DNA from: a bacterium | GTDB lineage: Bacteria; Bacillota_I; Bacilli_A; RF39; UBA660 | Assembly: GCA_022779465.1 (NCBI GenBank) | Contig: JALFTB010000001.1 | Location: forward strand, 3,824-67,823 | Length of the DNA: 64,000 nucleotides | Direction of reading: 5' to 3' | In this document: positions 1 to 64,000 of the stretch, piece after piece | How positions within the stretch are numbered: position 1 is the stretch's first letter | How the letters are laid out: each line of letters opens with the position of its first letter | The notes under the pieces: model-generated | The model's database searches: none | The model's input: the letters and a program-made list of their open reading frames with translations, nothing else | What the model was told of the DNA's origin: nothing | Translations under genes and position numbers: made by a program

Positions 1-528
1 AGTATCTATTATACCGTAATTACCATCTTTTCTCTTGTATAAAACTGAAATGCATTCTTTATCTATATTTTTAAATACAAAGAAATCATGATCAAGTAAT
101 TCCATTTGAAGAATAGCTTCCTCTTCATCCATTGGTTTAATATCTAATGTTTTTCTTTTAACAATTTTATCTTCATTTTCTTCTTCTGTTTCAATTATTT
201 CAAATACCAATTCAGGTACTTCTTCTTTTTTGAAACGATTATTTAATCTTGTTTTATTCTTTCTAATTTGTCTTTCTAGTTTGTCTACAACTAGATCTGT
301 AGCAGCATATAAATCACTATGTTTTTCTTCTGCTCTTAAGGTAAATTTTTTAGTAGGAATAGTAACTTCGATAATTTGATCTTTATCTCTTACTTTTATT
401 AAGACGTTTGCATGTATTTCGTCTGATGAATCAAAGTATTTATTTAGTCGTCCTAATTTCTCCTCTATGTGTGCTCTTATGGCATCTGTAACCTTAAGTT
501 TGTCTCCACGTATTAAAATGTTCATTAT
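1..528 (-). CDS. hpf: ribosome hibernation promoting factor, long form (C-terminus cut by window edge)
   Basis: The minus-strand translation starts MNILIRGDKLKVTDAIRAHIEEKLGRLNKYF, a typical sigma-54 modulation/HPF N-terminus. The ATG is at 526-528 and the frame is open to the window edge. Confidence 0.75.
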   Translation of the reverse strand, partial: MMNILIRGDKLKVTDAIRAHIEEKLGRLNKYFDSSDEIHANVLIKVRDKDQIIEVTIPTKKFTLRAEEKHSDLYAATDLVVDKLERQIRKNKTRLNNRFKKEEVPELVFEIIETEEENEDKIVKRKTLDIKPMDEEEAILQMELLDHDFFVFKNIDKECISVLYKRKDGNYGIIDT

Positions 529-622
529 ATCATCTCCCAATTATATTATAACATATTTGATTTTAAATTTTAGAACATAATTAGCTTTTTTGTATAGTAA
601 ATGTATTTATAAAAAGAAAAAA

Positions 623-838
623 CTACAAAATTGTAGTTAATTGTACTTCGGTAACGTCAACTGCTTGTAGTCCTTTAGCAGTCTCTATTAATTTAAAGTC
701 AACAAGTTCTCCATCTTTTAGAGTCTTGTATCCATCTCTGTGTATTGAGGAATAATGAACAAAAATATCTTCTAAATCTGAACATTCAATGAATCCATAT
801 CCTTTTTCATTATTAAACCATTTTACTTTACCTCTCAA
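623..838 (-). CDS. cold-shock protein, CspA family
   Basis: The 71 aa product contains KWFNNEKGYGFI and FVHYSSI RNP-like motifs. A long AT-rich 5' leader lies upstream on the minus strand. Confidence 0.85.
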   Translation of the reverse strand: MRGKVKWFNNEKGYGFIECSDLEDIFVHYSSIHRDGYKTLKDGELVDFKLIETAKGLQAVDVTEVQLTTIL

Positions 839-1019
839 GCTAAACTCTCCTTCCTAATTTATTTGCAGCTCGATATCTTAGCCCTGCGTCAATTATATTC
901 TAACAAATAATTTAGGTGAAATAGCTTAACTTGTTTTAAAGGTCTTTTTCGATGTTTAAAGTAGATTAATAATTTTATTTTTTTATGTTTTTGGCTTTTT
1001 AAACACAAAATAATGCTTT

Positions 1020-1730
1020 TTATACATTTTCGACATTTTTTCGATAATTCTTTGAACATAATAATACTTCTTTGCCATTCTTTAATTTGAAATATCCTTT
1101 ATTCCAATTATATAGATTTACTTCGTCTGTATTAACTATACATGCACGATGAACTTGTTTAAACCTATTATCACATTTTTGTAATGCTTCTTTTAAGGTA
1201 GTATTTAAGTGAAAAATATTTTGATTTGTTACTACCATTACTTTTCTTGTAGGCGTATCACAATATAAGTATAAGATATCTTTTAGATATATTTGTAAAT
1301 CTTGAGAACAATTACTTAAAAAGAATTTCTTTTTATCAAAGTTTCTGCTTAATATTTTAGATAAATCTATTTCAAGTCTTTCTTCTAAATAATAGTATTT
1401 TTCAATAAAACTAAAGACTTTTAGTCCTTTTCTAAATACTGTTTCAAATAATTTATCATGATTGGTTATAAATAATATTTCACTATCCCAATCTTTAGTT
1501 CTAATTTCTCTGGCAATGTCTAATCCATTTTTTGAACCGGGTAAAACTGTTTCTGATAAATATATTTTAAAAATTGATCTATCATTTATAGTTTTACCTA
1601 ATTCTGGGGTATATTTATTGTATCTTTCTATTTCATAGTTTATGTCATTATTAAACATTAATTTATTAATAATAGATTCATATATATTATGATATTTTAA
1701 ATCGTTGTCTATTATTATAAACTTTATCAT
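1020..1730 (-). CDS. LytTR-family DNA-binding regulator with an atypical receiver domain
   Basis: The C-terminus has a LytTR-like fold (QVHRACIVNTDEVNLYNWNKGYFKLKNGKEVLL). The N-terminus is receiver-like, but the expected phospho-acceptor Asp aligns to Ser in YLSETVLPGSKNG. Confidence 0.55.
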   Translation of the reverse strand: MIKFIIIDNDLKYHNIYESIINKLMFNNDINYEIERYNKYTPELGKTINDRSIFKIYLSETVLPGSKNGLDIAREIRTKDWDSEILFITNHDKLFETVFRKGLKVFSFIEKYYYLEERLEIDLSKILSRNFDKKKFFLSNCSQDLQIYLKDILYLYCDTPTRKVMVVTNQNIFHLNTTLKEALQKCDNRFKQVHRACIVNTDEVNLYNWNKGYFKLKNGKEVLLCSKNYRKNVENV

Positions 1731-1771
1731 CTTTATTTTTCCATAACAGCTTTTAAAAACTTATGATGTTT

Positions 1772-3571
1772 CTATTTATGGTGTCTCCTCTTCTTTTTGG
1801 GTTTTAGTTTTTTTATTGCTGTTTTTGTTAATATTAATAGTATATAGATTATTAAAATTATAATTAATATAATTTTAAATATATTATACATTGTTGATAA
1901 TATGATGGTTATTATATAATTGGTATTTAATTTTTTTGATGAAGATGAATGGTCTTTTACATTATCATATTGTTTAAAGTATTTTTTCACTTTGTTTAAC
2001 CATTTTGTTTTTATAAAATTATTATCTTCTTCATTATTTAATTTTAAGTATTTTTTTACCAATTTTTGAGTTTGGTTATCAACACTATATAATGATGGGG
2101 CAATAGTTGGAGCATGTTTACTTTGGTTATTTATTTTTTCATAAACTCCAGCTATATTTAAAAGCAGATTGTCGTCTCCTTTTAGACTCATAAATTCAAT
2201 TCCATATGGTAAGTTGTCTTGATCAAAACCTAATGGCATGGTTATAGATGGATAGCCTACAGCAGGTGATGCATGAGCCGCTATATTAACAATACCACTT
2301 TTATCAACTTTTAACAATTGATTTTTGGTAGTTGGATAAATTATTGCATCTAAATCGTTGCTTTTATAGATATTATTTAAATATACATCATAGTTTGTTA
2401 TTATTGTTTTTTTATTATCTTTTAATTCATTTGAGGTTCCACAATATTTTAAATACGTATCAATGTTTGTTATTTTGCCGTTTGACTTAGCTAAATCTTC
2501 GAATGTTCTTATACTTCCAGTTGTTCCTTTTAAATAATTATTTACGGCATTACAAAACAAATATCCACTATAAGAATTGTTTACATAGTAGTTTTGAGTA
2601 TTTGTAAAATATTCATCTAAATAAACTATTTTTGCTCCATTTTTTTCTAACAAACTTATAACTTTTTTAGCCATTTTGGTAATTTCTGAATATCCTTTTT
2701 TATTTTCTGTTAAATCAGATGATTCCGATCCATCTAAAAATAAAGTTGGAACACCAATTGTAATTTCTTTTAAATTTGATAAATTTGTTTTTATTTTGGT
2801 GTTATTTGAGGACATTATATTAGTTAATATAATAGAATCATTTAAAGTTTTTGTTAACGTACCTACAGTATCTCTATTGGGATCATATGGTAAAACGCCT
2901 TGATTACTAAATAAACCATATGTAGGTCTGTAACCAACAAGATTGTTGGCAGCGGCTGGTAGTCTGACTGATGAATTGGTATCAGTTCCTAGTGCTGCTG
3001 ATGCTAATGAGGCAGCTACTGCTACTGCTGATCCTCCTGACGATCCATAAGGGCTATAATCTAAATTATAAGCATTTTTTACAGTACCATATGAACTTTT
3101 AGATGAACTAGCATAGAATGCTAATTCTGACATATTTGCTTTGGCAATTATAATAGCACCGGCATCAATTAATTTTTGAATCACATCAGCGTTTTGCTTA
3201 GGATAATTATCCTTTAAAGATTTAGTACCAGATGTAGTTGGCATACCTAGTACGTCAATATTATCTTTAACAATAATAGGAATACCGTGAATAGATGATC
3301 TTACTTTACCATTTGTTCTTTCTTTATCTAACTCCTCGGCTTGGGTTAAAGCATTTTCATTAATGGATATTATGGCATTATAGTCCTTGTAAGCTTCTAT
3401 TCTTTCTAAATAGATATTAACTAGTTGTTTACTTGTAATTATATTATTATCTAGTGCCGTAGATATTTCTTCCATACTCATGGTTGTTATATCTATTGGA
3501 GCAGTTGTTTGGGCATAAATATTTATTGGGATTGAAATTAATATTAGTAATATTAGTTTTCTAATACGCAT
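1772..3571 (-). CDS. secreted amidase-signature (GatA-like) amidase with a C-terminal membrane anchor
   Basis: It carries the amidase signature [33 protein letters not shown]. The N-terminal signal peptide is [22 protein letters not shown]-terminal hydrophobic helix is followed by a [13 protein letters not shown] tail. Confidence 0.7.
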
Positions 3572-3998
3572 CTTTAATTGCTTTCTTTAGTTCTTTTTCT
3601 TTTAATGAAGCTCTTTTATCATAATTATGTTTGCCTTTACAAACTCCAATTTTTACTTTAGCTTTATTATTTTTTAAATATACTTCTAAAGGGATTAATG
3701 TATATCCTTCTTTATCACTATCTTCTTTTAATCTTTTAATTTCATTTTTATGAAGAAGTAATTTTCTAGTTCTCCTTTCTTCGTGATTAAATCTATTACC
3801 TTCGTCATATTTTGCAATAAACATGTTTAAAAGATAAGCTTCATCATTTTTAATTTTGGCGTATGAATCTTTAATATTAGCACTACCTTTACGTAGGGAT
3901 TTGATTTCGGTTCCTGTTAATACAATTCCAGCTTCTATTTCTTTATCAATAAAATAATCATAACTTGCTTTGCGGTTTTTTATTTCCACGTTTATCAC
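3561..3998 (-). CDS. smpB: SsrA-binding protein SmpB
   Basis: The 145 aa product carries the SmpB signature ([34 protein letters not shown]). Confidence 0.9.
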
Positions 3999-6099
3999 CC
4001 TCTAATAATACAAAATCAATTGTTGCTGCGGCTTTACTTGCTCCTATGCATTTAACTTTAACTTTATCGCCTAAACGATATCTTACTTTGGTATTTTGAC
4101 CAACTATAGAAAATAATTCTGGTACATAACTATAGTAGTCACCCTCTAATGTATTTATATGAATTAATCCTTCAATTAAATTTGATAAGCAGACAAACAT
4201 ACCAAAGTTGGTAACTGTACTAATAGTTCCTTCAAATACTTCTCCGATATGGTTTTCCATAAATTCTGCCATTTTCATATCATCTACTTCACGTTCAGCG
4301 TCGATAGCTGCTTGTTCTCTTTCACTAGAATTTAAAGCAATGTAATCTAAATTACTATCCCAATAATTAATGGTTTGGTTATCCATATTATTTTCAAAAA
4401 AGTAAGTTCTTAATAATCTATGAACTGTTAAATCTGGGTAACGTCTAATTGGGCTGGTAAAATGAGTATAGCATTTACTTCCTAAGCCAAAGTGTCCAAT
4501 ATTATCTTTTGAATAAACTGCTTTTTGCATTGATCTTAATAACAATTCTGATAAAATAGGAGTTTCTGGTTTATCTTGTAATTGAGCAAGAATTTTTTGG
4601 AAGCTGGTTGGTTTGATATCTTTAAATTTACCAACTATTTTATATCCCATTAAACTTACTAAATGAAGATAGTCATCAACTTTTTCTTTTTTAGGTTCCC
4701 CGTGAACACGATAAATAAATGGGACCCCCATGTTATAAGCATGACTTGCAACTGTTTCATTGGCTGCTATCATAAAGTCCTCAATTAGTTTTTCACCATC
4801 TTCTCTTTCAACTTTAATAATGTCTGTACATACACCATCTTTATCACAAATTATTTTTGGTTCATCGATATTAAAATCAATATATCCTCTATTTTCTTTT
4901 GCTCTTCTTAATATGTGAGCTAAATTATTCATTTCTTTTAAAGTATCTGCATATGGTTCATAATCTTCAGCAATGATATCTCTCATGATAATGTCATTAA
5001 CTTTTTTATATGTCATTTGTTTTCTTGATTTGATATAACTTGGGAAAATATCATACTTTATAATATTGCCTTTGTGATCGATGTTCATAACACAAGATAA
5101 AGTTAATCTGATAACGTTAGGATTTAATGAACAAATTCCATTTGATAATAAATGAGGTAACATTGGAATTACTGAATATGCTAGATATGAACTTGTTCCT
5201 CTTCTAAAGGCATCTTGATCTAAAGGACTATCTTTGGTTACATAATGTGATACATCAGCAATGTGAACGCCTAATTCAAAAGTACCATCTTTTAGTTTTT
5301 TATAACTTATGGCATCGTCTATATCTTTTGTATCATCGCCATCAATTGTAAAAATCATTTCGTTTGTTAAATCTTTTCTTCCTCTTAGTTCTGATTCTTG
5401 AACTTCAGTTGGAAAGTGTTCTGCTTGTTCTATTGCTTCTTTACTAAATTCTTCATATATTTCATGTTTATAGGCAATGGTTTTAATATCGACACCTGGA
5501 TCGTCTTTATGGCCGATGATACTTATAACTTTACCAATATAATTGTTTCTAGATTTTTCTTTTACTAAATTTACGACTACTTTAGTACCATCTACACAAT
5601 TATTAGTTGTATTTGGATCTAGTTCTACGGTAATTTTTTTCTTTTTATCATCTAAGATTAAGGTTGGCTTTTTATCTTTAAACAAGATTTCACCAATAAT
5701 ATTTTTAGTGTTTCGATTTAAAATTTTGACTACGCGACCTTCTTCTTTGCCTTTATATTTTATTAATTCAACAAGAACTTCGTCTCCATCTATTGCACTA
5801 TTTAGATTACAATAATCGATGTAAATATCTTCTCCTTCTTGTAAAAGAAAACCATTTCCGGCTTTATTAACGCTTAATTTTCCGACTTTAATTCCTGGGG
5901 CATTATCATATAAGATATATTTGTCTTTTTTAGTTTTAAATACTTTATATTCATTTACTAATTCTTCTAGTGTTAATTCTAATTGTTTTAATTCTTCGGC
6001 ACTTGATAGTCCTAACAAATCATTAATTTGAATTAAAGTTTGAGCCTCATGTTTGTCTTTTAATACTTCTAATATATTATTTTTCATACTATTCACCAT
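3958..6099 (-). CDS. rnr: ribonuclease R
   Basis: The 713 aa product has an RNB catalytic core and a C-terminal S1 domain. It sits in the conserved secG-rnr-smpB arrangement. Confidence 0.85.
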
Positions 6100-6127
6100 T
6101 TTGATTATATCATATATTTATTTTAAT

Positions 6128-6158
6128 AATTAAAAAAATGCCTTTTGTAGGCATTTGA
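6128..6158 (-). terminator. rho-independent terminator after secG
   Basis: An aaatgcc/ggcattt hairpin is flanked by A/T runs just downstream of the secG stop. Confidence 0.5.
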
Positions 6159-6374
6159 TTAACTCATATAAATTATGAAAGAAATTACAAAGAAGGCTAA
6201 ACCTAATACTAAAGTAATTCTACTTAGTAATAATTCAGAACCTCTTTCTTTTTGATTAGAAAATAATTCAGTATTTCCACCAGAGATAATTTGACTGGCA
6301 TCGCTTGCCTTATTACTTTGTAATAATACTAATGCAATTAATAATACTGATATAATTAATAATGCTGTTTCCAT
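6159..6374 (-). CDS. secG: preprotein translocase subunit SecG
   Basis: The 71 aa product has two TM helices and a Gly-rich loop (ISGGNTELF), typical of SecG. Confidence 0.8.
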   Translation of the reverse strand: METALLIISVLLIALVLLQSNKASDASQIISGGNTELFSNQKERGSELLLSRITLVLGLAFFVISFIIYMS

Positions 6375-6474
6375 ATATAATCACCTGACATGTTATAATT
6401 TAACATAAAGTTTTAATTTTTGCAAGATAATATCTGTTTATATTCTAGACAACTTCTTATATTGCTCAGAAAAT

Positions 6475-7698
6475 TTAGCTATTGTTTAGTTTTTCTTCTA
6501 TTCTTAATAATTGATTATATTTAGCAATACGTTCTCCTCTAGACATAGATCCAGTTTTAATATATCCAAGATTTAATCCTACTGCTAGATCGGCAATAAA
6601 TGTGTCTTCTGTTTCTCCACTACGGTGAGAAATGATAGTTTTAAAGTTATTGTCTTTAGCTAATTTAATTGTTTCTAACATTTCGGTAATTGTTCCAATT
6701 TGATTAGCTTTAAGTAGAATTGCATTGTTATAATGTTCATCTATTCCTTTTTGTAAATATTCTATGTTGGTAACAAAATAATCATCACCTACTAATAAAA
6801 TATCTTTACCAACTTCTTTAGTTAATTCTTTGATTGATTCAATATCATTTTCAGCAAAGGCATCTTCAATACTCATTATTGGGTATTTTTTTATTAGTTC
6901 TTTATAATAATTAATTAATTGTTGTTTTGTAATTTTTTGTTTATTTATTGTATACATTTCACCATCATAGAACTCGGTAGCTGCACAATCGATAGCGATG
7001 CACACATCTTTTCCGGGAATGTATCCAGCTTGTTCAATGGCTTTAACAATAAAATTAAAGGCTTCATCTATTGTATTTAAATTAGGAGCAAAACCGCCTT
7101 CATCTCCTACAGCAGTGGAAAAGCCGGCTTCTTTCAACAATTTTTGCAAGTTGTGAAATACTTCGGAACCACATCTTATTCTTTCTTTAATAGTTGATTG
7201 TTTTGGAACAATCATAAATTCTTGAATTTCTAATCCAGAAGATGCATGAACTCCGCCATTAATTATATTCATCATTGGATAAGGAAGCGTATATGGTCCA
7301 TTAAATAGTTCGTATAATTCTTTGTTTTGAAGCAGTGCTTCAGCTTTCATTATACATAATGATACACTAAGAATAGCATTGGCTCCTAGATTACTCTTAT
7401 TTTTGGTACCATCTAATTTTATTAATAGTTCATCTATTTCTTTTTGGTTAATATCATGACCTATTAAAGCATCTTTTATTATTGTATTTACGTTATTTAC
7501 TGCTTTGGTTACACCTTTGCCTAGAAATCTATTAGGTTCTTTATCACGAAGTTCTAGAGCCTCATTGGTTCCGGTTGAAGCACCAGAAGGAACACTTGCT
7601 CTTACCATTTGACCATTTTCAAGATATAGGTCAGTTTCTACAGTTGGATTTCCTCTTGAGTCTAATATTTCTCTTGAAATAATATCTTTTATTTTCAT
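6475..7698 (-). CDS. eno: enolase
   Basis: The N-terminus reads IISREILDSRGNPTVE and the enolase fold runs throughout. The likely start is MKIK, two codons inside the ORF-track start. Confidence 0.9.
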   Translation of the reverse strand: MKIKDIISREILDSRGNPTVETDLYLENGQMVRASVPSGASTGTNEALELRDKEPNRFLGKGVTKAVNNVNTIIKDALIGHDINQKEIDELLIKLDGTKNKSNLGANAILSVSLCIMKAEALLQNKELYELFNGPYTLPYPMMNIINGGVHASSGLEIQEFMIVPKQSTIKERIRCGSEVFHNLQKLLKEAGFSTAVGDEGGFAPNLNTIDEAFNFIVKAIEQAGYIPGKDVCIAIDCAATEFYDGEMYTINKQKITKQQLINYYKELIKKYPIMSIEDAFAENDIESIKELTKEVGKDILLVGDDYFVTNIEYLQKGIDEHYNNAILLKANQIGTITEMLETIKLAKDNNFKTIISHRSGETEDTFIADLAVGLNLGYIKTGSMSRGERIAKYNQLLRIEEKLNNS

Positions 7699-7806
7699 TG
7701 TCATGTCTCCTACTTTCTAATAAAATTATAAATTAATTGTAAATCATTAGCAAGTTTATTAACGGAACTTTACATTGTATGATATAATTTTGATAGAGGT
7801 GTTTTT

Positions 7807-9063
7807 ATGAGAATAATTGAACTAAGTATGCTTGAATTTGATAATTTTGCATCAACTCATCCACTAAGAAATTATTGCCAAAATTCAAAGTTTGCAAGAT
7901 TAATGGGTGAAAAGGGATATTCTTATGAATATATAGGTTATCAAGATGATAGTAATAATTTAGTAGCTGCTTCACTAATAGCTAATAAAAAGATAGATGG
8001 TGGAGCTAAATTTGCATATGCACCTAAAGGTTTTTTAATAGACTATTATAATACTGAATTACTTAAACTTTTTGTTAAGGATTTATTTGTATATTACAAG
8101 AAAAAGGGAATGGCTTTTATTAAAATTAATCCAGAAATTATTATTGGAGAGATTAGTGCTGATAGAAATTATAGTCCAATGTATAATCAAAATGTTAAAA
8201 TTATAGACGTATTAAAAGAAATTGGTTTTAAAAGAAGAAGAGAAATTGTTCCTTTAGATTTTATTTATCCTAGAATTAGTCCTTATATTAATCTTAAAAC
8301 TTTTGATGTTAATAATTTGTCTGATAGTTGCTTGGAAAAAATAAATGCTGCAAGTAAAAATGGATTATCTATTGAAGAAGCTACTAATAAAGATGTCAAT
8401 ATTTTCTATGAATTTGTTAAGGATGATATTAAAGAGAACGCTAGCTTTTTTAGAAATTTATTGAATATATACCAAAATGGGGATGCTGAGTTGTTACTTG
8501 TTAAGGCTGATTATGAAGATTGTTTAATTAATGCTAGAGATAGATATGAAAAAGAGCTTGATATGAATAATTATTGGAATGAATTAATTCAAACTGATAA
8601 TAGTGAAGAAAATTTAAATAGTAAAATGCAATCTGATAAGAATTTAATTGCTTATAAAAATGAATTAGTTGCTGCAACTGACAATTTAAAAAAGAATAAA
8701 TATAAATATGTTGGTGGAGCTGTTATTATTAAATATAAAAATAGAATTAGTATTATAGCTAATGGTGTTGATAAAAATGAAGCTAATTTAAATGTTAATT
8801 ATTATTTATTTAAAGCTTTAATTGATAGATATAGAAATGATTTTGATTTTTTAGATTTAAATGGTGTTGCTAGTAATTTTAATCAAGCTTCTAAATATTG
8901 GAAATTTAATGAAGAAAAACTTGATTTTAAACCAACATTATATGAGTTTATCGGTGAGTTTGATTTAGTCATTAATGACAATGCTTTTAAAAGAATTCAA
9001 TCTAAAGGATTGTTATCTAAGGAATTTATTCCTTCTCATTCTTTTAAAGATGAAGAGATATAA
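7807..9063 (+). CDS. FemAB-family aminoacyl-tRNA-dependent peptidoglycan cross-bridge transferase
   Basis: The 418 aa product has the FemABX length and organisation, with a coiled-coil insert between two acyltransferase lobes. The N-terminus is MRIIELSMLEFDNFASTHP. Confidence 0.6.
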   Translation: MRIIELSMLEFDNFASTHPLRNYCQNSKFARLMGEKGYSYEYIGYQDDSNNLVAASLIANKKIDGGAKFAYAPKGFLIDYYNTELLKLFVKDLFVYYKKKGMAFIKINPEIIIGEISADRNYSPMYNQNVKIIDVLKEIGFKRRREIVPLDFIYPRISPYINLKTFDVNNLSDSCLEKINAASKNGLSIEEATNKDVNIFYEFVKDDIKENASFFRNLLNIYQNGDAELLLVKADYEDCLINARDRYEKELDMNNYWNELIQTDNSEENLNSKMQSDKNLIAYKNELVAATDNLKKNKYKYVGGAVIIKYKNRISIIANGVDKNEANLNVNYYLFKALIDRYRNDFDFLDLNGVASNFNQASKYWKFNEEKLDFKPTLYEFIGEFDLVINDNAFKRIQSKGLLSKEFIPSHSFKDEEI

Positions 9064-9096
9064 AAAAACTTCAGTTTTGACTGAAGTTTTTTTGTT
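9064..9096. terminator. bidirectional rho-independent terminator between femAB-like and rubrerythrin
   Basis: The stem acttcagt-tttg-actgaagt is flanked by an A-run on one side and a T-run on the other. Confidence 0.6.
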
Positions 9097-9634
9097 AATA
9101 ATTTTCTGCTTTCATTTCTTGATAAGATTGTGGATGTTTGCATACAGGGCAAATTATTGGAGCAGTTTCTCCATAATATACATGTCCACAATTTCTACAA
9201 ATCCATACTGTTTCTGTACCTTTATTAAATACAAGGTTATTTTCAATATTATCAACTAATTTTAAATATCTTTCTTCATGATTTTTTTCAATAGCTGCTA
9301 CTTGAGAAAATAATCCAGCGATTTGATCAAATCCTTCTTCTCTAGCAGTTTCAGCAAATTCTTTATACATTTCTGTCCATTCATAATTTTCACCATGAGC
9401 TGCATCTTTTAAATTTTCTAATGTATTAGGAACTTTACCTCCGTTTAATTCTTTAAACCATAATTTAGCATGTTCTTTTTCATTGTTTGCAGTCTCTTCA
9501 AATATTGCAGCTATTTGTTCATAGCCATCTTTTCTTGCTTGTGATGCATAATAAGTATATTTATTTCTAGCTTGACTTTCACCAGCGAAAGCTGCTAGTA
9601 GGTTAGCTTCTGTTTTACTACCTTTTAATTCCAT
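9095..9634 (-). CDS. rbr: rubrerythrin
   Basis: A ferritin-like diiron domain (EKNHEERY) is followed by a C-terminal rubredoxin-like CxxC...CxxC ([23 protein letters not shown]). Confidence 0.85.
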
Positions 9635-9704
9635 TTTGTACCTTCTTTCTTCTTTTAATTATATCATTTAAATATATGTTAGTCAAACAAGAAAAAAACA
9701 GATA

Positions 9705-11504
9705 TTATCTGTTTTCTCTAAAACGATCTTTAGGATCTAATGTCTTTTTACGTAATCTGATTACATCAGGAGTGATTTCAACATATTCATCATCTTCAAT
9801 AAATTCAAGAGCTTCTTCTAATGAGAATGTTCTAGGAGGTACTAAAGCAATAGCTTCATCACTACTCTTACTTCTTGTATTAGACATTTCTTTATTTTTA
9901 CATGGGTTTACATTTAAATCATTATCTCTATTATTAATACCAACAATCATTCCAACATATACATCAACTGCTGGGCCAATAATTAAAGTTCCTCTTTCTT
10001 GTAAGTTAAATAATGAATACCCTAAACTCTTACCAGTTTCCATACTTACAAGTACACCATTTTTACGACTTTGAACTACACCTGCATATGGTTTATATCC
10101 AGCGAAGCTTCTAATCATAATTCCTTCACCTTTAGTATCTGTTATAAATGCGCTTCTATAACCGATTAAACCTCTTGTAGGCGCTTCAAATTCTAAGTGA
10201 GTATAGTTTTCTTCTGTTTCCATCTTTTGTAGCATAGCTTTTCTTTCTTGCAATGCATTAATTACAGTACTTGCATAATCACTTGGAGTATTAACAATTA
10301 CTGTTTCGTATGGTTCACATTTTTGTCCATCAATTTCTTTAAATAAAACTTGAGGTTTACTTACACATAGTTCATATCCTTGTCTTCTCATGTTTTCAAG
10401 TAAAATTGATAAGTGAAGTTCACCTCTACCACTTACTTTAAAGCCATCTGATGATGGTAATTCTTCAACTTCTAGACCAACGTTTGTTTCTAATTCTCTT
10501 TGTAAACGTTCTCTTATATGTCTTGTTGTTAAGAATTTACCACTTTGTCCGGCAAATGGACCATTGTTAACTAAGAAATTCATTGATAGTGTTGGTTTTT
10601 CAATTTCAATTGGAGGTAATGGATCAATACAATTTAATTCATTAACTGTATCTCCAATAGATATATGTGAACAACCTGCTATTGTAACAATATCACCATA
10701 ATATGCTTCTTGTTTTTCTACTTTTTTAATTCCTTCATTAACAAATAATTTAGATATTTTAAAGTTTGTTATTTCACCATTATTTTTAACTAATGAAACT
10801 GTTTCTCCATTTTTAATTTTTCCTTTAGTAATTCTTCCGATACCTAATCTTCCAATATAATCATCATATGATAGATTTGAAATTTGTAGTTGTAATTTAT
10901 CATCAACTGATCCTTCATATGGTTTGCATTGTTTAAGAATTGTTTCTAATAATGGTTCTATTGTTGTACTGTCATCATCTAATGAGTACTTAGCAATTCC
11001 CTCTCTTGCTACACCATAGATAATTGGGAAATCTAATTGTTCATCTGAAGCATTTAATTCACAGAATAAATCAAATGTCATATTAACTACTTCTTCAGGT
11101 CTTGCATCTTTTTTATCTATTTTATTGATAAATAAGATTGGTCTTAAATTATGTTCTAGGGCTTTCTTTAAAACAAATCTAGTTTGAGGCATTGGACCTT
11201 CAGCTGAATCAACTAAAAGAATTACTGTATCAACAGTTTTAATAACACGTTCAACTTCTGATGAGAAATCTGCATGACCAGGAGTGTCTACAATATTAAT
11301 TTTATAATCTTTATATCTTATAGCACAGTTTTTAGAATAGATTGTGATTCCTCTTTCTCTTTCTAAATCATTGCTATCCATTACGCATTCTACTACTTCT
11401 TCATTGGCACGAAATGCTCCATTTTGTTCAAGTAAAGCATCAACTAAAGTACTTTTACCAGCATCTACGTGAGCAACTACTGCAATATTAATAATTTTAT
11501 CCAT
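9705..11504 (-). CDS. typA: translational GTPase TypA/BipA
   Basis: The N-terminus carries the G1 P-loop AHVDAGKSTL and the product is 599 aa with EF-G-like architecture. A terminator hairpin (aacagata/tatctgtt) overlaps its stop at about 9680-9716. Confidence 0.9.
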   Translation of the reverse strand: MDKIINIAVVAHVDAGKSTLVDALLEQNGAFRANEEVVECVMDSNDLERERGITIYSKNCAIRYKDYKINIVDTPGHADFSSEVERVIKTVDTVILLVDSAEGPMPQTRFVLKKALEHNLRPILFINKIDKKDARPEEVVNMTFDLFCELNASDEQLDFPIIYGVAREGIAKYSLDDDSTTIEPLLETILKQCKPYEGSVDDKLQLQISNLSYDDYIGRLGIGRITKGKIKNGETVSLVKNNGEITNFKISKLFVNEGIKKVEKQEAYYGDIVTIAGCSHISIGDTVNELNCIDPLPPIEIEKPTLSMNFLVNNGPFAGQSGKFLTTRHIRERLQRELETNVGLEVEELPSSDGFKVSGRGELHLSILLENMRRQGYELCVSKPQVLFKEIDGQKCEPYETVIVNTPSDYASTVINALQERKAMLQKMETEENYTHLEFEAPTRGLIGYRSAFITDTKGEGIMIRSFAGYKPYAGVVQSRKNGVLVSMETGKSLGYSLFNLQERGTLIIGPAVDVYVGMIVGINNRDNDLNVNPCKNKEMSNTRSKSSDEAIALVPPRTFSLEEALEFIEDDEYVEITPDVIRLRKKTLDPKDRFRENR

Positions 11505-11612
11505 ATAACCAACTTCTTTCGAACTCGATTAATAATACAACATTTAAAGGATTTTTGCAAGAAAAAGATATTATTTTAGTAGTTTTATTGTTATAATTTT
11601 TTTGGAGGACAT

Positions 11613-14192
11613 ATGAAAAAAGAAAATAAAGACCTATCTTTAATAAAAAGCTTTTTTAAAAAGCATGAATATTTATTACTTACCATTATTTCATCTTTGA
11701 TAGTTATTATTACTATATTTATATTACAAGGATTAGCTCCTTTTGGTGATAAATCAATGTTAACAATAGATTTTTTTCATCAGTATGGGCCTATGCTTGG
11801 AGAACTTTATGATAGAGTTAAGAATGGTAGTAGTTTAATATATTCTTTTAATACTGGAATGGGGCTTCCATTTTTTAGAAACTTTTTTAATTATTTATCT
11901 AGTCCATTTAATATTTTGATTTTTTTGTTTAAAAGAATTCATTTATTAACATCTTATTCTATAATTATTGGACTAAAATCAATATGTTCTTGTATAACTA
12001 TGAGTATATTTTTAAAAAATAAGTTTAATAAAGATTATAAAATGTTTATTCCTATTTCATTATTATATGGGTTTTGTGCATATTTTGTGGCATATTATTG
12101 GAATATAATGTGGTTAGATGGAATGGTATTACTTCCATTAATTACGTTAGGAATTGAGTATATTATTAATAAAGAAAAACCTTTTTTGTATATTGTTAGT
12201 TTAGTAATTATGTTATTTGCAAATTATTTTATTGCTTATATGATATGTATTTTTAGTGTTTTATATTTTTTGACATATTTGTTTATTAAAACTAATAAAT
12301 TTGACTTTAAAAAAATTGCTAAGAAATGTTTAATCTTTGGAGTAGCGTCATTAATTGCTGGTGGTATATGTGCAATTTTCTTAATTCCTATGTTTAAATC
12401 TATGTCTGGAATTAGTGCTACTGGAGATGTTTGGCCTACTTCTCAATATTATGATTTTACTTTTATTGAATTTATTTATAATCATTTAAGTGGTGTTGGT
12501 AGTACTGTTTTAAAATCTGGAGTTACTACTGCACCTAATGTGTCTTGTGGAATATTATCTGTTATGTTACTATTTGCTTTTTATTTTAATTCCGACATTA
12601 AATTAAAGGTTAAATTTGCTTATACTTTATTATTATTAATTATGATTTTAAGTTTTGTATTAGCTCCTTTAGATTATATATGGCATGCTTTTCATGTACC
12701 AAATGATTTGCCTTATAGATATTCATTCTTATATAGTTTTGTACTTATTATTATTAGTGCTTATTCACTATTTAAAATTAAAGGACTTAAATCTATTTAT
12801 GGATTTGTGTGTTATGGCTTAGCATTAATATTTATTTCATTAGTTTGGTTTTTACCATTTGAAAATATTTCAAGAGATATGATTTATTTAAATTATGGAT
12901 TAAGTACTATTTTCTTTTTATTATTTGTTATTTATAAGTATTTTGGTTCTTATAAAAAAATTGTTCCTTATATATGTATTGTTACGGTAATGCTTGAATG
13001 TTGTGTAGTTTTAAATAATAATTGGGACATGGCACATGTAGCTAGTACATTTTACAGTGATTATGATTCAATGAGAAAAGGAATAGATTTTGTTAATAAA
13101 AATGATAAAGAAATGCATAGAATGGAAAGAATAGATTTATTAACTTATAATGATCCTTCTTGGTATAATTATTATGGTCAAATGACTTTTAGTTCAATGG
13201 CTTATGAAAATATGGCAGTTATAAATCATGCTTTAGGGATGCCAGGAAATGAGATTAATAGTTATTATTATAAAAGTAATACACCAATTTATGATATGTT
13301 ATTTAATGTTAAATATATAATTGGAGATATCAATGATTTTATCCATTATTCTTTATATTTTGACAGTAATGATTTAGCTATTTATAAGAGTAAATATAAT
13401 TTAGGATTTATGTTTGGTGTTGATAATAATATTAAAAATTGGAACACAAATTATGATAATCCTTTTAATAATCAAAATGATTTTGTATTAAAGAGTTCTG
13501 GTATTGATAATGTTTTAAAAGAATTAAGTATTTATAAAAAAGAATTGTATTATGAAGATGATAATCATAAAATATTTAAGTATAGTGTAAAAGGTGATTC
13601 TAATAATTTCTATTTATACTTTAATAATTATTTATGTGATTTTATGGTTATTAATGGTTCAATGTATTATAACGAAAATGAGCATGATTATGTTTATAAT
13701 AGTGATTTAACTATTTATAGTAATTCATCTTATAGTGAAAACTATATTATAGATGCCTTGGGAGAAAATAACAATTTAGAATTTTATGTTGGATATACTA
13801 ATTATTATGATGATGAAGATGTTTGGATCTATGGTTTAGATGAGAATAAATTTAACGAGGCTTATACTTATTATCTTAATAATAAAGTTAGTATTGAAGA
13901 ATTTAAGGAAGATAAGATTACTGCTTTTGGTAGTTTTAATAAAGATATGAGTGTTTTCACTTCAATACCTTATGATAAGGGATGGAATGTATATATTGAC
14001 GGAATTAAGGTTAATACTTATGAAATAAATAATACTCTACTAGGATTTGATGTTGAAGCAGGAGAACATAATATTGTGATAAAATATAAAATTCCTTATG
14101 CTTTAGTTGGTGGATGCATCTCTTTATTGTCGTTATCATTATTAGGTTTTTGGATTTATACCAATAAAAAAAGTTTAAAAAACAAATTTTAA
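11613..14192 (+). CDS. YfhO-family polytopic membrane protein (putative glycosyltransferase or glycopolymer modification)
   Basis: The 859 aa product has more than ten predicted TM helices in the N-terminal two thirds and an Asn/Tyr-rich extracellular C-terminal domain, with YfhO-like size and topology. Confidence 0.5.
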   Translation: MKKENKDLSLIKSFFKKHEYLLLTIISSLIVIITIFILQGLAPFGDKSMLTIDFFHQYGPMLGELYDRVKNGSSLIYSFNTGMGLPFFRNFFNYLSSPFNILIFLFKRIHLLTSYSIIIGLKSICSCITMSIFLKNKFNKDYKMFIPISLLYGFCAYFVAYYWNIMWLDGMVLLPLITLGIEYIINKEKPFLYIVSLVIMLFANYFIAYMICIFSVLYFLTYLFIKTNKFDFKKIAKKCLIFGVASLIAGGICAIFLIPMFKSMSGISATGDVWPTSQYYDFTFIEFIYNHLSGVGSTVLKSGVTTAPNVSCGILSVMLLFAFYFNSDIKLKVKFAYTLLLLIMILSFVLAPLDYIWHAFHVPNDLPYRYSFLYSFVLIIISAYSLFKIKGLKSIYGFVCYGLALIFISLVWFLPFENISRDMIYLNYGLSTIFFLLFVIYKYFGSYKKIVPYICIVTVMLECCVVLNNNWDMAHVASTFYSDYDSMRKGIDFVNKNDKEMHRMERIDLLTYNDPSWYNYYGQMTFSSMAYENMAVINHALGMPGNEINSYYYKSNTPIYDMLFNVKYIIGDINDFIHYSLYFDSNDLAIYKSKYNLGFMFGVDNNIKNWNTNYDNPFNNQNDFVLKSSGIDNVLKELSIYKKELYYEDDNHKIFKYSVKGDSNNFYLYFNNYLCDFMVINGSMYYNENEHDYVYNSDLTIYSNSSYSENYIIDALGENNNLEFYVGYTNYYDDEDVWIYGLDENKFNEAYTYYLNNKVSIEEFKEDKITAFGSFNKDMSVFTSIPYDKGWNVYIDGIKVNTYEINNTLLGFDVEAGEHNIVIKYKIPYALVGGCISLLSLSLLGFWIYTNKKSLKNKF

Positions 14193-15124
14193 ACTTTTTT
14201 ATTTACAAAAATTTTATCAATATTCTTTTTAGGCATCATTATTTTGACATTTCTAACATTACTAATTTCATAGTTTAAGACTGCTCTATCTAATTTTTCA
14301 CCATCAATGCACCATGCTTTTTTGGGATAGTCAGCAAATTTAATTTCTAAATGATTTGTTTTATAAAATTCAACCCCAGATACTCTTTCTATATCTGTGG
14401 TCATTAAAATTGTAAATGTTTTTATGATATCAACACGTCTTTTAAAATTACAAAATAATACTTCGAATTGATCATCATCTAGTTTAACATCTTTATAAAA
14501 ATTATTAATTCCGGCAATGCGATTTGCATTTGAAATTAACATAAATGAATATAGTCCTCTTTTTTCGATACCATTTACTTTATAGGTAATATCATACATT
14601 TTAGTAGGATTAAAGAAGTCTTTTACTCCTTCAAGTAGATAAGCCATATAACCATACTTTTTCTTTAATTTTCGCGGTGTATTATATGGAATTTGCATAA
14701 ATTTACCAAAGCCTGCTACATAAACAAAGGGTCTTCCATTTATTACACATATGTCCATTCCTTTTATTGTACCATCTAAAAGTAACTTTAAATTCTTTTT
14801 GATGTCTTTTCCATAACCAAACATTACACCAACGTCATTAGTTGTGCCAACTGGTATATGAGCTAAAATTAATGGTTTCTTTCTTTCAAGATTACCTGAC
14901 ATAACTTCATTAAAAGTTCCATCTCCACCCATTGAGATAACTAGATCTGTTGGTTCTAAATGATTAACTATTTCTTTAGCATGTCCACTATATTGTGTTC
15001 CAATAAATTTTGGATTATATCCATTTTTAGTTAATATCTTTTTATATTCTTTTAAATATTTAGTTTTAAATACATGTCCACTATTAGGGTTATATATTAT
15101 TGTACAGCTTTTCATTTGTTTCAC
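14189..15124 (-). CDS. diacylglycerol/lipid kinase (DagK/YegS family)
   Basis: The catalytic-domain motif GGDGTFNEV is present in a 311 aa product. Confidence 0.8.
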   Translation of the reverse strand: MKQMKSCTIIYNPNSGHVFKTKYLKEYKKILTKNGYNPKFIGTQYSGHAKEIVNHLEPTDLVISMGGDGTFNEVMSGNLERKKPLILAHIPVGTTNDVGVMFGYGKDIKKNLKLLLDGTIKGMDICVINGRPFVYVAGFGKFMQIPYNTPRKLKKKYGYMAYLLEGVKDFFNPTKMYDITYKVNGIEKRGLYSFMLISNANRIAGINNFYKDVKLDDDQFEVLFCNFKRRVDIIKTFTILMTTDIERVSGVEFYKTNHLEIKFADYPKKAWCIDGEKLDRAVLNYEISNVRNVKIMMPKKNIDKIFVNKKV

Positions 15125-15246
15125 CCATTTAATTATATCTATGCTTAATTATATTGTCAATTTTTAAAATTCTTAAATAAACAAAAATTGTATTGTTGTA
15201 GTTTTAGTCATAAAAAAAGTACCATAAAATGATACTAATTTATTTA

Positions 15247-15320
15247 TGGAGGGGCCTACCGGATTTGAACCGGTGCTCAGGGAGTTGCAGTCCCTTGCCT
15301 TACCGCTTGGCTAAAGCCCC
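15247..15320 (-). tRNA. tRNA-Cys (anticodon GCA)
   Basis: The minus-strand sequence GGGGCTTTAGCCAAGCGGTAAGGCAAGGGACTGCAACTCCCTGAGCACCGGTTCAAATCCGGTAGGCCCCTCCA folds as a cloverleaf. It has a 7 bp acceptor stem, a GTTCAAATCC T-arm, a CT-GCA-AC anticodon loop and an encoded CCA. Confidence 0.85.
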
Positions 15321-15424
15321 ATAACAACACTTGCAAGTATTATTTTACATTATTATTTATTTGTTGTCAATTATTCTATTTAACTTATTATATAATATGC
15401 TTTAAGGTAAAGAAAAAATAACTC

Positions 15425-17038
15425 TTATGAGTTATTTTGACTAATTAAGTAATTGGTTTCTCTTGTTTTTATTTCTAAATTGTATGTTGATGTATTATTA
15501 ATAACATTAGTAACTTCTAGTAAAATTGTATTTGTTTGATTAGGTATGTTAATTGCGGTTACTGAAGAGCTTATATTATTTGCTGCTGTTTTATAGTTAA
15601 TATATGCAAAGCGATCAAAAAATCCTTTACTTAATTCATCTGATGATAATGAGTAATATAAATTTGTTTTATTATCTACTGTTAAATCAAAATTTACAAT
15701 TAAAAATGCTTGACTTGATGGATTAGAAGGTGTTAGAAAATCATATTTTGTTGTACAATTTTGATTATTTGAATCACATGAATCGTATGAGTATTCATAA
15801 GAATTAGCCTTTTTTATTGAGTTAATTTTAATTTTGGTATTACCATATAAATTACTGCCTAGAGATAAATCTTGATTTAATGATGCGGTTGTAATTGATG
15901 GTTTTTCTTGTAATTTTGTTGGATTTATTTTAACTTTTTTAAATACTTTTTCAATTGTATTATTCTTAATTTTTGAGGTGTCGTATACTTTTAAGTTATA
16001 TCTATGGGATGTTTGATCTTTAGGAATTTCAAAAACTAATAAATAATGATTATCTTTATTATCAATTTGATCTCCTTTATAAGTTACTCCTAAATCTGAG
16101 AATGAGTATGATAGTGATGTTTTATATTTTACAGTATTACCATCTTTTAATTTTAGATAAAAATTTTCGGGATATAATATTTCTTTTTTTGATGTTGTTG
16201 ATGATATAGTCATGTCTAAAATTAGATAAACTTTGTTTTCATGAATTACTTTTAATGATTTATCCATGTTAGTTAAATATGCTTTGTTAATCTTATATAT
16301 GAATGTATCAGTTTTAATTGTACTTCCAACTTTATATGTTTTATTTGTAAAGTTAAAATTTATGAATAGTATAATTAATAATACTACAACTAATGATCCT
16401 AATATTATTGTAACAAAGAATTTATTTTCAAGTATGTAGTATTTTAATTCTCTTAATATTCTTCTAGTTCTTCTTTTATATTTATATGTGTCAGTACCGA
16501 CAATAAATTCAAATTCTTCATTATCTTCATTTTTAATTTCTAATTCTTCTAGATCTTTGCTAAAATTAAATTTTTTAATATCGAACCCAATACCTCTTAT
16601 TAAACTTATTACAATGAAATAAACACTAGGTACGGTTAGGATCGTATAGATATCTCTTAATGCTCTTGATTCTTGTTGAGTTAAAGTTGAAAAAGATAAA
16701 TCATTTATTAAATTATAAGCAAATACAACTCCTATAAATAATAAAATATAGTAGATAATTGTTGCTAAGTAAAATGAACTTGGTTTATGCTTTTTCTTCA
16801 TTAAACGGTACATAATTATACCAAATATAATTACGATTATTATAGCTATAAATAAAATAAATGATATGTAATTATGAGCAGCATTTTCTGGCACTAGAAT
16901 ACTTGATTTGTTATATGAACTAAAAAAATCTAGGATTTTATTAAATCTATATGCTATGTAACTTGTGATTACCAATAAAATTAGATGAATTATTTTAAAA
17001 TGTTTTATTAAAAATGCATATGGTTTTTTTAATATCAT
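15425..17038 (-). CDS. hypothetical polytopic membrane protein with a large extracellular beta-rich C-terminal domain
   Basis: The 537 aa product has four or five N-terminal TM helices followed by an S/T/N-rich extracellular region. I do not recognise a family. Confidence 0.4.
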   Translation of the reverse strand: MILKKPYAFLIKHFKIIHLILLVITSYIAYRFNKILDFFSSYNKSSILVPENAAHNYISFILFIAIIIVIIFGIIMYRLMKKKHKPSSFYLATIIYYILLFIGVVFAYNLINDLSFSTLTQQESRALRDIYTILTVPSVYFIVISLIRGIGFDIKKFNFSKDLEELEIKNEDNEEFEFIVGTDTYKYKRRTRRILRELKYYILENKFFVTIILGSLVVVLLIILFINFNFTNKTYKVGSTIKTDTFIYKINKAYLTNMDKSLKVIHENKVYLILDMTISSTTSKKEILYPENFYLKLKDGNTVKYKTSLSYSFSDLGVTYKGDQIDNKDNHYLLVFEIPKDQTSHRYNLKVYDTSKIKNNTIEKVFKKVKINPTKLQEKPSITTASLNQDLSLGSNLYGNTKIKINSIKKANSYEYSYDSCDSNNQNCTTKYDFLTPSNPSSQAFLIVNFDLTVDNKTNLYYSLSSDELSKGFFDRFAYINYKTAANNISSSVTAINIPNQTNTILLEVTNVINNTSTYNLEIKTRETNYLISQNNS

Positions 17039-17092
17039 ACTAACACCCTATTCTTATTATCATTATATCATAAAAAAAATAAAATAAACTTT

Positions 17093-17437
17093 TTAGTTTA
17101 TTTTATTAACAATTAATTGTCCTTCTTGAAGATAAATTGTATCATTATACTTTAAAAGATTGGAAACATTGGTATTAAATGTGTCTGCTACGGTTTTTAA
17201 TGTGTCTCCTTCTTTTGTTATATAATAAGCAAAATCCTTTTTAGGTATCATTATACTTTGATCAGGATAAATATAATCTGTTGAATTTAACCCATTTAAT
17301 AAGGCTAGTAAAGTAGGATTTACTTTATAATCTCTTGCAATTTGATAAATGGTATCTCCTTTTTTTATAGTATAATAGTTGAAATATTCATTTTCTCTTT
17401 CTTCTGTTTCTTTATTAATATTATACATGTTAAACAT
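17093..17437 (-). CDS. tandem LysM-domain protein
   Basis: Two LysM repeats are present: YTIKKGDTIYQIARDYKVNPTLLALLNGL and YYITKEGDTLKTVADTFNTNVSNLLKYND. Confidence 0.75.
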   Translation of the reverse strand: MFNMYNINKETEERENEYFNYYTIKKGDTIYQIARDYKVNPTLLALLNGLNSTDYIYPDQSIMIPKKDFAYYITKEGDTLKTVADTFNTNVSNLLKYNDTIYLQEGQLIVNKIN

Positions 17438-17479
17438 TTTATCACTCCTAATATAAGATATTCATATTAGGCTTTTTGG

Positions 17480-18577
17480 TTAATTAAAAATAAATATTTG
17501 ATTTAAATAATTAAATTTCCATTCTTTATATTCTAAAAGAAGATTTTCGCCATTGGCGTTATAACAATATAATTTGGTCCCAACAAGATAAAATACTTGG
17601 TTTTCATTCGATGATATTATTGAAGTTATTTTTTGATTACTTATTTTTATGTTATGATTATCAATTATTTGATATAGGTTATCATCAATTATTTTATAGT
17701 TATATGATTGGGCAAAAGTGAATGAAATATTTTTATTAATAACATCTTTTATACTTTGATTATTCCATTCTCCGTTTTCATAAATATCAATTTTGTCATT
17801 TTTTATTTTTACTTTTTTAATTTCTAATTTTTTAAAATTTAAGTAATATTCATTTTTATTTTTTTTATCAATAAAATATAGTTTGTTTTTAACTTCACCT
17901 AAATATAATAAATCGTAAGAAATTTCATAATCAAAACTAATATCATTTAATAATTGTTTTTCTGTATCAAAGATATACATTTTAGTAAAGTAATATTTTG
18001 AATCATAATCTGGTATTATTAAATATTTATCAATTTGATATGTATTTAAAGTTGAATAATTTTCATTATTAAATATCTTTATATTTTCATTATTGTTTTT
18101 ATTTAAATTTATATAACCTTTATAATTCCAAATTAGATAATTATAAGTATTATTATAAATATTAATTTTTTCATAAGTTTTAATTACTTTTTCTTCTTTT
18201 TTAGATTTAAAGTTTTTAACATATAAATCATCATTAATTAAATGATAATCTTTTAAACCTTTTTTATCACTGCATAAAGTTTGTTTATTATTTTTGGATA
18301 AAATCATAAGACATGTATCTTTTTTGTCTTCTATTATTTTTACATCGGTTATTAATTTTCTTTTTTTAGAATATTCAGTTTTAATTATATATGGATATTC
18401 AATATTTTTATATTTTAATATAAAATGATAATCATTGGTTGCTTTTTGATATTTTTCAGTTATATCAACTTTATTTATAGTGTAATTAACTTGATAATCT
18501 TTTGGAGTAGATGTGAAAATTACGAAAGTAATTACAAGAGATAATATAATAAATATCATTATATATAATTTTTTCAT
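17480..18577 (-). CDS. hypothetical membrane-anchored protein, Asn/Lys/Tyr-rich
   Basis: The 365 aa product has an N-terminal signal anchor (LYIMIFIILSLVITFVIF) and an extracellular low-complexity domain. Confidence 0.4.
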   Translation of the reverse strand: MKKLYIMIFIILSLVITFVIFTSTPKDYQVNYTINKVDITEKYQKATNDYHFILKYKNIEYPYIIKTEYSKKRKLITDVKIIEDKKDTCLMILSKNNKQTLCSDKKGLKDYHLINDDLYVKNFKSKKEEKVIKTYEKINIYNNTYNYLIWNYKGYINLNKNNNENIKIFNNENYSTLNTYQIDKYLIIPDYDSKYYFTKMYIFDTEKQLLNDISFDYEISYDLLYLGEVKNKLYFIDKKNKNEYYLNFKKLEIKKVKIKNDKIDIYENGEWNNQSIKDVINKNISFTFAQSYNYKIIDDNLYQIIDNHNIKISNQKITSIISSNENQVFYLVGTKLYCYNANGENLLLEYKEWKFNYLNQIFIFN

Positions 18578-18621
18578 TTTATCACTACCTTTAAAAAAAA
18601 GAATTCGCTAAGAATTCTTTT

Positions 18622-19065
18622 TTATTGTTCTTCAGTTTTTGAATAGAATTTCTTTTTAGCTTCTATCATAAATGAGGATATATTAATTTGGATTTCGCTC
18701 AATGCTTTTTTTGAGATGTTTGAAAAAATAATAGTCTCTTTCATAGTATCTATAGTTACTGTCCCCCAGATAATTCCAGCTGATACTTGCATATCATTAT
18801 ATAAATCTGGAGTTATTGTATTTAACTTGTAACCAACTAGTATTCTATCTTGAGCTATCATAAGGCGATCCGTTGTTAATGCCAATACAGCTGTATCAAA
18901 AATAGCATCATGACTCGAATTGTTTTGAGCTGCGAATGCAAATAATACTTTTTCGTTGGGATTTAAATTTTGATCAATGATTGCACAATGTTTTTTTAAT
19001 CTCCAACCGATTGTATTAGGATATTTTTTTTTGAAATCTTTTACTAGTTCATATGTAGAAGCCAT
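18622..19065 (-). CDS. hypothetical protein, possibly a bacterial PH-like domain
   Basis: The product is 147 aa and soluble. Similarity to bacterial PH (YokE/DUF304-like) proteins is weak. A terminator (aagaattc/gaattctt) overlaps its stop. Confidence 0.3.
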   Translation of the reverse strand: MASTYELVKDFKKKYPNTIGWRLKKHCAIIDQNLNPNEKVLFAFAAQNNSSHDAIFDTAVLALTTDRLMIAQDRILVGYKLNTITPDLYNDMQVSAGIIWGTVTIDTMKETIIFSNISKKALSEIQINISSFMIEAKKKFYSKTEEQ

Positions 19066-19079
19066 TTAAATATTCCTTT

Positions 19080-19910
19080 CTATTTAATATTTCCAACTGA
19101 TTGTAATTTTTTAATTAAATTAGTTTTGTTTGTAAATCCTGAAATACATCCAGTAACTTTTCCTTTTTTAGTTAAAAGTGTTAATGGAGTACCAAATCCA
19201 TCAGAAAGTGATTGTTCACTACCAGTACTTGAACAAGATGCTGGAATTTTTAAATCTGATTTTAGAATTTTACTATATTCAGTTGAATCAAATGAATCTG
19301 AATCAATATAATAAATGTTTGCTTTATTTTCTGCAGCTACTTCATTATAGATAGGTTTAAATTTATTACACCAACTACATGTATTACGTCCTAAAACGAT
19401 CATTGCTGGTTCTTTACTATCAACCACTTTCATGAAAGCTTTATAAGTTGACACTGTTTTATAAGCTACTTCAGAATCATCTATTTTATTATTTACATAT
19501 TTATCAACATATTTATTAATATTTGATTCATTTACTGCATCTTTAGTTACATAACGAATTTCATTGTTAACAGCAAATACGTAAACTTCACCTTCTTCAA
19601 ATAATTTGTTAGTTTCTACTAATGCATCAATCTCTTCTCCAGATAACTTATCTACATTAACAGATGCTACTTCAATATCAGTTTCTTTCTTTAAATCAAT
19701 TAAAGTATCTTTTACTTTATCATATGAATCATTATCAGTATGACCAAAGTAAATTAATGTTAGATTTTGAGCTTCAGTAACAGCTTTTTTAAATTCTTCA
19801 TAATTATAAGTTGTTACTTTATGTCCATTAACAAAGTTAACTATAATTGGAATTAATAGAATAATAACAATTAGAACAGGTATAATCCAACTCTTAATTT
19901 TTTCTTTCAT
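19080..19910 (-). CDS. membrane-anchored thioredoxin-fold protein (putative thiol-disulfide oxidoreductase)
   Basis: An N-terminal TM anchor is followed by two thioredoxin-like segments. The second carries a CxxC active site (TCSWCNKFKP). Confidence 0.55.
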   Translation of the reverse strand: MKEKIKSWIIPVLIVIILLIPIIVNFVNGHKVTTYNYEEFKKAVTEAQNLTLIYFGHTDNDSYDKVKDTLIDLKKETDIEVASVNVDKLSGEEIDALVETNKLFEEGEVYVFAVNNEIRYVTKDAVNESNINKYVDKYVNNKIDDSEVAYKTVSTYKAFMKVVDSKEPAMIVLGRNTCSWCNKFKPIYNEVAAENKANIYYIDSDSFDSTEYSKILKSDLKIPASCSSTGSEQSLSDGFGTPLTLLTKKGKVTGCISGFTNKTNLIKKLQSVGNIK

Positions 19911-19979
19911 TATATTTACCTCCTTATGAATATTTTATCTTTTTTTTTAGCAATAATCAATTATTATTGAGTATTTTCT

Positions 19980-20828
19980 TTATTTTGTAAGGTATTTATT
20001 AATTGTTGAAATTATTTCTTTAGTATCATTTTGACCTAGGGTATATAATGAACTTAATTTCTTCTTATTTTTTTCAATATGTTTTACTTTTAGATCTTGT
20101 GATGGTCTTATAAATATAATCTCATGGTTATTAGCTTTCTTTTCGATATATTTGATTGTTTCATTGTACATTGATGGTCTATTAGAAAGTGCTTTAATAA
20201 ATTTAGGATATTTTTTATAAAATATTTTTGATGGTTGTGGTTTATATTGTTTTTTATATCCTTCTGGTCTAGTTCCAACTACAATTATTTTATTAAACCC
20301 CAATTTTTCCATGTATTTAATGGGAATGCTATCTCCGGTTGCTCCATCTAAATAGTAGTTATTATTAATTTTTACGGGTTTTGAAACATATTGCATTGAG
20401 CCTGATGCTCTTAAGTATTCCATTTGATTTTGGTCATTTAAATCAGTTAATTCTTGATATTCTGGAGTACCTGTTAATAAGTTTGTAACTACTACATAGA
20501 ATTTTGTTTTGTTATTTTTGAATGCTTGGTAGTCAAATTTATCTAATTCATTTACTAATTTATCGAAACAAAAGCTTTTATTCATGATATTGCCTGTAGT
20601 TAAATATGAATATAAACCAATATATTCTTTATCATTTATGTATTTCATATTATAACGATATGCTCTTCCTTTTTGATTTGATTTATAATTGATACCAAAT
20701 AATGCTCCGGCTGATACACCTATTATGGCGTCAAATTTTATGTTGTTTTGCATTAATGTATCTAGAACTCCAGCTGTATATATGCCACGCATTGCACCGC
20801 CTTCAAGTACTAAACATGTTTTATTCAT
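19980..20828 (-). CDS. patatin-like phospholipase
   Basis: It has the oxyanion-hole motif GGAMRG and the nucleophile elbow GVSAG (GxSxG) in a 282 aa product. Confidence 0.8.
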   Translation of the reverse strand: MNKTCLVLEGGAMRGIYTAGVLDTLMQNNIKFDAIIGVSAGALFGINYKSNQKGRAYRYNMKYINDKEYIGLYSYLTTGNIMNKSFCFDKLVNELDKFDYQAFKNNKTKFYVVVTNLLTGTPEYQELTDLNDQNQMEYLRASGSMQYVSKPVKINNNYYLDGATGDSIPIKYMEKLGFNKIIVVGTRPEGYKKQYKPQPSKIFYKKYPKFIKALSNRPSMYNETIKYIEKKANNHEIIFIRPSQDLKVKHIEKNKKKLSSLYTLGQNDTKEIISTINKYLTK

Positions 20829-20879
20829 ATTTACCCTTCTTTCTATAAAAAAAACTAGCTATGCTAGTTAATAACATTA

Positions 20880-21237
20880 TGGTGGAGCCGAGCAGAATTG
20901 AACTGCTGTCCAAAATACTTCCATAGTACAATCTACAAGTTTAGATAATTTGTTATTTCACTAGTAGGAAGAAAACTATCTAAATTACTACTAGCTAAGC
21001 TTTAAAATTTTCGTTAAACAAACTAAGCAATCTATTTAATATAATCTACTATTATGAACCAATTTAAAACTCTGTAGATTTAGTCTTAAACCAGTGCTCC
21101 GTGCCAACTATTAGGCAAATGCTAGAGCTGTATTATAATTTGTTTTGTCAGTTATTTTAACTGTTTTGCTATTTAGGATAGCAACCACTTGCATGTAAAA
21201 CAGAATATATATTTTGTCGAAACCAAAAAACGGCCCC
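20880..21237 (-). ncRNA. ssrA: tmRNA (SsrA)
   Basis: The 5' end reads GGGGCCGTTTTTTGGTTTCGAC and the 3' end GGACAGCAGTTCAATTCTGCTCGGCTCCACCA. The acceptor stem pairs with a G3-U wobble. The T-arm is CAGCAG-UUCAAUU-CUGCUG. An internal tag reading frame reads ...DKTNYNTALAFA and ends in tandem TAA TAG. No ORF is called across this 358 nt gap. Confidence 0.85.
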
Positions 21238-21271
21238 GTGTCTAATATATTAACATATTTGGAGTCGTTTA

Positions 21272-21574
21272 TCAATTATCTTTAAATTTTAAAATTATTT
21301 CGCCATCTTTAGATAGCATGAATTTTTCACGAGCGTATTTAGCAACATAGTTTGGATCTTGTAGTTTAGTTATTGCACTGTTTAGTTCTTCTTCTTCTTT
21401 TAGTAATGCTGTATATGAATCTTCTAATTCTTTAGTTTGTTTACGATTTGATAAAATGTCTGACCAGCAATTATAAGAAAATACAGCTAAGTAAGAAATA
21501 ACAATAACAATTAATAATGACCAAATCATGATACGTCTTTTATCTTTTTTTGTTAATTTACTCATGACAAACAC
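21272..21574 (-). CDS. divIC: septum formation initiator DivIC/FtsB family
   Basis: A single TM (IMIWSLLIVIVISYLAVF) is followed by a coiled coil. It sits in the yabP-yabQ-divIC synteny. Confidence 0.7.
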   Translation of the reverse strand: MFVMSKLTKKDKRRIMIWSLLIVIVISYLAVFSYNCWSDILSNRKQTKELEDSYTALLKEEEELNSAITKLQDPNYVAKYAREKFMLSKDGEIILKFKDN

Positions 21575-21618
21575 TCTCCGTATTATGATTATATCATTTT
21601 TTTGATTTTTTGAATTAA

Positions 21619-21861
21619 TTAATTTTTGACTTTACGCTTTTTTGGTAAAATTTTACACTTATTATTTAATAAGTATCCTAATATCAATGATATTTTTAAT
21701 ATATAATTTATAGTTCCATCATTTAATAAGTAAATTATATAAATATATAGAATTGTATGTATGACTGTTGTTATTAACATTTTAAAATTATTTAATTTTG
21801 ATATATATAAATAGAAATATCCAAATATAAAAGATATTAATATTAAAAATAACTGTTTCAT
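21619..21861 (-). CDS. yabQ: YabQ-like small membrane sporulation protein
   Basis: The 80 aa product has two TM helices and lies immediately downstream of yabP, overlapping it by 4 nt. Confidence 0.5.
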   Translation of the reverse strand: MKQLFLILISFIFGYFYLYISKLNNFKMLITTVIHTILYIYIIYLLNDGTINYILKISLILGYLLNNKCKILPKKRKVKN

Positions 21862-22139
21862 TTAAATAATTTTACTAATAAACTATTTTCTTTTTGAGAT
21901 ACCTCATTATATGAAAAACTATTTATTTTACCTTTTATAGATACATTACCATCTATTGTATCTAATTTTATTATTTCTAGGTTTTCACCTTTAATTATGA
22001 TATTGCCCATAATTGATTCCAGATTGAATTCTTTGTCATCAAAATTAATTATTTTTTTAATTCCACTTATAATAATATTTTTGCGATCATTTAATTTAAC
22101 AACATGTGTAAATGATGGTACATCGATTAGTTTATCCAT
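21858..22139 (-). CDS. yabP: sporulation protein YabP
   Basis: The 93 aa product shows the YabP pattern (IISGIKKIINFDDKEFNLESIMGNIIIKGENLEI). Confidence 0.7.
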   Translation of the reverse strand: MDKLIDVPSFTHVVKLNDRKNIIISGIKKIINFDDKEFNLESIMGNIIIKGENLEIIKLDTIDGNVSIKGKINSFSYNEVSQKENSLLVKLFK

Positions 22140-22191
22140 AAAAAAGCCTCCTATTAATTAATAATATGAGGCTAATCTATTAATATGACAA

Positions 22192-22449
22192 TTAAGCTGC
22201 TTTATTGTATTCTTCAATAATAGCGTCTTCAAATTGTTTACGAACATCTGGATTAATTGGATGAGCAATGTCTCTATATCCGCCTGTTGCAGTTTTTCTA
22301 CTAGGCATAGCTATAAACAAACCGTTGTCTCCTTCTATAACTCTAATGTCGTGTACAGCAAATGCATCGTCTAGTAATACAGAAGCAATTCCTTTCATAC
22401 GAGAGCCTTCTTTTTCAACTTTTCTAACGCTAACAGATGTAATTTTCAT
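22192..22449 (-). CDS. spoVG: septation/sporulation regulator SpoVG
   Basis: The sequence [12 protein letters not shown]...[24 protein letters not shown] is close to canonical SpoVG. The start is taken at MKIT. Confidence 0.9.
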
Positions 22450-22522
22450 AACATTCACTCCTTCTATTATACTGTCTTAGTTAATTTAATTTTAATCTAT
22501 TGTTCAACAAATTGCAATATAT

Positions 22523-22735
22523 TTATGATAAAAAGTTTATTATAATATCTTTACTTAAAATATCTGAGTACGAATAACTCTTTTTTTCTATACCATTAGA
22601 TACTATAAATACATGACTATAACATTCTGATATGTAGCCATAAAATATTTCATTTCTGTTTCTATTTTCTCTTGATGTAACTTTTATTTCTTGATTTAAA
22701 TGATTTCTTATATTTGTTTTAATTGATTCAATCAT
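22523..22735 (-). CDS. veg: Veg protein
   Basis: The 70 aa product shows the Veg signature (SRENRNRNEIFYGYISECYSHVFIV....SYSYSDILS). Confidence 0.8.
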   Translation of the reverse strand: MIESIKTNIRNHLNQEIKVTSRENRNRNEIFYGYISECYSHVFIVSNGIEKKSYSYSDILSKDIIINFLS

Positions 22736-23514
22736 CTTGGATACCCCACATACATAAGTCCATTACAAACAACTCCTCCCATTCCATCGGAACCATATTT
22801 GGTTTTATTTAAAAGTTCAATTAAATCTATTGTTTTCATTTTGTCGGTTAAAGCAATTGATGAAGCTATTATGGCAGGATCTAAAGCATGAATATTTACT
22901 CTTTTGGGACTAGATGCAAAATTTGCTCCACATTTAATTAATTCTTCATAATCGCTTTGACATGCACCAGCAATTATTATTAACTTGTCATGGTTTTTTT
23001 CATATTTTCTTGCTTTTTTAACTGATTCACAAAAATATTTTGAATTACGATAATTATTTAAATTTGTTTTAGAACCTTTCTTTGGATAATATGCATCATG
23101 ACCAGTTATTATGACAATGTCAGGATTACATTCTAATAAATATTTATTGATTTTATTTGGTAATTCTTCTTCACTTACAACTTTTCCAAAAGCTTTTAAA
23201 TTGTTTTGTTTATAATAATTTAGACATCTATTTAAATATTCTTCGTCACCATCGCAATGTAAAATTTTGGCTGGCATATAAAAGTATTCATTGCGATCTA
23301 AATTGTCATTATTGGTAACTTTGTATTCAAAATTATCTTTGCGATTTTCTGTATATAAAACTAAATCTTCAATCGGACTATCTGCATATAATCTGACATT
23401 TTCACCTTTTAAATAACAAACTCCATCTTTTATGTTTAAAATTTTAAATATTGTATCGTTATTATAACTTTTTCTTGTTACATAGTCGCCTTTTTTAAAG
23501 TTCATAGTTACCAC
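22732..23514 (-). CDS. yabG: sporulation-specific protease YabG
   Basis: The N-terminus FKKGDYVTRKSYNNDTIFKIL resembles the B. subtilis YabG start. It sits in the veg-yabG-ksgA synteny. Confidence 0.7.
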   Translation of the reverse strand: MVTMNFKKGDYVTRKSYNNDTIFKILNIKDGVCYLKGENVRLYADSPIEDLVLYTENRKDNFEYKVTNNDNLDRNEYFYMPAKILHCDGDEEYLNRCLNYYKQNNLKAFGKVVSEEELPNKINKYLLECNPDIVIITGHDAYYPKKGSKTNLNNYRNSKYFCESVKKARKYEKNHDKLIIIAGACQSDYEELIKCGANFASSPKRVNIHALDPAIIASSIALTDKMKTIDLIELLNKTKYGSDGMGGVVCNGLMYVGYPR

Positions 23515-23548
23515 CTTAATTAATATTTATGCAAAAAAAAAGCAAATA

Positions 23549-24340
23549 TTATTGCTTTAGTTTATTTGATATTTCAATATATACTTCTATTGGTATTTCT
23601 TCGGCACGATTATTTAGAGAATAGCCATTGGCTTCTAATACCGGAGAGATTATATCTAAATTAAAGTTTTTTAAATTGTTTCTTAAATTTTTTCTTTTAA
23701 ATTGGAATGCTGATTCAATTAAGTTATTAAAAATATTAAAATCTGTTTTCTCTTTATTATTTGGAGTTAATTTAATAATTGCACTGTCAACATTTGGTCT
23801 TGGATAAAAACAATTTTTACTTACATTAAATAATTTTTTTATGTCATAAAAATAATTAAGAAGTACGGTGATATAACCATAGTCCTTTGTTTTGGGCTTA
23901 GCTGATAATCGATCTGCTACTTCTTTTTGAACCATTAATACTAGTCCTTGAGGATTTATATTAGCAAAAGTAATCTTTTTTATAATCGGAGTGGTTATAT
24001 AATATGGGATGTTAGCTATTACATATAGATTTTCATATTTGATGGTAGATAAATCGGCTGTTAAATCAGCTTCTAAAAAGTCTTTAAAGAATATTTGGGT
24101 TTTCTCATTTTTAATGGATTCTAATTGTTCTTGAAGAGATTTATCTATTTCATAACAGATAATATTACAATTATATTTTTGAAGCCATTTTGTTAAATTA
24201 CCACTTCCGGGTCCCACTTCAATAATTAAATCATTTGGATTAGGACTTATTGATTTATATATTTTTTGTAATATGCCTTGATCATTTAAAAAATTTTGTC
24301 CATATTTCTTTTTAAAAATGTGTTCTTTCATATTAATCAC
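23549..24340 (-). CDS. rsmA: 16S rRNA (adenine1518/1519-N6) dimethyltransferase
   Basis: The N-terminus has KKYGQNFL and the SAM motif EVGPGSGNLT. Confidence 0.9.
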   Translation of the reverse strand: MINMKEHIFKKKYGQNFLNDQGILQKIYKSISPNPNDLIIEVGPGSGNLTKWLQKYNCNIICYEIDKSLQEQLESIKNEKTQIFFKDFLEADLTADLSTIKYENLYVIANIPYYITTPIIKKITFANINPQGLVLMVQKEVADRLSAKPKTKDYGYITVLLNYFYDIKKLFNVSKNCFYPRPNVDSAIIKLTPNNKEKTDFNIFNNLIESAFQFKRKNLRNNLKNFNLDIISPVLEANGYSLNNRAEEIPIEVYIEISNKLKQ

Positions 24341-24375
24341 ATTAATAGTTTATCATAAAAAAAAGATAGTTTAAA

Positions 24376-24903
24376 CTATCTTGTATATCCGAATCTTAAA
24401 ATATTGTATGATATGTCTCTTCTACCAACTGATGTTAATGCTTCTTGTTGTGATGCCACTAGTAAATCTAACGCCGTTCCGGTTACGCCTCTATCTAGAA
24501 CAATAGCGGTAACTGGTGCATTGTTTAAATTAAATTGAACTATTGAACCACATGGAAGGCTTCTTGATGAAGCGACGATTCTAACTGTACCATAATCTTT
24601 ATCATTATAGGTAGTAATTCTATCTGTTAAAACATTTTGTCCAGTGCATCCTAATGTACCACCACATAATGGGCAATCAGCTGCATAACCAGTTAAGACT
24701 CCATTATATGTATCTTTAGGAGCATATAAATCATTTTTTTGAATTTCTTCAATTTTAACTGACATTGCATGTAAATCAAGGGTTTTATTTAAATTGTCGT
24801 TTGTACTTTTTAATTCAGATTGTGGAATACAAACTGATGGAAAAGATAAAATTGTTATTGTTATAATAAATAGTCTAATATATTTGAAAATTTTTCTTTT
24901 CAT
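24376..24903 (-). CDS. 3D-domain (YabE/YuiC-like) cell-wall binding protein
   Basis: A signal peptide is followed by a C-terminal 3D/DPBB-like region (GYAADCPLCGGTLGCTGQNV...IVLDRGVTG). It sits at the yabE position next to ksgA. Confidence 0.55.
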   Translation of the reverse strand: MKRKIFKYIRLFIITITILSFPSVCIPQSELKSTNDNLNKTLDLHAMSVKIEEIQKNDLYAPKDTYNGVLTGYAADCPLCGGTLGCTGQNVLTDRITTYNDKDYGTVRIVASSRSLPCGSIVQFNLNNAPVTAIVLDRGVTGTALDLLVASQQEALTSVGRRDISYNILRFGYTR

Positions 24904-24933
24904 AACTTATGCTCCATATCTTTTTTCATTGTA

Positions 24934-25692
24934 TCATGTTTGGGTTTTTATGTCAAAAATATCATTGAAATTTGATTCTAAGATGTTTTCAACTTTTTCA
25001 GGAGATAAACTATATATTTCACATATTTTCTTTTCGATTATATTTAAATTCAAAGGTTCATTTATGGTTCCCCTCAATGGTGCTGGAGATAAATAAGGTG
25101 AATCGGTTTCTAAAAGAATGTTTTCTATGTTGATTTTAGATAAGGTTTGCGGCAAATTAGAATTTTTAAATGTTACTACTCCACCTATTCCTAATTTGAA
25201 TCCCAGTTTTATAAATTCTGTTGCTGTTTCAAGACTGCCAGAAAAACAATGAATTATTCCTTTATTATGATGTCGTTTTAATATCTTAAGTAAATCGTCA
25301 GTAGCATTACGATTGTGAATTATTACTGGCAAATTATTATTTTCTGCTAAAGTTAAAAAGTAATCTAATAATTTAATTTGTTCTTCTTTGTTTTGGTCAT
25401 TATGATAATAGTCTAAACCTATTTCTCCGATAGCAATTATACCTTTAGTATTGATGTTTTGGGTAATATAATCTAATTCTTTATCTAAATTTAAACTTAT
25501 ATTATCAGGATGAATTCCTAAGGCTCCATAAACATTTTGATTATTTATGAGTTTTAAAACTTCTTCGTTACTTATTTGATTGTATCCATTTATAATTATT
25601 CTTTTTATATTCGAAGATGATAAATTATCAATTATTGATTGAGGATTATAATATTCTGTAGAAAGAATATGACAATGTGTATCTGTTAACAT
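24934..25692 (-). CDS. tatD: TatD-family metal-dependent DNase/hydrolase
   Basis: An N-terminal TDTHCH motif is present in a 252 aa product placed downstream of metG, as in Bacillus yabD. Confidence 0.85.
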   Translation of the reverse strand: MLTDTHCHILSTEYYNPQSIIDNLSSSNIKRIIINGYNQISNEEVLKLINNQNVYGALGIHPDNISLNLDKELDYITQNINTKGIIAIGEIGLDYYHNDQNKEEQIKLLDYFLTLAENNNLPVIIHNRNATDDLLKILKRHHNKGIIHCFSGSLETATEFIKLGFKLGIGGVVTFKNSNLPQTLSKINIENILLETDSPYLSPAPLRGTINEPLNLNIIEKKICEIYSLSPEKVENILESNFNDIFDIKTQT

Positions 25693-25746
25693 TTAACATC
25701 ACCTTATTTTAGTATAAATTAAAAAGCATCTTATAACAAGATACTT

Positions 25747-27276
25747 TTATTTAGTTTCTATTCTGGCAAATAATACTTCTGGAGAGTTTACTTTTACTCC
25801 TGGTAATAATTTACCATATGTTAAATCATCGAATGTAGTAAATTCAGTATTAATTTGTTTTAAGGCTTTTTCAGCAGATGTTGGAATATATGCCTTTAAT
25901 AATATAGAAGAAATTCTTAATCCTTCTAATAGATTGTATAACACGGTTCCTAATCTTTCTTTTTTTGTTTCATCTTTTGCTAGGGTCCAAGGTGTTGTAT
26001 CATCAATGTATTTATTACATTTTGATAGTAAATCCATTATTTCAATAATTGCTTCATTTACTTTTAATTCATTCATTTTTCTAGTTACGATTTTTGGTAA
26101 TTTATTAATTGAATTTATTAAATCTTCATCGATTTTTTCTGGTTTACTATTTGGTTGAACTACACCATCAAAATATTTATTTAGCATTGAGATTGTTCTA
26201 TTTAGTAGATTACCATAGTTATTAGCTAAATCAGAGTTAGTTCTAGCTATTAATAATTCTTCAGAAAAGTTACCATCGTTTCCAAAAGGAACTTCTCTTA
26301 AAGCATAGTATCTTACTGCATCTACCCCATAATCTTCAATATATTCTCTTGGATCTTTATAGTTTCCTAAGGATTTAGAAATTTTGCCGCCATTAATAAT
26401 TAACCACCCATGACCAAATACTTTTTTAGGTAATTCTAATCCTAGTGCCATTAAAAGACATGGCCAAATAATAGTGTGAAATCTGATTATTTCTTTTCCT
26501 ACTAAGTGTAAATCTGCTGGCCAATATTTTTTGAACTTGGTATCATCGTCACTCATGTATCCTAGTGATGTAATATAGTTAGTTAAAGCATCAATCCAAA
26601 CATAAACTACATGATTAGGGTCAAAATCTACTGGTATACCCCATTTGAATGAAGTTCTTGAAACACATAAATCTTCTAAACCTGGCTTAATAAAGTTATT
26701 TATCATTTCATTTTTTCTAGATGTTGGTTGAATAAAATCTGGATGTTGTTCTAGGAAGTTTTCTAAGTTTTGTTGGTATTTTGATAGTTTAAAGAAATAT
26801 GCTTCTTCTGAAACTTCTTTTACTTCTCTACCACAATCAGGACACATACCATCTACAAGTTGGGTTTCAGTCCAGAAAGATTCACAAGGAGTACAATATA
26901 ATCCTTTATATTCACCTTTATAGATATCGCCTTGATCATATAATTTTTTAAATATTTTTTGAACAGCGGCTTCATGATCTTTGTCTGTTGTTCTGATGAA
27001 ATAATCATAACTAATTCCTAAAGATTTCCATAATTCTTTTGCATTGTCAACTATTTCATCTACATATTCTTTAGGTGTCTTACCAGCTTCTTTTGCCTTT
27101 AATTCAATCTTTTGGCCATGTTCATCTGTTCCTGTTTGAAAAAAGACATCATATCCTTCTAATCTTTTGAATCTTGCTATGGCATCGGCAATTATTGTTG
27201 TATAGCAATGACCAATATGAAAATTAGCACTTGGATAATAAATTGGGGTTGTTAAATAATATTTTTTCTTTTCCAT
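25747..27276 (-). CDS. metG: methionine--tRNA ligase (short form)
   Basis: The HIGH motif (ANFHIGHCYT) and KMSKS motif (KISKSLGN) are present, along with a zinc knuckle (CPDCGREV). Confidence 0.9.
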   Translation of the reverse strand: MEKKKYYLTTPIYYPSANFHIGHCYTTIIADAIARFKRLEGYDVFFQTGTDEHGQKIELKAKEAGKTPKEYVDEIVDNAKELWKSLGISYDYFIRTTDKDHEAAVQKIFKKLYDQGDIYKGEYKGLYCTPCESFWTETQLVDGMCPDCGREVKEVSEEAYFFKLSKYQQNLENFLEQHPDFIQPTSRKNEMINNFIKPGLEDLCVSRTSFKWGIPVDFDPNHVVYVWIDALTNYITSLGYMSDDDTKFKKYWPADLHLVGKEIIRFHTIIWPCLLMALGLELPKKVFGHGWLIINGGKISKSLGNYKDPREYIEDYGVDAVRYYALREVPFGNDGNFSEELLIARTNSDLANNYGNLLNRTISMLNKYFDGVVQPNSKPEKIDEDLINSINKLPKIVTRKMNELKVNEAIIEIMDLLSKCNKYIDDTTPWTLAKDETKKERLGTVLYNLLEGLRISSILLKAYIPTSAEKALKQINTEFTTFDDLTYGKLLPGVKVNSPEVLFARIETK

Positions 27277-27289
27277 TTTGTTTTTCCTT

Positions 27290-27520
27290 TCTAAAAAAAA
27301 TTCATAAACTAAAGGACGACTTAATGCCGTGGTACCACCTTAATTCATGAATTTCATGCACTTATATCTTAACGCGATTATTACGTTTGAACTCCAGAAC
27401 CATATTCATTATCAATAAATAATTCTCTTTCACCAAGCAAGAACTCTCTTTGTATTTACTAAATAATTACTCTTTCCTTCTTCGTTCAATATAGTTCATT
27501 CTAACATAATATGTTGATTT
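27290..27520 (-). promoter_or_regulatory. T-box riboswitch leader of metG
   Basis: The minus-strand leader contains the T-box sequence AATTAAGGTGGTACCACGGCATTAAG (plus coordinates 27321-27345). A terminator helix and a U-run (plus-strand A-run near 27291-27298) lie just upstream of the metG RBS. Confidence 0.75.
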
Positions 27521-27522
27521 TA

Positions 27523-27936
27523 TCAAGAATAATCAAAATAAGAAGATATTATTCTAGAAATTAATTTAAGAAATTTTTGATTTTCATCATTATTGTCTAT
27601 ATATATTTTAACCTTGCCAATTTCAATTGAATTCATTATTATTTCAGTTTCAATAAAATGATTACTTGGACTTATGGAAATAATCTTTTTATTTCGATCA
27701 GTTATTTCTATTCCATACTTATATATTTCATTTATATATTCCGCGATTGACTTGATGTAATTGTAATAATTTTCTAAATATGAATATTTAGATATAAGTA
27801 TTTTTGAATCGTCGGAAGTAATCATTATATTTTCATTTTCTTGTATTTTTAACTTGTGTCTTACTTCTTTAGGAATTACTATTCTTCCTAATTCATCTAT
27901 TTTTCTTATATAATTATTTGTTTTCACATATACCAC
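27523..27936 (-). CDS. SpoVT/AbrB-family transcriptional regulator (SpoVT-like by position and N-terminal domain)
   Basis: The N-terminal swapped-hairpin domain IRKIDELGRIVIPKEVRHKLKI...ILISKYS aligns with SpoVT/AbrB. It lies directly downstream of mfd. The C-terminal part is short (137 aa in total), with no clear GAF domain. Confidence 0.6.
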   Translation of the reverse strand: MVYVKTNNYIRKIDELGRIVIPKEVRHKLKIQENENIMITSDDSKILISKYSYLENYYNYIKSIAEYINEIYKYGIEITDRNKKIISISPSNHFIETEIIMNSIEIGKVKIYIDNNDENQKFLKLISRIISSYFDYS

Positions 27937-27965
27937 TAAATATAGTGTGGAAAATAATTTTCTTT

Positions 27966-30900
27966 TTATTCCATATCAGATATGATTTCTTGTAAAAGAT
28001 CAACTAAATAATAGATGTAATGTTTTTCTAAGTTAATTATTGGCAAATTAATAATTATTCTTTTTGCCATGTATTTTAGTTTAAATTTTGGATTAATATT
28101 ATATAATTTTAAGAATAATTTTTCTCCATTGATTTTTGAAGATATATCTTCTGGTAATGAAAATTCTATGTAAGTTTTGGTTTGTATAATATTCTTAATT
28201 TTTAATTGAAAAGCTAATTTTTCGAACCATTCTTCGTACATATATATTTCAAGTTTATCATTGATTTTACCAAATCTGTCTTCTATTTCAGCTTTAATTT
28301 TGGTTAATGTTGTATAGTCTTTTATTGAGTTTATTAACTGATGTATTTCTATTCTTACGCTTTCATCAGATACGTATGTTTCATCAATGTGGGTATCGAT
28401 ATCTATAAGTGATGTATCGTTTTCGTCTTCTACTTTAGGAATTCCTTTTATTTCATTTAAAGTTTCTTCTATCATTTTTGTATAAAGTTCTATTCCTACT
28501 GAATCAATAAATCCGGCTTGTTCACTACCTAAAAGATCACCTGCTCCTCTAATTGATAAATCTCTCATGGCTATTTTATAGCCACTACCTAACTCGGTAA
28601 ACTCTTTTATAGCATTTAATCTTTTAACAGCTATTTCATTAAGTATCTTGGAATTATTGTATGTTAGATATGCATAGGCAATTTTATTAGTTCTTCCAAC
28701 TCTACCTCTTAATTGGTATAACTGACTCAATCCATAATTTTGAGCATCAATTATAATTAATGTATTTACGTTAGATATATCTATACCTGTTTCTATAATT
28801 GTTGTACATACTAAAATATCATATTTTTTATCAATAAAATCTTCAATTATTTTTTCTAATTCTTGTTTACTCATTTGACCATGAGCATAGCAAATTTTGG
28901 CATCGGGTACTAATTTTGACAATTTTGATGCTTCTTGTTCTATTTTAGATACATTATTATATAAATAAAACACTTGTCCATTTCTGGATAATTCTTTGTA
29001 TATTGCTTCTTTAATTAATTCATTATTTTGTTCAACAACATAGGTTTGAACTGGATAACGGTCTTCTGGTGCTGTATCTAATATAGATAGATCTTTTAAA
29101 CCTGACATTGCCATTTTAAGTGTTCTTGGAATAGGTGTTGCTGATAATGTTAAGACATTTACGTTTTTACTAATTTCTTTGATTTTTTCTTTTTGGGTTA
29201 CACCAAATCTCTGTTCTTCATCGACAACTAATAATCCTAATTTTTTATATTCGATTTTTTCATTAAATAATTTATGAGTTCCGAAGATTAAATCTATTTT
29301 ACCATCTTTAAGATCATTTACAATTTTGTTAAATTCTTTGGCTGTGGTAAATCTATTTGTTATCGCAATATTTATTGGAAAATCTTTAAATCTTTTTAGA
29401 GCATTACTGTATTGTTGTTTTGATAAAATTGTTGTTGGGCAAAGATACGCAACTTGGTAGCCATTCATTATTGTATTAAATATTGCTCTAAATGCTACTT
29501 CAGTTTTACCAAATCCTACATCTCCACATAATAATCTATCCATTGGTTTGTCAGATTTTAAATCATTGAGAATATCATCAATACATCTCAATTGATCACG
29601 GGTTTCGGTATATTCAAACTTATCGGCAAAAATTAAATCTTCAGGATATTGAATATATTTTGGACTTTTTAGTTTTGAACGTTCCGCATATAATTTTAAC
29701 AATTCTTCAGATATATCTTTAATTTTTGATTTAACTGCTCTTTTTGTTTTTTCCCAAGAAGTAGAATTTAAGTGATTAATTTTAGGAGCATTACTTCCGG
29801 CATCTGAATATTTATATATTGTATTTATCTTTTCTACTGGAATATATACTTTATCATTTCCAGCATATTTGATTAAAATATAGTCTTTTTCGAAAGAATT
29901 TTTATTTAATGTAATTACTCCGCCATAGATACCAATACCATGGGCAGCATGAACAACATAATCTCCAATTTTAATATCATTAAAATCTTTTATTTTACGT
30001 CCAATTTTAACGGGATTATGATATCTGACGTTGGCTTCATTGTTTGAATCGATGTCATAATCTGTGATAACGATATATTTATCAACAATAAATCCCTGAT
30101 TTATTCTTTCATTTATAAAATATAGTTTATTTGCTTCATACGTTGTTCCGGTTGAAAAATGAAAAATTTTCTTTAAATATTCTTTTAAATTTTTGTTTTG
30201 AATAGCAAATAGTGTAGATTTTTTAGAATCGCGATGAGTAATAAAAAATTCCAAATTTTCAAAATTTGATTTGAAATTATCTATAGTTTGAGATTTAACA
30301 TCTAAATAACCTGAAATATTAAATGACGCTAAATTAACTTCGTTTTTAATGTTGAATTCTGACAAGCTATACATATATTTGTAATTAGAATCAATTTCTT
30401 TTTCTATTTTATAATTAAAGATTTGTTCTTCTAATTCTTGATTAGCTTTTTCAATTAATTCAGGATTAATTTTAATAACAGTTGGATCGTCTAATAGATT
30501 GTATAAAGAAGTATTGTCGTTTGATAAAATTTCTTTATATGGTAAAATTTGAATATTTGGAATTTCTTTAATTGTAAGCTGACTTTCGGCATCAAATTCT
30601 TTTATTTTTTCGATATCATTGCCAAATAATTCAATTCTGATTGGATTTTCACAATTATACGGAAATAAATCAATAACAAATCCTCTTACAGAATATTCAC
30701 CTGATGATGTTACAATAGATGTTTTTGTATAACCGAATTGATAAAGTAATTCTTCTAAATTTTCTCTATTTACAGTTGTATTTGATTTTAAATCTATCTT
30801 TAATTTATCGATACTTTTAGAATTAGGTACAAAACGTAAAAAACCAGTTAAATTGGCAATAATTATTTTTTGCCCTGGTTCATTTATTTTATTTAAAGTT

Positions 30901-31166
30901 TCTAAACGTTTAATCTTTAAATCTGGAGATACAGCAATAGCAACTGATGTTAAAAATTCATCCATTGGAAAAAGGAAGACATTGTCTTTATATGTCTTCA
31001 AATTATTATAATATTTAGTGGCTTCAAAAAGTGAACTTGTTAAAACAACTATGTTATTATTTGATTTATTGCTTAAATAATTTATATATAGTGTCTTTAA
31101 TTCATCAGTTAATCCACTAATATTATTTGTTTTAAATTGATCAAAAATGTTTGATAAAAATTTCAT
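27966..31166 (-). CDS. mfd: transcription-repair coupling factor
   Basis: The 1066 aa product has UvrB-homology N-terminal modules and a DEAD/DEAH superfamily-2 translocase core (GDVGFGKTEVA, DEEQRFG). Confidence 0.9.
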   Translation of the reverse strand: MKFLSNIFDQFKTNNISGLTDELKTLYINYLSNKSNNNIVVLTSSLFEATKYYNNLKTYKDNVFLFPMDEFLTSVAIAVSPDLKIKRLETLNKINEPGQKIIIANLTGFLRFVPNSKSIDKLKIDLKSNTTVNRENLEELLYQFGYTKTSIVTSSGEYSVRGFVIDLFPYNCENPIRIELFGNDIEKIKEFDAESQLTIKEIPNIQILPYKEILSNDNTSLYNLLDDPTVIKINPELIEKANQELEEQIFNYKIEKEIDSNYKYMYSLSEFNIKNEVNLASFNISGYLDVKSQTIDNFKSNFENLEFFITHRDSKKSTLFAIQNKNLKEYLKKIFHFSTGTTYEANKLYFINERINQGFIVDKYIVITDYDIDSNNEANVRYHNPVKIGRKIKDFNDIKIGDYVVHAAHGIGIYGGVITLNKNSFEKDYILIKYAGNDKVYIPVEKINTIYKYSDAGSNAPKINHLNSTSWEKTKRAVKSKIKDISEELLKLYAERSKLKSPKYIQYPEDLIFADKFEYTETRDQLRCIDDILNDLKSDKPMDRLLCGDVGFGKTEVAFRAIFNTIMNGYQVAYLCPTTILSKQQYSNALKRFKDFPINIAITNRFTTAKEFNKIVNDLKDGKIDLIFGTHKLFNEKIEYKKLGLLVVDEEQRFGVTQKEKIKEISKNVNVLTLSATPIPRTLKMAMSGLKDLSILDTAPEDRYPVQTYVVEQNNELIKEAIYKELSRNGQVFYLYNNVSKIEQEASKLSKLVPDAKICYAHGQMSKQELEKIIEDFIDKKYDILVCTTIIETGIDISNVNTLIIIDAQNYGLSQLYQLRGRVGRTNKIAYAYLTYNNSKILNEIAVKRLNAIKEFTELGSGYKIAMRDLSIRGAGDLLGSEQAGFIDSVGIELYTKMIEETLNEIKGIPKVEDENDTSLIDIDTHIDETYVSDESVRIEIHQLINSIKDYTTLTKIKAEIEDRFGKINDKLEIYMYEEWFEKLAFQLKIKNIIQTKTYIEFSLPEDISSKINGEKLFLKLYNINPKFKLKYMAKRIIINLPIINLEKHYIYYLVDLLQEIISDME

Positions 31167-31167
31167 T

Positions 31168-31725
31168 TTAATTATACCTATTCATTAATGTTTCTATTTT
31201 AGTATTATTTATAAAGTCAGTAATTATTTGGTTGTACGTATTCATATTATTTTTTAATATTTCTAAATCTGATTTAGGAAATTTACCAAGTACAAATTCT
31301 ATTGTGTCATTTGTAGGTTTAGAAATACCAATTTTCAATCTCAAGAATTCATCTGTTTTGATATTTTTAATAATATCTTTAATACCATTATGACCACCGG
31401 CAGAACTTTTAAGTTTTAATCTTACTTTACCAATATCTAAATCCATATCATCTTGAATAACTAATAAATCTTTTGTGTCTATTTTATAATAATTTAGATA
31501 ATATTGGACAGCTTGACCAGATAAATTCATATAAGTTGTTGGTTTAATAAATAATACGTTTTCATTATTAATTGTCAGTTTTAATACATATGCTAATGAT
31601 TCTTTTTTCCAATTATCACTATTTACAAAGTTATCTATAATCATATAACCAATGTTGTGTCTTGTATTTTCATATTCTTTTCCAGGATTACCTAATCCAA
31701 CTATTAATTTCATATTACTATTCAC
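31168..31725 (-). CDS. pth: peptidyl-tRNA hydrolase
   Basis: The N-terminus is MKLIVGLGNPGKEYENTRHNIG. Confidence 0.9.
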   Translation of the reverse strand: MNSNMKLIVGLGNPGKEYENTRHNIGYMIIDNFVNSDNWKKESLAYVLKLTINNENVLFIKPTTYMNLSGQAVQYYLNYYKIDTKDLLVIQDDMDLDIGKVRLKLKSSAGGHNGIKDIIKNIKTDEFLRLKIGISKPTNDTIEFVLGKFPKSDLEILKNNMNTYNQIITDFINNTKIETLMNRYN

Positions 31726-32404
31726 CTCTGTAATTTTTTGTTAATAATGGTGGTAAGATTTTTAAATCATCTTTACCATTTTTCATTGCTTCTACTAATA
31801 TTATAGAACAATTTTTATCAAAATCATCATAAGCACATTCAATTCTTTTAATTCCAAAATTATATTTTTTTAAATAATTTACTAATTCTATAAATCGATC
31901 AGGTCGATATACTATGTTTAATTTTCCTTTTGGTTTCAATAATTTTGAAGAAATTTCAATTATCTCTTCTAAGGTGATTTTAATTTCGTGTCTTGCAATT
32001 GATTTAATAATATTATCATTTATATTCGATGTCTCATTATATTTAAAATATGGAGGATTGCAAGTTATAATGTCAAAAGTGGATGGAGAAAAATAATTTT
32101 GCCAATTTTTAATATCATCGTTTATTAAAGAAATATTTGTTATATTATTTATATTTATGGATTCTTTAGCTAGATTGTATACTTCATTTTGAATTTCAAC
32201 ACAAGAAATTGATGAAATCTTTTTTGATAAAATAATTGGTAATGGAGCATTGCCTGTACACAAATCTAATAATTTTTTATCGGTATAGTTTACATTTACA
32301 AAATCTGCTAATAAAATTGAATCTAAAGAAAACTTAAAAAAAGATGGATTTTGTACAATTTTATATCCATAATCTAATAAATCATTAACAACATTCTGTT
32401 CCAT
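31718..32404 (-). CDS. SAM-dependent N6-adenine methyltransferase (tRNA m6A37 TrmN6/YabB-like)
   Basis: It has the SAM motif LDLCTGNA and an NPPY catalytic motif (ITCNPPYF). Confidence 0.55.
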   Translation of the reverse strand: MEQNVVNDLLDYGYKIVQNPSFFKFSLDSILLADFVNVNYTDKKLLDLCTGNAPLPIILSKKISSISCVEIQNEVYNLAKESININNITNISLINDDIKNWQNYFSPSTFDIITCNPPYFKYNETSNINDNIIKSIARHEIKITLEEIIEISSKLLKPKGKLNIVYRPDRFIELVNYLKKYNFGIKRIECAYDDFDKNCSIILVEAMKNGKDDLKILPPLLTKNYRGE

Positions 32405-33164
32405 CTTGATTAAATTCCTTTAATTCATCATCGACTTGTAAAGTGTATGTTCCTTTTAAAATGTTTAATGAAACAACTTTATATGTTTTACCATTATATT
32501 CTTTTTGTGAACCAACTGATGGTAATTCTTTCTTGTAACAACTATAGGTTTCGTCTTCATAAGAAAGACAGCAAAGTAATCTTCCACATGATCCATTTAT
32601 TTTTGATGGATTAAGTGCTATATTTTGATTTTTTGCCATATTAATAGTTATTGTTTCTAATTTATTTAAAAATGAATTGCAACATAATTGTCTTCCACAT
32701 GGACCAAGTCCACCAATTTCTTTAGCTTTATCTCTTACACCAATTTGATGAAGATCAATTCTTGCTTTATACTTAGCGGCTAGTAGTTTAACTAATTCTC
32801 TAAAGTCAATTCTTTCATCCGCTATAAAATTTATTATTAATTGTTTATGATCAAATGTAAATGATGCTTCTACAAATTGCATTTCTAGATTAAGTGAGTC
32901 AGACATTTTTTTTGCTTCTACTAGTACTTCTTTTGCTTCTTTTAAAGATTTAAGATACTTTTTATAATCTTCATTACTAGCTTTTCGAAGAATATTCTTT
33001 TGTGGTGTTTCTTTACTTTCAAGTTCAATAAAGGCAACTTTGCCAAATTGTTCTCCTTTTTCTGTTTCGACAATTACGTAATCATTTATATTTATTTCAA
33101 TATTATTTTTATTAAAATAATAATTTTTACCATTTTCTTTAAATATAATTCCACATACTTCCAT
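32385..33164 (-). CDS. ricT: PSP1-domain protein YaaT/RicT
   Basis: The N-terminus reads NGKNYYFNKNNIEININDYVIVETEKGEQFGKV, typical of YaaT. It is Cys-rich and sits in the holB-yaaT synteny. Confidence 0.7.
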   Translation of the reverse strand: MEVCGIIFKENGKNYYFNKNNIEININDYVIVETEKGEQFGKVAFIELESKETPQKNILRKASNEDYKKYLKSLKEAKEVLVEAKKMSDSLNLEMQFVEASFTFDHKQLIINFIADERIDFRELVKLLAAKYKARIDLHQIGVRDKAKEIGGLGPCGRQLCCNSFLNKLETITINMAKNQNIALNPSKINGSCGRLLCCLSYEDETYSCYKKELPSVGSQKEYNGKTYKVVSLNILKGTYTLQVDDELKEFNQDGTECC

Positions 33165-33166
33165 GT

Positions 33167-33895
33167 CTATTTCCTCATTTCTATAATCAATTTATCTATG
33201 CACATTTCGACATTTGTATTTGCATTTAATTTCTTAATTATATCGTCTATTAATTTATAATGTTTAGTAATTAAAAGGTAATTACTTTGATTTATATTTT
33301 TATCTAAAACTATTTTTATTTCAGATAATTTGTTTATTAGTTCAATTTTATCATATTTTAAAAAGTTTTGCTTTAATAAAATTGCCGTGTAATTATCACA
33401 ATTTTGCAATTTATAAAATGTGTCAATTAAATCATTTGTTTCAGTTTGTAATGATGTGTCATAAATATTTTCAAATAATTCGCAACGACTTTTAATCGTA
33501 TCCATAATGGAATTTATACTATCAGTGATTAAAAAGCCAATAACGTTGCTTGAAGGTTCCTCTAAAATTTTTAATAATTTATTGGCTGAGACTTGGTTCA
33601 TTTTTTCTGCATTGATGATGAAATATATTTTGTATGTATAATTAATAATTTTTGTAATTATAAAATTTTGAATATCTAAAATTTTGTTTTTATCGATATT
33701 GTTATTTTCCGGTCTAACTACTAGTGTTGATAAATTGTTTTCCAATGAAGATGGCGCTATTGTTTGGGTTTCTTTAAAAATTTCATATATATCGTTCATT
33801 GTCTGTTCACAATTATTTGTTTCAATCAAAAAAGCATGAGAAAGATTTTTCTCATTTATTCCAGATAATATAAATTGTTTTAATTTTTCATTCAT
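33167..33895 (-). CDS. holB: DNA polymerase III delta' subunit (short form)
   Basis: The N-terminus is AAA+-like (HAFLIETNNCEQ). The size and the position between yaaT and recR fit holB. Confidence 0.55.
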   Translation of the reverse strand: MNEKLKQFILSGINEKNLSHAFLIETNNCEQTMNDIYEIFKETQTIAPSSLENNLSTLVVRPENNNIDKNKILDIQNFIITKIINYTYKIYFIINAEKMNQVSANKLLKILEEPSSNVIGFLITDSINSIMDTIKSRCELFENIYDTSLQTETNDLIDTFYKLQNCDNYTAILLKQNFLKYDKIELINKLSEIKIVLDKNINQSNYLLITKHYKLIDDIIKKLNANTNVEMCIDKLIIEMRK

Positions 33896-33905
33896 ATTTA
33901 CCTCT

Positions 33906-34097
33906 TCATAGTAAGAAGAAGAAAGACAACGCTAATAATATTAGACCTGGGAATCCTAATAAAGTTACAATAATAACTGTATAATAATTTATTGGAACAA
34001 ATATATTAAAACCCTTTAATAATAAATCGAGACCATAAATTATTAAAAATGCAAATGTTACTCTTTTTATTAACCATAATATAATTTTTTTTATCAT
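33906..34097 (-). CDS. bofA: BofA-like small membrane protein (pro-sigma-K processing inhibitor family)
   Basis: The 63 aa product has two TM helices. The second, FVPINYYTVIIVTLLGFPGLILLAL, resembles BofA (HVPINLVTTAISGILGIPGIAAL). It sits next to recR as in Bacillus. Confidence 0.55.
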   Translation of the reverse strand: MIKKIILWLIKRVTFAFLIIYGLDLLLKGFNIFVPINYYTVIIVTLLGFPGLILLALSFFFLL

Positions 34098-34124
34098 AGT
34101 AAATTATATTATCTAATAATTATT

Positions 34125-34730
34125 TTATGCAATATTCTTTCTATCTTCAAAAGCTCTTTCAAGTGTTAGAGAATCAAGATAATCCAATTCTGTTCCTACT
34201 GGTAATCCATATGATAATCTAGAAACTTTTACACTTGTTTTATCTTCTAATACTTTTTTAATATATTGTGTTGTTGTTTCGCCTTCAATAGTTGGTTTTA
34301 ATGCTATAACTAATTCTATCTGATCATCTGAATTTTTACATCTTTTTATTAATGATGGAATATTAATATCATTTGGAGATATTCCATCAATTGGTGAAAT
34401 TAAACCGTTTAATACATGGTATACACCATTATATTTACCCATTTTTTCAAAAGCAAATATACTTTTATAATCTTCGACAATACAGATTAAATTTTTATTT
34501 CTATAATCATTATCGCAAATATTGCAAATCTTTTCTGATGTTAAGTTTCCACATATTTCACATTGATGAAGATTTTTCTTTGCTGATATCATTGTGTTTG
34601 AAAATAAATTTATATCTTCTTCTGAATAATCTAGTAATGATAAAGCAAGTCTTTCAGCGGTTTTTTCACCGATTCCAGGTAGTTTTTTAAAATATTCTAT
34701 TAATTCTTCTAATAATTTTGGGTATATCAT
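34125..34730 (-). CDS. recR: recombination protein RecR
   Basis: An HhH motif (LPGIGEKTAERLA) and a C4 zinc finger (CEICGNLTSEKICNIC) are followed by a Toprim domain. Confidence 0.9.
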   Translation of the reverse strand: MIYPKLLEELIEYFKKLPGIGEKTAERLALSLLDYSEEDINLFSNTMISAKKNLHQCEICGNLTSEKICNICDNDYRNKNLICIVEDYKSIFAFEKMGKYNGVYHVLNGLISPIDGISPNDINIPSLIKRCKNSDDQIELVIALKPTIEGETTTQYIKKVLEDKTSVKVSRLSYGLPVGTELDYLDSLTLERAFEDRKNIA

Positions 34731-34731
34731 A

Positions 34732-35031
34732 CTACATCAAACCATTTAAGCCTTTGGCAAATGCACCTAATTTTGCTTCAGTTTCAGCGTTAATTTTCTT
34801 GTGGGCATCATTAAAAGCAATTTTTATCATGTCTTCAAGAGCATCAAAATCATCAGCATCTTTAATAACATCACGATTTATTTCTAATTTAACAATGTCT
34901 TTTTTTCCATTCAATACTACAGTAAATCCTTCAGATTTTCCTTCAAATTCTGTATTATTAATTTCTTCTTGTTTTTTTTGGATGTCACGTTGCATTCTTT
35001 GTGCTTGTGCCATTAAATTTTGCATATTCAT
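34732..35031 (-). CDS. ybaB: nucleoid-associated protein YbaB/EbfC
   Basis: The 99 aa product starts MNMQNLMAQAQRMQRDIQKKQEE and ends FAKGLNGLM. Confidence 0.85.
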   Translation of the reverse strand: MNMQNLMAQAQRMQRDIQKKQEEINNTEFEGKSEGFTVVLNGKKDIVKLEINRDVIKDADDFDALEDMIKIAFNDAHKKINAETEAKLGAFAKGLNGLM

Positions 35032-35044
35032 ATTTCATTCTCCT

Positions 35045-36664
35045 TTAATTAACTTCTATTATATCATTTTCAAATATATCAAATGCTTCATTTATACTAT
35101 TATGATTATTTATTATTGTTTCTTCATCGATATATTTATATTCTTTTGTATTTTTGTTTTTTATATAATCTAATTTTTCTTCAGTCCATTTTTCTTGATC
35201 TAGACATATAAATTTATATTTACTTTTATTTTTTTTGTTAAATTCTTTTTCAATTTCATTAAGGTTTTCATTAAAAATTATCGTTCCAGATTTTGATGAA
35301 TTTGAAAAAATAACGTTTTTGGAAGAAGCAACTTCAATAGATGCATCTTCGATAATTGATAATAATTCTATTTTATTGTCAAGTTCAATTTTTTTCTTGA
35401 AATCATCCCAATTTTTTAAAAATTCTTGTTTTGATTCCTTACTAGCTTCTGCAAAAGCATTATTGATTCGGATTGCTTGTAAATTTAATAAATCTGTTGA
35501 ATTTTCAGGCTCTGATTCTATTTTTTCATTTTCATCTGAATTTTGACTTTTTTCTTCTTTTTTTATTATTGGTAACTCTTTTTTTATTATTTCTTGAGTT
35601 GGTTGGTTATTGTTACTATCAATTAATTCTGGTGATAAAGTTTCAGTTGTATTTTTATTTGGAAAGTAACTTAGTAAAATGATTTTAATTAAAATCAAAC
35701 CATCTTTTTTGTTATAACAATTAACTATTTCATTAGCTAATTTTTTTAAATTTTCTAGAGAAATAAAGGAATGATTTCCATTTTTAATTTTTATTTCTTC
35801 TAAATAAATTTGATTTAAAATCTTATTGATTAGAATGTTTGTATCTAGTCCTCTGTTTAAATAGTCATTAAAATAAGTATTAAATTCTTCTATTTTATTT
35901 TCATTTAATAACTCAAAAATGCGTGAAATATCTTGTAAACTAATAACTCCAAATGTTTGTTGAATTAAATCAACTGTTATTTTTTGTTTTTCTTTTGATA
36001 GCTGATCTAATACACTTAAAGCATCTCTCATTCCGCCATCTGCTAATTCTGCTATGTATTTAAGGGCAGCTTCTTCTATTTCTATATTTTCTTCTTTTGA
36101 TATTTTTTCTAAATTTTGATAAATAACTTGGGTATTAATTCGTTGAAAATTAAATCTTTGACATCTAGATAATATTGTAATTGGCACTTTTTGTATTTCT
36201 GTAGTAGCCAATATAAATATAACATGCTTTGGAGGTTCTTCTAATATCTTTAAAAATGCATTCCAAGCGCTTTGTGATAGCATGTGTACCTCATCTATTA
36301 TATATATTTTATATTTACTAAATGTTGGTAGTATTTTAGCATTGTTTCTTAATTCTCTTATTTCGTCAACACCATTGTTTGATGCGGCATCTATTTCTAT
36401 AATATCTGCTGATTGTTCATAATTATTACAAGCTGGACAATTGTTACATGGAATACCATCAATGGGATTTTCACAATTAATTGTCTTTGCAAATAGCTTA
36501 GCAGTACTGGTTTTTCCTGTTCCACGTGGGCCTGAAAATAAATATGCATGAGCTATTTGATTATTTTTTATTGATTCAATTAGTAGTTTTTTTATGTTAT
36601 CTTGACCATATAAACTATTAAAATCTTGTGGTCTATATTTTCTATAAAGTACTTTATATGCCAT
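35045..36664 (-). CDS. dnaX: DNA polymerase III subunit gamma/tau
   Basis: It has a Walker A (GPRGTGKTS), a zinc module (CNNCPACN) and an SRC motif. Confidence 0.9.
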   Translation of the reverse strand: MAYKVLYRKYRPQDFNSLYGQDNIKKLLIESIKNNQIAHAYLFSGPRGTGKTSTAKLFAKTINCENPIDGIPCNNCPACNNYEQSADIIEIDAASNNGVDEIRELRNNAKILPTFSKYKIYIIDEVHMLSQSAWNAFLKILEEPPKHVIFILATTEIQKVPITILSRCQRFNFQRINTQVIYQNLEKISKEENIEIEEAALKYIAELADGGMRDALSVLDQLSKEKQKITVDLIQQTFGVISLQDISRIFELLNENKIEEFNTYFNDYLNRGLDTNILINKILNQIYLEEIKIKNGNHSFISLENLKKLANEIVNCYNKKDGLILIKIILLSYFPNKNTTETLSPELIDSNNNQPTQEIIKKELPIIKKEEKSQNSDENEKIESEPENSTDLLNLQAIRINNAFAEASKESKQEFLKNWDDFKKKIELDNKIELLSIIEDASIEVASSKNVIFSNSSKSGTIIFNENLNEIEKEFNKKNKSKYKFICLDQEKWTEEKLDYIKNKNTKEYKYIDEETIINNHNSINEAFDIFENDIIEVN

Positions 36665-36703
36665 GATTTCCTCCTGTTTTAATTATAACATAATACTTAC
36701 TTA

Positions 36704-37126
36704 TTATCTTTTATTTTCCCAAAATTTTTCAATTATTTTTTTATATTTATCTATAGAATTTTCATTACTTTTTTCTTCGATTTGAAAAAAGTTAGTCTTA
36801 TTGTATATTTTTTTAGATTTTAAACGTGGAACTAAATAAAATACCTTGTCAATTCTACTTTCTTTTATAACATTTTTACACATTTCACATGGTTCAATTG
36901 TTACATATAACGTACAATTGTTCAATCTCCAATTTTTTAATTTTTGATTTGCTTTTGTAATTACTTTAATTTCAGCATGATCAATAGTTTTATTACTATG
37001 TTTTCTAGTATTATGGGCTTTGGCAATTATTTTATCGTTATGTACAATGATGGCGGCCACAGGTACTTCATCTTTTTTTAATGACTTATAGGATAGTTTT
37101 ATTAATTCATCTATATATTTTTCCAT
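36704..37126 (-). CDS. tadA: tRNA-specific adenosine deaminase
   Basis: The CDA-fold motifs HAEI and PCEMC are present. The true start is the internal MEKYIDEL with a GAGGAG RBS. The ORF-track N-terminal extension runs through the SRP RNA gene and is spurious. Confidence 0.8.
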   Translation of the reverse strand: MEKYIDELIKLSYKSLKKDEVPVAAIIVHNDKIIAKAHNTRKHSNKTIDHAEIKVITKANQKLKNWRLNNCTLYVTIEPCEMCKNVIKESRIDKVFYLVPRLKSKKIYNKTNFFQIEEKSNENSIDKYKKIIEKFWENKR

Positions 37127-37136
37127 TTTACTCCTC

Positions 37137-37216
37137 AAAAAAAGCGCACATACATAGAGGCAAATATGGCTGCTTTCTTCCGAATCTGACCAGGTTATTG
37201 CGTTTGTATTGCGCAT
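37137..37216 (-). ncRNA. ffs: small (4.5S-type) signal recognition particle RNA
   Basis: The minus-strand RNA reads GCGCAAUACAAACGCAAUAACCUGGUCAGAUUCGGAAGAAAGCAGCCAUAUUUGCCUCUAUGUAUGUGCGC plus a U7 run. It contains the conserved domain IV motif (GGUCAG...GGAAG.AAGCAGCC) inside a long closing helix. A TTGAAA-N17/18-TATATT promoter lies at about 37222-37258. Confidence 0.75.
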
Positions 37217-37295
37217 ATATAATATAGCATATTTTAATTACAGATTTCAATAATTGGATTTTTACTAATTTTAAAAATTTGTATTTTTTATTTTT

Positions 37296-37905
37296 TTATT
37301 GTTTCACGTGAAACATATGTGGATTTTTTTTGTAATTAAGTACTTATATAACTAAGTAATATTTTATAGGTTAATAAATAATAATTTTTTGATTGTAATG
37401 TATGGTATACAATGTTTCACGTGAAACATTGTTGACAACTTTAATATTAGATTTGATGTGAGTTATATATATTAAGTATGCTAATTTAGTTTTCTGCAAA
37501 TTAATTTCAATAATTTGCTCTTGTAGGCAAAAAATTATATGTTTCACGTGAAACATGTGTGGAAATAATTACTAATACATAAAATTTGTAAATGTTTATT
37601 TATTTTTTTACTTAAAATTATTTCCCGGGAAATAATTTTGTGTATATGTTTCACGTGAAACATATACTATTATTAATAAATTTTCAGTTTTTATAATAAA
37701 ATTGATGAAATAACGCTATTTTAAATAATTTAATAGCTTTGCAAATTAATTTCAATAATTTGCATTAGTAATTTTACTTATGTTTCACGTGAAACATTGT
37801 GGATATCTGTTTTTTTCTATTTTTTATTCAGATTTGGTTTTTCTGCAAATTAATTTTAATAATTTGTTTGTTTTTGTTGTGGATATGTTTCACGTGAAAC
37901 ATATC
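37296..37905. repeat. parS: array of six perfect parS centromere sites (TGTTTCACGTGAAACA)
   Basis: Identical 16-mers occur at 37300-37315, 37413-37428, 37540-37555, 37647-37662, 37781-37796 and 37886-37901, spaced 102-134 bp apart. The flanks are symmetric, which extends each palindrome to 18-24 bp. Confidence 0.85.
37620..37633. promoter_or_regulatory. Noc-binding-site-like palindrome ATTTCCCGGGAAAT
   Basis: This is a 14/14 match to the B. subtilis NBS consensus, embedded between parS copies 3 and 4. It is the only CCCGGG in the region. Confidence 0.6.
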
Positions 37906-37914
37906 TGTAACTAA

Positions 37915-37945
37915 AAAAGGTAGCTTTTATGCTACCTCTTCGATT
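37915..37945 (-). terminator. gyrA rho-independent terminator (overlaps stop codon)
   Basis: The minus-strand stem GGUAGC-AUAAAA-GCUACC is followed by a U-run. Confidence 0.65.
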
Positions 37946-40500
37946 TCTTCTGGTTCGTTTAGTACTAAACTAATTGTTGATACTATTTGATTATCTTTTA
38001 AATTAATTAATCTTGTACCTTGAGTTACTCGACCTAACTGCGAAATTTGATCCAAAGGTATTCTTATAATTATTCCGTTATTAGTTATGATCATTAAGTC
38101 ATTATTTTCTTCAAATCGTTTAATTGCAGCAATATTTCCGTTCTTTTCAGTAATATTTAATGCTTTTACACCTTTACTACCACGTTTAGTCTTGCGGTAC
38201 TCACTGATATGTGTTTTTTTACCATAGCCTTTTTCAGTAACAATAATAATGTTGTCGTCTGCTTTTGCTGTTTCTAAGCCTACACATTTACCATTTTCTA
38301 AGCTAATTCCTTTAACTCCGCTTGCAGTACGTCCCATTACTCTAACTTCTTCTTCATTAAATACTGCAATTCTTCCAGTAGATGATGCCATTATAACATC
38401 GCATTCACCATCAGTCTTTTTAACTCCGATTAATTCATCATTTTCTTTTAAACTAATGCAAAGTTTTCCACTCTTTCTAATATTATCAAATTCTGCGATT
38501 CTGGTACGTTTTACTAGACCACTCTTTGTAGCAAATAATAAATATTTGCTATCATCTGATGGAGAATAACTTAACATTGATGTAATATGTTCATCCTTGT
38601 CAATTTGAAGTAAGTTAATAATTGGTATTCCTTTTGATGTTCTACCAAATTCAGGAATTTCATATCCTTTTACTCTATAAACCTTACCTTTATTCGTAAA
38701 GAATGTTAAATAATCATGTGTATTTAAATTTAGCAAGTATTCAACAAAATCTTCTTCGTTGGTTGACATTCCCTTTACACCTACACCGCCTCTATTTTGA
38801 AGTTTGTAGTTATCAACATTATTTCTCTTAATATATCCTTTATTTGTTAATGAAACTATTATGTTTTCTTGTGGGATAAGGGATTCATCTTCAATAAAGT
38901 CAATTGCAGTCATATCTATTGTTGTTCTACGATCATCAGAATATTTATTTTTAATTTCTGTTAACTCATCTTTAATTATTTGTAATACTCTTGCCTCACT
39001 AGCTAAAATATCTTTTAAATCAGCTATTATTTTTAATAATGCTGCTAATTCTTCATCAATTTTGCTTCTTTCTAAGCCGGTTAATCGTCTTAATTTTAAT
39101 TCTAAGATACTTTCTGCTTGAATTAATGATAAGTTAAATCTTTCTATTAATGTATTTTTAGCAATTTCATCAGTTTCAGCGTTTTTAATTATTCTAATTA
39201 CTTCATCGATATTATCTAAAGCAATTTTATATCCCTCTAAAATATGAACTCTATTTTCAGATTTATTTAAATCAAATCTAGTTCTTCTGATTATTACTTC
39301 TTTTTGATAATCAATATATTTAGATATAATGTCTTTTAAAGGTAATGTTTTTGGTGTTAATCCATCTAACATTAAGAACATTATACTGAAATTTGTTTGA
39401 AACTGAGTATGTTTATATAATTGATTTAATATTACTTGTGGATTTGCATCTTTTTTTAGTGTTATTGTAATTGTTAATCCATTTTTTAAGTCTGTATGAT
39501 AATCTGAGATACCATCTATTGTCTTATTATGAACTAATTCAGCAACTTTTTCTTGTAATTCTTTAGTATTTACACCATAAGGAACTTCAGTAATAACAAT
39601 ATTATTATGGCCTTTTACTTCTTCGATTCTTGCCTTACTTCTAATTATTATTGTTCCTTTTCCAGTTTCATATGCTTGTTTAATTCCTGAATTTCCAAGG
39701 ATTATACCACCAGTTGGAAAATCTGGGCCTTTGATAAAATTCATTAATCCAATAGTATCAATATCTGGATTATCTATATAAGCTATACATCCATCTATTA
39801 CTTCTCCTAGGTTATGTGGAGGAATATTTGTTGCCATACCTACGGCAATACCCATGGTACCATTTACTAATATATTGGGAAATCTTGATGGTAAAACTCT
39901 TGGTTCTTTAGTGGAATCATCAAAGTTTGGATCAAAATCTACAGTATTTTTATTAATATCTCTTAACATTTCAAGGGATATTTTTGATAATCTACCTTCT
40001 GTATAACGATATGCAGCTGCTGAGTCACCTTCGATTGTACCAAAGTTTCCGTGTCCATCAACTAGCATATATCTTTCTGCAAATTTTTGAGCTAATCTTA
40101 CCATTGCATCATAAATTGATGAGTCTCCATGTGGATGATAATGTCCCATTACGTATCCGACTGTTGTTGCAGATTTTCTATGTGGTTTATCTGGAGTATA
40201 TCCACATTCATACATAGACCATAAAATACGGCGATGTACTGGCTTTAAACCATCTCTTAGGTCTGGTAATGCACGGGAAGCAATTACGCTTACAGAATAG
40301 TCTAAAAATGATGATTTTACTTCTTCTACAATATTATTTTCTGTTATTTTATCTTTTCCAGTTAATTCAGTATCAATTAAAGAATATTCTTCATCAAATT
40401 CTTCTTCAGTATTATCAATATTTTCATCAATAATCTCAGGATTTTTATTGCTATCTAACTCTGGATTGTTAATAATATTATTTTTTTCTTCTTCTGTCAT
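37927..40500 (-). CDS. gyrA: DNA gyrase subunit A
   Basis: The 857 aa product has the catalytic Tyr region (AAYRYTEGRL) and a beta-pinwheel C-terminal domain with a GyrA box. Confidence 0.95.
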   Translation of the reverse strand: MTEEEKNNIINNPELDSNKNPEIIDENIDNTEEEFDEEYSLIDTELTGKDKITENNIVEEVKSSFLDYSVSVIASRALPDLRDGLKPVHRRILWSMYECGYTPDKPHRKSATTVGYVMGHYHPHGDSSIYDAMVRLAQKFAERYMLVDGHGNFGTIEGDSAAAYRYTEGRLSKISLEMLRDINKNTVDFDPNFDDSTKEPRVLPSRFPNILVNGTMGIAVGMATNIPPHNLGEVIDGCIAYIDNPDIDTIGLMNFIKGPDFPTGGIILGNSGIKQAYETGKGTIIIRSKARIEEVKGHNNIVITEVPYGVNTKELQEKVAELVHNKTIDGISDYHTDLKNGLTITITLKKDANPQVILNQLYKHTQFQTNFSIMFLMLDGLTPKTLPLKDIISKYIDYQKEVIIRRTRFDLNKSENRVHILEGYKIALDNIDEVIRIIKNAETDEIAKNTLIERFNLSLIQAESILELKLRRLTGLERSKIDEELAALLKIIADLKDILASEARVLQIIKDELTEIKNKYSDDRRTTIDMTAIDFIEDESLIPQENIIVSLTNKGYIKRNNVDNYKLQNRGGVGVKGMSTNEEDFVEYLLNLNTHDYLTFFTNKGKVYRVKGYEIPEFGRTSKGIPIINLLQIDKDEHITSMLSYSPSDDSKYLLFATKSGLVKRTRIAEFDNIRKSGKLCISLKENDELIGVKKTDGECDVIMASSTGRIAVFNEEEVRVMGRTASGVKGISLENGKCVGLETAKADDNIIIVTEKGYGKKTHISEYRKTKRGSKGVKALNITEKNGNIAAIKRFEENNDLMIITNNGIIIRIPLDQISQLGRVTQGTRLINLKDNQIVSTISLVLNEPEEIEEVA

Positions 40501-40510
40501 CGTTTACCTC

Positions 40511-42439
40511 CTAAATATCAAGATTTTGTGTAAATCCAGCATTAGCTTCGATAAATTTTCTTCTTGGCTCTACTTCTTCTCCCATTAATTGTGAGAATAC
40601 TTCATCTGCTGCTATACAATCATCTACAGTAATTCTTCTTAAAACTCTTTTATTTATATCCATTGTTGTTTCATTTAATTCATCTGGGTCCATTTCACCT
40701 AAACCTTTATTTCTAGTTATTTCAACTCTAGAACGTATATTTTCTGGTAAACTTGATATATATTTTTCTCTTTCTTCTTCAGTAAGAACATATTTTCTTG
40801 TTTTACCATGAGTTATTCTATATAAAGGTGGTTGTGCTGCATAAACATGGCCTTGTTGAACAATTGGTTTAAATAAGCGATAAAATAATGTTAATAATAA
40901 TACTCTAATATGAGCACCATCGACATCGGCATCGGTCATAATTATAATTTTGTTATATCTTAATTTAGAAATATCAAATTCTTGTCCTATTCCAGTACCA
41001 AATGCAGTGATAATAGAACGTATTTCTTCATTACTTAAGGCACGATCTAATCTATTTTTTTCAACATTTAATATTTTACCTTTTAATGGAAGAATAGCTT
41101 GAGTCATTGCGTCTCTACCTTCTTTAGCAGAGCCACCGGCTGAATCTCCCTCGACTATAAATATTTCGGTTTCTAATGGATCTTTACTTTTACAATCTGA
41201 TAATTTACCAAATGTATTTATTCTTTGTAAATCGCCTTTTCTTTCTATTTCTCTAGCTTTTTTAGCGGCATTTCTTGCACGAGAAGCAAGTAAAGCTTTA
41301 TCGATGATAATTTTAGCATCAGTTGGATTTTCCATTAAGAATCTATCGAATCCTTTAGAGAATACACTATCAGCTAGTTTTCTAACTTCTGAATTACCTA
41401 ATCTACCTTTGGTTTGTCCTTCAAATTGTGGATTTGGATGTTTACAAGAGATAATCATTGTTAAACCTTCTTTAACGTCATCTCCTGTTAATGATTCATC
41501 TTTTTCTTTTAATATATTATTTTTGCGGGCATAATTATTAATAATTCTTGTTAATGCTCTTCTTACACCCTCTTCATGAGTTCCACCATCGTGGGTATTA
41601 ATGTTATTAACAAATGAATAAATATTATCTGTATAACCATTATTGTATTGCATTGCAACTTCAAAGAAAATACCATCTTCTGATCCTTCTACATGTATAA
41701 TATCATCATGAATAGGTGTTTTATTTTGATTTAAATATTTTACATATTCCTTTATTCCACCTTCATATAAGAATGTTTCACCTGTAGTATCTTTTTCGTC
41801 ACGATCATCTCTTAGGGTTAATCTTAAGCCTTTATTTAAAAATGCTAATTCTCTAATACGAACTCTTAAAGTATCATAATCATAGATTTCTGTATCAAAT
41901 ATTTCTGGATCCGGTTTAAATGTTACAGTTGTTCCAGTTCTATTTTCTTCACATGTACCTATTTCAGTTAATTTTTGAACAGTTTTTCCACCATTTGCAA
42001 ATTTTGCTTCATAAATTTTACAATCTTTATAAACATTAACATTAACCCATTTTGATAATGCGTTAACTACTGAGGCACCTACTCCGTGAAGACCACCTGA
42101 TACTTTATATCCGCCGCCACCGAATTTACCTCCAGCATGTAGTACTGTGTATACTGTTTCTACTGTGGAAATACCTGTTTTTGGATGAATTCCAACTGGA
42201 ATACCTCTACCATCGTCTTTGACAGTTACAGAATTGTCTTTGTTAATAATTATTTCTATATTATTACAATAACCAGCTAAAGCTTCATCTATAGAGTTAT
42301 CTACAATTTCCCATACTAGATGATGTAAGCCTTTAACATCAGTAGTACCAATGTACATACCAGGGCGTTTTCTTACGGCTTCAAGACCTTCTAAAACCTG
42401 AATATCACTTTCTGAATAATGTTCTTTTTGTTCATTCAT
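40511..42439 (-). CDS. gyrB: DNA gyrase subunit B
   Basis: It has a GHKL ATPase, Toprim motifs EGDSAGG and [10 protein letters not shown], and is 642 aa. Confidence 0.95.
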
Positions 42440-43532
42440 ATTTCTTTACCTCTACTTTCTTGTTGGATATTTTTATTACACTACAATCTTTTAAAAGTTT
42501 TTTATTTACTTTATCAATATCAGTTGTAGTTATAAATATTTGAAAACTTTTTTTAAAATTAGCAATTAAGGTATTAATTTTTTTATTATCTAATTCACTA
42601 AATAAATCATCTAAAATTAAAATTGGAGTTTTACCAGTATTGTTAATACAATATTTTATTTCTGCTAATTTAAATGATATAATGGCATTTTTTTGTTCTC
42701 CTTCAGATAAATAATTTTTTGCTTCTTTGCCGTTTTCTAGTTCAAAGATAAAATCATCTAAGTGAATTCCAACGTGGGTCATACCATAATTTAAATCTCT
42801 TTTAAAACTTCTAGTGTATTCTTTTATTAAATCATCTTTGGTTTTATCATTATAATGAGATACATAATTAATTTTAAGATTTGATTTTTTTACTGATTTA
42901 TAAAATATTGGTTCTAAATATTCATTTATTTCATCAATATATTGTTTTCTGATATGATTTATTTTTAATCCGATATCAATTAATTTATCCGTCATTATAT
43001 CTAAATAATCTTTTGGTATAGTACTGTTAATAAGCATCGATTTTAAATACATATTACGTTGTTTCATGATTTTGTTGTAAATACTTAATAATTTTAAATA
43101 TTCATTATTAAATTCTGATAACTCCATATTTATTAGTTTACGATGAGTACTAGGATTGTCTTTAATCAATTTTGAGTCTTCTCTATTAAATAACACAACA
43201 TTTAATTTAGATATATAATCACTAATTTTAGTTACTGAAGAATTATCAATTTTAATATTTTTACCCTTTTTGTTAATGACAATTTTATAATTATTATAAA
43301 TTTTATCTTTAATTCTTCCTTCAATAACGGCAAATTCGTTATTATCTTTAATTAAATTTTGATCTTCATTAGTTCTAAATGATTTTGTTAAAGCTAAATA
43401 ATAGATTGCTTCAACTATATTTGTTTTTCCGACTCCATTGTTACCTATTATAATATTTTTATAATCTGAAAAATTTAAATCTAATTTATCATATGAACGA
43501 AAATTTGTAAGTTTTAGATTAGTGATTTTCAT
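42432..43532 (-). CDS. recF: DNA replication and repair protein RecF
   Basis: The N-terminus [14 protein letters not shown] has a Walker A (GNNGVGKTN). It overlaps gyrB by 8 nt. Confidence 0.9.
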
Positions 43533-43629
43533 TTTAAACCCTCTTTTAAAGTCATATATTAATAAAATAGGTATATCTGTGTCCCTATACCTATTTAATT
43601 ATATCATAAAATAAACTATGTTTAAACAA

Positions 43630-44079
43630 TTATTTACCCTTTTTTCGGTTTTTAAAAGCTGTTTCTAATGATAAAGATTTTAAATATTGATTTTGAATAA
43701 TTCTATATGAAGTATCTATTTCTATACATTCATTATTTAAAAATTCGATTATGCTTTTTTCGGATTTAGAATGAACTTTTTTGATGTTATTTACGTTGAT
43801 CCACGCACAATCTTTTAGTCTTGGTGAACAAGTTGGAAAAAATATAATGCTTTTATCTTCTTCAACTATAATTGGCGCTTTATAGTTAAAACCAGTTAAT
43901 GAATATGTGCCTTGAATTCGTCCAGAAATACTACTTCCGTAATATTTACAGTTAGAATCCATTATTTTTAGGATTTTTTCATCAACAATATAACATTCAT
44001 GGTCTTCATAAATTACAGTTTTCTTTTTTCCAATTGGTATTAATGCAAGCGTATTTTTGTTAATTTCATAATCTTTCAT
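43630..44079 (-). CDS. comK: ComK-family transcription factor
   Basis: The product aligns along its length with B. subtilis ComK. Matching segments include YEINKNTLALIPIG, NCKYYGSSISGRIQGTYSLTGFNYKAPIIVEEDKSIIFFPTCSPRLKDCAWINVNN and SYRIIQNQYLKSLSLETAFKNR. It is 149 aa, shorter at the C-terminus than ComK (192 aa). Confidence 0.8.
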   Translation of the reverse strand: MKDYEINKNTLALIPIGKKKTVIYEDHECYIVDEKILKIMDSNCKYYGSSISGRIQGTYSLTGFNYKAPIIVEEDKSIIFFPTCSPRLKDCAWINVNNIKKVHSKSEKSIIEFLNNECIEIDTSYRIIQNQYLKSLSLETAFKNRKKGK

Positions 44080-44117
44080 AACTTCACCCCCTGTTGGGAT
44101 ACAATTAAAACACTTTT

Positions 44118-44150
44118 TTTTGTCGAAATTTGTCGAATTTTGTCGAAAAT
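44118..44150 (-). promoter_or_regulatory. three tandem Spo0A-box repeats (TGTCGAA) at 10 bp phasing in the comK-like promoter region
   Basis: TTTGTCGAAA repeats sit at 44121-27, 44131-37 and 44141-47. All are perfect 0A-box heptamers in direct orientation, 40-70 bp upstream of the comK-like ATG. Confidence 0.6.
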
Positions 44151-44160
44151 TATGATTTTT

Positions 44161-44190
44161 TGCAAAAAAAAATGAGTTTTTGGCTCATTT
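44161..44190 (-). terminator. dnaN rho-independent terminator
   Basis: The minus-strand stem AAUGAG-CCAAAAA-CUCAUU is followed by a U9 run and abuts the dnaN stop. Confidence 0.65.
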
Positions 44191-45305
44191 TAATATGTTT
44201 TGATAGGTAAAATTAATTGAATTAGTGTTTCATCTTTAGCAGATTTTAAAATTATTGGACTTGAATCATTATTTAAGAAGATAATTAATTCTTCATCTTC
44301 AAAAGTTTTTAAAGCGTCAATCATATATTTTGAACTAAATGATATTGAAATATCTTGTTCATTTGATTTATTTATTAAAATACTTTCTTCTGATTTACCA
44401 ATTTCACTAGCATAAGAAGAAATTAATAATTCTGTGTTATTTGTTTCCATTTTAATGATATTTTTATCTTTATTTTGTGTTAATAAAGCTGCTCTATCTA
44501 TAGCATTGTAATAATCATTTAATGATGTTGTTATAACAAATTCAAATTTTGTTGGGATTAAATTGTTAGTATTTGGATAACTACCACTTAATAAACTAGA
44601 TTGGAAGATATAATTCATGTATTTAAATACTATTTTGTTATTAAATACATGGATTTCCACATCAGATTCATCTGTGATTAATTTATCTAATTCATTAATA
44701 TTTTTTCCTGGAATTACAATATCACGTGAATCATATGCATTATCTAATGTAATTGTTTTTTTAGCTAAACGATATGAGTCAGTTGCAACACATTCCATAA
44801 CATTTCCATTAATTTTTAAGTTAATTCCCGTTAAAATAGGTCTTGATTCTTGAGTTGAAACTGCAAATAATGTTTTATTAATTGCTTGTTTTAATGTAGT
44901 ACTGTTAATAACTATTGGGTTTTCCACTTCTTCTAAATTAATATCAGGATAATCAGCAGTATCTAAACAATTTAAATTATATATAGTTTTATCAGTACTA
45001 ATTATAATTTTTAATCCGTCTATAACTTCAATGTTGATATCTCCATTTGGTAATTTTCTAATTATCTCTAATAAATATTTACTTTGAATAACTATTTTTC
45101 CAGGAATAGCTATATTTTTGATTTTTTCTTTTGGGATAAAGTTTCTAATAGTTAAATCACTATCACTTGCTGTTAAGTATAAGCCCTCTTCTCTTAAATC
45201 AAACATAACTCCATTTAATATAGGAATAATATTCTTAGGAGAAATGGCTCTCATTACATTTGTTAAACTTTCTAATAAAACGTTTTTTTCAATTAATAAT
45301 TTCAT
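44190..45305 (-). CDS. dnaN: DNA polymerase III beta sliding clamp
   Basis: The N-terminus is MKLLIEKNVLLESLTNVMRAI and the 371 aa product has the three-domain clamp length. Confidence 0.95.
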   Translation of the reverse strand: MKLLIEKNVLLESLTNVMRAISPKNIIPILNGVMFDLREEGLYLTASDSDLTIRNFIPKEKIKNIAIPGKIVIQSKYLLEIIRKLPNGDINIEVIDGLKIIISTDKTIYNLNCLDTADYPDINLEEVENPIVINSTTLKQAINKTLFAVSTQESRPILTGINLKINGNVMECVATDSYRLAKKTITLDNAYDSRDIVIPGKNINELDKLITDESDVEIHVFNNKIVFKYMNYIFQSSLLSGSYPNTNNLIPTKFEFVITTSLNDYYNAIDRAALLTQNKDKNIIKMETNNTELLISSYASEIGKSEESILINKSNEQDISISFSSKYMIDALKTFEDEELIIFLNNDSSPIILKSAKDETLIQLILPIKTY

Positions 45306-45418
45306 TTTTATTCCTTCTTTCTAATTATTATTATTATTACAGTTGAAAATGTGGAAAACTAAATTAACCTCCCTATTTATAAGGATTATTTGATGTTTAT
45401 TATTTTTAGTTATTAGAA
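45306..45418. promoter_or_regulatory. oriC segment between dnaA and dnaN (DnaA box plus AT-rich spacer)
   Basis: A DnaA box variant TGTGGAAAA sits at 45350-45358. The region is AT-rich with ATT repeats (ttattattattattac). Confidence 0.5.
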
Positions 45419-46789
45419 CTAATTAACAATTTTATTTTTAATTTCTTCTAATGTTTCTTTAAGTTCCATATTTGTTTTTAATTCAGTACTGATTTTTTCA
45501 TAAGCGTGTAATACAGTTGAATGATCTCGATTACCAAATTCTAATCCTATTTTAACGATTGTTTCTTCTGTTGTCATTCGGCAAAGATATATGGCAATTT
45601 GTCTAGGATAATTAATATTTGCAGTTCTTTTTTTACTTTTTAAGTCCTCTACCGTTATTTTGTAGTGGTCTGCTACTGCTTTTTGAATTCTTTGAATATC
45701 ATTTGTTATATATATTGATTTTCCTAAATAATCTTTTAAAGCTTCAACTGCAAATTCCAAGTTAATTTCTTTAGGTCCCATCATTGCTGCATATGCATAA
45801 AGTCTTGTTATAGCACCTTCTAAATGTCTTACATCGTTTTCACAATTAGATGCAATATATTCTATAACGTCGTTTTTAACTAGTCTTGCAACTTCATGAC
45901 CAGTCATTTTTGCTTTTAAAATCTTACATCTTAGTTCAAAATCTGGTGGATCAATATTAACTGTTAATCCCCATCTAAATCTTGTTAATAACCTGTCTTC
46001 TAAATATTTAAGGTCATCTGGTGATTTATCCGAACTTATAATAATTTGTTTATTTGAATCATATAATGTTGTAAAAGTGTGGAAAAATTCTTGTTGAGAT
46101 TTTGCAGCTCCTGATAGGAATTGAATATCATCTATCATTAAAATGTCGATATTTCGGTATTTTTCCTTAAAGTGATCAATTATATCATTATTATTATCAT
46201 TTTCATCTTTAATATCTTTACGATTTATTCCAATAAAATCTGAAATAAATTCTTCACTTGTTACGTATAAAACTGTTTTATTTGTATGACTTTCAATATA
46301 ATTACCGATTGCATGCATTAAATGGGTTTTACCTAGTCCACTTTTTCCGTATATAAATAATGGATTATAGATTTTTCCGGGTTGTTCTGCGACTGCAAGT
46401 GCTGCAGTTTGTGCAAATCTGTTACTATCCCCTATTACAAAGTTTTCAAAAGTATATTTTTCGTTTAAATTTGAATTTATTTTTTTATATTGTTTATCAA
46501 CTATGTTAAGATTATTGTTTATTTCTGGGCTTTCTTCCACATTTTTTTTAGTAGTAAAATTAAGATTATAATTTTCTCCTGTGATAGCAAATACAATTTC
46601 ATGAATAAAATCGTAATAATATTGATTTAAATAGTCTGACGTAAATACTGAATCTGCTTCAATATTCATTGTGATACCTTCAATAGATTTTAATTTAGTT
46701 TCTGCAAACCAGGAATTAAATGATATATCAGGTACTTTACTTTGAATAACATTTAAAACATTAGTCCATAGTTCATCATAATTCTGCAT
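45419..46789 (-). CDS. dnaA: chromosomal replication initiator DnaA
   Basis: An AAA+ core (GKSGLGKTHL) is followed by a C-terminal DnaA-box binding domain. The start is taken at the internal MQNYDELWTNVL, which has a GGGTGAGGAA RBS. The ORF-track N-terminal extension is spurious. Confidence 0.95.
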   Translation of the reverse strand: MQNYDELWTNVLNVIQSKVPDISFNSWFAETKLKSIEGITMNIEADSVFTSDYLNQYYYDFIHEIVFAITGENYNLNFTTKKNVEESPEINNNLNIVDKQYKKINSNLNEKYTFENFVIGDSNRFAQTAALAVAEQPGKIYNPLFIYGKSGLGKTHLMHAIGNYIESHTNKTVLYVTSEEFISDFIGINRKDIKDENDNNNDIIDHFKEKYRNIDILMIDDIQFLSGAAKSQQEFFHTFTTLYDSNKQIIISSDKSPDDLKYLEDRLLTRFRWGLTVNIDPPDFELRCKILKAKMTGHEVARLVKNDVIEYIASNCENDVRHLEGAITRLYAYAAMMGPKEINLEFAVEALKDYLGKSIYITNDIQRIQKAVADHYKITVEDLKSKKRTANINYPRQIAIYLCRMTTEETIVKIGLEFGNRDHSTVLHAYEKISTELKTNMELKETLEEIKNKIVN

Positions 46790-47030
46790 TTCCTCACCCA
46801 CCTTAGTTTGCTTTCTTAAGTTAATTTTAAAACAATCCTGTGGAAAAATAAAGAATAAAAATGAAAAATTTGTTTTTCCAAAGTTTTTCCACAGCTTTAT
46901 CAACAAAACTCACCCTATTTTATCGCACTAAAAACACTTTTTCAACATTTTCCACAAAATAAAATTAACATTAATTTTTGAAATCCACATTTTCCAATTT
47001 TTGTAAAAAATGTGGAAAAATATTTGGCTG
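46790..47030. promoter_or_regulatory. oriC DnaA-box cluster upstream of dnaA
   Basis: TGTGGAAAA or TTTTCCACA-type boxes lie at 46839-47, 46885-93, 46948-56, 46981-89 and 47011-19. Confidence 0.65.
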
Positions 47031-47075
47031 AAATAAAATTATTATTTTTTGACTCAGTGAATATGATATTTATGG

Positions 47076-47109
47076 TTGACTTAAAAAAATTTATATAATA
47101 TAATAAGAG
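47076..47109 (+). promoter_or_regulatory. rpmH promoter
   Basis: It reads TTGACT-N17-TATAAT, 26 bp upstream of the rpmH ATG. Confidence 0.55.
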
Positions 47110-47134
47110 CGCCGATTGAAATGGAGGTGTGAAT

Positions 47135-47257
47135 ATGAAAAGAACATTTCAACCAAATAATCGTAAAGCAAAGAAAAAACAAGGATTTTTTGCTAGAGTG
47201 AAAACTAAAATTTTAAATAATCGTAGAAGAAAAGGACGCAAAAGATTAAGTAAATAG
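47135..47257 (+). CDS. rpmH: 50S ribosomal protein L34
   Basis: The product MKRTFQPNNRKAKKKQGFFARVKTKILNNRRRKGRKRLSK has a GGAGG RBS. It is below the ORF-track size cutoff. Confidence 0.9.
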   Translation: MKRTFQPNNRKAKKKQGFFARVKTKILNNRRRKGRKRLSK

Positions 47258-47294
47258 GCCACGTTAAGTGGTTTTTATTCTAATTGGAGGAAAT

Positions 47295-47621
47295 ATGAAT
47301 AATAACATTAGAGTAAAAGATAAAAGAGAATTTGAAGATATTTTATTTAATAGCAAGAAAATAAAAAATAATTATTATATTATATATTATAAGGAAAGAA
47401 AAAATGATTCTTCAAGATATGGAATTACTTTTGAAAAAAAATTTGGTAAAGCTTATAAACGTAATTTATTTAAAAGAAGATTAAGGGAAATTATTAGAAT
47501 TAATCAAAATATGTTTTCAAAAGAGTTTGATTATATTATAATAATAAGGAAATATTGTGATGTTTTGAATTATCAAGAAATGAATAATTTCTTTGTTAAC
47601 TTGATGAAAGAGGCGAAATAA
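47295..47621 (+). CDS. rnpA: ribonuclease P protein component
   Basis: The RnpA pattern (FGITFEKKFGKAYKRNLFKRRLREI) is present. The start is taken at MNNNIRV, which has a GGAGG RBS. Confidence 0.85.
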   Translation: MNNNIRVKDKREFEDILFNSKKIKNNYYIIYYKERKNDSSRYGITFEKKFGKAYKRNLFKRRLREIIRINQNMFSKEFDYIIIIRKYCDVLNYQEMNNFFVNLMKEAK

Positions 47622-48550
47622 TGAAAATAAAAAAAATAATATTAATCTTCATAGCTTGTTTTTGTTTAACTGGTTGTACTAAGTATATAAGTGATGACAA
47701 TAATAAAAGAATTATTAATGAAGAAACAGGACAAAGTTTACCATCAAATATATTATGTAAACCAACAACTAGTGAATTAGATGAAATTTATAACAAATAT
47801 AAAGATAAATTAGAAGTAGATTTAGATAAGCTTCCAGAATGTGAAAATTTAAAATATTATGATTCTAATAATTACAATGGTTTATGGGTACAATTAATTG
47901 TTATGCCACTTGCTTGGTTAATTATTAAAATTGGTAATTTTTTAGGTAACTATGGTTTATCTGTTATGGCTGTAGGATTACTTATAAGAATTATATTAAT
48001 TCCATTTACTAGAAAAACAATTAAACAATCAGAAAATATGAAAAAAGCTCAACCAGAAATGGAAAGACTTGAAAAGAAATATGCCAATAAAAATGATCAA
48101 GAATCATTAATGATGAAGAGTCAAGAAATGCTGATGATTTATAAAAAATATAATATTAGTCCTTTTGGTAGTTGCTTAATCTCATTTATTCAACTTCCTT
48201 TATTCTTTGGATTCTTAGAAGCCATAAATAGAATACCAGCAATATTTGAAGGTGATTTAGGTGCTTATCAATTAGGAACTACGCCTTTAATTGGTATTAA
48301 AATGGGTAATTATTTCTATATTGTATTAATCTTATTAATTATTTTAACAACATATTTATCATTTAAATTTAGTATGAGTTCTATGGGTAATGCAGATCAA
48401 CAAAAACAAATGAAAATGATGACTGGATTTATGTTAGTATTTATTTCAATTGCATCATTTAGCTTACCAACTGCCATTGCTTTATATTGGGTAGTAACTA
48501 ATGGATTCAGTGTTGTTCAAAATTTAATTATGAAAAGAGGTAAAATGTAG
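47621..48550 (+). CDS. yidC: membrane protein insertase YidC/SpoIIIJ (lipoprotein type)
   Basis: It has a lipobox (LTGC) and five TM helices. It lies downstream of rnpA. Confidence 0.85.
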   Translation: MKIKKIILIFIACFCLTGCTKYISDDNNKRIINEETGQSLPSNILCKPTTSELDEIYNKYKDKLEVDLDKLPECENLKYYDSNNYNGLWVQLIVMPLAWLIIKIGNFLGNYGLSVMAVGLLIRIILIPFTRKTIKQSENMKKAQPEMERLEKKYANKNDQESLMMKSQEMLMIYKKYNISPFGSCLISFIQLPLFFGFLEAINRIPAIFEGDLGAYQLGTTPLIGIKMGNYFYIVLILLIILTTYLSFKFSMSSMGNADQQKQMKMMTGFMLVFISIASFSLPTAIALYWVVTNGFSVVQNLIMKRGKM

Positions 48551-48551
48551 T

Positions 48552-49163
48552 ATGGAAGTATATGTTTATGAAGGAAAAAAAGAAGAAGAGGTTTTAACAA
48601 AGGCTTTAACTGATTTAAATGTCACTGAAAATGATATTTTGTTAAAGAAAGAAAAAAATAAAGGTGGATTATTTAAATCAGAAACATATAAATTAACTAT
48701 TGTTAAAATAACTGATATACAAGAAGAAATAAAAACATTTTTAAAAGATTTATTAAATAAAATGGATATTGATGTAACATTTGAATCTAATATAAGAGAA
48801 AAACAAATTACAATTAAAATGTTTTCTGATAATAATGCAATTTTAATTGGTAAAAACGGTCAAACTTTAAGTGCTTTATCAACTATAGTTAAACAATATA
48901 TTTATAATCAAATTGGCCAATATCCATATATAAATTTAGATGTTGAAAACTATAAAGATAAACAAATTATGCATTTAGAAAGACTAGCTAAGAATATCGC
49001 TAGAGAAGTTAGAAATACTAAACAACCAGTAACTATGGAAAATATGAATTCTTATGAAAGAAGAATTGTTCATAATGTATTAACTAACTTTAAGGGTGTT
49101 ATTACTGAAAGTGAAGGCGAGGAGCCTAATAGACATGTCGTTGTAAAACCAAAGGAGGATTAA
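48552..49163 (+). CDS. jag: Jag/KhpB RNA-binding protein (KH plus R3H domains)
   Basis: A Jag N-terminal domain, a KH-like middle and a C-terminal R3H (YERRIVHNVL) are present. Confidence 0.8.
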   Translation: MEVYVYEGKKEEEVLTKALTDLNVTENDILLKKEKNKGGLFKSETYKLTIVKITDIQEEIKTFLKDLLNKMDIDVTFESNIREKQITIKMFSDNNAILIGKNGQTLSALSTIVKQYIYNQIGQYPYINLDVENYKDKQIMHLERLAKNIAREVRNTKQPVTMENMNSYERRIVHNVLTNFKGVITESEGEEPNRHVVVKPKED

Positions 49164-49225
49164 CTCCTTTTTTATTTTCATTAAAATCAATGTGTGTTAT
49201 AATACGTGCGAAAGAAGGAAATATT

Positions 49226-50581
49226 ATGAATTCAACAATATGTGCAATCTCAACTGCAACAGGAGTTGGAGCAATCTCAATAATAAGATGCAGTGGGCCA
49301 AATGCGATTGAAATTGTAAACTCAGTTTTTAAAGGAAAAGATTTAACTAAAGTTTTATCACATACTATTAATTATGGACATATCATTTATAATGATGAAA
49401 TAATAGATGAAGTATTAGTTTCAGTGATGAGAGCTCCGAAAACTTTTACAACTGAAGATATTGTTGAAATAAATAGTCATGGTGGGCCAGCAACTACCAA
49501 TAAAATTTTAGAAGTTTTATTACTTTCTGGGTGTAAGTTAGCTGAACCAGGAGAATTTACTAAAAGAGCATTTTTAAATGGAAGAATTGATTTATTAGAA
49601 GCAGAAGCAGTAGGTGATTTAATAAATGCTGAAACTGATAAATCAAGAAAATTAGCAATTAATCAATTAAATGGATCTTTAACTTCTAAAATCCAAGAAC
49701 TAAGAAAAGATATAATTGATTTACAAGCAAATATTGAAGTAAATATAGATTTTCCAGAATATGAAGAGGGCGAAGACTATACTAAAGAAAGTATAAAACC
49801 TAAACTTATAAGTTTAAGTGATTCAATAAATGATTTATTAAAAAATGCTGAAAATAGTAAACTGATAAAACAAGGAATCGACATTGCGTTAGTTGGAAAA
49901 CCGAATGTAGGTAAGAGTAGTATTTTAAATGCATTTTTAGAAGAAGAAAAGGCTATTGTAACTTCTATACCTGGAACAACAAGAGATATAGTTGAGGGCA
50001 GAGTAGTTCTTAATGGAATTATTTTAAATTTAATAGATACAGCTGGTATTAGACAAACCGATGATGTTGTGGAAAAAATTGGCGTAGAAAAGAGTATTAA
50101 TATTTCTGAAAATGCTGATTTGAATATTTTTGTTTGTGATAATTCAACTAAACTTACAAATGAAGAAATTGAAATTTTAAATAAATTAGATTCAAAAAAA
50201 TTGATTATTTTTATTAATAAATCAGATTTAGATTCAAAAATCGATTTAAAAAAGATAGATGGATATAACATTGTTTTTGGTAATACTAAAGATAAGGATG
50301 GACTTAATCAATTAAAGAAAAAAATTACTGAATTGTTTAATTTAAATGTGATTGAGCAGTCAGATTATACTTTCTTATCTAATGCTAGACAAATATCTTT
50401 AATTAAAAGAGTTAAATTAATAGTTAATAATATAATTGATTCATTAAATAATGATTTACCTATAGATGTTTTTACAATTGATTTAAGGGATGCATATGAT
50501 CTTTTAGGTGAAATAATCGGTGAAACGTATAAAGATGATTTATTAGATGAATTATTTTCAAAGTTTTGCTTAGGAAAGTAG
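49226..50581 (+). CDS. mnmE: tRNA modification GTPase MnmE
   Basis: It has a G-domain (GKPNVGKSS, DTAGIR) and the C-terminal CxGK motif (FCLGK). The start is taken at MNSTICAI, which has a GAAGGAAA RBS. Confidence 0.9.
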   Translation: MNSTICAISTATGVGAISIIRCSGPNAIEIVNSVFKGKDLTKVLSHTINYGHIIYNDEIIDEVLVSVMRAPKTFTTEDIVEINSHGGPATTNKILEVLLLSGCKLAEPGEFTKRAFLNGRIDLLEAEAVGDLINAETDKSRKLAINQLNGSLTSKIQELRKDIIDLQANIEVNIDFPEYEEGEDYTKESIKPKLISLSDSINDLLKNAENSKLIKQGIDIALVGKPNVGKSSILNAFLEEEKAIVTSIPGTTRDIVEGRVVLNGIILNLIDTAGIRQTDDVVEKIGVEKSINISENADLNIFVCDNSTKLTNEEIEILNKLDSKKLIIFINKSDLDSKIDLKKIDGYNIVFGNTKDKDGLNQLKKKITELFNLNVIEQSDYTFLSNARQISLIKRVKLIVNNIIDSLNNDLPIDVFTIDLRDAYDLLGEIIGETYKDDLLDELFSKFCLGK

Positions 50582-50589
50582 TGATATAA

Positions 50590-52458
50590 ATGAAATTTGA
50601 TATTATTGTCGTAGGTGGTGGACATGCTGGATGTGAAGCTTCTAATGCTAGTGCAAAAATGGGACTTAAAACAGCTTTAGTGACTGCCAATATAAAGAAT
50701 ATTGCTGATATGCCTTGTAATCCTTCAATAGGTGGTACTGCCAAAGGTATTGTAGTAAGAGAAATTGATGCGATGGGTGGATTGATGGGTAAAGTCGCTG
50801 ATAAAACTCATATTCAAATTAAAATGTTAAATAATGCTAAGGGTCCAGCTGTAAGATCATTAAGAGCTCAAGCAGATAAGATTACTTATCCAAAAGAAAT
50901 GTTAAAAGAGTTACAAGCTTTAGATAATTTAACAATAATTGAGGGCATGGTAGAAAATTTAATTGTTGAAAATAACACTATAGAAGGTATTATTTTAGAA
51001 AATGGTACGGAAATTTATTGTAAGGCTTTAATTCTTACGACAGGAACATATTTAAAGAGTAAAATTTTAATTGGAGCTGAACATAAAGATGAAGGTCCCC
51101 ATGGTGAAAGAAGATCTAACTTTTTAAGTGATAAATTAAAACAATTAGGATTTGAAATTCAAAGATTAAAAACTGGTACTCCACAAAGAATTGAAAGAAG
51201 TTCAATTGATTTTAGTGTGTTAAAACCTGAGTGTGGTGATGATTGTTATTGGACTTTTAGTTTTGATAATCCTCCTTATTATGATAAAGATAAACAAGAA
51301 AAATGTTATATTGTTTATACTAATGAAAAAACTCATCAAATTATAAGGGATAATCTTTCAAAATCTGCTATGTATGGTGGGTATGCTGAAGGTATAGGTC
51401 CAAGATATTGTCCTTCAATTGAAGATAAAGTTGTTAGATTTGCTGATAAAGAAAGACATCAATTATTTTTAGAACCAGAAAGTTTATATTATGATGATAT
51501 ATATTTACAGGGATTTTCAACTAGTATGCCTTATGATGTTCAAGAATTAATGGTTCATAGTTTACATGGATTAGAACATGCAATTATAAAAAAATATGCT
51601 TATGCAATAGAATACGATGCTATAAATCCATTACAGTTAAAACCATCTTTGGAAACTAAAGTAATTAATAATTTATTTACAGCTGGACAAATTAATGGTA
51701 CTTCTGGTTATGAAGAAGCTGCTGGTCAAGGATTAATAGCTGGAATTAATGCTGGATTAAAGATTCAAGGTAAAAATCCTTTAATTTTAAAAAGAAATGA
51801 ATCTTATATTGGGGTTTTAATTGATGATTTAGTTACAAAGGGTACAAAAGAACCTTATAGATTATTAACTTCTCGTGCAGAATATAGATTACTTTTACGT
51901 CATGATAATGCTGATTTAAGATTAAGAAGATATGGATATGAAGCGGGTACAATAAGTAAAGAACAAATTGAAGTATTAGATAAAAAAATAGCTGATATAA
52001 ATGAATTAAGTGATTACTTAAAGAGTATTAGAGTTACTCAAAATAGTTTGCCTGATAATTTAAAAAATAAGTATTCTATAGAACTTAAAAATGGGGTAAC
52101 TTTATATGATTTACTTAGAAGACCAGAAATCAAATTACAAGATTTAATTGATAATAATATGCTTAATAAAGAATATTCTCCTTTAGTTTATGAACAAGTG
52201 GAATTTGCTGTAAAGTATGAAGGATATATAAAGAAAGAAGAACTTGAGGTACAAAAGTTATTAAAATTAGAAGAAAAACAAATTCCTCAAGATATAGATT
52301 ATGATAATGTGAAAAATTTAGCTTCTGAAGCAAAACAAAAATTAAAACTTGTAAAACCATTAACTTTAGCTCAAGCTTCAAGAATAAGTGGTGTTAATCC
52401 TGTTGATATTTCAATATTAGCTATATATTTAAAAAAGGAATATAATCAAAATGACTAA
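50590..52458 (+). CDS. mnmG: tRNA uridine 5-carboxymethylaminomethyl modification enzyme MnmG
   Basis: The N-terminus has an FAD-binding GxGxxG motif (VVGGGHAGCEAS) and the product is 622 aa. Confidence 0.9.
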   Translation: MKFDIIVVGGGHAGCEASNASAKMGLKTALVTANIKNIADMPCNPSIGGTAKGIVVREIDAMGGLMGKVADKTHIQIKMLNNAKGPAVRSLRAQADKITYPKEMLKELQALDNLTIIEGMVENLIVENNTIEGIILENGTEIYCKALILTTGTYLKSKILIGAEHKDEGPHGERRSNFLSDKLKQLGFEIQRLKTGTPQRIERSSIDFSVLKPECGDDCYWTFSFDNPPYYDKDKQEKCYIVYTNEKTHQIIRDNLSKSAMYGGYAEGIGPRYCPSIEDKVVRFADKERHQLFLEPESLYYDDIYLQGFSTSMPYDVQELMVHSLHGLEHAIIKKYAYAIEYDAINPLQLKPSLETKVINNLFTAGQINGTSGYEEAAGQGLIAGINAGLKIQGKNPLILKRNESYIGVLIDDLVTKGTKEPYRLLTSRAEYRLLLRHDNADLRLRRYGYEAGTISKEQIEVLDKKIADINELSDYLKSIRVTQNSLPDNLKNKYSIELKNGVTLYDLLRRPEIKLQDLIDNNMLNKEYSPLVYEQVEFAVKYEGYIKKEELEVQKLLKLEEKQIPQDIDYDNVKNLASEAKQKLKLVKPLTLAQASRISGVNPVDISILAIYLKKEYNQND

Positions 52459-53155
52459 AGAAGAATTTTTTAATTTAATAAATGAATTAAATATTGTATT
52501 AAATGATGTGCAAAAACAACAATTTGAGTTATATTGTAAATTATTATTAGAATATAATACTCATACTAATATTACAGCAATTAGAGAGGAATCTGGGGTT
52601 TATTTAAAACATTTCTATGATTCTTTAACATTAGTAAAAGTTTTTGATTTTAATCATGAATATTCAGTTTTAGATGTAGGATCTGGAGGTGGATTTCCAG
52701 GTTTAGTCTTAGCAATAGCTTTTCCAAATTTAAAATTAACACTTTTAGATAGTAACCATAAAAAATCTGATTTTCAAAAATATATTGTTTCTGAATTAAA
52801 TCTTAATAATGTAACAATTGTTAATGATAGAGCAGAATCTTTCTTTAAAGAAAATATAAAATATGATGTAGTTGTGGCGAGAGCTGTTGCTAATCTTTCA
52901 GTATTATCTGAATTATGTATTCCTTTTGTTAAAAATTCTGGATATTTTTTAGCCATGAAAGGTGATTTTGCAGAGGAATATCAAAATGCATTTAATGCTA
53001 TTACTAAATTGGGTGGTACAATTGAATCTAAATTTGATTTTAAATTACCGATTTCTGAAGATTTAAGAAGTATTATAAAGATTAAAAAAATAAAAGAAAC
53101 CCCTAAAGAGTTTCCGAGAATGTATGACAAAATAATTAAAAGACCATTGAAATAA
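52451..53155 (+). CDS. rsmG: 16S rRNA m7G527 methyltransferase RsmG
   Basis: The SAM motif LDVGSGGGFPG is present. Confidence 0.9.
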   Translation: MTKEEFFNLINELNIVLNDVQKQQFELYCKLLLEYNTHTNITAIREESGVYLKHFYDSLTLVKVFDFNHEYSVLDVGSGGGFPGLVLAIAFPNLKLTLLDSNHKKSDFQKYIVSELNLNNVTIVNDRAESFFKENIKYDVVVARAVANLSVLSELCIPFVKNSGYFLAMKGDFAEEYQNAFNAITKLGGTIESKFDFKLPISEDLRSIIKIKKIKETPKEFPRMYDKIIKRPLK

Positions 53156-53204
53156 GTTTTAAAATAATGTATTATTATATTAGAATAGGAAGGGTGTTTT
53201 TAAT

Positions 53205-54407
53205 ATGGAGTCACAAGTTCAAAATATAAATATTGATTTAATTATACCAAATAGATTTCAACCACGCCTTTCTTTTGACGAAAAAGCTTTAAATGAATTA
53301 GCTGAGTCTATTAAACAACATGGTATTATTCAACCTTTAATTGTAAGGCAACTTGCTGATAAATATGAAATTATAGCTGGTGAAAGAAGATATAAAGCAG
53401 CTACTTTGGCTGGGTTATCAACTGTTCCTGTTATTGTAACTAATTTGTCTGATGCTAAGAGCGCTGAAGTTGCTCTTGTTGAAAATATTCAACGTAAAAA
53501 TTTAAGTTCAATAGAAGAAGCACTTTCATATAAGAGAAAAATAGATAAAGATAATTTAACTCAAGAACAATTAGCTAAATTATTGGGATTATCTCAATCA
53601 ACAGTTGCTAATCGTTTAAGATTGTTAAATTTAAGTAATGAAGTTCAAGATGCCTTATTAAAAGAAAAAATAAGTGAGCGTCATGCAAGAAGTTTATTAC
53701 AAATAAGTGATAAAAATAAACAAACCGAATTATTAAATCGTATAATAACTGAAAGATTAACAGTTAGACAGTTAGATGAAATAATAAAAAAAGAATTATC
53801 TTCACCTAGCACTTATGCAGAGGAAATACCTAGTAATTTAGAACAGCCTTTATCTTCAGAACCGGAAGCTGAACCAATTCCAGAACAAATTCCTTCAACT
53901 CAAATTGAAAGTTTGGATGTTTTAGGTGATGATAATACTTTAGATAATTCAAATAATATATTTGATACTGAAATAGATGCTTCAATGCCATCAGAGACTT
54001 TAGAGGAAATAGATAAAGAACCACAACATGAAGAACCTATGAGTAATATTTTAAATTTCTTACAAAGTTTTAATAATTCAGCGCCTTCACTTGATGATGA
54101 ACCAACTAATATGCAAACTTTTGATGATGATGTATTTAATGATGTTCATAGCGCTTATGATTTAATCGATGATGCAAATAAAGATCCAGATATTGTAAAT
54201 TTAGATACTGTTAATGAATCAAGTGTAACATCTGATAATCAAGTTTTAGACGATGTTGTTCCTAGAATAAAATCTGGAGATATGAGTTCATTAAAGAAAG
54301 CATATCATGATTTACAAGATGAAGCAGAAAAAGCAGGCTTTAAAATAAGCATGGAAGATTTTGATTTTGAAGATTTATATCAAATGATAATTAAAGTTGA
54401 TAAGTAA
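53205..54407 (+). CDS. ParB/Noc-family CTPase with a long acidic disordered C-terminal tail
   Basis: It has the ParB N-terminal domain with the GERRxRA CTP-binding motif (IAGERRYKAATLAGLSTVPVIV) and an HTH (GLSQSTVANRLRLL). The last 200 residues are D/E/S/P-rich low complexity. No ParA/Soj gene is adjacent. Confidence 0.75.
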   Translation: MESQVQNINIDLIIPNRFQPRLSFDEKALNELAESIKQHGIIQPLIVRQLADKYEIIAGERRYKAATLAGLSTVPVIVTNLSDAKSAEVALVENIQRKNLSSIEEALSYKRKIDKDNLTQEQLAKLLGLSQSTVANRLRLLNLSNEVQDALLKEKISERHARSLLQISDKNKQTELLNRIITERLTVRQLDEIIKKELSSPSTYAEEIPSNLEQPLSSEPEAEPIPEQIPSTQIESLDVLGDDNTLDNSNNIFDTEIDASMPSETLEEIDKEPQHEEPMSNILNFLQSFNNSAPSLDDEPTNMQTFDDDVFNDVHSAYDLIDDANKDPDIVNLDTVNESSVTSDNQVLDDVVPRIKSGDMSSLKKAYHDLQDEAEKAGFKISMEDFDFEDLYQMIIKVDK

Positions 54408-54425
54408 GTTTAATACTTACTTTTT

Positions 54426-56333
54426 TTATTGGGGTTCTGAACCTTTTTTAAAGTAGAAAATAACATTTTTTTCATTTGAAGATTTATTTCCTGTAATAGC
54501 ATTCAAAGGTACTCCAACAATATTTTCAGGAATTTCGTACCAAGATTCTGGTTTATCTTTTTCATATGTTTCAACAGTATCAACCCATATATTTTTGATT
54601 TTTTTAGAGTAACTAGAATCTACATTTTTATTCATGTCATTACCAGCCCAGACCATCATTAAAATATCAGGATTATATCCAACAATCCAATAATCACTTT
54701 CGGTAGTACCACTTTTTAAGGCATATTTACGACTAATCTTACTATTTAAATATAAGACAGTAGGAGATAGATAATCTATAAAATTAGGGTTATATGTGTT
54801 AGTTAACATTTCATTTATAATATACACTGAATCTTTATTTAGAACTTGTTCAGTTTCTTCCTTATATTTATACAAAGTATGTCCATTAAAATCTTCAACC
54901 TTTTTTATTAAATGAACATCAGTTTTATTGCCATAATTAGCTAATGTGGAATAACTTTGAGCATAATCTAACATATTGATTTCTTGTGCACCAAGCGCTA
55001 AAGAAGGAATTGGCTTTAAATTTGCTTTTAATCCTGCAATTTTTAAAGTATTTACTAATTGTTCTTCACCTAGAAATAGATGGGTTTTAACAGCATAAAC
55101 ATTATCTGAATAAGCTAGAGCAGCTGCCATTGTTATTTCTTTATTTCCATATTTATTTGAGTGATTTTTAGGAGAATAAGTTTGATTATTAGCAAAAACA
55201 AAACTAGTTTTTTCACTTAAGAAAGTTGATGCCTCTGTCATATTGTTTTCAAGAGCAGCATAGTAAAGAAATGGTTTTATAGTTGAACCAACTTGTCTTT
55301 TAGCAGCAATTGCACGGTTATATTGACTCTTTGAATAATCAACTCCACCAGTTAAAGCCATTATTCCTCCTGTTTTAGGATCAACAACAATACTTGATAA
55401 TTGCACGTTTTTATCTGTTGCATTTTTAATAATAGATTCATCCATGCTTTTTTGAACACTAGTATCTAATTCTGTATATATTTTTAAACCACCAGATTTT
55501 ATTAGTGATTTAGGAATTTCATTTAAATTATTAAGTTCATTAATAACCGCATCATGATAATACATTAGAGTTTGCATATTATTGCTTTTTCTTTTACCAT
55601 ATATTTCTATTTTATTTTTAAATAATAAATCATACTCATCTTTGGTTATATAATCATTATCTAACATTGATTTAGCTACTATTTTAGCTCTTTTAATCGA
55701 ATTATCATAATTACTAATAGGATTGTAATTTTCGGGACTTTTAGGAATTCCTGCTAAAATGATGGCTTCTTCTAAGTTAAGTTCACTGGCTTTTTTGTTA
55801 AAATAAAAATTACTAGCATTTTCAATACCATAGTTTCCTTGGCCATAATTAATAGTATTTAAGTATCCTTCTAAAATATCATCTTTAGAATAATGTACTT
55901 CAAGTTTTAAGGTTAAGAAAGCTTCTTCAATTTTTCTTTTCCAAGTTTGATTAAAATCTAAATATAAGTTTTTAACATATTGTTGAGAAATAGTTGATGC
56001 ACCTTGCATAATAGTTTTATTTTTAATATTAATATACATGGCTTTAGCAATTCTTAAATAGTCAAAGCCTTGATGGTTATAGAAATTTTTATCTTCAGTA
56101 CTGATTGTTGCATTTATTAAATTTTGAGAAATGTCTTTTATATTAACCCAACTATTATTATTACTTGTTTGAAATATTAATTCATCTTTATTGTCATATA
56201 AATAAATAGCGTTTGCAGAGTTAAGAGTTATCTTAGGTGATAAGTAGGCATATATATATAAAGTTGTTAATATGGTCATAAAAGTAATTGTACAAAATAA
56301 AGTAAATTTATATATTAATTTAATTTTTTTCAT
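54426..56333 (-). CDS. class A penicillin-binding protein (bifunctional transglycosylase/transpeptidase)
   Basis: GT51 motifs (EDKNFYNHQGFD, GASTISQQ) and a transpeptidase SxxK (STIKPF) are present, with an N-terminal TM anchor. Confidence 0.85.
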   Translation of the reverse strand: MKKIKLIYKFTLFCTITFMTILTTLYIYAYLSPKITLNSANAIYLYDNKDELIFQTSNNNSWVNIKDISQNLINATISTEDKNFYNHQGFDYLRIAKAMYINIKNKTIMQGASTISQQYVKNLYLDFNQTWKRKIEEAFLTLKLEVHYSKDDILEGYLNTINYGQGNYGIENASNFYFNKKASELNLEEAIILAGIPKSPENYNPISNYDNSIKRAKIVAKSMLDNDYITKDEYDLLFKNKIEIYGKRKSNNMQTLMYYHDAVINELNNLNEIPKSLIKSGGLKIYTELDTSVQKSMDESIIKNATDKNVQLSSIVVDPKTGGIMALTGGVDYSKSQYNRAIAAKRQVGSTIKPFLYYAALENNMTEASTFLSEKTSFVFANNQTYSPKNHSNKYGNKEITMAAALAYSDNVYAVKTHLFLGEEQLVNTLKIAGLKANLKPIPSLALGAQEINMLDYAQSYSTLANYGNKTDVHLIKKVEDFNGHTLYKYKEETEQVLNKDSVYIINEMLTNTYNPNFIDYLSPTVLYLNSKISRKYALKSGTTESDYWIVGYNPDILMMVWAGNDMNKNVDSSYSKKIKNIWVDTVETYEKDKPESWYEIPENIVGVPLNAITGNKSSNEKNVIFYFKKGSEPQ

Positions 56334-56397
56334 AATTCACCAGTTATATTATGGATTTTATAATTGTTTTTATGCTAGAATAAAAAAAGTGATGTAA

Positions 56398-56715
56398 ATG
56401 GCAAAAATAAAATTATATAAAAATGATAACTTAGTTTTAGAACATGATGGAGATATACAAGATAATAATCTTTTAGTGTTTGAAAATATTGTTTATGATC
56501 CAGAAAAATTTATTTTAATTAGAGAAAATGATGATTTTAAATTTGAGTTAGATTTTAAATGTTCTTTAGCTATAATTACGTTAAAAAAAGAAGGACATAG
56601 TTTAGATTTAAATTTATCTAATGTAAAAAAAGAAATAGGGAATGATAGTCATAAAATATACTATAATATAGAAAGTGAAGAAGTCATAAGTAATGTACTA
56701 GAAATCACTTTCTAA
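56398..56715 (+). CDS. hypothetical small beta-rich protein (possibly DUF1934/YwiB-like)
   Basis: The product is 105 aa. The family assignment is weak. Confidence 0.3.
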   Translation: MAKIKLYKNDNLVLEHDGDIQDNNLLVFENIVYDPEKFILIRENDDFKFELDFKCSLAIITLKKEGHSLDLNLSNVKKEIGNDSHKIYYNIESEEVISNVLEITF

Positions 56716-56831
56716 TTAAAGTATATTTTTTTTGTTGACAATGAAAAAGAATATGATAAAATTATGTATGTTTAATGAGCAGATGTCATATTTTATAACG
56801 TGACATATTATGGTAATTAGGAGGACAATAT

Positions 56832-57266
56832 ATGAAATTAAAATTAACTGATGAGCAAAAAGATACTTTGTCTTATGATGATGTTGCTTATCTTATATTG
56901 AAAGAAACTAACAAAAAAGCAAAAATACAAGATTTATTCAAAGAAGTTGTTAAATTATTAGATTTACCTGAATCAGTTTATGAAAATAATATTGGTGAAT
57001 TCTTTGAATTAATTGTTACTGATAAAAGATTTATTATGTTAGATAATGGTTATTGTGATTTAAAGATAAATCATAGTTCTAAAGTTATTATAGATGATGA
57101 AGATGAAGATTTTGATATTCAACCTGAAGATCAAGATGATATCAACGAGATTGAAGAAGAGGATAATTATGATGAGGATGCTAATCCTGATGACGATACT
57201 GATAATGACTTACAAGATTTAGTTATTATTGATGATTTAGATGAATTAGATAGTGATATGATGTAG
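56832..57266 (+). CDS. rpoE: DNA-directed RNA polymerase delta subunit
   Basis: The N-terminal HARE-HTH-like domain (DVAYLILKE...IGEFFELIVTDKRFIMLDNGYCDLK) is followed by an extremely acidic D/E tail, the hallmark of Firmicute RpoE. Confidence 0.7.
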   Translation: MKLKLTDEQKDTLSYDDVAYLILKETNKKAKIQDLFKEVVKLLDLPESVYENNIGEFFELIVTDKRFIMLDNGYCDLKINHSSKVIIDDEDEDFDIQPEDQDDINEIEEEDNYDEDANPDDDTDNDLQDLVIIDDLDELDSDMM

Positions 57267-57312
57267 ATTAACTTTCTTTTATAATTATTTTAAATAAAGA
57301 AAGGTGATATAT

Positions 57313-58368
57313 ATGATAGAAAGATTAGAATTATTAGAAAAAAGATATAATGAAATAAATGAAGAATTATTAAAACCAGAAATATTAAGTGATTTTAGTA
57401 AACAAAAGAAGCTTTCTAAGGAGAAAGGTTCTATTGAGGAAGCTGTAATTAAATATGGTGAATATAAAGCTTTAAATGAGGAAATAAGTGAATTAAAGAC
57501 TTTAGTAAATGATCCAGAAATGCATGATATGGTTATGATGGAATTAGATGAAAAACATGCTGCTTTAGACGCTTTAGTTGAACATATTAAAGTTTTACTT
57601 TTACCTAAGGATGAAAATGATGGTAAAGATATAATCATGGAAATTCGTGGAGCAGCTGGTGGAGATGAAGCTAATATTTTTGCTGGTGATTTATTTAGAA
57701 TGTATTCTAAATATGCTGAAAAAGTAGGTTGGAAAATTGATGTTTCTCATGTGATTGAAGGAGAAGCAGGAGGTTTTTCTACTATAGAATTTGCTATTAA
57801 AGGTGATAATGTTTATTCTAAATTAAAATTTGAAAGTGGTGTTCATAGAGTTCAAAGAGTTCCGGAAACTGAAACTCAAGGAAGAATTCATACATCTACA
57901 GCAACTGTACTTGTTATGCCAGAGGTTGAAGATGTAGATATTGATATTAGACCTGAAGATATTAGAGTAGATGTATATAGAAGTAGTGGAAAAGGTGGAC
58001 AAGGAGTTAATACAACTGATTCAGCAGTAAGACTTACTCATATTCCAACTGGTATTGTAGTAACATGTCAAAATGAAAGAAGTCAAATTAAAAATAAAGA
58101 ACGTGCTATGGTAGTTTTAAAATCTAAGATTTATGATCAAGCTCAACAAAAACAAGATGCGGAAACAGGAAGTGTTAGAAAGAGTATGATTGGTACAGGT
58201 GATAGATCTGAGAAAATTAGAACATATAACTATCCACAAAATAGAGTTACTGACCATCGTATTAATTTTAGTATTATGGAATTAGATAGAGTAATGGAAG
58301 GTAATATTGATCCTATTATAGAAGCTTTAATTACTGAAGATCAAAGAAGAAAAATGGAAGAATCATGA
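57313..58368 (+). CDS. prfA: peptide chain release factor 1
   Basis: The GGQ motif (GKGGQGVNTTDSAVR) and a PxT-type region are present. The start is taken at MIERLEL, which has an AAAGGTGA RBS. Confidence 0.9.
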   Translation: MIERLELLEKRYNEINEELLKPEILSDFSKQKKLSKEKGSIEEAVIKYGEYKALNEEISELKTLVNDPEMHDMVMMELDEKHAALDALVEHIKVLLLPKDENDGKDIIMEIRGAAGGDEANIFAGDLFRMYSKYAEKVGWKIDVSHVIEGEAGGFSTIEFAIKGDNVYSKLKFESGVHRVQRVPETETQGRIHTSTATVLVMPEVEDVDIDIRPEDIRVDVYRSSGKGGQGVNTTDSAVRLTHIPTGIVVTCQNERSQIKNKERAMVVLKSKIYDQAQQKQDAETGSVRKSMIGTGDRSEKIRTYNYPQNRVTDHRINFSIMELDRVMEGNIDPIIEALITEDQRRKMEES

Positions 58369-59102
58369 AAAGACCTAGTAATATAAATTTATCTGATTGG
58401 CAATTATTACAAAAAAAATATCGTAATTTAGAACCAATTGTTAATAAAATAAATAATAACTATCCTATTCAATATTTAATTGGAAATGTAGATTTTTATG
58501 GTTATACTATTAAAGTAAATGAAGATGTTTTAATTCCTAGATTTGAAACCGAAACTTTAGTAGAAAAAACTATTGATTTAATTAATAAATTAAAATTAGA
58601 AAAAGCTTCTGTATTAGATGTTGGAACAGGTTCAGGTTGTATTAGTATTGCTTTAAAATGTGAAATTCCAACATTAGAGATAACTGCAATAGATAAAAGT
58701 AGAAAAGCTTTAAATATTGCCAGAAAGAATGCTAAATTTAATAAGGTAAAGATTAACTTTATTTGTAAAGATTTATTTAAATATAATTTAGTTAATGATT
58801 ATGATGTTATTATTAGTAATCCTCCATATATAGAAGAAGATAGTGATGTTAGTCCTCACATTAAATATGAACCTAGAGAGGCTATATTTGTTAAAAAGGA
58901 TAATCCACTTATATACTATGAAGAAGTTCTTAAAATAGCTTTAAAAGCAGTAAATAAGAAACATTTAATTGCCTTTGAAATTGATGAAGATCATGGTAAA
59001 GATTTAAAAGAACTAGCTAAAAAATATTTTAAAGCAGATAAAATTACAATAGAAAAAGATTTATCTGGTAAAGATAGATATTTATTTATATATAGTAAAT
59101 GA
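58365..59102 (+). CDS. prmC: release factor glutamine N5-methyltransferase PrmC/HemK
   Basis: It has the SAM motif LDVGTGSGCI and an NPPY motif (ISNPPYIEE). It overlaps prfA by 4 nt. Confidence 0.85.
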   Translation: MKRPSNINLSDWQLLQKKYRNLEPIVNKINNNYPIQYLIGNVDFYGYTIKVNEDVLIPRFETETLVEKTIDLINKLKLEKASVLDVGTGSGCISIALKCEIPTLEITAIDKSRKALNIARKNAKFNKVKINFICKDLFKYNLVNDYDVIISNPPYIEEDSDVSPHIKYEPREAIFVKKDNPLIYYEEVLKIALKAVNKKHLIAFEIDEDHGKDLKELAKKYFKADKITIEKDLSGKDRYLFIYSK

Positions 59103-59111
59103 ATAAATAAT

Positions 59112-59150
59112 TAAAACACTACCCATTATGTTTTAGAAAGGTAGTGTTTT
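59112..59150 (+). terminator. terminator after prmC
   Basis: The stem aacactaccc-attatgttttagaaa-ggtagtgtt is followed by a T-run. Confidence 0.6.
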
Positions 59151-59153
59151 TTA

Positions 59154-59666
59154 TTGAAAAAAATACTAGTTATTATAGGAGTAATATTATTTTTATTAAG
59201 CATAAATTATAATAATAAAGAAGAAGTATTTATTCCTAAAGATTCTATTAGATTTAGAATAGTAAGTAATAGTATGAATGAAGTTGATTTAAAAACTAAA
59301 CAAGAGTTAAAAAGTTATATAGAAGATTATGTTTATGATATAGTAAGTGATGCTAAAAGTAGTGAAGAAGCGGATGAATTATTGGTTAATAATTTAGAAA
59401 AAATTAGCAAACATATTAATCAATATTTGAATTCTAACAACTATAAAATAGATTACGGTATAAATTATTTTCCAAGAAAGGTATATAAAGGAGTTGTATA
59501 TGAAGAAGGTATGTATAAATCTTTAGTAATAACTTTAGGAGATGGAAAAGGTTCTAATTGGTGGTGTGTTTTATTTCCACCATTATGTTTATTAGATGAA
59601 AATGAAACAACAGCAGATGTTGATTATCAATTATATGTTGCTAGAATAATTAAAGTATTTAATTAA
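59154..59666 (+). CDS. spoIIR: stage II sporulation protein R
   Basis: A signal anchor, RFRIVSNSMNEVDLK and the near-invariant NWWCVLFPPLC motif are present. The ORF uses a TTG start. Confidence 0.7.
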   Translation: MKKILVIIGVILFLLSINYNNKEEVFIPKDSIRFRIVSNSMNEVDLKTKQELKSYIEDYVYDIVSDAKSSEEADELLVNNLEKISKHINQYLNSNNYKIDYGINYFPRKVYKGVVYEEGMYKSLVITLGDGKGSNWWCVLFPPLCLLDENETTADVDYQLYVARIIKVFN

Positions 59667-59687
59667 TATACTTAACTAGGTGGTCCA

Positions 59688-60221
59688 ATGTTAAGTATTT
59701 TTTTTATTGGAATTGCACTATCAATGGATGCGTTTTCAATTGCTTTATCTATAGGTACTAATAATTTATCTAAAAAAAGTATTGGTTTAAGTATTACTTT
59801 AGTTGGCTTAATGCATTTTATAATGCCTCAATTAGGACTTATGTTGGGAAATCAAGTATATAATTTTATAAATATAAATCCCAAATTTATTATATCTGTA
59901 ATACTTTATTATTTAATAATAGTTATGTATTTTGATAAATCTAGTAAGAATGTGAATATTGAATCCTTTATTAACATTTTTTTATTTGCTTTTAGTGTTA
60001 GTATTGATAGTTTTTCAGTAGGAATTGGACTTAAAGGATTAACTGAACATTATATATTAGCATCAATTGTATTTTCCTTATGTGCTTTTTGTATTACTTA
60101 TATTGGATTAGTGCTTGGAAAGTATTCTTTAAAGATTTTAAAAAACAAAACTAAGTATGTTGGGATGATATTGCTTTTTATTACTGCAACTGTCAATTTA
60201 TGTCAATTATTTATTGATTAA
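59688..60221 (+). CDS. MntP/YtaF (UPF0059) family membrane protein, putative Mn efflux or sporulation membrane protein
   Basis: Two repeated SMDAFS/SIDSFS motifs are present, with six TM helices in a 177 aa product. Confidence 0.55.
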   Translation: MLSIFFIGIALSMDAFSIALSIGTNNLSKKSIGLSITLVGLMHFIMPQLGLMLGNQVYNFININPKFIISVILYYLIIVMYFDKSSKNVNIESFINIFLFAFSVSIDSFSVGIGLKGLTEHYILASIVFSLCAFCITYIGLVLGKYSLKILKNKTKYVGMILLFITATVNLCQLFID

Positions 60222-60284
60222 GTTGACTTAACTTTTTTTTCAATATATATTAAAAATGGAAAGGTATCTTTAAAAAGGTAACAT

Positions 60285-61541
60285 ATGAAAAAACTTATAA
60301 TTGAGGGGAATAAGAAGTTAAGTGGTAGTATTAAAATAAGTGGTGCTAAGAATAGTGTTGTTGCACTTATACCAGCTGCTATGTTAACTGATGGCAAGTG
60401 TACTATATATAATGTTCCTAATATTAGTGATGTAAGATTATTAATTGAAATGATGAAAATATTAGGTTCTGATATTAAATTTGAAGATGATGTTTTAACT
60501 ATTGATAATAGTCATTCTCATAATGGTAAAATTACTGAAGAATATGCGTCTAAAATGCGTGCTTCTTATTATTTTATGGGTGTGTTGTTAGCTAAGTATG
60601 GTTATGCAGAAATTTCTTATCCAGGTGGTTGTACAATTGGTGCAAGACCAATAAATTTTCATGTTAATGGATTTAAAAAGTTAGGGGCTAAGGTAGATAT
60701 AGTTGATGGTAATAATTATATTATTCAAGCCCAAAAATTAGTTGGTACTGATATCTTTTTAGATATTGCTAGTGTAGGTGCTACTTTAAATATAATGTTT
60801 GCTGCTGTTAAAGCAAAGGGTATAACTCATATTTATAATGCAGCCAAAGAACCAGAAATTGTTAATATTGCATCATTTTTAACAACTATGGGTGCTAAGA
60901 TTTATGGAGCAGGTACTAGTGAAATAACTATTGAAGGTGTTACTACACTTGGTGATGGAATAGTTGAGGTAATTCCAGATCGTATTGAAGCGGGAACTTA
61001 TATAATGATAGGATCTTTATTAGGTGAAAATTTAAAAATTGAGGGTATTATTAGAGAACATTTAGATGCAGTTTTAACTAAATTAAAAGAAGCAGGTAGT
61101 GATTTTCAAATTAATGGTACTTCAATTACAGTTAATAAAGTTGAACATTTAAATCCGGTAAATGTTAAGACTCTTGTTTATCCAGGATTTCCAACAGATT
61201 TAGGACAACCTATGAGTACTTTACTTACTCAATGTGATGGTGATTCTATTTTTGAAGAAACTATTTATGAAAATAGAATGAGACATATTAAATACTTGAA
61301 TCAAATGGGAGCTAAAATTGATTTAGATAATAAGATTGCTATTATTCATGGTAAAACAAATTTAAAAGGTGAAAAAGTTGAAGCAACCGATTTAAGAGCT
61401 GGTGCGGCTATGATGCTTGCTGGAATGATTGCCGATGGAGTAACAGAAATTTCTAATATTGAACATATATTAAGAGGATATGAAAATATTGTGGAAAAAC
61501 TATCTGCGGTTGGTGCAAGTATTAAAATAATTGAAGAATAA
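60285..61541 (+). CDS. murA: UDP-N-acetylglucosamine 1-carboxyvinyltransferase
   Basis: The 418 aa product has MurA/EPSP-fold repeats, an active-site Cys region (GCTIGARPI) and the N-terminus KISGAKNS. Confidence 0.9.
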   Translation: MKKLIIEGNKKLSGSIKISGAKNSVVALIPAAMLTDGKCTIYNVPNISDVRLLIEMMKILGSDIKFEDDVLTIDNSHSHNGKITEEYASKMRASYYFMGVLLAKYGYAEISYPGGCTIGARPINFHVNGFKKLGAKVDIVDGNNYIIQAQKLVGTDIFLDIASVGATLNIMFAAVKAKGITHIYNAAKEPEIVNIASFLTTMGAKIYGAGTSEITIEGVTTLGDGIVEVIPDRIEAGTYIMIGSLLGENLKIEGIIREHLDAVLTKLKEAGSDFQINGTSITVNKVEHLNPVNVKTLVYPGFPTDLGQPMSTLLTQCDGDSIFEETIYENRMRHIKYLNQMGAKIDLDNKIAIIHGKTNLKGEKVEATDLRAGAAMMLAGMIADGVTEISNIEHILRGYENIVEKLSAVGASIKIIEE

Positions 61542-61630
61542 TGTTGAAATTTAAAAATTATATGTTATAATATCGAAGTAACGAATTTCTATGGTTCGAT
61601 TTATGAACTATGGCGGAAGGAGAATATTAA

Positions 61631-61840
61631 ATGAAAAAAGGAATACATCCAACTCAACAAGAATGTGTTATTACTTGTGCTTGTGGAAATACTTTTACTA
61701 CTATGTCAAATAAAAGTAGTCATTTTGTAGAAGTTTGCAGCAGTTGTAGTCCAGCATATACTGGTAAAAAGGTAAAAACACAAAAAGCTGGTAAGGTTGA
61801 TCAATTTATCAAAAAATATAATTTAGACAAAAATAACTAA
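61631..61840 (+). CDS. rpmE: 50S ribosomal protein L31 (zinc-binding type)
   Basis: The N-terminus is MKKGIHP and a C4 motif (CxC...CSSC) is present. A terminator hairpin ctaagaa/ttcttag plus a T-run lies at 61838-61870. Confidence 0.85.
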   Translation: MKKGIHPTQQECVITCACGNTFTTMSNKSSHFVEVCSSCSPAYTGKKVKTQKAGKVDQFIKKYNLDKNN

Positions 61841-61894
61841 GAATTTCTTAGTTATTTTTTTTATTTTGTGATAGAATAATACATGGTGATTAAG

Positions 61895-62344
61895 ATGAAA
61901 GTTGTAATTGGAACAGACCATAATGGTACTAATATTAAAAAAGAAATAATTAGATTTTTAAATAATAGAAATATAGAAGTAGTAGATGTAAGTGAGCATA
62001 ATAGTGCAATTGATGATTATCCATTATATGCATTTGCGGCTGCTAAAAAAGTAGTAGATAAAGAATGCGAATATGGTATTTTATTATGTGGAACTGGAAT
62101 TGGAATGAGTATTGCTGCTAATAAAGTAAAAGGAATAAGATGTGCTCATGTTACTAGTAAGAATGATGCTATTTTAGCTAGACAACATAATAATGCTAAT
62201 ATGATTGCTTTAGGTGTTAATTCAAATAAAGTTAATGATTTAATTAAAATGATAGATTTATTCTTAACAACTGATTTTAAGAATGAAGAAAGACATGTAA
62301 GAAGAAATAATCAAATTCATGATTATGAAATGGAAAATAATTAA
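61895..62344 (+). CDS. rpiB: ribose-5-phosphate isomerase B
   Basis: RpiB/LacAB motifs are present (VVIGTDHNG, LLCGTGIGMSIAANK). The start is taken at MKVVIG, which has a GGTGA RBS. Confidence 0.85.
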   Translation: MKVVIGTDHNGTNIKKEIIRFLNNRNIEVVDVSEHNSAIDDYPLYAFAAAKKVVDKECEYGILLCGTGIGMSIAANKVKGIRCAHVTSKNDAILARQHNNANMIALGVNSNKVNDLIKMIDLFLTTDFKNEERHVRRNNQIHDYEMENN

Positions 62345-62538
62345 TGTATAAAACTATAGTTTATTTTTTATCAGTATTATTATCAGTTTTTATTATTTCT
62401 GGAATAAATTTTAATAATTTTTTTAAAAAAAATCATGTTTGGGAAGCAAGATTATTTGTTTTAGTCATAAGCTGTATTATGGGATATTTATTTGGAAGTT
62501 TTATAATTGAGTTTTTAAATGTTAGTGCCATTTTATAG
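62344..62538 (+). CDS. hypothetical small membrane protein
   Basis: The 64 aa product has two TM helices and no recognisable family. Confidence 0.35.
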   Translation: MYKTIVYFLSVLLSVFIISGINFNNFFKKNHVWEARLFVLVISCIMGYLFGSFIIEFLNVSAIL

Positions 62539-62720
62539 AGGGTGATAATATCAAAAAAATTGTATTATTAATATTATTTTTAATACCAATATATATAAGT
62601 AGTTTTAATAAAACTACTTTTTTTAATAATGAAGAACAATATGGTTTAGATGTAAATTATAAGACTAATAAAATTATTTATTTAAAAGATAAAGATATTT
62701 ATTTAGATTTAGATGATTAC

Positions 62721-63425
62721 TTGTTAGGAGTTGTGTCTGCAGAAATGCCTGCTTTGTTTAATATTGAAGCATTAAAAGCGCAAGTAGTTGCTTCTAGAAG
62801 TTTTATTTTAAGTCAAAGCAATGATAGAATTCTTAATACTACAAGTGGAGCTCAAGCTTATCAAGATTTATATGAACTAAGTAATAAGTGGAATGATAAA
62901 TATTATGAATATTTATCTAAAATGCAAAAAGCAATTGAGGAAACAAAAAATGAAGTAATAAAAAGAGATAATAAAATATTAAGGACATATTATTTTGCTA
63001 TGAGTAATGGATATACTGAAAATTCTCAAACTGTTTTTAAACAAGAACTATTTGAAAGTGTAAAATCTGATGAAGGAAGAGATACTAAATATAAAATAAC
63101 TTTAACTTTAGATGAATTTAAAAATAAATTAAATGTAGGTACAGTAAACATAGGTGAAATAAAAAGAAATAATACTAATCATGTAGATTATATTATGATT
63201 AATAATAATAAATATAGTGGGATTGATTTTAGAAAAAAGCTTAATTTAAGATCAACTGATTTTAATATTGAAATAAATAATAATAATGTTGTGATTGAAA
63301 CTAATGGTTATGGACATGGGGTTGGTATGAGTCAATATGGAGCTAATGCCATGGCAAAAAAAGGTTATAATTATAAAGAAATTCTTGAATATTATTATCA
63401 AAATATTGATATTTTAAAAATATAG
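62721..63425 (+). CDS. spoIID: stage II sporulation protein D (SpoIID/LytB domain); 5' end probably extends to about 62550
   Basis: The product has SpoIID signatures (LLGVVSAEMPALFNIEALKAQVVASRS, NGYGHGVGMSQYGA). The same frame stays open upstream to 62526 and encodes a signal anchor (KKIVLLILFLIPIYISSF) with no canonical start codon. Confidence 0.7.
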   Translation: MLGVVSAEMPALFNIEALKAQVVASRSFILSQSNDRILNTTSGAQAYQDLYELSNKWNDKYYEYLSKMQKAIEETKNEVIKRDNKILRTYYFAMSNGYTENSQTVFKQELFESVKSDEGRDTKYKITLTLDEFKNKLNVGTVNIGEIKRNNTNHVDYIMINNNKYSGIDFRKKLNLRSTDFNIEINNNNVVIETNGYGHGVGMSQYGANAMAKKGYNYKEILEYYYQNIDILKI

Positions 63426-63472
63426 GTATAATTTAAATAAAACCATCCAAACTTTTACTAGAGAGGTGTAAG

Positions 63473-64000
63473 ATGAAACCAAAATATAGATTAAAAGGTT
63501 GGGTAGTAGCTTGTATTTATGTAATTTCAATAGGAGCAATTGTTTCAAGTATGGTTTTACTTGGTAAAACTTTGAAAGGTTCTTTTTATACTGAAGACAA
63601 TTTGTCTTATGTATATCATGGAATATTTGAAGATCCAGTACCAGTAGTAAAATATAAAGATGATAAAATTATAAAACCATTTAATAGTGAAGATGTAAAT
63701 GTATTAAAAAAATATTATGATAAAGATGCCGAAAGTAATGTTCAAGAAGAATCTTTATTATTTTATCAAAATACATATATGCCAAATACAGGAATACTTT
63801 ATAGTAACAAAGAAAGTTTTGATGTAGTTTCTGTATTAGATGGAACTGTTGAATCAGTTGTAGCTGATGAAATAATGGGTAATATTGTTACTGTAAAACA
63901 TTCAAATAACTTAACAACAGTTTATCAATGTTTAAATGAAGTACATGTTATGACTGGAGATTTAATTAAACAAGGTGATGTAATTGGAACAAGTGGTATA
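63473..64000 (+). CDS. membrane-anchored M23/LytM-family peptidase (SpoIIQ-like), C-terminus beyond the window
   Basis: An N-terminal TM (GWVVACIYVISIGAIVSSMVLL) is followed by an M23 fold (GILYSNKESFDVVSVLDGTVESV...GNIVTVKHSNNLTTVYQCLNEVHV). It lies directly after spoIID. Confidence 0.6.
   Translation, partial: MKPKYRLKGWVVACIYVISIGAIVSSMVLLGKTLKGSFYTEDNLSYVYHGIFEDPVPVVKYKDDKIIKPFNSEDVNVLKKYYDKDAESNVQEESLLFYQNTYMPNTGILYSNKESFDVVSVLDGTVESVVADEIMGNIVTVKHSNNLTTVYQCLNEVHVMTGDLIKQGDVIGTSGI

Follow-up and report, generated by a model that had tools for sequence, protein, structure and literature searches.

ParB and Noc are textbook paralogues that have split in both DNA specificity and function, with ParB serving the origin centromere and Noc chromosome-wide nucleoid occlusion. 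In the Firmicutes, the ParB (Spo0J) sites, parS, share the consensus TGTTNCACGTGAAACA and lie near the origin (10 sites in B. subtilis, 5 in S. aureus and 4 in S. pneumoniae) as single, often intragenic copies spread over tens to hundreds of kb, and the cognate ParB is encoded in the gene order rsmG-noc-soj-spo0J. Noc-binding sites (NBS, consensus TATTTCCCGGGAAATA) are scattered over the chromosome in B. subtilis and S. aureus, and the noc gene directly follows rsmG. Multiple parS sites gathered into one centromere region are found in Caulobacter, Corynebacterium, Myxococcus, Streptomyces and many MAG lineages, where they lie beside parA-parB, contain no NBS and have essentially no abutting DnaA boxes. 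Plasmids and phages carry iterated centromeres such as sopC of F, in which several identical protein-binding palindromes occupy a short non-coding stretch. Clusters of DnaA boxes also occur outside oriC, as in datA of E. coli and the DBCs of B. subtilis.

In the window, by which we mean the whole 64-kb stretch of bacterial DNA analysed here, the 16-mer TGTTTCACGTGAAACA occurs six times (at 37300, 37413, 37540, 37647, 37781 and 37886), each copy being a 16/16 match to parS. No further match was found in the window when up to two mismatches were allowed; dinucleotide shuffles gave an expectation of 0.03 matches by chance, and 0 of 100 shuffles gave six. The array occupies the 610-bp spacer from the gyrA terminator to ffs, so that six sites share about 600 bp of a single intergenic spacer, whereas the known Firmicutes sites are dispersed. 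Its right-hand edge is the intrinsic terminator hairpin of gyrA (37918..37937, minus strand, with the T-tract on that strand), the loop of which contains the gyrA stop codon (37927). The left-hand edge is ffs, the gene for the small SRP RNA (37129..37225, minus strand), with a promoter-like match at 37221-37250 and tadA-dnaX downstream. The oriC region was placed at ~46.9-47.3 kb (46839..47267, the dnaA-rpmH spacer) by the GC-skew switch at its minimum and a cluster of TTTTCCACA DnaA boxes, and the array lies 9.1-9.7 kb away. A preliminary description of this DNA had reported the same six copies and had put them about 9 kb from oriC, between gyrA and ffs; both statements agree with these measurements, and six canonical, origin-proximal, intergenic parS sites are confirmed.

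The start-to-start steps between neighbouring sites are 113, 127, 107, 134 and 105 bp, and the range of 102-134 bp given in the preliminary description is corrected to 105-134 bp. Symmetric flanks had also been described, and these were found at parS2 (37413..37428), parS4 (37647..37662) and parS6 (37886..37901), the centres of perfect palindromes of 24 bp (37409-37432), 26 bp (37642-37667) and 24 bp (37882-37905), but not at the remaining sites, where the palindrome covers 18 bp at parS3 (37540..37555) and parS5 (37781..37796) and the 16-mer alone at parS1 (37300..37315). The latter is without the A at position -1 that is typical of the clade and is followed by a weak DnaA-box-like sequence, TGTGGATTT. 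After parS3 stands TGTGGAAATAATT, readable either as a weak DnaA box or as an NBS half-site, and parS6 follows the T-tract of the gyrA terminator at a distance of 11 nt. A third repeated motif with 7-bp inverted arms, CAAATTAATTTYAATAATTTG, occurs on the plus strand at 37497..37517 and again at 37742-37762 and 37846-37866, in each case with a parS ~20-25 nt further downstream. The motif was found in 0 of the 127 other loci compared and, being species-specific, was ruled out as a conserved protein site; it is probably a relic of an ancestral repeat unit. A tandem-repeat origin of the array was likewise rejected, since TRF found no tandem repeat across the spacers, and what remains are short shared blocks around parS together with CAAATTAATTTYAATAATTTG.

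The same spacer holds one NBS, an exact match to the consensus (37619-37634) within a 26-bp perfect palindrome, AAAATTATTTCCCGGGAAATAATTTT (37614..37639), starting 28 bp from the start of parS4. No second NBS was found in the 64-kb window with up to two mismatches allowed, and a search for degenerate NBS relics beside the remaining parS sites returned only the single half-site after parS3. The NBS and parS sequences differ at two positions per half-site. Two DnaA boxes, both ATATCCACA on the minus strand and 8/9 matches to TTATCCACA, abut parS sites: that at 37798..37806 is 1 nt from parS5, and that at 37878..37886 shares the first base of parS6. The array contains two weaker boxes besides. 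Neither the NBS nor the parS-abutting DnaA boxes were mentioned in the preliminary description.

Related assemblies were examined for the same sites. One contig (L131) is 100% identical and spans parS1-4 with the NBS, and another (L128), 97.7% identical overall and 95.9% over the array part, spans parS1-3. From another metagenome, an independently assembled locus of the same species, with a 99% identical GyrA (L166), has six parS and one NBS with near-identical spacing; it shows 27 differences from the window over the 705-bp array, all of them outside the seven protein-binding sites (the six parS with the NBS), indicating that these sites are kept under selection. Furthermore, arrays stand in the gyrA-tadA spacer of more than 130 related loci from genomes and metagenomes. 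Earlier doubt as to whether the array was an artefact of assembly is settled by the independent recurrence of six parS and one NBS and by this shared position in related genomes.

The order gyrA-[3-11 parS]-tadA-dnaX is found in ~17 low-GC Bacilli MAG loci, and arrays occupy the same spacer in relatives whose GyrA is merely 53-75% identical. Because the sites are under selection and recur in the same spacer at such divergence, a ParB-CTP loading centre is the natural reading of the array, and by analogy with the Firmicutes sites, whose consensus and origin-proximity it shares, the expected mechanism would be loading of ParB-CTP clamps and recruitment of SMC. One of these ~17 loci lies on a circular chromosome assembled from long reads (L015, OZ006970.1), and its array consists of six ~125-bp units of NBS plus parS. 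A metagenome scan with the pattern NBS-N{5,35}-parS returned at least 120 loci, and 116 of the 120 listed are flanked by gyrA and/or tadA/dnaX homologues; GC content is 0.19-0.31 in nearly all of those listed. The window holds one species' form of an architecture that is common to a large clade of uncultured gut Bacilli with low GC content, in which parS and NBS are interleaved within the one spacer. Its composite character is much weaker (one NBS and two one-mismatch boxes) than in L015 or L208, and NBS are not obligatory, many clade members having parS-only arrays (for example L048 and L085, which retain the exact universal parS sequence).

Perfect NBS were confined to loci of the clade and were absent from ~100 other lineages compared (0 found). 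They conform to a clade consensus of AAAW-NBS-WTTT and are ~30-fold enriched in the array relative to origin-proximal sequence, in contrast to their scattered distribution in B. subtilis and S. aureus; 13 of 19 lie within 68 bp of a parS and 6 elsewhere, and an NBS recurs inside dnaX of relatives. The distances between NBS and parS peak at 26-27, 36, 58, 68 and 78 bp. With each distance counted once per locus, Rayleigh tests at a period of 10.3-10.5 gave p ~4e-4 in the range outside ascertainment and p ~0.006-0.01 in an independent set of genomes, the phase being close to half a turn, although the loci are related and the statistics ignore phylogeny. NBS-NBS distances are in phase. Hence NBS and parS prefer n+1/2 helical turns centre-to-centre, i.e. 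opposite faces of the DNA. ParB or Noc complexes may do no more than tolerate each other. Helical phasing between parS sites is weak (R=0.12, p ~0.05) and no claim is built on it.

Among the 6-mers in parS flanks, those of the DnaA box show the strongest enrichment (~20-fold), and perfect DnaA boxes are ~10 times denser inside the arrays than outside. Across the clade, the centres of 75 of the 110 boxes in arrays lie 12-14 bp from that of a parS, and a DnaA box abuts 79 of 416 parS sites (~19%), compared with 2 of 351 in other lineages (0.6%). As in datA and the DBCs, DnaA boxes here stand outside the origin within a few kb of oriC, where they could titrate DnaA or regulate it; those loci, however, are clusters in their own right, whereas here single boxes abut parS at a fixed centre distance. 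We know of no description of single DnaA boxes abutting parS at a fixed distance. In the full-text literature, a scope outside which most subscription journals fall, no description of interleaved parS/NBS arrays or of parS-abutting DnaA boxes was found, a weak indication that both features are new.

Close spacing of parS sites is itself widespread. A scan of one genome per species for pairs of perfect parS 88-118 bp apart returned at least 120 species from many phyla, and 25 of the listed loci hold 5-12 sites (Oscillospiraceae, Lachnospiraceae, Paceibacterota, Holosporaceae, Treponema, Bifidobacterium and others), usually beside parAB. The suggestion that a tight array is unusual for a chromosome and resembles a plasmid or phage centromere was therefore not upheld. 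The resemblance extends to palindromes at roughly regular intervals of ~100-130 bp; the array differs in having no adjacent partition operon and no mobile element, in its diverged spacers and in its universal chromosomal parS sequence, and since blastn returned no plasmid or phage match to it, such an origin was rejected. The array also differs from parAB-adjacent clusters, with which it shares multiple parS sites in one centromere region, by its place between gyrA and ffs, where no par genes were found close by.

The protein encoded at 53205..54407 (plus strand, 400 aa) had been taken in the preliminary description as the resident ParB for these parS sites. It does belong to the ParB family (TIGR00180, 184 bits; Noc model TIGR04285, 277 bits, under the cutoff of 315) and has the boxes of the CTP-binding N-domain (IIAGERRYKAA, with the GERR motif, and VENIQRKNL), followed by an acidic linker of ~150 aa and a Noc-like C-terminal domain. 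Its specificity residues were typed by alignment to Noc and Spo0J structures and by comparing its motifs with those of 60 genes for ParB and Noc. The protein reads SQSTVANRLRLLNL...RHAR, i.e. Q173/R179/N184/R201, and canonical ParBs beside the arrays of other lineages read SR....N..RLL.L...GHAR. In deep mutational scanning, R173 was invariable among parS binders, and Q173 and R201 with K/R at 179 or 184 conferred NBS specificity (PMC7383237), a rule with which the combination Q/R/N/R agrees, although this exact QRNR variant was not found in the text of that paper. Moreover, the region of the recognition helix hardly differs from its counterpart in Bacillus Noc, and the Noc of B. subtilis is loaded at NBS exclusively, not at parS (PMC8429893). 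As it has Noc-type specificity residues and lacks the R173/G201 of parS binders, the protein is predicted to read NBS, not parS, and the earlier assignment was dropped. With Noc of B. subtilis and S. aureus it shares Q173/R201, the permissive R179, the GERR motif, the C-terminal domain and a gene position directly after rsmG.

The protein departs from Noc in its linker, in N for K at 184 and at its N-terminus. In the structure alignment, the counterpart of residue 3 is position 26 in the Noc of G. thermoleovorans and that of residue 4 is position 29 in the Noc of B. subtilis, and the ORF cannot be extended upstream; the first ~25 residues, comprising the amphipathic membrane-targeting helix α1 and helix α2, are absent. 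Among the 150 nearest 50%-identity cluster representatives, 147 are of the Q..R type with short N-termini, having just 14-18 residues ahead of PNRFQPR, and the family carries N/S/T at 184. The label 'ParB' is misleading as to the DNA target of this large Noc-type family.

By tblastn with Spo0J and Soj, only the Noc-type gene was detected in the 64-kb window, with no Soj at E <1e-3. Neither a canonical ParB (R173/G201) nor a ParA was found in ~84 kb (the window with 10 kb on either side, the flanks annotated with Pfam), in the 120 listed metagenome loci or beside the Noc-type gene of three diverged relatives, where the gene order is rsmG-noc-|PBP1A and the ancestral soj-spo0J slot is empty. Likewise, no canonical ParB stands in the window at the position that it has in the Firmicutes. 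Pfam revealed none among the unannotated ORFs either; two of these, of ~280 aa and tried as candidate parS readers, were set aside as patatin-like and thioredoxin-like. We infer that a canonical parS-specific ParB is encoded elsewhere in the genome. ParA, too, could be encoded elsewhere. As none was found near the array, the locus is comparable to S. aureus and S. pneumoniae, both of which lack ParA. In S. aureus, ParB loads SMC despite this lack, and Noc restrains replication initiation (PMC12479847).

The explanation we favour, and consider probable, is that the spacer is a composite, centromere-like platform near the origin, on which CTP clamps of the ParB and Noc types are loaded and which is coupled to DnaA. 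At the six parS, a ParB specific for parS would be loaded in the form of CTP-gated sliding clamps, and at the single NBS the Noc-type paralogue, the two nucleating side by side. Both clamps would spread across the same ~10 kb beside oriC, over gyrBA on one side and ffs-tadA-dnaX on the other, forming a shared nucleoprotein domain by which the origin is organised. Since no ParA was found close by, loading of SMC would be the main mode of action of this domain, as it is in S. aureus and S. pneumoniae, and the abutting DnaA boxes would couple the domain to DnaA, whether by titrating DnaA or by standing as a roadblock in the path of sliding clamps. Because the membrane anchor is absent, the Noc-type protein would be a second centromere-binding clamp in place of a classical membrane-tethering nucleoid-occlusion factor.

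Other explanations account for part of these data. The clade may have lost its canonical ParB together with ParA, so that the Noc-type protein (or homodimers of relaxed specificity) nucleates on both parS and NBS and the mixed arrays tune the occupancy of one clamp. That it is the sole ParB-family gene seen in ~84 kb around oriC and beside the orthologues of three diverged relatives, with the soj-spo0J slot empty, would fit such a single reader, as would the family's N/S/T at 184 in place of Noc's K and the difference of only two positions per half-site between the two motifs. We nevertheless think it unlikely, given the invariable R173 of parS-specific variants, the prevalence of T/S over R at position 201 among dual-specificity variants (PMC7383237), the failure of B. 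subtilis Noc to load at parS (PMC8429893) and the near identity of the recognition-helix region to Bacillus Noc; the exact parS sequence retained in parS-only arrays argues for the universal reader. A further explanation would reduce the locus to an ordinary chromosomal parS cluster in which ParB alone matters and the NBS and DnaA boxes are incidental. Tight parS arrays are indeed common across phyla, several clade members have parS-only arrays and the window has just one NBS, but a perfect 16-bp NBS in DNA of 25% GC is no coincidence. The restriction of NBS to the clade among the lineages compared, their concentration in the gyrA-tadA spacer, the helical phasing of NBS-parS distances and the fixed 12-14 bp between DnaA-box and parS centres, seen essentially in this clade only, also make this explanation a distinctly unlikely one.

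The sites might instead act mainly as a transcriptional operator that represses or insulates the ffs-tadA-dnaX promoter region or read-through from gyrA. The array does span the interval from the gyrA terminator to the promoter-like site of ffs, and P. aeruginosa ParB bound to intergenic parS represses adjacent genes (PMC7022226). On the other hand, parS1 stands upstream of the -35 match at a distance of more than 50 bp, six to eleven sites and an NBS besides would be excessive for an operator and B. subtilis Spo0J leaves parS-adjacent genes unaffected (PMC7022226), so that such a main role seems very improbable. Regulation of this kind is compatible with the composite platform and not exclusive of it. 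The least credible alternative, to which we give almost no weight, is a collapsed or expanded repeat in the assembly or a horizontally acquired plasmid or phage centromere. Short-read metagenome assemblies do break or mis-join at such arrays: three short-read contigs (L128, L129 and L131) end within the array, and one metagenome contig (L143) resembles a chimeric join through such an array. Yet the full set of sites recurs independently in L166, the circular long-read chromosome has an array at the same locus, synteny is kept in more than 130 loci, and neither plasmid or phage matches nor nearby mobile-element genes were found.

A bolder version of the composite platform can be put forward tentatively, as somewhat short of an even chance. 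The clade would have exchanged dispersed parS and NBS for one composite gyrA-tadA centromere, on which anchor-less Noc-type clamps and ParB-type clamps are co-loaded on opposite faces of the DNA with DnaA docked against parS, and ~600 bp would wire chromosome segregation or organisation to initiation control, apparently without ParA. In its extreme form, the Noc-type protein would be the sole ParB-family protein and would read both motifs. In this locus and its relatives, the parS and NBS of the two textbook paralogues are recombined into one phased array. If the composite platform is confirmed, it would offer a natural system in which to study how two CTP-gated sliding clamps share one DNA track, in which to ask whether Noc-type proteins can serve centromere functions, and through which to learn how ParA-less bacteria link origin organisation to initiation.

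The window covers the origin region of a Firmicute-type chromosome with a GC content of ∼25%. On the minus strand dnaA, dnaN, a comK-like gene, recF, gyrB and gyrA are followed by the array, ffs, tadA and dnaX; rnpA, yidC, jag, mnmE, mnmG, rsmG and a gene for a 400-residue ParB-family protein lie on the plus strand, with a PBP1A gene after the last of these on the opposite strand. The GC-skew switch at ∼47 kb and a cluster of TTTTCCACA DnaA boxes at 46.8–47.0 kb mark oriC, and thus place the array 9.1–9.7 kb from it, in agreement with the ∼9 kb of the preliminary description.

The parS 16-mer TGTTTCACGTGAAACA occurs six times (parS1–parS6, starting at 37300, 37413, 37540, 37647, 37781 and 37886), as had been described, with 0.03 matches expected in the shuffled window and no further copy elsewhere in the 64 kb even with two mismatches allowed. 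The array occupies the whole spacer from the gyrA terminator hairpin (37918–37937) to ffs (37129–37225). The symmetric flanks reported earlier, said to give palindromes of 22–24 bp, hold for parS2, parS4 and parS6, which are the cores of 24–26-bp perfect palindromes, and not for parS3 and parS5 (18 bp) or parS1 (16 bp only). No tandem repeat was detected in the array spacers. A third motif, CAAATTAATTTYAATAATTTG, recurs ∼20–25 nt upstream of parS3, parS5 and parS6 (37497–37517, 37742–37762 and 37846–37866); its inverted arms and the spacer between them are each 7 bp long. It is significant within the window (three copies, 0.36 expected) and absent from all related loci, and may be the remnant of a repeat unit or a protein site particular to this species.

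Several other features of the window were recorded. The gene of the ComK family (43630–44079, minus strand; Pfam PF06338, E=4e-37) is flanked by dnaN and recF within the conserved origin block, and has this position in three diverged relatives too (L252, L254 and L255). Sporulation-associated YabG peptidase, SpoIIR and SpoIID were found (window 22732–23514, minus strand, and 59154–59666, plus strand; locus L122:10863–11543), accompanied by PBP1A, FemAB and LysM proteins in this genome of 25% GC (protein MCI6763300.1). A tmRNA gene (20880–21237, minus strand) and a T-box leader (27309–27491, minus strand) upstream of a 509-residue ORF (25747–27276) are ordinary features. The organism is highly prevalent: individual proteins of the window are indexed in 400–600 blocks of the assembly collection.

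When one genome of each species was scanned for pairs of perfect parS 88–118 bp apart, at least 120 matches were found, those listed spanning Actinomycetota, Clostridia, Spirochaetota, Alphaproteobacteria, CPR, Omnitrophota and others. Among the matches listed, 8-kb loci held two (n=40), three (n=34), four (n=21), five (n=8), six (n=8) or seven (n=6) perfect sites, and 9, 10 and 12 sites were found once each. In most of the listed lineages the array adjoins soj/parA–parB, with a ParB carrying the canonical SR....N..RLL.L ... GHAR signature. Given so many matches over many lineages, mostly beside parA–parB, dense chromosomal parS arrays are a recurring pattern. The view that chromosomes normally carry a few single, scattered parS sites consequently holds for model organisms and not generally; likewise, the proposed resemblance to a plasmid or phage centromere was not upheld, and the array matched no plasmid or phage record. 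As a parS array, the locus is of a common kind. Dense examples include ten parS at an exact 55-bp period in a Bacilli MAG (L048:5384–5879; one position is a one-mismatch site), twelve in 1.9 kb in an Oscillospiraceae MAG (L119:1208–3071) and seven in 370 bp on a complete Paceibacterota (CPR) chromosome (L046:1473–1827).

About 17 of the listed genome matches, in low-GC MAGs carrying the labels “uncultured Bacilli”, “Tenericutes” or “Mycoplasma”, are syntenic with the window: gyrA (60–75% amino acid identity) is followed by 3–11 parS and then by (ffs) tadA and dnaX. The array in the gyrA–tadA spacer is a stable feature at roughly family-to-order depth. Within the window array, a perfect Noc-binding site (NBS; Noc is a ParB paralogue), TATTTCCCGGGAAATA, was overlooked in the preliminary description; it lies at 37619–37634 inside a 26-bp perfect palindrome, starting 28 bp from the start of parS4, and has no second copy in the window with up to two mismatches allowed. 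Among the genome-scan loci listed, perfect NBS were found in nine clade loci besides the window and in none of ∼100 loci from other lineages, even where, as at several Clostridia loci, a Noc paralogue is encoded; L019 has only a 14-bp NBS core, at the locus edge. Thirteen of the 19 clade NBS in these loci lie ≤68 bp from a parS, the extreme being L015, with six ∼125-bp tandem units each containing both sites.

A metagenome scan with the pattern NBS-N{5,35}-parS yielded at least 120 loci. Of the 120 listed, 116 have gyrA and/or tadA/dnaX homologues flanking the sites, all but two have a GC content of 0.19–0.31, and none holds soj, spo0J or noc; the means per locus are 2.8 parS and 2.4 NBS. Since perfect NBS are clade-restricted among the genome-scan loci listed and the flanks are conserved, the composite parS and NBS array in the gyrA–tadA spacer is a clade hallmark, of which the window is a parS-rich version. 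Flank logos show that the clade motifs are longer, AAAW-NBS-WTTT and A-parS-T. A perfect NBS also recurs within the dnaX coding sequence of relatives, at ∼codons 345–366 (L059:4859, L064:5578 and L118:1875), and in dnaX of many metagenome loci (e.g. L141, L153, L165, L177, L193, L210, L212, L235 and L249), and is absent from the window's own dnaX; in genes so rich in AT, a perfect palindrome of 16 bp that contains GC suggests that it is selected.

The array is real. Same-species short-read Logan contigs end inside it, yet agree with the window: L131 is 100% identical over parS1–4 and the NBS, and L128, covering parS1–3, is 97.7% identical overall and 95.9% in its stretch of the array. L166, a metagenome contig of independent origin with GyrA and TadA 99% identical, carries six parS and one NBS at almost unchanged spacing; over 705 bp it differs at 22 positions and 5 gaps, none inside the seven sites, where ∼4 would be expected by random placement. 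Together with the array at the same locus in a related circular metaFlye chromosome (L015, OZ006970.1), this excludes an assembly artefact, the concern raised earlier. The short-read contigs L128, L129 and L131 terminate inside the array or at its edge. L143:1–2400, with two divergent tadA–dnaX pairs (99%/97% and 47%/62% identity to the window) around one array, resembles a chimera in which two species were joined through the parS/NBS repeats they share.

The 400-residue protein (53205–54407), which had been taken for the resident parS-reading ParB, matches a generic ParB domain, and the Noc model scores higher (277 bits, cutoff 315); in the PDB, Noc of Geobacillus and of Bacillus matches it best, above Spo0J. 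At the four specificity positions of Jalal et al. (PMC7383237), 173/179/184/201 in Caulobacter numbering, it has Q/R/N/R, compared with Q/K/K/R in Noc and, for ParB, R173 and G201. R173 is invariable in parS-specific variants, NBS specificity arises from Q173 and R201 with K/R at 179 or 184 (PMC7383237), and B. subtilis Noc fails to load on DNA bearing parS (PMC8429893); on these grounds the NBS, and not the six parS, is the protein's predicted target. Among the nearest 150 representatives of 50%-identity clusters, 147 are of Q..R type (108 of these QKNR), and 14–18 residues precede PNRFQPR. The C-terminal domain is Noc-like. Unlike Noc, the protein, whose start aligns to Noc residue ∼26, lacks the membrane-targeting helix α1 and helix α2, and it has an acidic linker of ∼150 residues. 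The linker (residues ∼200–350; window 53805–54260), between the DNA-binding and C-terminal dimerisation domains, is strongly acidic, S/N/P/D/E-rich and of low complexity, and family length (∼200–785 residues) varies mostly there. In three diverged members the gene lies between rsmG and PBP1A, and the soj–spo0J slot of the ancestral ORI cluster (PMC8136486) is empty.

No canonical ParB or ParA was found in the window, in 10-kb extensions on both sides, among the unannotated ORFs checked or in any relative's locus examined. The Noc-type protein might instead read both parS and NBS; such dual reading contradicts the published specificity rules (PMC7383237). Moreover, the exact universal parS is conserved also in arrays without NBS (L048 and L085), which argues that a canonical ParB gene lies in another part of the genome.

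NBS–parS start-to-start distances, counted once per locus, are bimodal over the uniformly ascertained range of 21–51 bp, with peaks at 26–27 and 36 bp and troughs at 31–32 and 40 (Rayleigh R 0.37, p ≤2e-4; phase ∼half a turn), although the loci are interrelated and these statistics ignore kinship. Distances of 52–160 bp, which played no part in ascertainment, peak at 58, 67–69 and 78 bp, with a signal (R 0.26, p 4e-4; phase ∼5 bp) at periods of 10.3–10.5 only and none at 7, 8, 9.5 or 11.5. An independent genome set (n=18) again gave a phase of ∼half a turn (R 0.51, p 0.006–0.01). NBS–NBS distances are in phase (R 0.28, p 2e-4); parS–parS distances gave a weak R (p ∼0.05), and no phasing is claimed. 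A half-turn phase means n+1/2 helical turns, which puts NBS and parS on opposite DNA faces.

DnaA boxes abutting parS were also missed earlier. Of all 6-mers in the 14-nt flanks of clade parS, those most enriched (∼20-fold) are fragments of TTATCCACA/TGTGGATAA. The density of perfect boxes is 0.54 per kb within arrays, compared with 0.051 per kb beyond them; of the 110 boxes in arrays, 75 have their centre 12–14 bp from that of a parS, and so abut it. This adjacency is clade-specific (79/416 parS in the clade, 2/351 in other lineages). In the window, ATATCCACA boxes abut parS5 (37798–37806) and parS6 (37878–37886), and weaker TGTGGA(T/A) motifs follow parS1 and parS3. Most oriC-region boxes (45350–47019) are TTTTCCACA, a variant found six times around dnaA; TTTTCCACA and ATATCCACA each differ from TTATCCACA by one mismatch.

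No prior description of a composite, phased parS/NBS/DnaA-box platform with an anchor-less Noc-type family was found in the literature searched. From motif identity, conservation and specificity residues, we propose that ParB dimers would nucleate on the six parS, and Noc-type dimers on the NBS at the opposite face of the DNA. Both would bind CTP, close as clamps and slide away into gyrBA in one direction and ffs–tadA–dnaX in the other, building a single origin-proximal nucleoprotein domain. DnaA immediately beside parS may be titrated or regulated there, or may act as a one-sided roadblock biasing clamp spreading; S. aureus Noc ties the protein family to control of replication initiation (PMC12479847). 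With ParA apparently absent, the domain would probably serve mainly in SMC loading and the organisation of the origin; S. aureus, which has no ParA, offers a precedent, its ParB loading SMC at parS (PMC12479847).

Follow-up and report, generated by a model that had tools for sequence, protein, structure and literature searches.

A Noc-binding site inside an origin-proximal parS array of an uncultured gut Bacilli lineage, and its predicted reader, a Noc orthologue without the membrane-targeting helix

Noc is the textbook nucleoid-occlusion factor of Gram-positive bacteria, and its mechanism combines Noc-binding sites (NBS) scattered over the chromosome with a membrane-targeting helix that is gated by CTP. 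The stretch of DNA analysed here, 64 kb in length and referred to as the window, raises the question of why a perfect NBS lies inside an array of parS sites near the replication origin, and which protein reads it. A preliminary description of this sequence had left two possibilities: one protein may recognise both palindromes, or a Noc and a ParB may share the locus. The explanation that we favour, at a probability of about 0.78 for the whole of it, is that the palindrome is a functional NBS and most likely the nucleation site for the ParB-family protein encoded at 53205-54407, that a separate ParB reads parS, and that the Noc-type protein probably has a role in the origin domain.

The palindrome and its array

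The palindrome at 37619-37634, TATTTCCCGGGAAATA, matches the palindromic NBS consensus at 16 of 16 positions. The 14-mer ATTTCCCGGGAAAT is exact at 37620-37633, and the symmetry extends to a perfect palindrome of 26 bp (AAAATTATTTCCC followed by GGGAAATAATTTT, 37614-37639). Mapping of six perfect parS sites bears out the position given in the preliminary description, inside the parS array and between copies 3 and 4, where the NBS is 12 bp off copy 4. The array is non-coding, and a scan of it against Rfam found no RNA inside, the flanking small SRP RNA being the only match. Its features are as follows.

37129-37225, minus strand: ffs, the small SRP RNA (Rfam RF00169, 58 bits)
37250-37221: ffs promoter-like site, bordering the array
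37251-37917: non-coding array of about 670 bp with six parS and one NBS, from the ffs promoter to the gyrA terminator
37300-37315, unstranded: parS copy 1, TGTTTCACGTGAAACA, perfect match
37413-37428, unstranded: parS copy 2, perfect match
37540-37555, unstranded: parS copy 3, perfect match
37619-37634, unstranded: NBS, TATTTCCCGGGAAATA, 16-bp exact match, predicted site
37647-37662, unstranded: parS copy 4, perfect match, dyad partner of the NBS (28 bp start to start, spacer ATTTTGTGTATA)
37781-37796, unstranded: parS copy 5, perfect match
37886-37901, unstranded: parS copy 6, perfect match
37918-37937: terminator-like hairpin (gyrA), bordering the array
45419-46906, minus strand: dnaA

The array lies about 9 kb from oriC and dnaA, and the GC skew changes sign near 46-47 kb. 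On the minus strand the gene order is mfd ... recR, ybaB, dnaX, tadA, the array, gyrA, gyrB, recF, comK, dnaN and dnaA; on the plus strand it is rnpA, yidC, jag, mnmE, mnmG, rsmG and the ParB-family gene at 53205-54407, after which comes a convergent PBP1A gene. This gene set is that of a Firmicute origin region, and the six perfect sites between 37300 and 37901 show the clustering of parS near oriC.

One may argue that the palindrome arose by chance, or that it serves as a SmaI/XmaI-type restriction site or as operator for some regulator unrelated to Noc, given that it occurs once in the window and that AT-rich DNA is rich in palindromes (the window holds 23 perfect 14-mers). Apart from 37619-37634, no site with fewer than three mismatches to the NBS was found in the 64 kb. 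Against this argument, base composition predicts only 1.0e-4 copies of the 14-mer per window, and the sole CCCGGG of the window, whose GC content is 25.7%, sits within the NBS. The comparison with related species bears on the same argument.

The site in relatives and in metagenomes

A scan seeded with DnaN gave 80 loci, one per species, from metagenome-assembled genomes (MAGs) of uncultured gut "Bacilli/Tenericutes", with DnaN identities between 97% and 56%. The homologous origin regions of these 80 related species amount to 1.37 Mb, in which about 0.002 copies of the 16-mer would be expected; 89 identical copies are present, and 47 of the 80 loci carry at least one. The copies recur at four positions: the array between gyrA and tadA (41), the inside of dnaX (22), the interval between jag and mnmE (17) and the inside of ybaB (9). 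Within dnaX, the 16-mer falls in a variable, otherwise unconserved linker, where it is translated in either of two frames, to IISREII or to YFPGNN, and therefore selection acts on the DNA. The consensus of the lineage is a 24-bp palindrome, AAAT-TATTTCCCGGGAAATA-ATTT. When the spacer is aligned with that of a sister species (L001), to which it is 85% identical, the NBS is unchanged and the adjacent parS has decayed in the sister species. Moreover, wherever that region is visible, the genome encodes a Noc-type reader whose specificity residues match. Exact conservation in so many species, at four positions and in two coding frames, together with this cognate reader, makes a chance palindrome, a restriction site or an unrelated operator a highly improbable explanation. 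The exact match to the B. subtilis consensus given in the preliminary description is thus upheld, and the site is far beyond chance both by the expectation per window and by the copies in the relatives.

The position in the array is common rather than obligatory: the window's genome has one NBS there, and among 49 complete gyrA-tadA spacers all contain parS, while 18 contain an NBS as well. Over the window and the 80 loci together (1.43 Mb), there are 90 full NBS 16-mers versus 236 parS-type 16-mers. The discriminating positions deviate in only 2 of 328 sites, and in only one of these two is an NBS-type base combined with a parS-type core.

The two kinds of site are frequently paired. A parS starts 21-40 bp from the NBS in 47 of 266 non-redundant NBS sites, with a mode at 28-30 bp, and the pair at 37619 and 37647 in the window, 28 bp apart, belongs to this class of dyads. 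In several relatives the dyad takes the form of a unit, TGTTTCACGTGAAACA-t-TGTGGATAA-aat-TATTTCCCGGGAAATA, that is, a parS, a perfect DnaA box and an NBS; L100 has five repeats of this parS-DnaA box-NBS unit. In 10 of 39 distinct dyads the spacer holds a DnaA box with no more than one mismatch, versus 0.9% of control windows. The spacer of the window's own dyad, ATTTTGTGTATA, has a best DnaA box with two mismatches. We also considered the array as a DnaA-box cluster. Over the whole window there are 33 DnaA boxes at up to one mismatch against 24 expected, and because this enrichment is weak, the enrichment being specific to the parS-NBS spacers of relatives, the array is not called a DnaA-box cluster. 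Arrays of NBS themselves, with up to seven copies, are found in L091, L100, L120, L132 and L150.

Another explanation would take the palindrome as an ordinary NBS of classical nucleoid occlusion by membrane tethering, one of many scattered copies, which lies in the parS array by accident. In its favour, the site is the consensus of both B. subtilis and S. aureus, its candidate reader is a Noc orthologue by phylogeny and synteny (see below), one NBS in 64 kb equals the average density in B. subtilis (about 70 sites, PMC4331003), and published NBS maps are enriched at the origin (PMC5540599). The last point also corrects the preliminary description, in which NBS sites were taken to be sparse in the origin-proximal region or normally kept out of it; published sites are lacking at the terminus and show enrichment in the direction of the origin (PMC4331003, PMC5540599).

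The distribution of the site in the lineage is different from the classical one. A metagenome scan for AATTATTTCCCGGGAAATA, in which the AATT flank was required, returned at least 120 stretches. Among the matches listed, 94 of the 101 stretches with a GC content of at most 32% (about 93%) fall in the region syntenic with 28-54 kb of the window; these 94 comprise 91 with syntenic genes and three fragments of the array or of dnaX/ybaB. Five of the remaining low-GC stretches among the matches listed adjoin polA/fpg and two lie elsewhere; with five matches beside polA/fpg, NBS sites are not exclusively at the origin. Of the 19 higher-GC stretches among the matches listed, which come from other taxa, 15 are without origin synteny; these provide the internal control for what a classical, scattered distribution looks like. 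If sites were spread evenly over a genome assumed to be 1-1.8 Mb in size, only about 2% of them would be expected in the origin region of about 30 kb. The NBS sites of this lineage thus appear origin-restricted, concentrated in about 30 kb around oriC, as judged from AATT-flanked metagenome matches rather than counts in complete genomes. Instead of many sites over the chromosome arms and none at the terminus, as in classical systems, there is one site in 64 kb of the window and a concentration of the low-GC matches listed near oriC. This concentration, the fixed dyads with parS and the arrays of up to seven copies all speak against a scattered occlusion site placed by accident.

The Noc-type protein and the reader of parS

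The window encodes one protein of the ParB/Noc family, as the preliminary description had noted and as tblastn agrees, and its gene directly follows rsmG.

52451-53155, plus strand: rsmG, directly upstream of the gene at 53205
53205-54407, plus strand: gene of a Noc-type ParB-family CTPase of 400 aa, predicted NBS binder, sole ParB/Noc-family gene in the window (tblastn)

The order of rsmG and the noc-type gene is the same in all related loci and is also that of B. subtilis. The top NCBIfam match of the protein is nucleoid_noc (TIGR04285), at 277.4 bits, or 278.7 bits with the linker removed, which is below the curated cut-off of 315 bits; the true ParB of the clade (see below) scores 244 bits on the same model. 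Its closest PDB matches are the Noc structures 7NG0 and 7NFU, and among its solved relatives the Noc proteins of Geobacillus and B. subtilis come ahead of Spo0J. In a neighbour-joining tree of 18 taxa, built on about 195 core residues, the window protein and 11 orthologues of the lineage group with the Noc proteins of B. subtilis and Geobacillus (BsNoc and GtNoc) in 100 of 100 bootstraps, and the clade's own ParBs join B. subtilis Spo0J. On the grounds of phylogeny and synteny, the ParB-family protein of the window is a Noc orthologue.

The recognition region (GLSQSTVANRLRLLNL ... ISERHAR) places Q173, R179, N184 and R201 (Caulobacter numbering) at the specificity positions, so that the window protein reads Q-R-N-R, compared with Q-K-K-R in Noc and R-T-A-G in ParB; residue 184 is N and not the K of Noc. 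Q-K-N-R is found in 105 of 120 orthologue database matches. As reported by Jalal et al. (2020, PMC7383237), the adenine (A1) that distinguishes NBS from parS is read by Q173 and the cytosine (C6) by R201, and a single lysine at 179 or 184 suffices to license binding; ParB proteins invariably carry R173 and G201, and R173 is retained in all parS-specific variants. Fitness values for the exact QRNR and QKNR variants were not found in the supplementary text of that paper (PMC7383237). Since the window protein has Q173, R201 and a basic residue at 179, it is predicted by these rules, which derive from four residues in a Caulobacter ParB scaffold, to be NBS-specific. The CTP-binding boxes FQPR, GERRYKA and ENIQR are intact and are invariant in 27 orthologues. 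The AlphaFold (AF2) model has a confident core at residues 1-200, which corresponds to the N-terminal CTP-binding domain and the helix-turn-helix (HTH), an acidic linker, predicted to be disordered, that spans about 150 aa (201-351), and a helix with two strands at the C terminus (residues 355-400, the model placing these elements at 360-399). The last 33 aa give a weak match to positions 223-255 of the Noc model (E = 0.13), in keeping with a C-terminal dimerisation domain.

The N terminus sets this protein apart from the Noc proteins studied so far. It starts with MESQVQNINIDLIIPNRFQPR, and only 13 residues precede the IIPNRFQPR motif, so that the alignment begins at residue 26 of Geobacillus Noc. 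The start is fixed, as the ATG at 53205 is the first start after an in-frame stop and is preceded by a ribosome-binding site, AGGAAGGG. From this alignment and this start it follows that the protein is without both the 10-residue amphipathic membrane-targeting helix and alpha2. The same holds across the lineage, where all 118 of 118 scorable orthologues have only 10-19 residues before IxPNRFQPR. A relocation of the membrane helix into the linker was considered, where a conserved N[IL]FN[LF]F motif is present; this motif is without flanking basic residues, and the idea was not adopted. An N-terminal amphipathic helix was found in all Noc homologues examined by Adams et al. (2015) and is required for function (PMC4331003), and the membrane helix of Noc is CTP-gated (Jalal et al. 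2021, PMC8429893). The missing helix and alpha2 thus add to the origin-restricted sites in making classical membrane-tethering occlusion an unlikely account of the palindrome (PMC4331003, PMC8429893).

If the Noc-type protein reads the NBS, the six parS sites need a reader. One proposal would be that a single bispecific protein, the product of 53205-54407, binds both parS and NBS and that there is no second paralogue. The window itself lends it some support: no second ParB-family gene was detected by tblastn in the 64 kb, and no second paralogue was found within 10 kb on either side of dnaN in the 21-kb loci of the 80 relatives, each locus having one ParB-family gene. In addition, the canonical place of soj-parB, after noc, is taken by the convergent PBP1A gene wherever the region is visible in the window's clade, and dual-specificity variants do occur in the mutational scan (PMC7383237).

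Nevertheless, there is a second group of ParB proteins in these bacteria. In a sister clade (L145, L148, L202-L205), the order is rsmG, noc-type gene, soj and parB, where the Noc-type protein carries Q-K-S-R and is also without the helix, and the ParB carries R173, G or S at 201 and the peptide LGRGLEELF at its N terminus. Starting from this sister-clade ParB, a representative search uncovered a second large ParB group, with proteins of 296 aa, residues R-M-x-G and the N terminus METKRKALGKGLEQLF; all 240 of 240 matches have R-M-x-G/S and an N terminus of 45-49 aa. Its locus reads ftsH, orf, soj, parB, mscS, DUF951, abgT and ychF, and the mscS-DUF951-abgT-ychF block downstream of parB is the downstream block of the sister clade, detached from noc. 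Five NCBI records with this ParB were considered, and three of them belong, as further contigs, to MAGs that the DnaN set already includes: JAAWDB010000019 (with L035), CALVMI010000100 (with L044) and CANQEG010000029 (with L064). For the remaining two (CDRRMA01 and CAOMAY01), no matching MAG was found in the DnaN set. L044 carries the Noc-type gene and an NBS, with the ParB on CALVMI010000100 of the same MAG. With Soj-ParB thus located on separate contigs of three of these MAGs, the clade has both a Noc-type protein and a canonical Soj-ParB, barring binning error. The neighbours of parB in L202 and L206 (mscS, DUF951, abgT, ychF, ftsH and tilS) have no counterpart in the window, so ParB is not evidently just past its edge. 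A contig search with the window's Noc-type protein gave a single match, a Logan contig of 8.3 kb. From the clade members, and from the six perfect parS and the conservation of parS, we infer that the window's own genome also encodes a ParB.

Several observations weigh against a single bispecific reader. The window protein has Q173 and R201, whereas parS binders in the scan always have R173 and dual binders mostly combine R173-type elements with T or S at 201 (PMC7383237). A Q-K-x-R protein coexists with a canonical Soj-ParB both in the sister clade and in the three MAGs of the window's clade. The classes of site are discrete, with the two hybrids mentioned above among 328, and relatives with NBS but without parS keep the specificity residues of the Noc-type protein unaltered. 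A single protein reading both palindromes, one of the two possibilities raised in the preliminary description, is hence very unlikely, and the other, that a Noc and a ParB share the locus, is favoured by the Noc-type residues of the window gene together with the separate Soj-ParB, which lies next to noc in the sister clade. Soj-ParB elsewhere in the clade and the near absence of hybrid sites support two proteins for two types of site. Hundreds of sites with almost no hybrids confirm in nature the strict discrimination between parS and NBS seen in deep mutational scanning.

Possible role and comparison with known systems

We infer NBS binding, CTP-dependent clamping and the cellular role of the Noc-type protein as follows. 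A dimer of the 53205-54407 protein would read both half-sites of the NBS through its helix-turn-helix, Q173 reading A and R201 reading C, with the basic residue 179 as a permissive backbone contact. By analogy with the family, NBS binding would be followed by CTP binding, closure of the N domain into a clamp and sliding to the flanking DNA (PMC8429893, PMC7383237). The six parS would be read by a separate canonical ParB (R173, G201) that acts with Soj and is encoded elsewhere on the chromosome. Some 9 kb from oriC, the spacer of 670 bp downstream of gyrA may thus load two paralogous clamps next to each other, and the Noc-type protein might mark or organise the origin domain, with respect to the ParB/SMC centromere, the positioning of the origin or the access of DnaA.

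An origin-domain role is favoured because, with the helix missing, the protein cannot take the path to nucleoid occlusion known from the literature, in which DNA is tethered to the membrane. The Noc-type protein is probably not a chromosome-wide nucleoid-occlusion factor, as it is without the helix and its sites lie near oriC, often as parS-(DnaA box)-NBS. A role in DnaA access is suggested by the DnaA box in the dyads together with the control of replication by Noc in S. aureus, in which weak Noc ChIP peaks flank dnaA (Pang et al. 2017, PMC5540599). More tentatively, in this spore-forming low-GC gut lineage Noc could serve, instead of in nucleoid occlusion, as a second, origin-specific CTP clamp without an anchor, its sites forming part of the centromere as parS-DnaA box-NBS modules, with ParB, DnaA and Noc competing or cooperating on about 45 bp of DNA so as to couple origin firing, loading of SMC/ParB and origin positioning. 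It is conceivable that this was the ancestral function of Noc, before Bacillales gained the helix; we regard this extended proposal as speculative.

According to the inference of Garcia et al. (2021, PMC8136486), the ancestral origin cluster of Firmicutes held noc, parA and parB, and Noc orthologues outside Bacillales are therefore to be expected. No account of Noc orthologues without the helix, of NBS confined to the origin or of parS-NBS dyads came up in a literature search. A lineage that is abundant in gut metagenomes appears to have kept the NBS and the DNA-reading residues of Noc while dropping the helix and placing the sites at the origin among parS. Nature has here set up a test of how a Noc clamp behaves when it does not bind the membrane, as well as an instance of two paralogous CTP clamps that would load within a few bp of each other on one DNA track, and the lineage may also show how Noc worked either before its role in occlusion or after it.

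Sequence, phylogeny and synteny assign the palindrome and its predicted reader to the Noc-NBS system of B. subtilis and S. aureus (Wu & Errington 2004, Wu et al. 2009, Adams 2015, Pang 2017, Jalal 2020, 2021), while two of its defining functional features, the helix and the chromosome-wide sites, are missing here. The 16-bp site is identical, and the protein shares with that system the clade recovered in every bootstrap, the neighbouring rsmG, Q173, a basic residue at 179, R201, the CTP boxes, a C-terminal domain that matches the end of the Noc model and, here at the level of the clade, coexistence with a canonical Soj-ParB and parS. Unlike classical Noc, the window protein is a natural N-delta-26 with an acidic disordered linker of about 150 aa and N184, and it scores below the NCBIfam cut-off; unlike the classical NBS, of which about 40-70 are spread over the half to two-thirds of the chromosome nearest the origin, the sites of the lineage are concentrated in about 30 kb around oriC, as arrays and as fixed dyads with parS. 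In this respect the distribution of the NBS resembles that of parS, and the system recalls the ParABS centromere (Spo0J/ParB-parS), in which palindromic 16-mers near the origin load a CTP-dependent clamp of the ParB family. However, the site and the residues of its reader are of the Noc type, and the window protein is without the N-terminal ParA-stimulating peptide (LGxGL) of the clade's true ParB. A further parallel may be Noc of S. aureus, a regulator of replication initiation (Pang et al. 2017), in that Noc is tied to oriC there, and here NBS surround oriC and, in relatives, a DnaA box lies between parS and NBS. Unlike the protein of this lineage, S. aureus Noc keeps its membrane helix and has sites across half of the chromosome.

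Separate variation of parS and NBS

When L001:17640-17700 from the sister species is set against window positions 37640-37665, the Noc-binding site (NBS) in L001 is intact and the neighbouring parS has decayed (TATG-TTAACGTGATACA). Thus, the two elements of the parS-spacer-NBS dyad evolve independently. Downstream of gyrA, some species have an NBS and no recognisable parS, and others have long parS arrays, with up to 11 copies, without an NBS in the captured 21 kb; one or the other pattern is seen in the related loci L030 and L032 (about 17280-17304) and in L038, L042 and L045. The specificity residues of the Noc-type protein are identical between these two groups.

The NBS also occupies other positions in relatives. 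It lies within the variable dnaX linker, where it is read in two frames (IISREII or YFPGNN), and within ybaB, where it is read as LFPGKY (sites in the two genes include L003:19931, L005:12138 and 12267, L027:19170, and L030:19050, among others); in the window, neither dnaX nor ybaB contains an NBS. Outside the origin synteny block, a recurrent position is directly upstream or downstream of polA, also neighbouring fpg and a PolC-like gene (L088:7782, L135:1989, L159:1946 and 4885, L190:519, L200:4990).

Other elements of the parS array

Several further elements accompany the parS sites of the window.

Elements in and around the parS array (window positions)
37129-37225, minus strand: gene for the small SRP RNA (58 bits to Rfam RF00169)
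37316-37327, 37556-37566, 37797-37806, 37876-37886: DnaA-box-like motifs beside parS
37495-37518, 37740-37763, 37844-37867: three copies of TGCAAATTAATTTCAATAATTTGC

Within 1-3 bp of most of the window's parS sites lies a DnaA-box-like motif, TGTGGA(T/A) or xTCCACA; two of these motifs are ATATCCACA. In relatives, the spacer between parS and NBS holds a perfect DnaA box, TTATCCACA, which recurs in five repeats in the related locus L100 (L100:190-1830), and the DnaA box is enriched ~30-fold in dyad spacers. The TGCAAATTAATTTCAATAATTTGC copies, built of inverted arms GCAAATTA and TAATTTGC with 7 nt between them, are interspersed among the parS sites, and all three are kept in L001. The small SRP RNA gene overlaps the 5' part of the mechanically called tadA ORF (36704-37216); the true tadA start is probably near 37128, preceded by a GAGGAG ribosome-binding site.

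ComK-family and sporulation genes

Three further genes lie elsewhere in the window.

ComK-family and sporulation genes (window positions)
43630-44079, minus strand: ComK-family gene (Pfam PF06338, E = 4e-37)
59154-59666: spoIIR
62721-63425: spoIID

The ComK-family gene sits between recF and dnaN in an otherwise classical dnaA-dnaN-recF-gyrB-gyrA block, a position kept across 80 related loci. The presence of spoIIR and spoIID, together with PBP1A and with CoatF near parB in the related locus L206, points to a walled spore-former. The lineage has 25% GC, and its MAGs are often labelled 'Tenericutes'.

A conserved motif in the Noc-type linker

In the Noc-type protein, the disordered linker carries a short motif, N[IL]FN[LIF]F ... 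PSL[ED]DExxN[ML], conserved in one subclade (residues about 280-312; window about 54040-54150), and AF2 models a weak helix at residues 282-292. This motif may have a partner-binding role. Another subclade carries YE[IT]F[DN]IPTAEE in place of the N[IL]FN[LIF]F-type motif, and this alternative loosely resembles the FtsZ C-terminal peptide.

Follow-up and report, generated by a model that had tools for sequence, protein, structure and literature searches.

A tandem parS array between gyrA and the SRP RNA gene of an uncultured gut bacterium carries DnaA-box-like sites that are probably relics of a module retained in related species

The window, by which we mean the whole 64-kb stretch of DNA analyzed here, represents the origin region (GC ~25%) of the ~1.1-Mb genome of an uncultured gut bacterium. 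Near-identical GyrA proteins were found on metagenome contigs as long as 1.1-1.16 Mb; at 99-100% identity these sequences were used for strain comparison only, and not as relatives. The minus strand carries, in this order, recR, dnaX, tadA, SRP RNA, a 700-bp spacer, gyrA, gyrB, recF, a comK-like gene, dnaN and dnaA, and the plus strand beyond the oriC box cluster encodes rnpA, yidC, jag, mnmE, mnmG, rsmG and one ParB-family protein. An array of ParB sites lies inside the 700-bp gyrA-SRP RNA spacer, ~9 kb from oriC/dnaA. The genes and sites that define this arrangement are:

37129..37225, minus strand: small SRP RNA gene (Rfam, 58 bits), the downstream boundary of the array
37250-37221, minus strand: promoter-like site of the SRP RNA gene, TTGAAA-18-TATATT, identified by sequence match
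37918..37937, minus strand: terminator hairpin of gyrA, bounding the array upstream
37927..40500, minus strand: gyrA
45419..46906, minus strand: dnaA
46839..47019: DnaA-box cluster of oriC, located at the GC-skew switch upstream of dnaA and made up of four TTTTCCACA and one AAATCCACA
53205..54407, plus strand: the sole ParB-family gene of the window, Noc-type, with a long (140-aa) acidic linker

The spacer contains six copies of the exact parS sequence TGTTTCACGTGAAACA, which match the 16-bp palindromic consensus TGTTNCACGTGAAACA of chromosomal parS, and the 64 kb hold no further copy at up to two mismatches (0.03 expected). An earlier, sequence-only reading of this DNA had located six copies; all its coordinates were confirmed and every copy is exact. 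A single Noc-binding-type site (NBS) lies among them:

37300..37315: parS 1, exact TGTTTCACGTGAAACA
37413..37428: parS 2
37540..37555: parS 3
37619..37634: exact NBS consensus TATTTCCCGGGAAATA, 12 nt before parS 4, found nowhere else in the window and without variation in 25 strain haplotypes
37647..37662: parS 4, within the 26-bp palindrome GTATATGTTTCACGTGAAACATATAC
37781..37796: parS 5
37886..37901: parS 6, the copy closest to gyrA

Between five and seven perfect canonical parS sites are packed into ~600 bp of this one intergenic spacer at an irregular spacing of 105-134 bp. Instead of the uniform modules of 100-130 bp that had been proposed, the array has a period of ~240 bp with two parS sites per unit (parS 1 to 3 to 5, 240 and 241 bp; parS 2 to 4 to 6, 234 and 239 bp), and the proposed module order of inverted repeat IR2, parS and DnaA box fits copies 3 and 5 only. 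Tandem Repeats Finder did not call a regular array in the window, the spacers being too diverged. For comparison, a GyrA scan with one genome per species provided 80 loci of 22 kb from relatives with 68-75% GyrA identity. In 74 of the 80 species parS sites directly follow gyrA, with 2-12 copies in 69 of them; elsewhere in the relatives' 22-kb loci no parS was found, and in each of the six relatives checked the array is followed by the SRP RNA gene. Since the array occupies the same position in the relatives' loci and the SRP RNA gene follows it there, it appears to be a centromere-like feature conserved throughout the group, and the array in the gyrA-SRP RNA spacer is the predicted centromere-like ParB loading array of this chromosome.

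The NBS 16-bp consensus and the positions specifying ParB or Noc binding were taken from Jalal et al. (PMC7383237). An NBS near parS was present in 15 arrays, including that of the window; in one relative (L008) one parS and one NBS form a regular 117-bp unit repeated six times, and in another (L067) the order is NBS, 1 nt, TTTTCCACA, 1 nt, parS. Alignment of the window's ParB-family protein to the Noc and Spo0J structures placed Q, R, N and R at the specificity positions, which is the NBS type under the rule applied (Noc-type: Q173, K/R at 179 or 184, R201; parS-specific ParB: R173/G201 type), and the Q-K/R-x-R pattern recurs in 147 of the nearest 150 50%-identity cluster representatives. The protein scored 197 bits against the Noc and 178 bits against the Spo0J structures, and 277 bits on the Noc model TIGR04285, which is under the 315-bit cut-off. 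It has no N-terminal membrane-targeting helix, starting three residues before the stretch aligned to Noc residue 26; the N-termini of the 12 nearest cluster representatives are alike, 11 of the 12 being short. A second ParB was found by tblastn neither in the 64-kb window nor in the relatives' 22-kb loci, and Pfam searches of the 64-kb window ORFs yielded no ParA. The Bacillus route from ParA/ParB to DnaA, to which the sequence-only reading had appealed, has no visible parts here, since the 64 kb encode no ParA and only a Noc-type ParB.

A second inverted repeat, IR2 (GCAAATTAATTTYAATAATTTG), starts 40-44 nt before parS 3, 5 and 6. Its three copies, with 8-bp arms and a 7-nt spacer as previously described, begin at 37496, 37741 and 37845 and are the only ones in the window at up to three mismatches (0.12 expected); partial or degenerate versions accompany them:

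37244..37262, minus strand: IR2 fragment AATTATTGAAAT over the -35 element of the SRP RNA promoter
37264..37286: degenerate IR2 ahead of parS 1
37496..37518: IR2 copy 1, GCAAATTA-N7-TAATTTGC
37741..37763: IR2 copy 2, a breakpoint of a 105-bp strain deletion
37845..37867: IR2 copy 3, with T in the loop and the last arm base lost, the second breakpoint of the 105-bp deletion

A search for further IR2 copies, which had been suggested as a way of recognizing a dispersed repeat, found none beyond the array in the window, in the 80 relatives (up to two arm mismatches) or in metagenome contigs of this species, where IR2 occurs solely in array context. A dispersed repeat or mobile element was rejected on the basis of this confinement to the array in the window, the strains and the species' metagenome contigs, and conservation of IR2 among relatives was rejected as well (0/80 species). 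Among other recurrent inverted repeats with 8-bp arms in the relatives' arrays, gyrA terminators and a symmetric variant of parS predominated. Seven other IR2 matches in the metagenome scan belong to an unrelated organism with a GC content of 44%. IR2 is thus a species-specific, array-confined element, and it acts as homology substrate for module gain and loss: one strain deletion of 105 bp has its two ends exactly at IR2 copies 2 and 3.

What else IR2 might do was approached through its sequence. An Rfam scan of 36-39 kb returned the SRP RNA as its sole match, and IR2 corresponds to no known RNA in it. Read on the minus strand, IR2 is GCAAATTATTGAAATTAATTTGC, of which 12 nt (AATTATTGAAAT), including the TTGAAA -35 element, are common to the SRP RNA promoter, and TAAATT follows IR2 copies 1 and 2 after 16-17 nt. 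The resulting TTGAAA-16/17-TAAATT arrangement scores 9/12; such sites are not enriched (15 versus 9 +/- 3 in shuffled sequences), and promoter activity of IR2 is a possibility. No convincing match was seen to the CodY, Fur, ComK, Spo0A, LexA or dif consensus sequences, and agreement at 12 of 13 positions with the IHF consensus is unremarkable in AT-rich DNA. A role of IR2 in protein binding, as operator or as promoter, would be conjecture.

Adjacent to the parS sites are DnaA-box-like 9-mers. The sequence-only reading had assigned such 9-mers to four of the six parS copies, at 37318, 37558, 37798 and 37878; these four stand, the last overlapping its parS by 1 nt, but the other two parS copies are not box-less, since they carry decayed boxes:

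37318..37326, minus strand: DnaA-box-like AAATCCACA (TGTGGATTT on the plus strand), 2 nt from parS 1
37430..37438, minus strand: decayed box relic TGTTGACAA, 1 nt from parS 2
37558..37566, minus strand: DnaA-box-like ATTTCCACA, 2 nt from parS 3
37639..37647, minus strand: decayed box relic TGTGTATAT, 1-nt overlap with parS 4, geometry as at parS 6
37798..37806, minus strand: DnaA-box-like ATATCCACA, 1 nt from parS 5
37878..37886, minus strand: DnaA-box-like ATATCCACA, 1-nt overlap with parS 6, on the other side of the parS

One of the window's modules has the form ATATCCACAA-parS. The 9-mer overlapping parS 6 reads TGTGGATAT, a geometry shared by the relic at parS 4, and the relic beside parS 2 reads TGTTGATAA in strains L081-L083. 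Next to parS, these 9-mers are far in excess of the background expectation. TGTGGAWWW occurs 24 times in the window against 7.1 expected, and the probability that at least four of six parS copies have a TGTGGAWWW within 3 nt is ~1.5-3e-11 if the copies are taken as independent, a figure that overstates the case because the parS copies are duplicated modules. A likeness to the genome's own oriC boxes was also seen. AAATCCACA at 37318 is identical to the variant oriC box at 46981; with four TTTTCCACA and one AAATCCACA in the oriC cluster, the array shares only the weakest oriC variant. None of the four window boxes conforms to the strict DnaA-box match TTWTNCACA, all having A at position 1 and matching at 7-8 of 9 positions. 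Together they span 570 bp with a spacing of 80-240 bp, unlike the tight high-affinity clusters of the datA/DBC type.

A switch at 46-47 kb is seen in GC skew, in cumulative skew and in gene orientation; 37.5 kb shows no inflection, and the oriC cluster at the switch holds five boxes within 180 bp. The suggestion of an auxiliary origin at the array therefore found no support, because skew and gene orientation change at dnaA. DnaA-box-like motifs in an AT-rich spacer near dnaA would be expected of an auxiliary or ancestral replication origin element, but given the position of the switch and of the five-box cluster, and the wide spacing and degeneracy of the array boxes, with no unwinding element noticed on non-systematic inspection, we consider the probability of such an element negligible.

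Variation within the species was assessed in 33 strain arrays, which represent 25 distinct haplotypes; this is a modest sample, and the array can be collapsed or broken in short-read assemblies, as several contigs end in it or carry N runs there. Segregating columns were counted for each class of element and compared with the spacer by Fisher's test:

spacer: 89 of 476 columns segregating (reference class)
parS: 5 of 96 columns segregating (p=0.0007 versus spacer)
NBS: 0 of 16 columns segregating (p=0.09 versus spacer)
IR2: 7 of 69 columns segregating (p=0.09 versus spacer)
box 9-mers: 6 of 35 columns segregating (p=1 versus spacer)

The changes in the boxes strike the TGTGGA core (37321, 37561, 37562, 37878, 37879 and 37882), and individual strains have 2-4 TGTGGA cores and 5-7 parS copies. 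From this pattern, parS and the single NBS are the apparently constrained elements of the window array. The box half of the module looks unconstrained in this species, because all boxes are off-consensus, two are relics and the strain variation is spacer-like. The array boxes in the window are probably relics, and this copy of the module looks largely vestigial.

Neutral-looking box variation is no proof of lost function, because weak DnaA-ATP sites can work despite drift. The four 9-mers could accordingly constitute a working DnaA-binding cluster in this species, a datA/DBC-like sink or regulator linked with the partition complex, through weak cooperative binding of DnaA-ATP. Four boxes on the same strand within 570 bp and 9 kb from oriC would suit such a function, AAATCCACA is also found inside the oriC cluster, ATT and ATA variants occur in the relatives' oriC clusters, and the shared deviation (A at position 1) could define a tolerated low-affinity class; in B. 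subtilis, origin-proximal box clusters restrain initiation and are synergistic with spo0J (PMC3245932). Against this stand the spacer-like strain variation with its hits in the TGTGGA core, the count of 2-4 boxes per strain, the lack of any consensus box among the four, the decay of two more, distances of 80-240 bp that are too far for a DnaA oligomer, and the absence of ParA/Soj from the 64 kb. We regard a working cluster as unlikely, and the titrating cluster put forward in the sequence-only reading is doubtful here, as all four boxes are off-consensus, two more are decayed and the 25 haplotypes vary like spacer.

The comparison with relatives, which had been proposed as a means of finding conserved sub-motifs, showed that consensus DnaA boxes and parS are kept at the same place. 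In 13 genomes, counting the window, parS has a DnaA box on its gyrA side at an offset that is fixed to the base pair. At the same offsets the relatives' boxes agree with the DnaA-box consensus, reading TTATCCACA or TTTTCCACA, for example in the modules TTATCCACA-N7-parS (L019) and TTATCCACAA-parS (L003 and L062), and the array motif equals the oriC boxes of the relatives' genomes, in whose oriC clusters the most frequent departures from consensus are ATT and ATA. Two spacing classes were distinguished. Strict TTWTCCACA occurs at a start-to-start offset of -16 (7-nt gap) at 19 sites, with one more at -15, in eight species, and at -9 to -11 (abutting, 1-2-nt gap) at eight sites in five species; the window falls into the abutting class. 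The TCCACA core is found at 20 sites at -13 (eight species) and at 11 sites at -7/-8 (five relatives plus the window), compared with an expectation of ~0.115 per offset and strand among 339 parS sites. All fixed-offset boxes of the relatives are on the gyrA strand and on the gyrA-proximal side. In the GyrA tree the 7-nt-gap class corresponds to one clade of eight species, and the abutting class is spread over the window and at least three further lineages, each abutting-class species being represented by a single genome. On this comparison, the historical link between DnaA boxes and parS is real.

In 18 non-redundant modules of the eight-species clade, information is present only in TTWTCCACA(G) and in parS, and the upstream flank has ~0 bits. 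Because conservation is limited to these two motifs while the flanks carry ~0 bits, the sequences indicate that the box in this clade is the signature of a selected binding site and not of recent duplication. This bears on the reading that the boxes are pure hitch-hikers, in which a chance TGTGGA beside one parS was copied by tandem duplication and was never functional. The copies of the window are indeed paralogous modules and their within-species variation looks neutral, but consensus 9-mers stand at two fixed offsets in 12 other species from at least four GyrA lineages, and the eight-species clade keeps all nine box positions next to flanks of ~0 bits. For the lineage, hitch-hiking is contradicted, and overall we judge it highly improbable.

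The box is presumably accessory and not needed for array function, since the arrays of ~60 related species have no adjacent box. Gaps of 7 nt and 1-2 nt would put DnaA on different helical faces with respect to ParB, which argues against one precise protein-protein geometry. A general tie between boxes and NBS was rejected, as only the three L067 composites among 100 NBS have a box; because NBS with a box are restricted to these composites, the box appears to be linked to parS specifically. The box as part of an extended parS palindrome was likewise rejected, the abutting sites being mostly without a matching right arm. A conserved G at +10, present in 21 of 26 array boxes of the eight-species clade versus 4 of 21 oriC-cluster boxes, may be part of an extended parS palindrome or may point to a different reader.

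In the eight-species clade an inverted box closes the arrays, ~33 nt beyond the last parS and ~50 nt upstream of the SRP RNA gene, and in L054, L058, L060 and L062 an inverted box is located 36 nt before the first parS. These edge boxes, together with the constant side and strand of the relatives' boxes relative to parS, could be explained if the box were a barrier, with DnaA beside parS blocking sliding ParB-CTP clamps, keeping them inside the array and thereby sparing gyrA and the promoter of the SRP RNA. That proteins bound to DNA can obstruct ParB sliding is known (PMC7053999, PMC9242446). ParB can also bypass such roadblocks (PMC9242446). The idea is purely geometric, most species have no boxes, and in the window the boxes are degenerate and the one at 37878 flanks its parS from the other side, so that we hold a barrier function to be very unlikely.

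We therefore somewhat favor, as the probable history of the locus, amplification of the array from an ancestral DnaA box-parS module that is selected in relatives, where it probably holds DnaA beside ParB, and is vestigial or weak here. Repeated duplication by unequal crossover of a module with one parS and an abutting DnaA box would have generated the array. In relatives, consensus boxes under purifying selection would most likely keep DnaA next to the sites where ParB nucleates. Here, the box half of the module would be decaying, leaving weak or vestigial DnaA sites as opposed to a titration cluster or second origin, and the IR2 copies would supply the homology for gain and loss of modules. 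A more far-reaching proposal is that in this order of uncultured gut Bacilli, in whose examined region no ParA was seen, the centromere is a hard-wired platform for three proteins, in which ParB sites, Noc-type sites and DnaA boxes are set at base-pair-fixed spacing and DnaA has a structural or regulatory part in the partition complex. We rate this platform as a long shot. If it were true, ParB might occlude or release DnaA, or DnaA might gate the spreading of ParB clamps, and initiation would be coupled directly to segregation without Soj.

The interleaving of DnaA boxes and parS outside oriC, thought to be undescribed in the sequence-only reading, has precedents in Caulobacter and Deinococcus. 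In Caulobacter crescentus, DnaA binds boxes in the parS region (Mera, Kalogeraki and Shapiro 2014, as reviewed in PMC6399470). The likeness is that DnaA boxes lie inside a parS region a few kb from the origin and that initiator and ParB share a locus. Caulobacter, however, has few parS sites and ParA-driven segregation, and DnaA binding there was shown experimentally; the locus described here has dense tandem parS sites, boxes at a fixed 1-7-nt spacing that are degenerate in this species, and no visible ParA. The cisII/cisMP repeats of Deinococcus radiodurans are reported to interact with DnaA and ParB (PMC7671480). They too are repeat arrays, lying next to partition genes, but they reside on secondary replicons, combine origin and centromere, and have other repeat sequences.

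In B. subtilis, DnaA-box clusters outside oriC interact genetically with spo0J (Okumura et al. 2012, PMC3245932). Such clusters resemble the array in being origin-proximal boxes outside oriC in a Firmicute-type origin region, and differ from it in forming tight groups of several strong boxes that are not interleaved with parS, in contrast to one weak box per parS here. The datA locus of E. coli is likewise a tight group of several strong DnaA boxes and is not interleaved with parS. Among partition sites, sopC of plasmid F is a regular tandem array of 43-bp repeats, and chromosomal parS clusters in Streptomyces, Myxococcus and Corynebacterium extend across many kb. They share with the present array the principle that many ParB sites build one partition complex, with copy number changing via unequal crossing-over, and are distinguished from it by the packing of 5-7 irregularly spaced parS sites into ~600 bp. 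The NBS and the ParB-family protein encoded next to rsmG, through an exact 16-bp site and Noc-type residues, are reminiscent of the B. subtilis Noc-NBS nucleoid occlusion system (PMC7383237, PMC8429893). The NBS of B. subtilis are scattered and not interleaved with parS, and compared with B. subtilis Noc the window protein is without the N-terminal membrane-targeting helix and with the 140-aa acidic linker.

No publication on these arrays in RF39 came up in our literature search. Centromeres with DnaA boxes are already known; new here is the apparent joining of box, parS and NBS at base-pair-fixed spacing within a tandem array. The window itself calls for caution, its boxes being probably relics, and the interest lies in the lineage-wide pattern. 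That pattern touches on the question of how initiation and segregation are coupled in bacteria without ParA/Soj, and the fused box-parS-NBS modules of L019, L003 and L067 would offer defined substrates of 40-50 bp for the study of co-binding, competition and clamp blocking by DnaA, ParB and Noc-like proteins. Annotation of reduced gut Bacilli would recognize the spacer between gyrA and the SRP RNA gene as the centromere, variable in copy number and prone to break short-read assemblies.

The parS array of the window, which lies in the spacer between gyrA and the SRP RNA gene, also holds an exact Noc-binding site (NBS, 37619-37634). In relatives, too, parS copies are interleaved with NBS, as in the gyrA loci of the species listed as L008 (12457-13362), L067 (12668-13943), L042, L055 and L057. 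The L008 array is built of six copies of a regular 117-bp unit, each with one parS and one NBS, while in L067 the NBS, DnaA box and parS are linked by 1-nt gaps. About 31 of the 100 NBS detected with at most one mismatch in 1.55 Mb of scanned sequence fall in arrays. The NBS-rich array of L042 (12640-13900) additionally carries a repeated inverted repeat of its own, similar to TTACCAATTTTATAAAATTGGTAA, which precedes several of the NBS and may be a counterpart of IR2, the 23-bp inverted repeat of the window.

The following genes of the window are considered here:
3561-3998, smpB
15247-15320, minus strand, tRNA-Cys gene
20880-21237, minus strand, tmRNA gene, tag DKTNYNTALAFA
22732-23514, yabG peptidase gene
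27523-27936, AbrB/SpoVT-like gene
43630-44079, minus strand, gene of the ComK family (Pfam E=4e-37), flanked by recF and dnaN within the core origin operon
53205-54407, plus strand, sole ParB-family gene of the window, 400 aa
59154-59666, spoIIR
62721-63425, spoIID-like gene

The ParB-family protein carries the specificity residues Q, R, N and R, which are Noc-type, and an acidic linker of about 140 aa; it has no N-terminal membrane helix. Of the 150 cluster representatives nearest to it (227-821 aa), 147 share the Q-K/R-x-R pattern. Neither a parS-type ParB nor a ParA was seen within the 64 kb. The sporulation-type genes (yabG peptidase, AbrB/SpoVT-like, spoIIR and spoIID-like) belong to a genome only about 1.1 Mb in size.

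DnaA boxes were also observed at the array edges. In the GyrA clade of eight species whose DnaA box is separated from parS by a 7-nt gap, an inverted box, ATACTGTGGAAAA, lies about 33 nt beyond the final parS and some 50 nt upstream of the SRP RNA gene (loci listed: L019 at 4047, L028, L032, L031, L014 and L027). Another clade (L054, L058, L060 and L062; near 12475-12491) has TGTGGATAA 36 nt ahead of the first parS, so that boxes bracket the arrays. A conserved G directly follows the 9-mer in 21 of 26 array boxes of the eight-species clade (L010, L014, L019, L027, L028, L031, L032 and L049); in the oriC-cluster boxes of the same genomes this G is found in 4 of 21.

Within the species, array copy number ranges from five to seven parS (strain loci L081-L127, equivalent to window positions 37226-37926), and one 105-bp deletion has both ends within IR2, in copies 2 and 3. 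Because several contigs end or carry runs of N inside it (L089, L090, L095, L100, L106, L109, L110), the array evidently breaks short-read assemblies. Seven contigs from an unrelated organism with a GC content of 44% (L094, L096, L098, L099, L101, L102, L103) also carry, in a conserved intergenic context, a 22-mer that matches IR2 copy 3 exactly, probably by coincidence.

Several relatives have their first parS 0-10 nt from the gyrA stop codon (L019 at 2905, L049 at 12434, L032 at 12444, L014 at 12457), upstream of the gyrA terminator hairpin; this copy should therefore be transcribed within the gyrA 3' UTR. A symmetric parS variant, TGTTCCACGTGGAACA, stands beside the canonical site in some arrays (L012, L038, L043, L047 with three copies, L050, L074), and the L008 array mostly uses the form TGTTTCACGTGGAACA. 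Across L001-L080 and the window, parS copies lie within perfect palindromes that reach lengths of 30 bp or more (e.g. L019 at 3159, 3534, 3674 and 3840; window 37642-37667). The outer arms differ from copy to copy with complementarity kept, many being closed by G...C, and 36 distinct 5-nt arms were counted. An extension of at least 4 bp was found at 40.5% of 227 exact parS sites, compared with 6.7% when flanks were permuted. Perfection of the palindromes by template switching could account for these extensions, as could selection for a hairpin or cruciform.

Follow-up and report, generated by a model that had tools for sequence, protein, structure and literature searches.

A short comK-like gene in the dnaN–recF slot of gut Bacilli, preceded by three tandem putative Spo0A boxes

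The DNA analysed here is a 64-kb stretch (hereafter, the window) that includes the origin genes rpmH, dnaA, dnaN, recF, gyrB, and gyrA, with a comK-like gene between dnaN and recF (Table 1). In B. subtilis, this slot is occupied by yaaA (BSU00030), and the first-pass annotation was right in stating that a comK-like gene fills the corresponding position in the window. Both genes are small and share the same slot, but yaaA/rlbA is S4-like and belongs to a family unrelated to the short ComK described below. No S4 or yaaA-type gene was found with Pfam among the called genes of the 64-kb window, and a tblastn search with a YaaA query returned no yaaA-like gene in the window or in 86 loci (L001–L086). 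Farther along the block, recF and gyrB overlap by 8 nt, with remB/yaaB absent between the two. The GC skew changes sign between 44 and 48 kb of the window, and the start of comK (44079) lies ~2.8 kb from the DnaA-box cluster of oriC. Sporulation-specific genes are also found within the window, namely those for SpoIIR, SpoIID, YabP, the YabG peptidase, and SpoVG. Neither spo0A nor the late competence genes comE, comF, comG, and dprA were found in these 64 kb; spo0A-positive predicted spore formers have been reported among the RF39, RFN20, and ML615J-28 lineages (PMC10868615).

Table 1 Coordinates of the comK-like gene, its neighbours, and the associated sequence signals in the window
Feature	Position	Strand	Details
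gyrA	37927..40500	-	
gyrB	40511..42439	-	
recF	42432..43532	-	Downstream neighbour of comK; SMC_N, AAA_23
Conserved hairpin AAAUAGGUAUA-N10-UAUACCUAUUU, then U-rich tract	43565..43596	-	-12.1 kcal/mol, z -4.06
recF promoter, consensus extended -10 TGaTATAAT	43598..43606	-	Begins 24 nt after comK stop codon
comK-like ORF	43630..44079	-	ATG start, 149-aa product (mechanical ORF list)
comK ribosome-binding site GGGGGTGA	44084..44091	-	5 nt before ATG; read from sequence
comK extended -10 TGtTTTAAT	44104..44112	-	No -35 hexamer at 16–18 bp
Three tandem exact repeats of the 0A-box heptamer (putative Spo0A sites)	44121..44147	-	Gene strand TTCGACA; + strand TGTCGAA at 44121, 44131, 44141; period 10 bp
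K-box-like AAAA-N5-TTTT, 8 bp, AAAA-N5-TTTT	44147..44180	.	Type I, 1 mismatch; overlaps dnaN terminator
Terminator-like hairpin + U9	44164..44191	-	Directly after dnaN stop codon; -5.5 kcal/mol, 8-bp stem then nine U
dnaN	44190..45305	-	Upstream neighbour of comK; three DNA_pol3_beta domains
dnaA	45419..46789	-	
oriC DnaA-box cluster	46839..47019	.	TTTTCCACA x4 + TTATCAACA, 1 mismatch each vs consensus; between dnaA and rpmH

The 149-aa protein matches the Pfam ComK family (PF06338) with 127.7 bits (cut-off 22.3, E = 4.1e-37), its residues 2–146 aligning to model positions 2–151/152 with full coverage of the model. The ComK-family call made in the first-pass annotation is thus significant at the family level. 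ComK is the only significant Pfam family in the protein, with no S4 or S4_2 RNA-binding domain, and the ComK motifs quoted earlier were found in it as NCKYYGSSISGRIQGTY and IIFFPTCSPRLKDCAWIN. In an alignment of 22 sequences, the invariant columns were C-x-[YF]-x-GSS-x-x-GR, FFPT-x-S, and W, all common to B. subtilis ComK. The latter, the master regulator of competence and the K-state, belongs to the same PF06338 family and shares the GSSxxGR and FFPTxSP motifs. The whole-length alignment and C-terminal shortness noted earlier were likewise recovered by BLASTP, with window residues 1–145 aligned to residues 9–157 of the 192 in B. subtilis ComK (33% identity, E = 3e-29), i.e., with ~35 residues missing at the C-terminus and ~8 at the N-terminus. 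The public record for the protein is MCI6763290.1, “competence protein ComK”. NCBIfam returned no match and no equivalog model for it, and no sequence relative was found among PDB chains. The AlphaFold model of short ComK is confident (pLDDT 92.2), and the solved structures closest to the predicted fold are weak LytTR matches only. Taken together, the product of this gene is a short-form ComK-family regulator with predicted DNA binding.

Next, we compared this arrangement across related lineages. The order dnaA-dnaN-comK-recF-gyrB-gyrA was found in 80 of 80 related species loci and in all four independently chosen members, and the block from rnpA/rpmH to gyrA was collinear in every locus examined. 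The gene had been described earlier as inserted into the origin cassette, with a yaaA gene at this position in close relatives named as an outcome that would strip the placement of regulatory meaning. Synteny comparison shows comK in the slot of these relatives, not yaaA, and the presence of the same arrangement in 84 of 84 related lineages, co-inherited with dnaN and recF, shows that the insertion is not recent. Specifically, ComK divergence correlates with that of DnaN (r = 0.78) and of RecF (r = 0.81). The comK ORF is intact in all related loci except L082, where it is interrupted by N bases, and the low dN/dS (median 0.20, 0.03 for the closest pair) indicates that purifying selection acts on the gene. 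ComK homologues in these lineages are 146–160 aa long, each with PF06338; this short form is the sole ComK type detected in them, and among the 84 lineages examined, the short-ComK subfamily turned up nowhere but in the dnaN–recF slot. In L046, a sigma/anti-sigma pair is inserted between dnaN and comK. Overall, the presence of comK in the dnaN–recF slot is constant throughout an entire group of uncultured gut Bacilli, which probably corresponds to an RF39-like clade. In the literature, we found nothing describing comK between dnaN and recF, and nothing connecting RF39 to natural competence.

The signals flanking comK do not fit its earlier placement within the replication cluster when this is taken to mean an operon member: a terminator-like hairpin lies upstream, comK has its own promoter, and recF has a strong promoter of its own. 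An equivalent hairpin and T-run follow dnaN in most related loci, and, as read from these signals, the hairpin separates comK from dnaA-dnaN transcription, comK being an insulated unit. The dnaN hairpin is too AT-rich to be detected by a simple terminator scan. In an anchored alignment of 56 related promoters, the extended -10 consensus of comK was TGnTATAAG or TGnTTTAAT; the hexamer was never TATAAT and often had G at -7, and the best -35 match reached at most 2/6 in 52 of the 56. We read this as a weak promoter of the sigma-A type that is comK's own. GGGGGTGA or GGAGGTGA is kept at the ribosome-binding position in nearly all related loci, and a 5′ UTR hairpin able to sequester this site was not significant (z -0.87). 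Downstream of comK, the recF promoter of the window reads TTTAAA-17-TATAAT with TG, and TGnTATAAT precedes recF in 75 of 76 related loci. The hairpin in this junction has eight consensus pairs, two of which show compensatory changes (UA/AU 15:14; AU/CG+GC 17:11). It is likely a terminator of comK read-through, and the recF mRNA would in addition begin with it as a stem-loop at its extreme 5′ end. Transcript 5′ ends are predicted near 44097 for comK and near 43591 for recF. Rfam gave no family for this recF-leader hairpin, nor anything else near comK.

The clearest regulatory signal of the locus, absent from the first-pass annotation, is a set of three consensus 0A boxes spanning the comK -35 region, at about -24 to -30, -34 to -40, and -44 to -50 from the inferred start site. 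TGTCGAA is the 7-bp consensus of the Spo0A 0A box (PMC2731898, PMC3485338), a 3-bp gap between tandem boxes has been published as the arrangement for the Spo0A dimer (PMC2731898), and Spo0A specificity is kept from Bacillus to Clostridioides (PMC3485338). In their core, 3-bp gap, and placement, the comK repeats match published Spo0A sites, and they look like 0A boxes. Within the 64 kb, TGTCGAA has eight exact matches vs 2.9 expected, three of the eight being in the comK promoter. Across 81 loci, the density of TTCGACA was 8.2 per kb in dnaN–comK spacers vs ≤0.2 per kb elsewhere, i.e., a ~40–100-fold enrichment across the clade, with 91 sense vs 2 antisense occurrences in these spacers. Neighbouring boxes are spaced by 10 bp in 64 of 74 pairs, and the distance between a box and the -10 is set at 11, 21, or 31 nt across loci. 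At least one box within one mismatch was present in 68 of the 81 loci and none in 13, and the more distant L092 has no 0A box in its comK promoter. The best-conserved boxes are the -34 to -50 pair, the proximal box being the least conserved. Two other candidates were considered and rejected: TTTGTCGAAA at 21213 as a fourth Spo0A site, as it lies inside the tmRNA gene, and a CodY box (12/15 matches by eye), since the conserved C, G, and C of TTCGACA are exactly the CodY-consensus mismatches.

Based on these patterns, we consider it probable (roughly 0.6) that the comK-like gene encodes a ComK-family regulator gated, and probably activated, by Spo0A~P, in a vertically inherited dnaN–recF slot. 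Here, we infer Spo0A as the binding protein, the sign of the regulation, and the downstream regulon. In the ancestor of this large clade of gut Bacilli, whose genomes are AT-rich and reduced and carry sporulation genes, comK would have come to occupy the yaaA slot, and would then have been passed down vertically under purifying selection. Transcription of dnaN would stop at its hairpin and comK would start from its own weak promoter, with the comK transcript ending at the downstream hairpin and recF restarting from its own strong promoter. Spo0A~P would bind the three helically phased 0A boxes (-24 to -50) and gate comK transcription. Our preference is for activation, as at the spoIIG and spoIIE promoters, because the core promoter is systematically sub-optimal and the helical register of the boxes relative to the -10 stays the same from species to species. 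Spo0A-activated sigma-A promoters of this type likewise have tandem 0A boxes spanning the -35 region, and they lack a -35 at the proper spacing. In the middle comK box, TCGACA is 21 nt away from the -10, which we take to be a spoIIG-like geometry, although the comK boxes are perfect matches to the consensus with a third box in the spacer, whereas the spoIIG boxes have been described as weak. Once expressed, short ComK would bind A/T-rich sites and either turn on or modulate a programme of the post-exponential phase. The default expectation for this programme would be competence or the K-state, a competence role of short ComK being suggested by family analogy.

ComK and the control that Spo0A exerts on it are textbook knowledge in B. 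subtilis, where comK is located far from the origin. The short comK differs in this respect, at 2.8 kb from oriC, and also in being without conserved autoactivation K-boxes. The B. subtilis comK promoter is directly bound by Spo0A~P and also contains Spo0A boxes (PMC3297582), five imperfect and scattered ones there compared to three perfect tandem ones here.

Whether the position of the gene matters is a separate question from how its promoter works. It is close to an even call that the position is without regulatory meaning, i.e., that comK replaced yaaA once and stayed as the rpmH-dnaA-dnaN-recF-gyrB-gyrA block almost never rearranges. The conserved position may simply mirror how extremely syntenic the region around the origin is, given the collinearity of the rnpA/rpmH–gyrA block in every locus. 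Moreover, as comK has its own promoter and terminators, no dependence of its expression on the neighbouring genes is visible, and the sigma/anti-sigma insertion in L046 left the comK promoter undisturbed. Conversely, origin-proximal placement matters for comCDE and spoIIR, via gene dosage or forespore-first segregation (PMC5034851), spoIIR is also origin-proximal in the window, and the short-ComK subfamily was found at no other site among the 84 lineages.

A second question concerns what short ComK does. Since it is without the ~35 C-terminal residues, its output may not be classical activation. As summarized in two later papers (Susanna 2006, in PMC3128618, PMC3536758), removing 25 C-terminal residues from B. 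subtilis ComK abolished comG activation with DNA binding intact, and B. cereus ComK2, truncated by 22 aa, lowers comG expression (PMC3128618). It is therefore conceivable, if not our expectation, that short ComK, which lacks this region reported as necessary for activation, is not a competence activator but a repressor or rewired regulator like ComK2, or has a role other than DNA uptake; that no NCBIfam equivalog model matches the protein is in line with this reading. On the other hand, the whole Pfam domain is there and highly conserved, and our searches of these lineages turned up no ComK type but the short one; the strong purifying selection is equally compatible with either role. ComK2 likewise lacks the C-terminal part that matters for activation (PMC3128618); however, it is a second copy beside a full-length ComK1 and misses 22 residues, whereas short ComK is the only type detected, misses ~35, and sits at a fixed origin-proximal site.

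The 0A boxes could also act in the opposite direction, with Spo0A~P repressing comK through exclusion of RNA polymerase, so that the gene would be on in growth and off at sporulation entry. There are precedents for such an effect: Spo0A on two boxes 3 bp apart blocks polymerase at the phi29/Nf A2c core promoter (PMC2731898), and box R1 of B. subtilis comK, which overlaps the -35, has a repressive effect (PMC3297582). In addition, an extended -10 promoter can work without a -35, and the proximal box (-24 to -30) lies inside the spacer. We nevertheless regard repression as unlikely: the core promoter is consistently weak (no TATAAT, G often at -7, no -35), the single-base-pair register of the boxes to the -10 (11, 21, and 31 nt) is more typical of an activator contacting one face of the helix, and the most occluding box, i.e., the proximal one, is the least conserved, while the -34 to -50 pair is the best conserved.

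The first-pass annotation had further suggested that the placement of comK could couple its expression to replication status. We found no direct support for this in the window, where the comK promoter (44080..44189) contains no DnaA box (TTATNCACA) within one mismatch, although the origin-proximal position may bring a gene-dosage effect. Such an effect has been described in S. pneumoniae, in which origin-proximal comCDE gains dosage under replication stress, triggering competence (PMC5034851). As with short comK, the pneumococcal comCDE/comAB system has a regulatory gene of the competence family only a few kb away from oriC, but the pneumococcal switch is a LytTR two-component system and the protein is unrelated to ComK. 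It seems improbable to us, all in all, that the origin-adjacent position is itself functional, with short ComK as a developmental regulator that is triggered by Spo0A and owes its output to the proximity of oriC. If this were true, one route would be replication-dependent gene dosage or early forespore capture, as for spoIIR and pneumococcal comCDE. Alternatively, short ComK would target the origin and replication genes nearby, arresting replication at the onset of sporulation or of the K-state, and would thus fill the role of SirA in Bacillus. Under either route, with the C-terminal activation and turnover region gone, control would be wholly transcriptional, by Spo0A.

A more direct link to replication would exist if the repeats were degenerate DnaA boxes through which DnaA controls comK, tying its expression to replication initiation. 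The repeat TTTTCGACA is one base off the oriC box TTTTCCACA of the same organism, comK is 2.8 kb from oriC, and boxes of the DnaA type do occur next to the repeats in some relatives: the consensus TGTGNATAA directly upstream of them in 9 of 81, TGT[GT]NATAA in 24 of 81, and TTGTGGATAA in L090. However, TTCCACA and TTCGACA are cleanly partitioned, with 185 vs 14 occurrences in two oriC regions of relatives (141 vs 14 in the dnaA–rpmH region) compared to 3 vs 88 in the comK promoter across relatives. True DnaA boxes, where present, differ in sequence from the repeats and have the opposite orientation, the comK promoter of the window has none even when one mismatch is allowed, and a head-to-tail tandem of 7+3 bp is how Spo0A sites are arranged (PMC2731898). 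We thus consider control by DnaA very unlikely.

The K-box-like sequence at 44147..44180 is probably incidental. K-boxes with ≤2 mismatches were found in 9 of 81 loci, with a perfect one in L001, and we rejected the near-match in the window as a sign of autoregulation, given its overlap with the dnaN terminator and its lack of conservation. LytTR binding sites have a ~21-bp period, vs 10 bp for the repeats here. It is hard to credit that these repeats are the sites of short ComK itself, mediating positive or negative autoregulation through direct repeats instead of classical K-boxes: ComK of B. subtilis does regulate its own gene (PMC3297582), these promoters show no conservation of canonical K-boxes, and the predicted fold is weakly like LytTR domains, which bind direct repeats, but the TTCGACA core exactly matches the well-defined site of another protein, and the motif is absent from other intergenic DNA of the 64-kb window.

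Overall, in these uncultured, reduced-genome gut Bacilli related to Mollicutes, an oriC-parked, tail-less ComK and a stripped-down promoter with three perfect, putative Spo0A boxes suggest a minimal Spo0A-to-ComK circuit. If the position is a frozen accident, the finding would shrink to an ordinary lineage-specific variant of gene order. The Spo0A-to-ComK prediction is concrete and cheap to test, and it bears on two questions, namely whether origin-near gene position acts as a regulatory input outside streptococci, and whether abundant lineages of the human gut may take up DNA.

The 149-aa product of the comK-like gene between dnaN and recF matched the Pfam ComK model (PF06338) with 127.7 bits (threshold 22.3; E 4e-37) over model positions 2-151 of 152, confirming the family membership proposed in the first-pass annotation. 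An NCBIfam search with this protein matched no model, and its public record (MCI6763290.1) carries the automatic name 'competence protein ComK [bacterium]'. Against an approximate B. subtilis ComK sequence, residues 1-145 aligned to positions 9-157 of 192 at 33% identity; on this alignment the C-terminal shortness reported earlier is real and amounts to ~35 residues. In a 50%-identity clustered library, 1818 representatives matched at E<=1e-3, of which roughly the best 100 mostly had 146-157 aa and aligned over their full length, with canonical 185-200 aa forms found mostly from ~E 1e-33 onward and matching at residues 10-158. A profile of more distant members gave 1155 proteins, the best 120 of which were all 146-176 aa. 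The literature states that B. subtilis ComK lacking 25 C-terminal residues retains DNA binding and loses comG activation, and that B. cereus ComK2, with 22 residues missing, reduces comG expression (PMC3128618; PMC3536758). The short form therefore keeps the complete DNA-binding domain and lacks the known activation tail. The AlphaFold model was confident (pLDDT 92.2). A sequence search of PDB chains returned no relative, i.e., no solved ComK structure, and the nearest solved folds were LytTR DNA-binding domains (AgrA, pneumococcal ComE), whose weak Foldseek matches (E 4e-3 to 4e-2, TM 0.5-0.59 on target) may hint at a distant fold kinship.

Features in and around the comK-like gene and elsewhere in the window
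Feature	Position	Strand	Remarks
comK-like ORF	43630..44079	-	ATG start, 149 aa, preceded by ribosome-binding site GGGGGTGA
dnaN	44190..45305	-	upstream of comK in transcription direction; dnaA just past dnaN
recF	42432..43532	-	downstream of comK, followed by gyrB and gyrA
recF/gyrB overlap	42432..42439		8 nt
recF promoter	24 nt past comK stop	-	consensus extended -10 with fair -35; TGnTATAAT in 75/76 loci
comK-recF spacer hairpin	within 43557..43606	-	AAAUAGGUAUA-N10-UAUACCUAUUU, U-rich tail, directly after extended -10; same position in L007-L086 (related species loci)
K-box-like sequence	44147..44180		one mismatch; overlaps dnaN terminator
DnaA-box variant cluster	46839..47019		oriC
rpmH-rnpA-yidC-jag-mnmE-mnmG		other	diverging
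SpoIIR, YabG, Veg, SpoVG, YabP, SpoIID	59154..59666, 21600..24340, 62721..63425		SpoIIR ~12 kb from oriC
tmRNA; T-box leader upstream of metS; small SRP RNA; one tRNA	20880..21237; 27309..27491; 37129..37225; 15250..15320
Lone ParB-like protein	53205..54407		after rsmG; 400 aa, ParB_N and HTH_ParB, longer than typical Spo0J or Noc; no adjoining ParA/Soj among called genes

A search keyed on a subfamily-specific peptide pattern and run on a single genome from each GTDB species identified relatives in 149 species. In the best 80 of these, which span ComK identities from 94% down to 42%, the order dnaA-dnaN-comK-recF-gyrB-gyrA was maintained on a single strand within contig reach, and four of four pattern-less or more distant homologues (Candidatus Ventrenecus P0113, P0223, P0206, and P0156) occupied the same slot. 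The identical protein was found on hundreds of metagenome contigs, with unchanged neighbors in all six places listed, and the ORF was intact (147-162 aa) in every covering contig except that of one related species (L082), where N bases interrupt it. Pairwise ComK divergence followed DnaN divergence (r 0.78) and RecF divergence (r 0.81) about as closely as the latter two followed each other (r 0.88), while the dN/dS of comK had a median of 0.20 and was 0.03-0.08 in unsaturated pairs. The conserved slot, co-divergence, and low dN/dS point to one ancient event, after which the gene was passed on vertically under selection, i.e., comK is a genuine conserved ComK-family gene and not, as the first-pass annotation had it, one "inserted" in any recent sense. 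Relatives with yaaA/rlbA, the S4-like gene usual in this slot, did not turn up either: comK lay between dnaN and recF in all loci examined. Gene calls in the window included no S4/yaaA-type gene, and tblastn with an approximate YaaA sequence found no match in the window or in L001-L086. In B. subtilis, yaaA (BSU00030) lies between dnaN and recF, and the remaining window is B. subtilis-like (tadA-dnaX-ybaB-recR, holB-yaaT, pth-mfd-spoVT-like, and metS-tatD-ksgA-yabG-veg-spoVG-yabP-yabQ-like-divIC), so that the exchange of comK for yaaA stands out against an otherwise conserved gene order. B. subtilis also carries a remB/yaaB-type small gene between recF and gyrB, whereas the window has none. 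We found no description in the literature of comK between dnaN and recF.

Location within the replication cluster does not amount to co-transcription, as indicated by the promoter of comK itself, the terminator-like hairpins on either side, and an insertion in one relative. Right after the dnaN stop codon, an 8-bp hairpin is followed by nine U, and an equivalent hairpin and T-run follow dnaN in most relatives. The conserved comK-recF hairpin (-12.1 kcal/mol, z -4.1, two covarying pairs, frequently with GGAG in the loop) matched no Rfam family and looks like a terminator of comK read-through. Transcripts from the recF promoter would carry its GGUAUA...UAUACC stem flush with their 5' end, and the hairpin could thus also act as a 5'-terminal stabilizing stem-loop of recF mRNA. 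In L046, genes for an ECF-type sigma factor of 159 aa and a putative anti-sigma factor of 268 aa are inserted on the opposite strand between dnaN and comK (3146..4428 of that locus), and the three-box promoter is still joined to comK. A 0.5-kb repeat-containing insert occupies the same place in another related locus, L059. Judged from sequence, comK is then neither a recent insertion nor a member of the replication operon.

Based on the DnaA-box cluster and a GC-skew sign change between 44 and 48 kb, oriC lies ~2.8 kb from the comK start. For pneumococcal comCDE and spoIIR, a location close to the origin matters for function (PMC5034851). It is equally plausible that the position of comK is a frozen accident, this chromosomal block being extremely syntenic.

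The most informative feature of the locus is a clade-wide promoter with tandem predicted Spo0A boxes. In the window, the dnaN-comK spacer (gene strand, TTTTCGACAAAATTCGACAAATTTCGACAAAAAAAAGTGTTTTAAT) contains three exact TTCGACA copies with a 10-bp period, and 11 nt separate the array from an extended -10 (TGtTTTAAT). Read on the other strand, the repeat is TGTCGAA, the 0A-box core, two of which 3 bp apart form a Spo0A dimer site (PMC2731898); Spo0A has this specificity in B. subtilis as well as in C. difficile (PMC3485338). TGTCGAA occurs eight times in the window (2.9 expected), three of them in the comK promoter. Separately, a perfect TTTGTCGAAA was ruled out as a regulatory 0A box because it lies inside the tmRNA gene. 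Across 81 loci, dnaN-comK spacers contained 91 sense and two antisense exact copies, i.e., 8.2 per kb versus <=0.2 per kb in each other segment, with 10-bp spacing in 64 of 74 neighboring box pairs and 11, 21, or 31 nt between the last box and the -10. The anchored promoter consensus was TTTTCGACAAatTTcgACAAaTTTtgacAAa.tttT.TG.TATAAgag, with conservation highest at the distal box (-44..-50) and lowest at the proximal one (-24..-30). More distant members keep one box, and L092 has none.

The comK -10 hexamer was TATAAG in 31 loci, TTTAAT in 15, and TATAAT in none, and the best -35 match was <=2/6 in 52 of 56; unlike this consistently sub-optimal core promoter, the recF promoter next door is near consensus. 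Since the comK core promoter is sub-optimal and the box/-10 register is held to a single base pair, activator dependence is favored, and we estimate a probability of roughly 0.6 that Spo0A, given that it binds, activates comK. The arrangement resembles that at spoIIG and spoIIE, where 0A boxes lie over a mis-spaced -35. The main alternative to activation is that Spo0A represses comK by occlusion, a mode documented at the phage A2c promoter (PMC2731898) and for box R1 of B. subtilis comK (PMC3297582).

The oriC boxes of this organism (TTTTCCACA) are one base off the comK-promoter repeats, yet the repeats were rejected as DnaA boxes given a sharp split between TTCCACA (185 copies in two oriC regions, 3 in the comK promoter) and TTCGACA (14 and 88, respectively). 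DnaA boxes of consensus sequence do stand beside the repeats in some of the 81 loci (9, or 24 if one position is relaxed), canonical and in the opposite orientation, and this difference, along with the motif partition, suggests that two different proteins are addressed. The link to replication status proposed earlier is thus partially supported, by DnaA boxes in some relatives only, and does not extend to the window, whose comK promoter contains no DnaA box within one mismatch. In L030, L049, L050, L076, L079, and L090, the first 0A box is directly preceded by the consensus box TTGTGGATAA, and near-consensus forms (TGTTGATAA or TGTTAATAA) occur in L038-L055. A DnaA box and its adjoining 0A box can make an inverted repeat (TGTTGAT-AA-ATCGACA), absent in the window. 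For ComK itself, the type-I K-box-like sequence (two AAAA-N5-TTTT separated by 8 bp) is perfect in L001, and canonical K-boxes are not conserved in comK promoters across the clade.

The window, from a reduced genome with ~25% GC, encodes peptidoglycan genes (class A PBP, FemAB, MurA) and sporulation-specific genes (SpoIIR, SpoIID, YabP, YabG peptidase, SpoVG). This content fits the RF39/RFN20/ML615J-28 group, predicted to include walled, spo0A-positive spore formers, with RF39 noted for spoVG and additional stage II genes (PMC10868615). Related records come from gut samples and are labeled as uncultured Bacilli, Tenericutes, or Erysipelotrichaceae.
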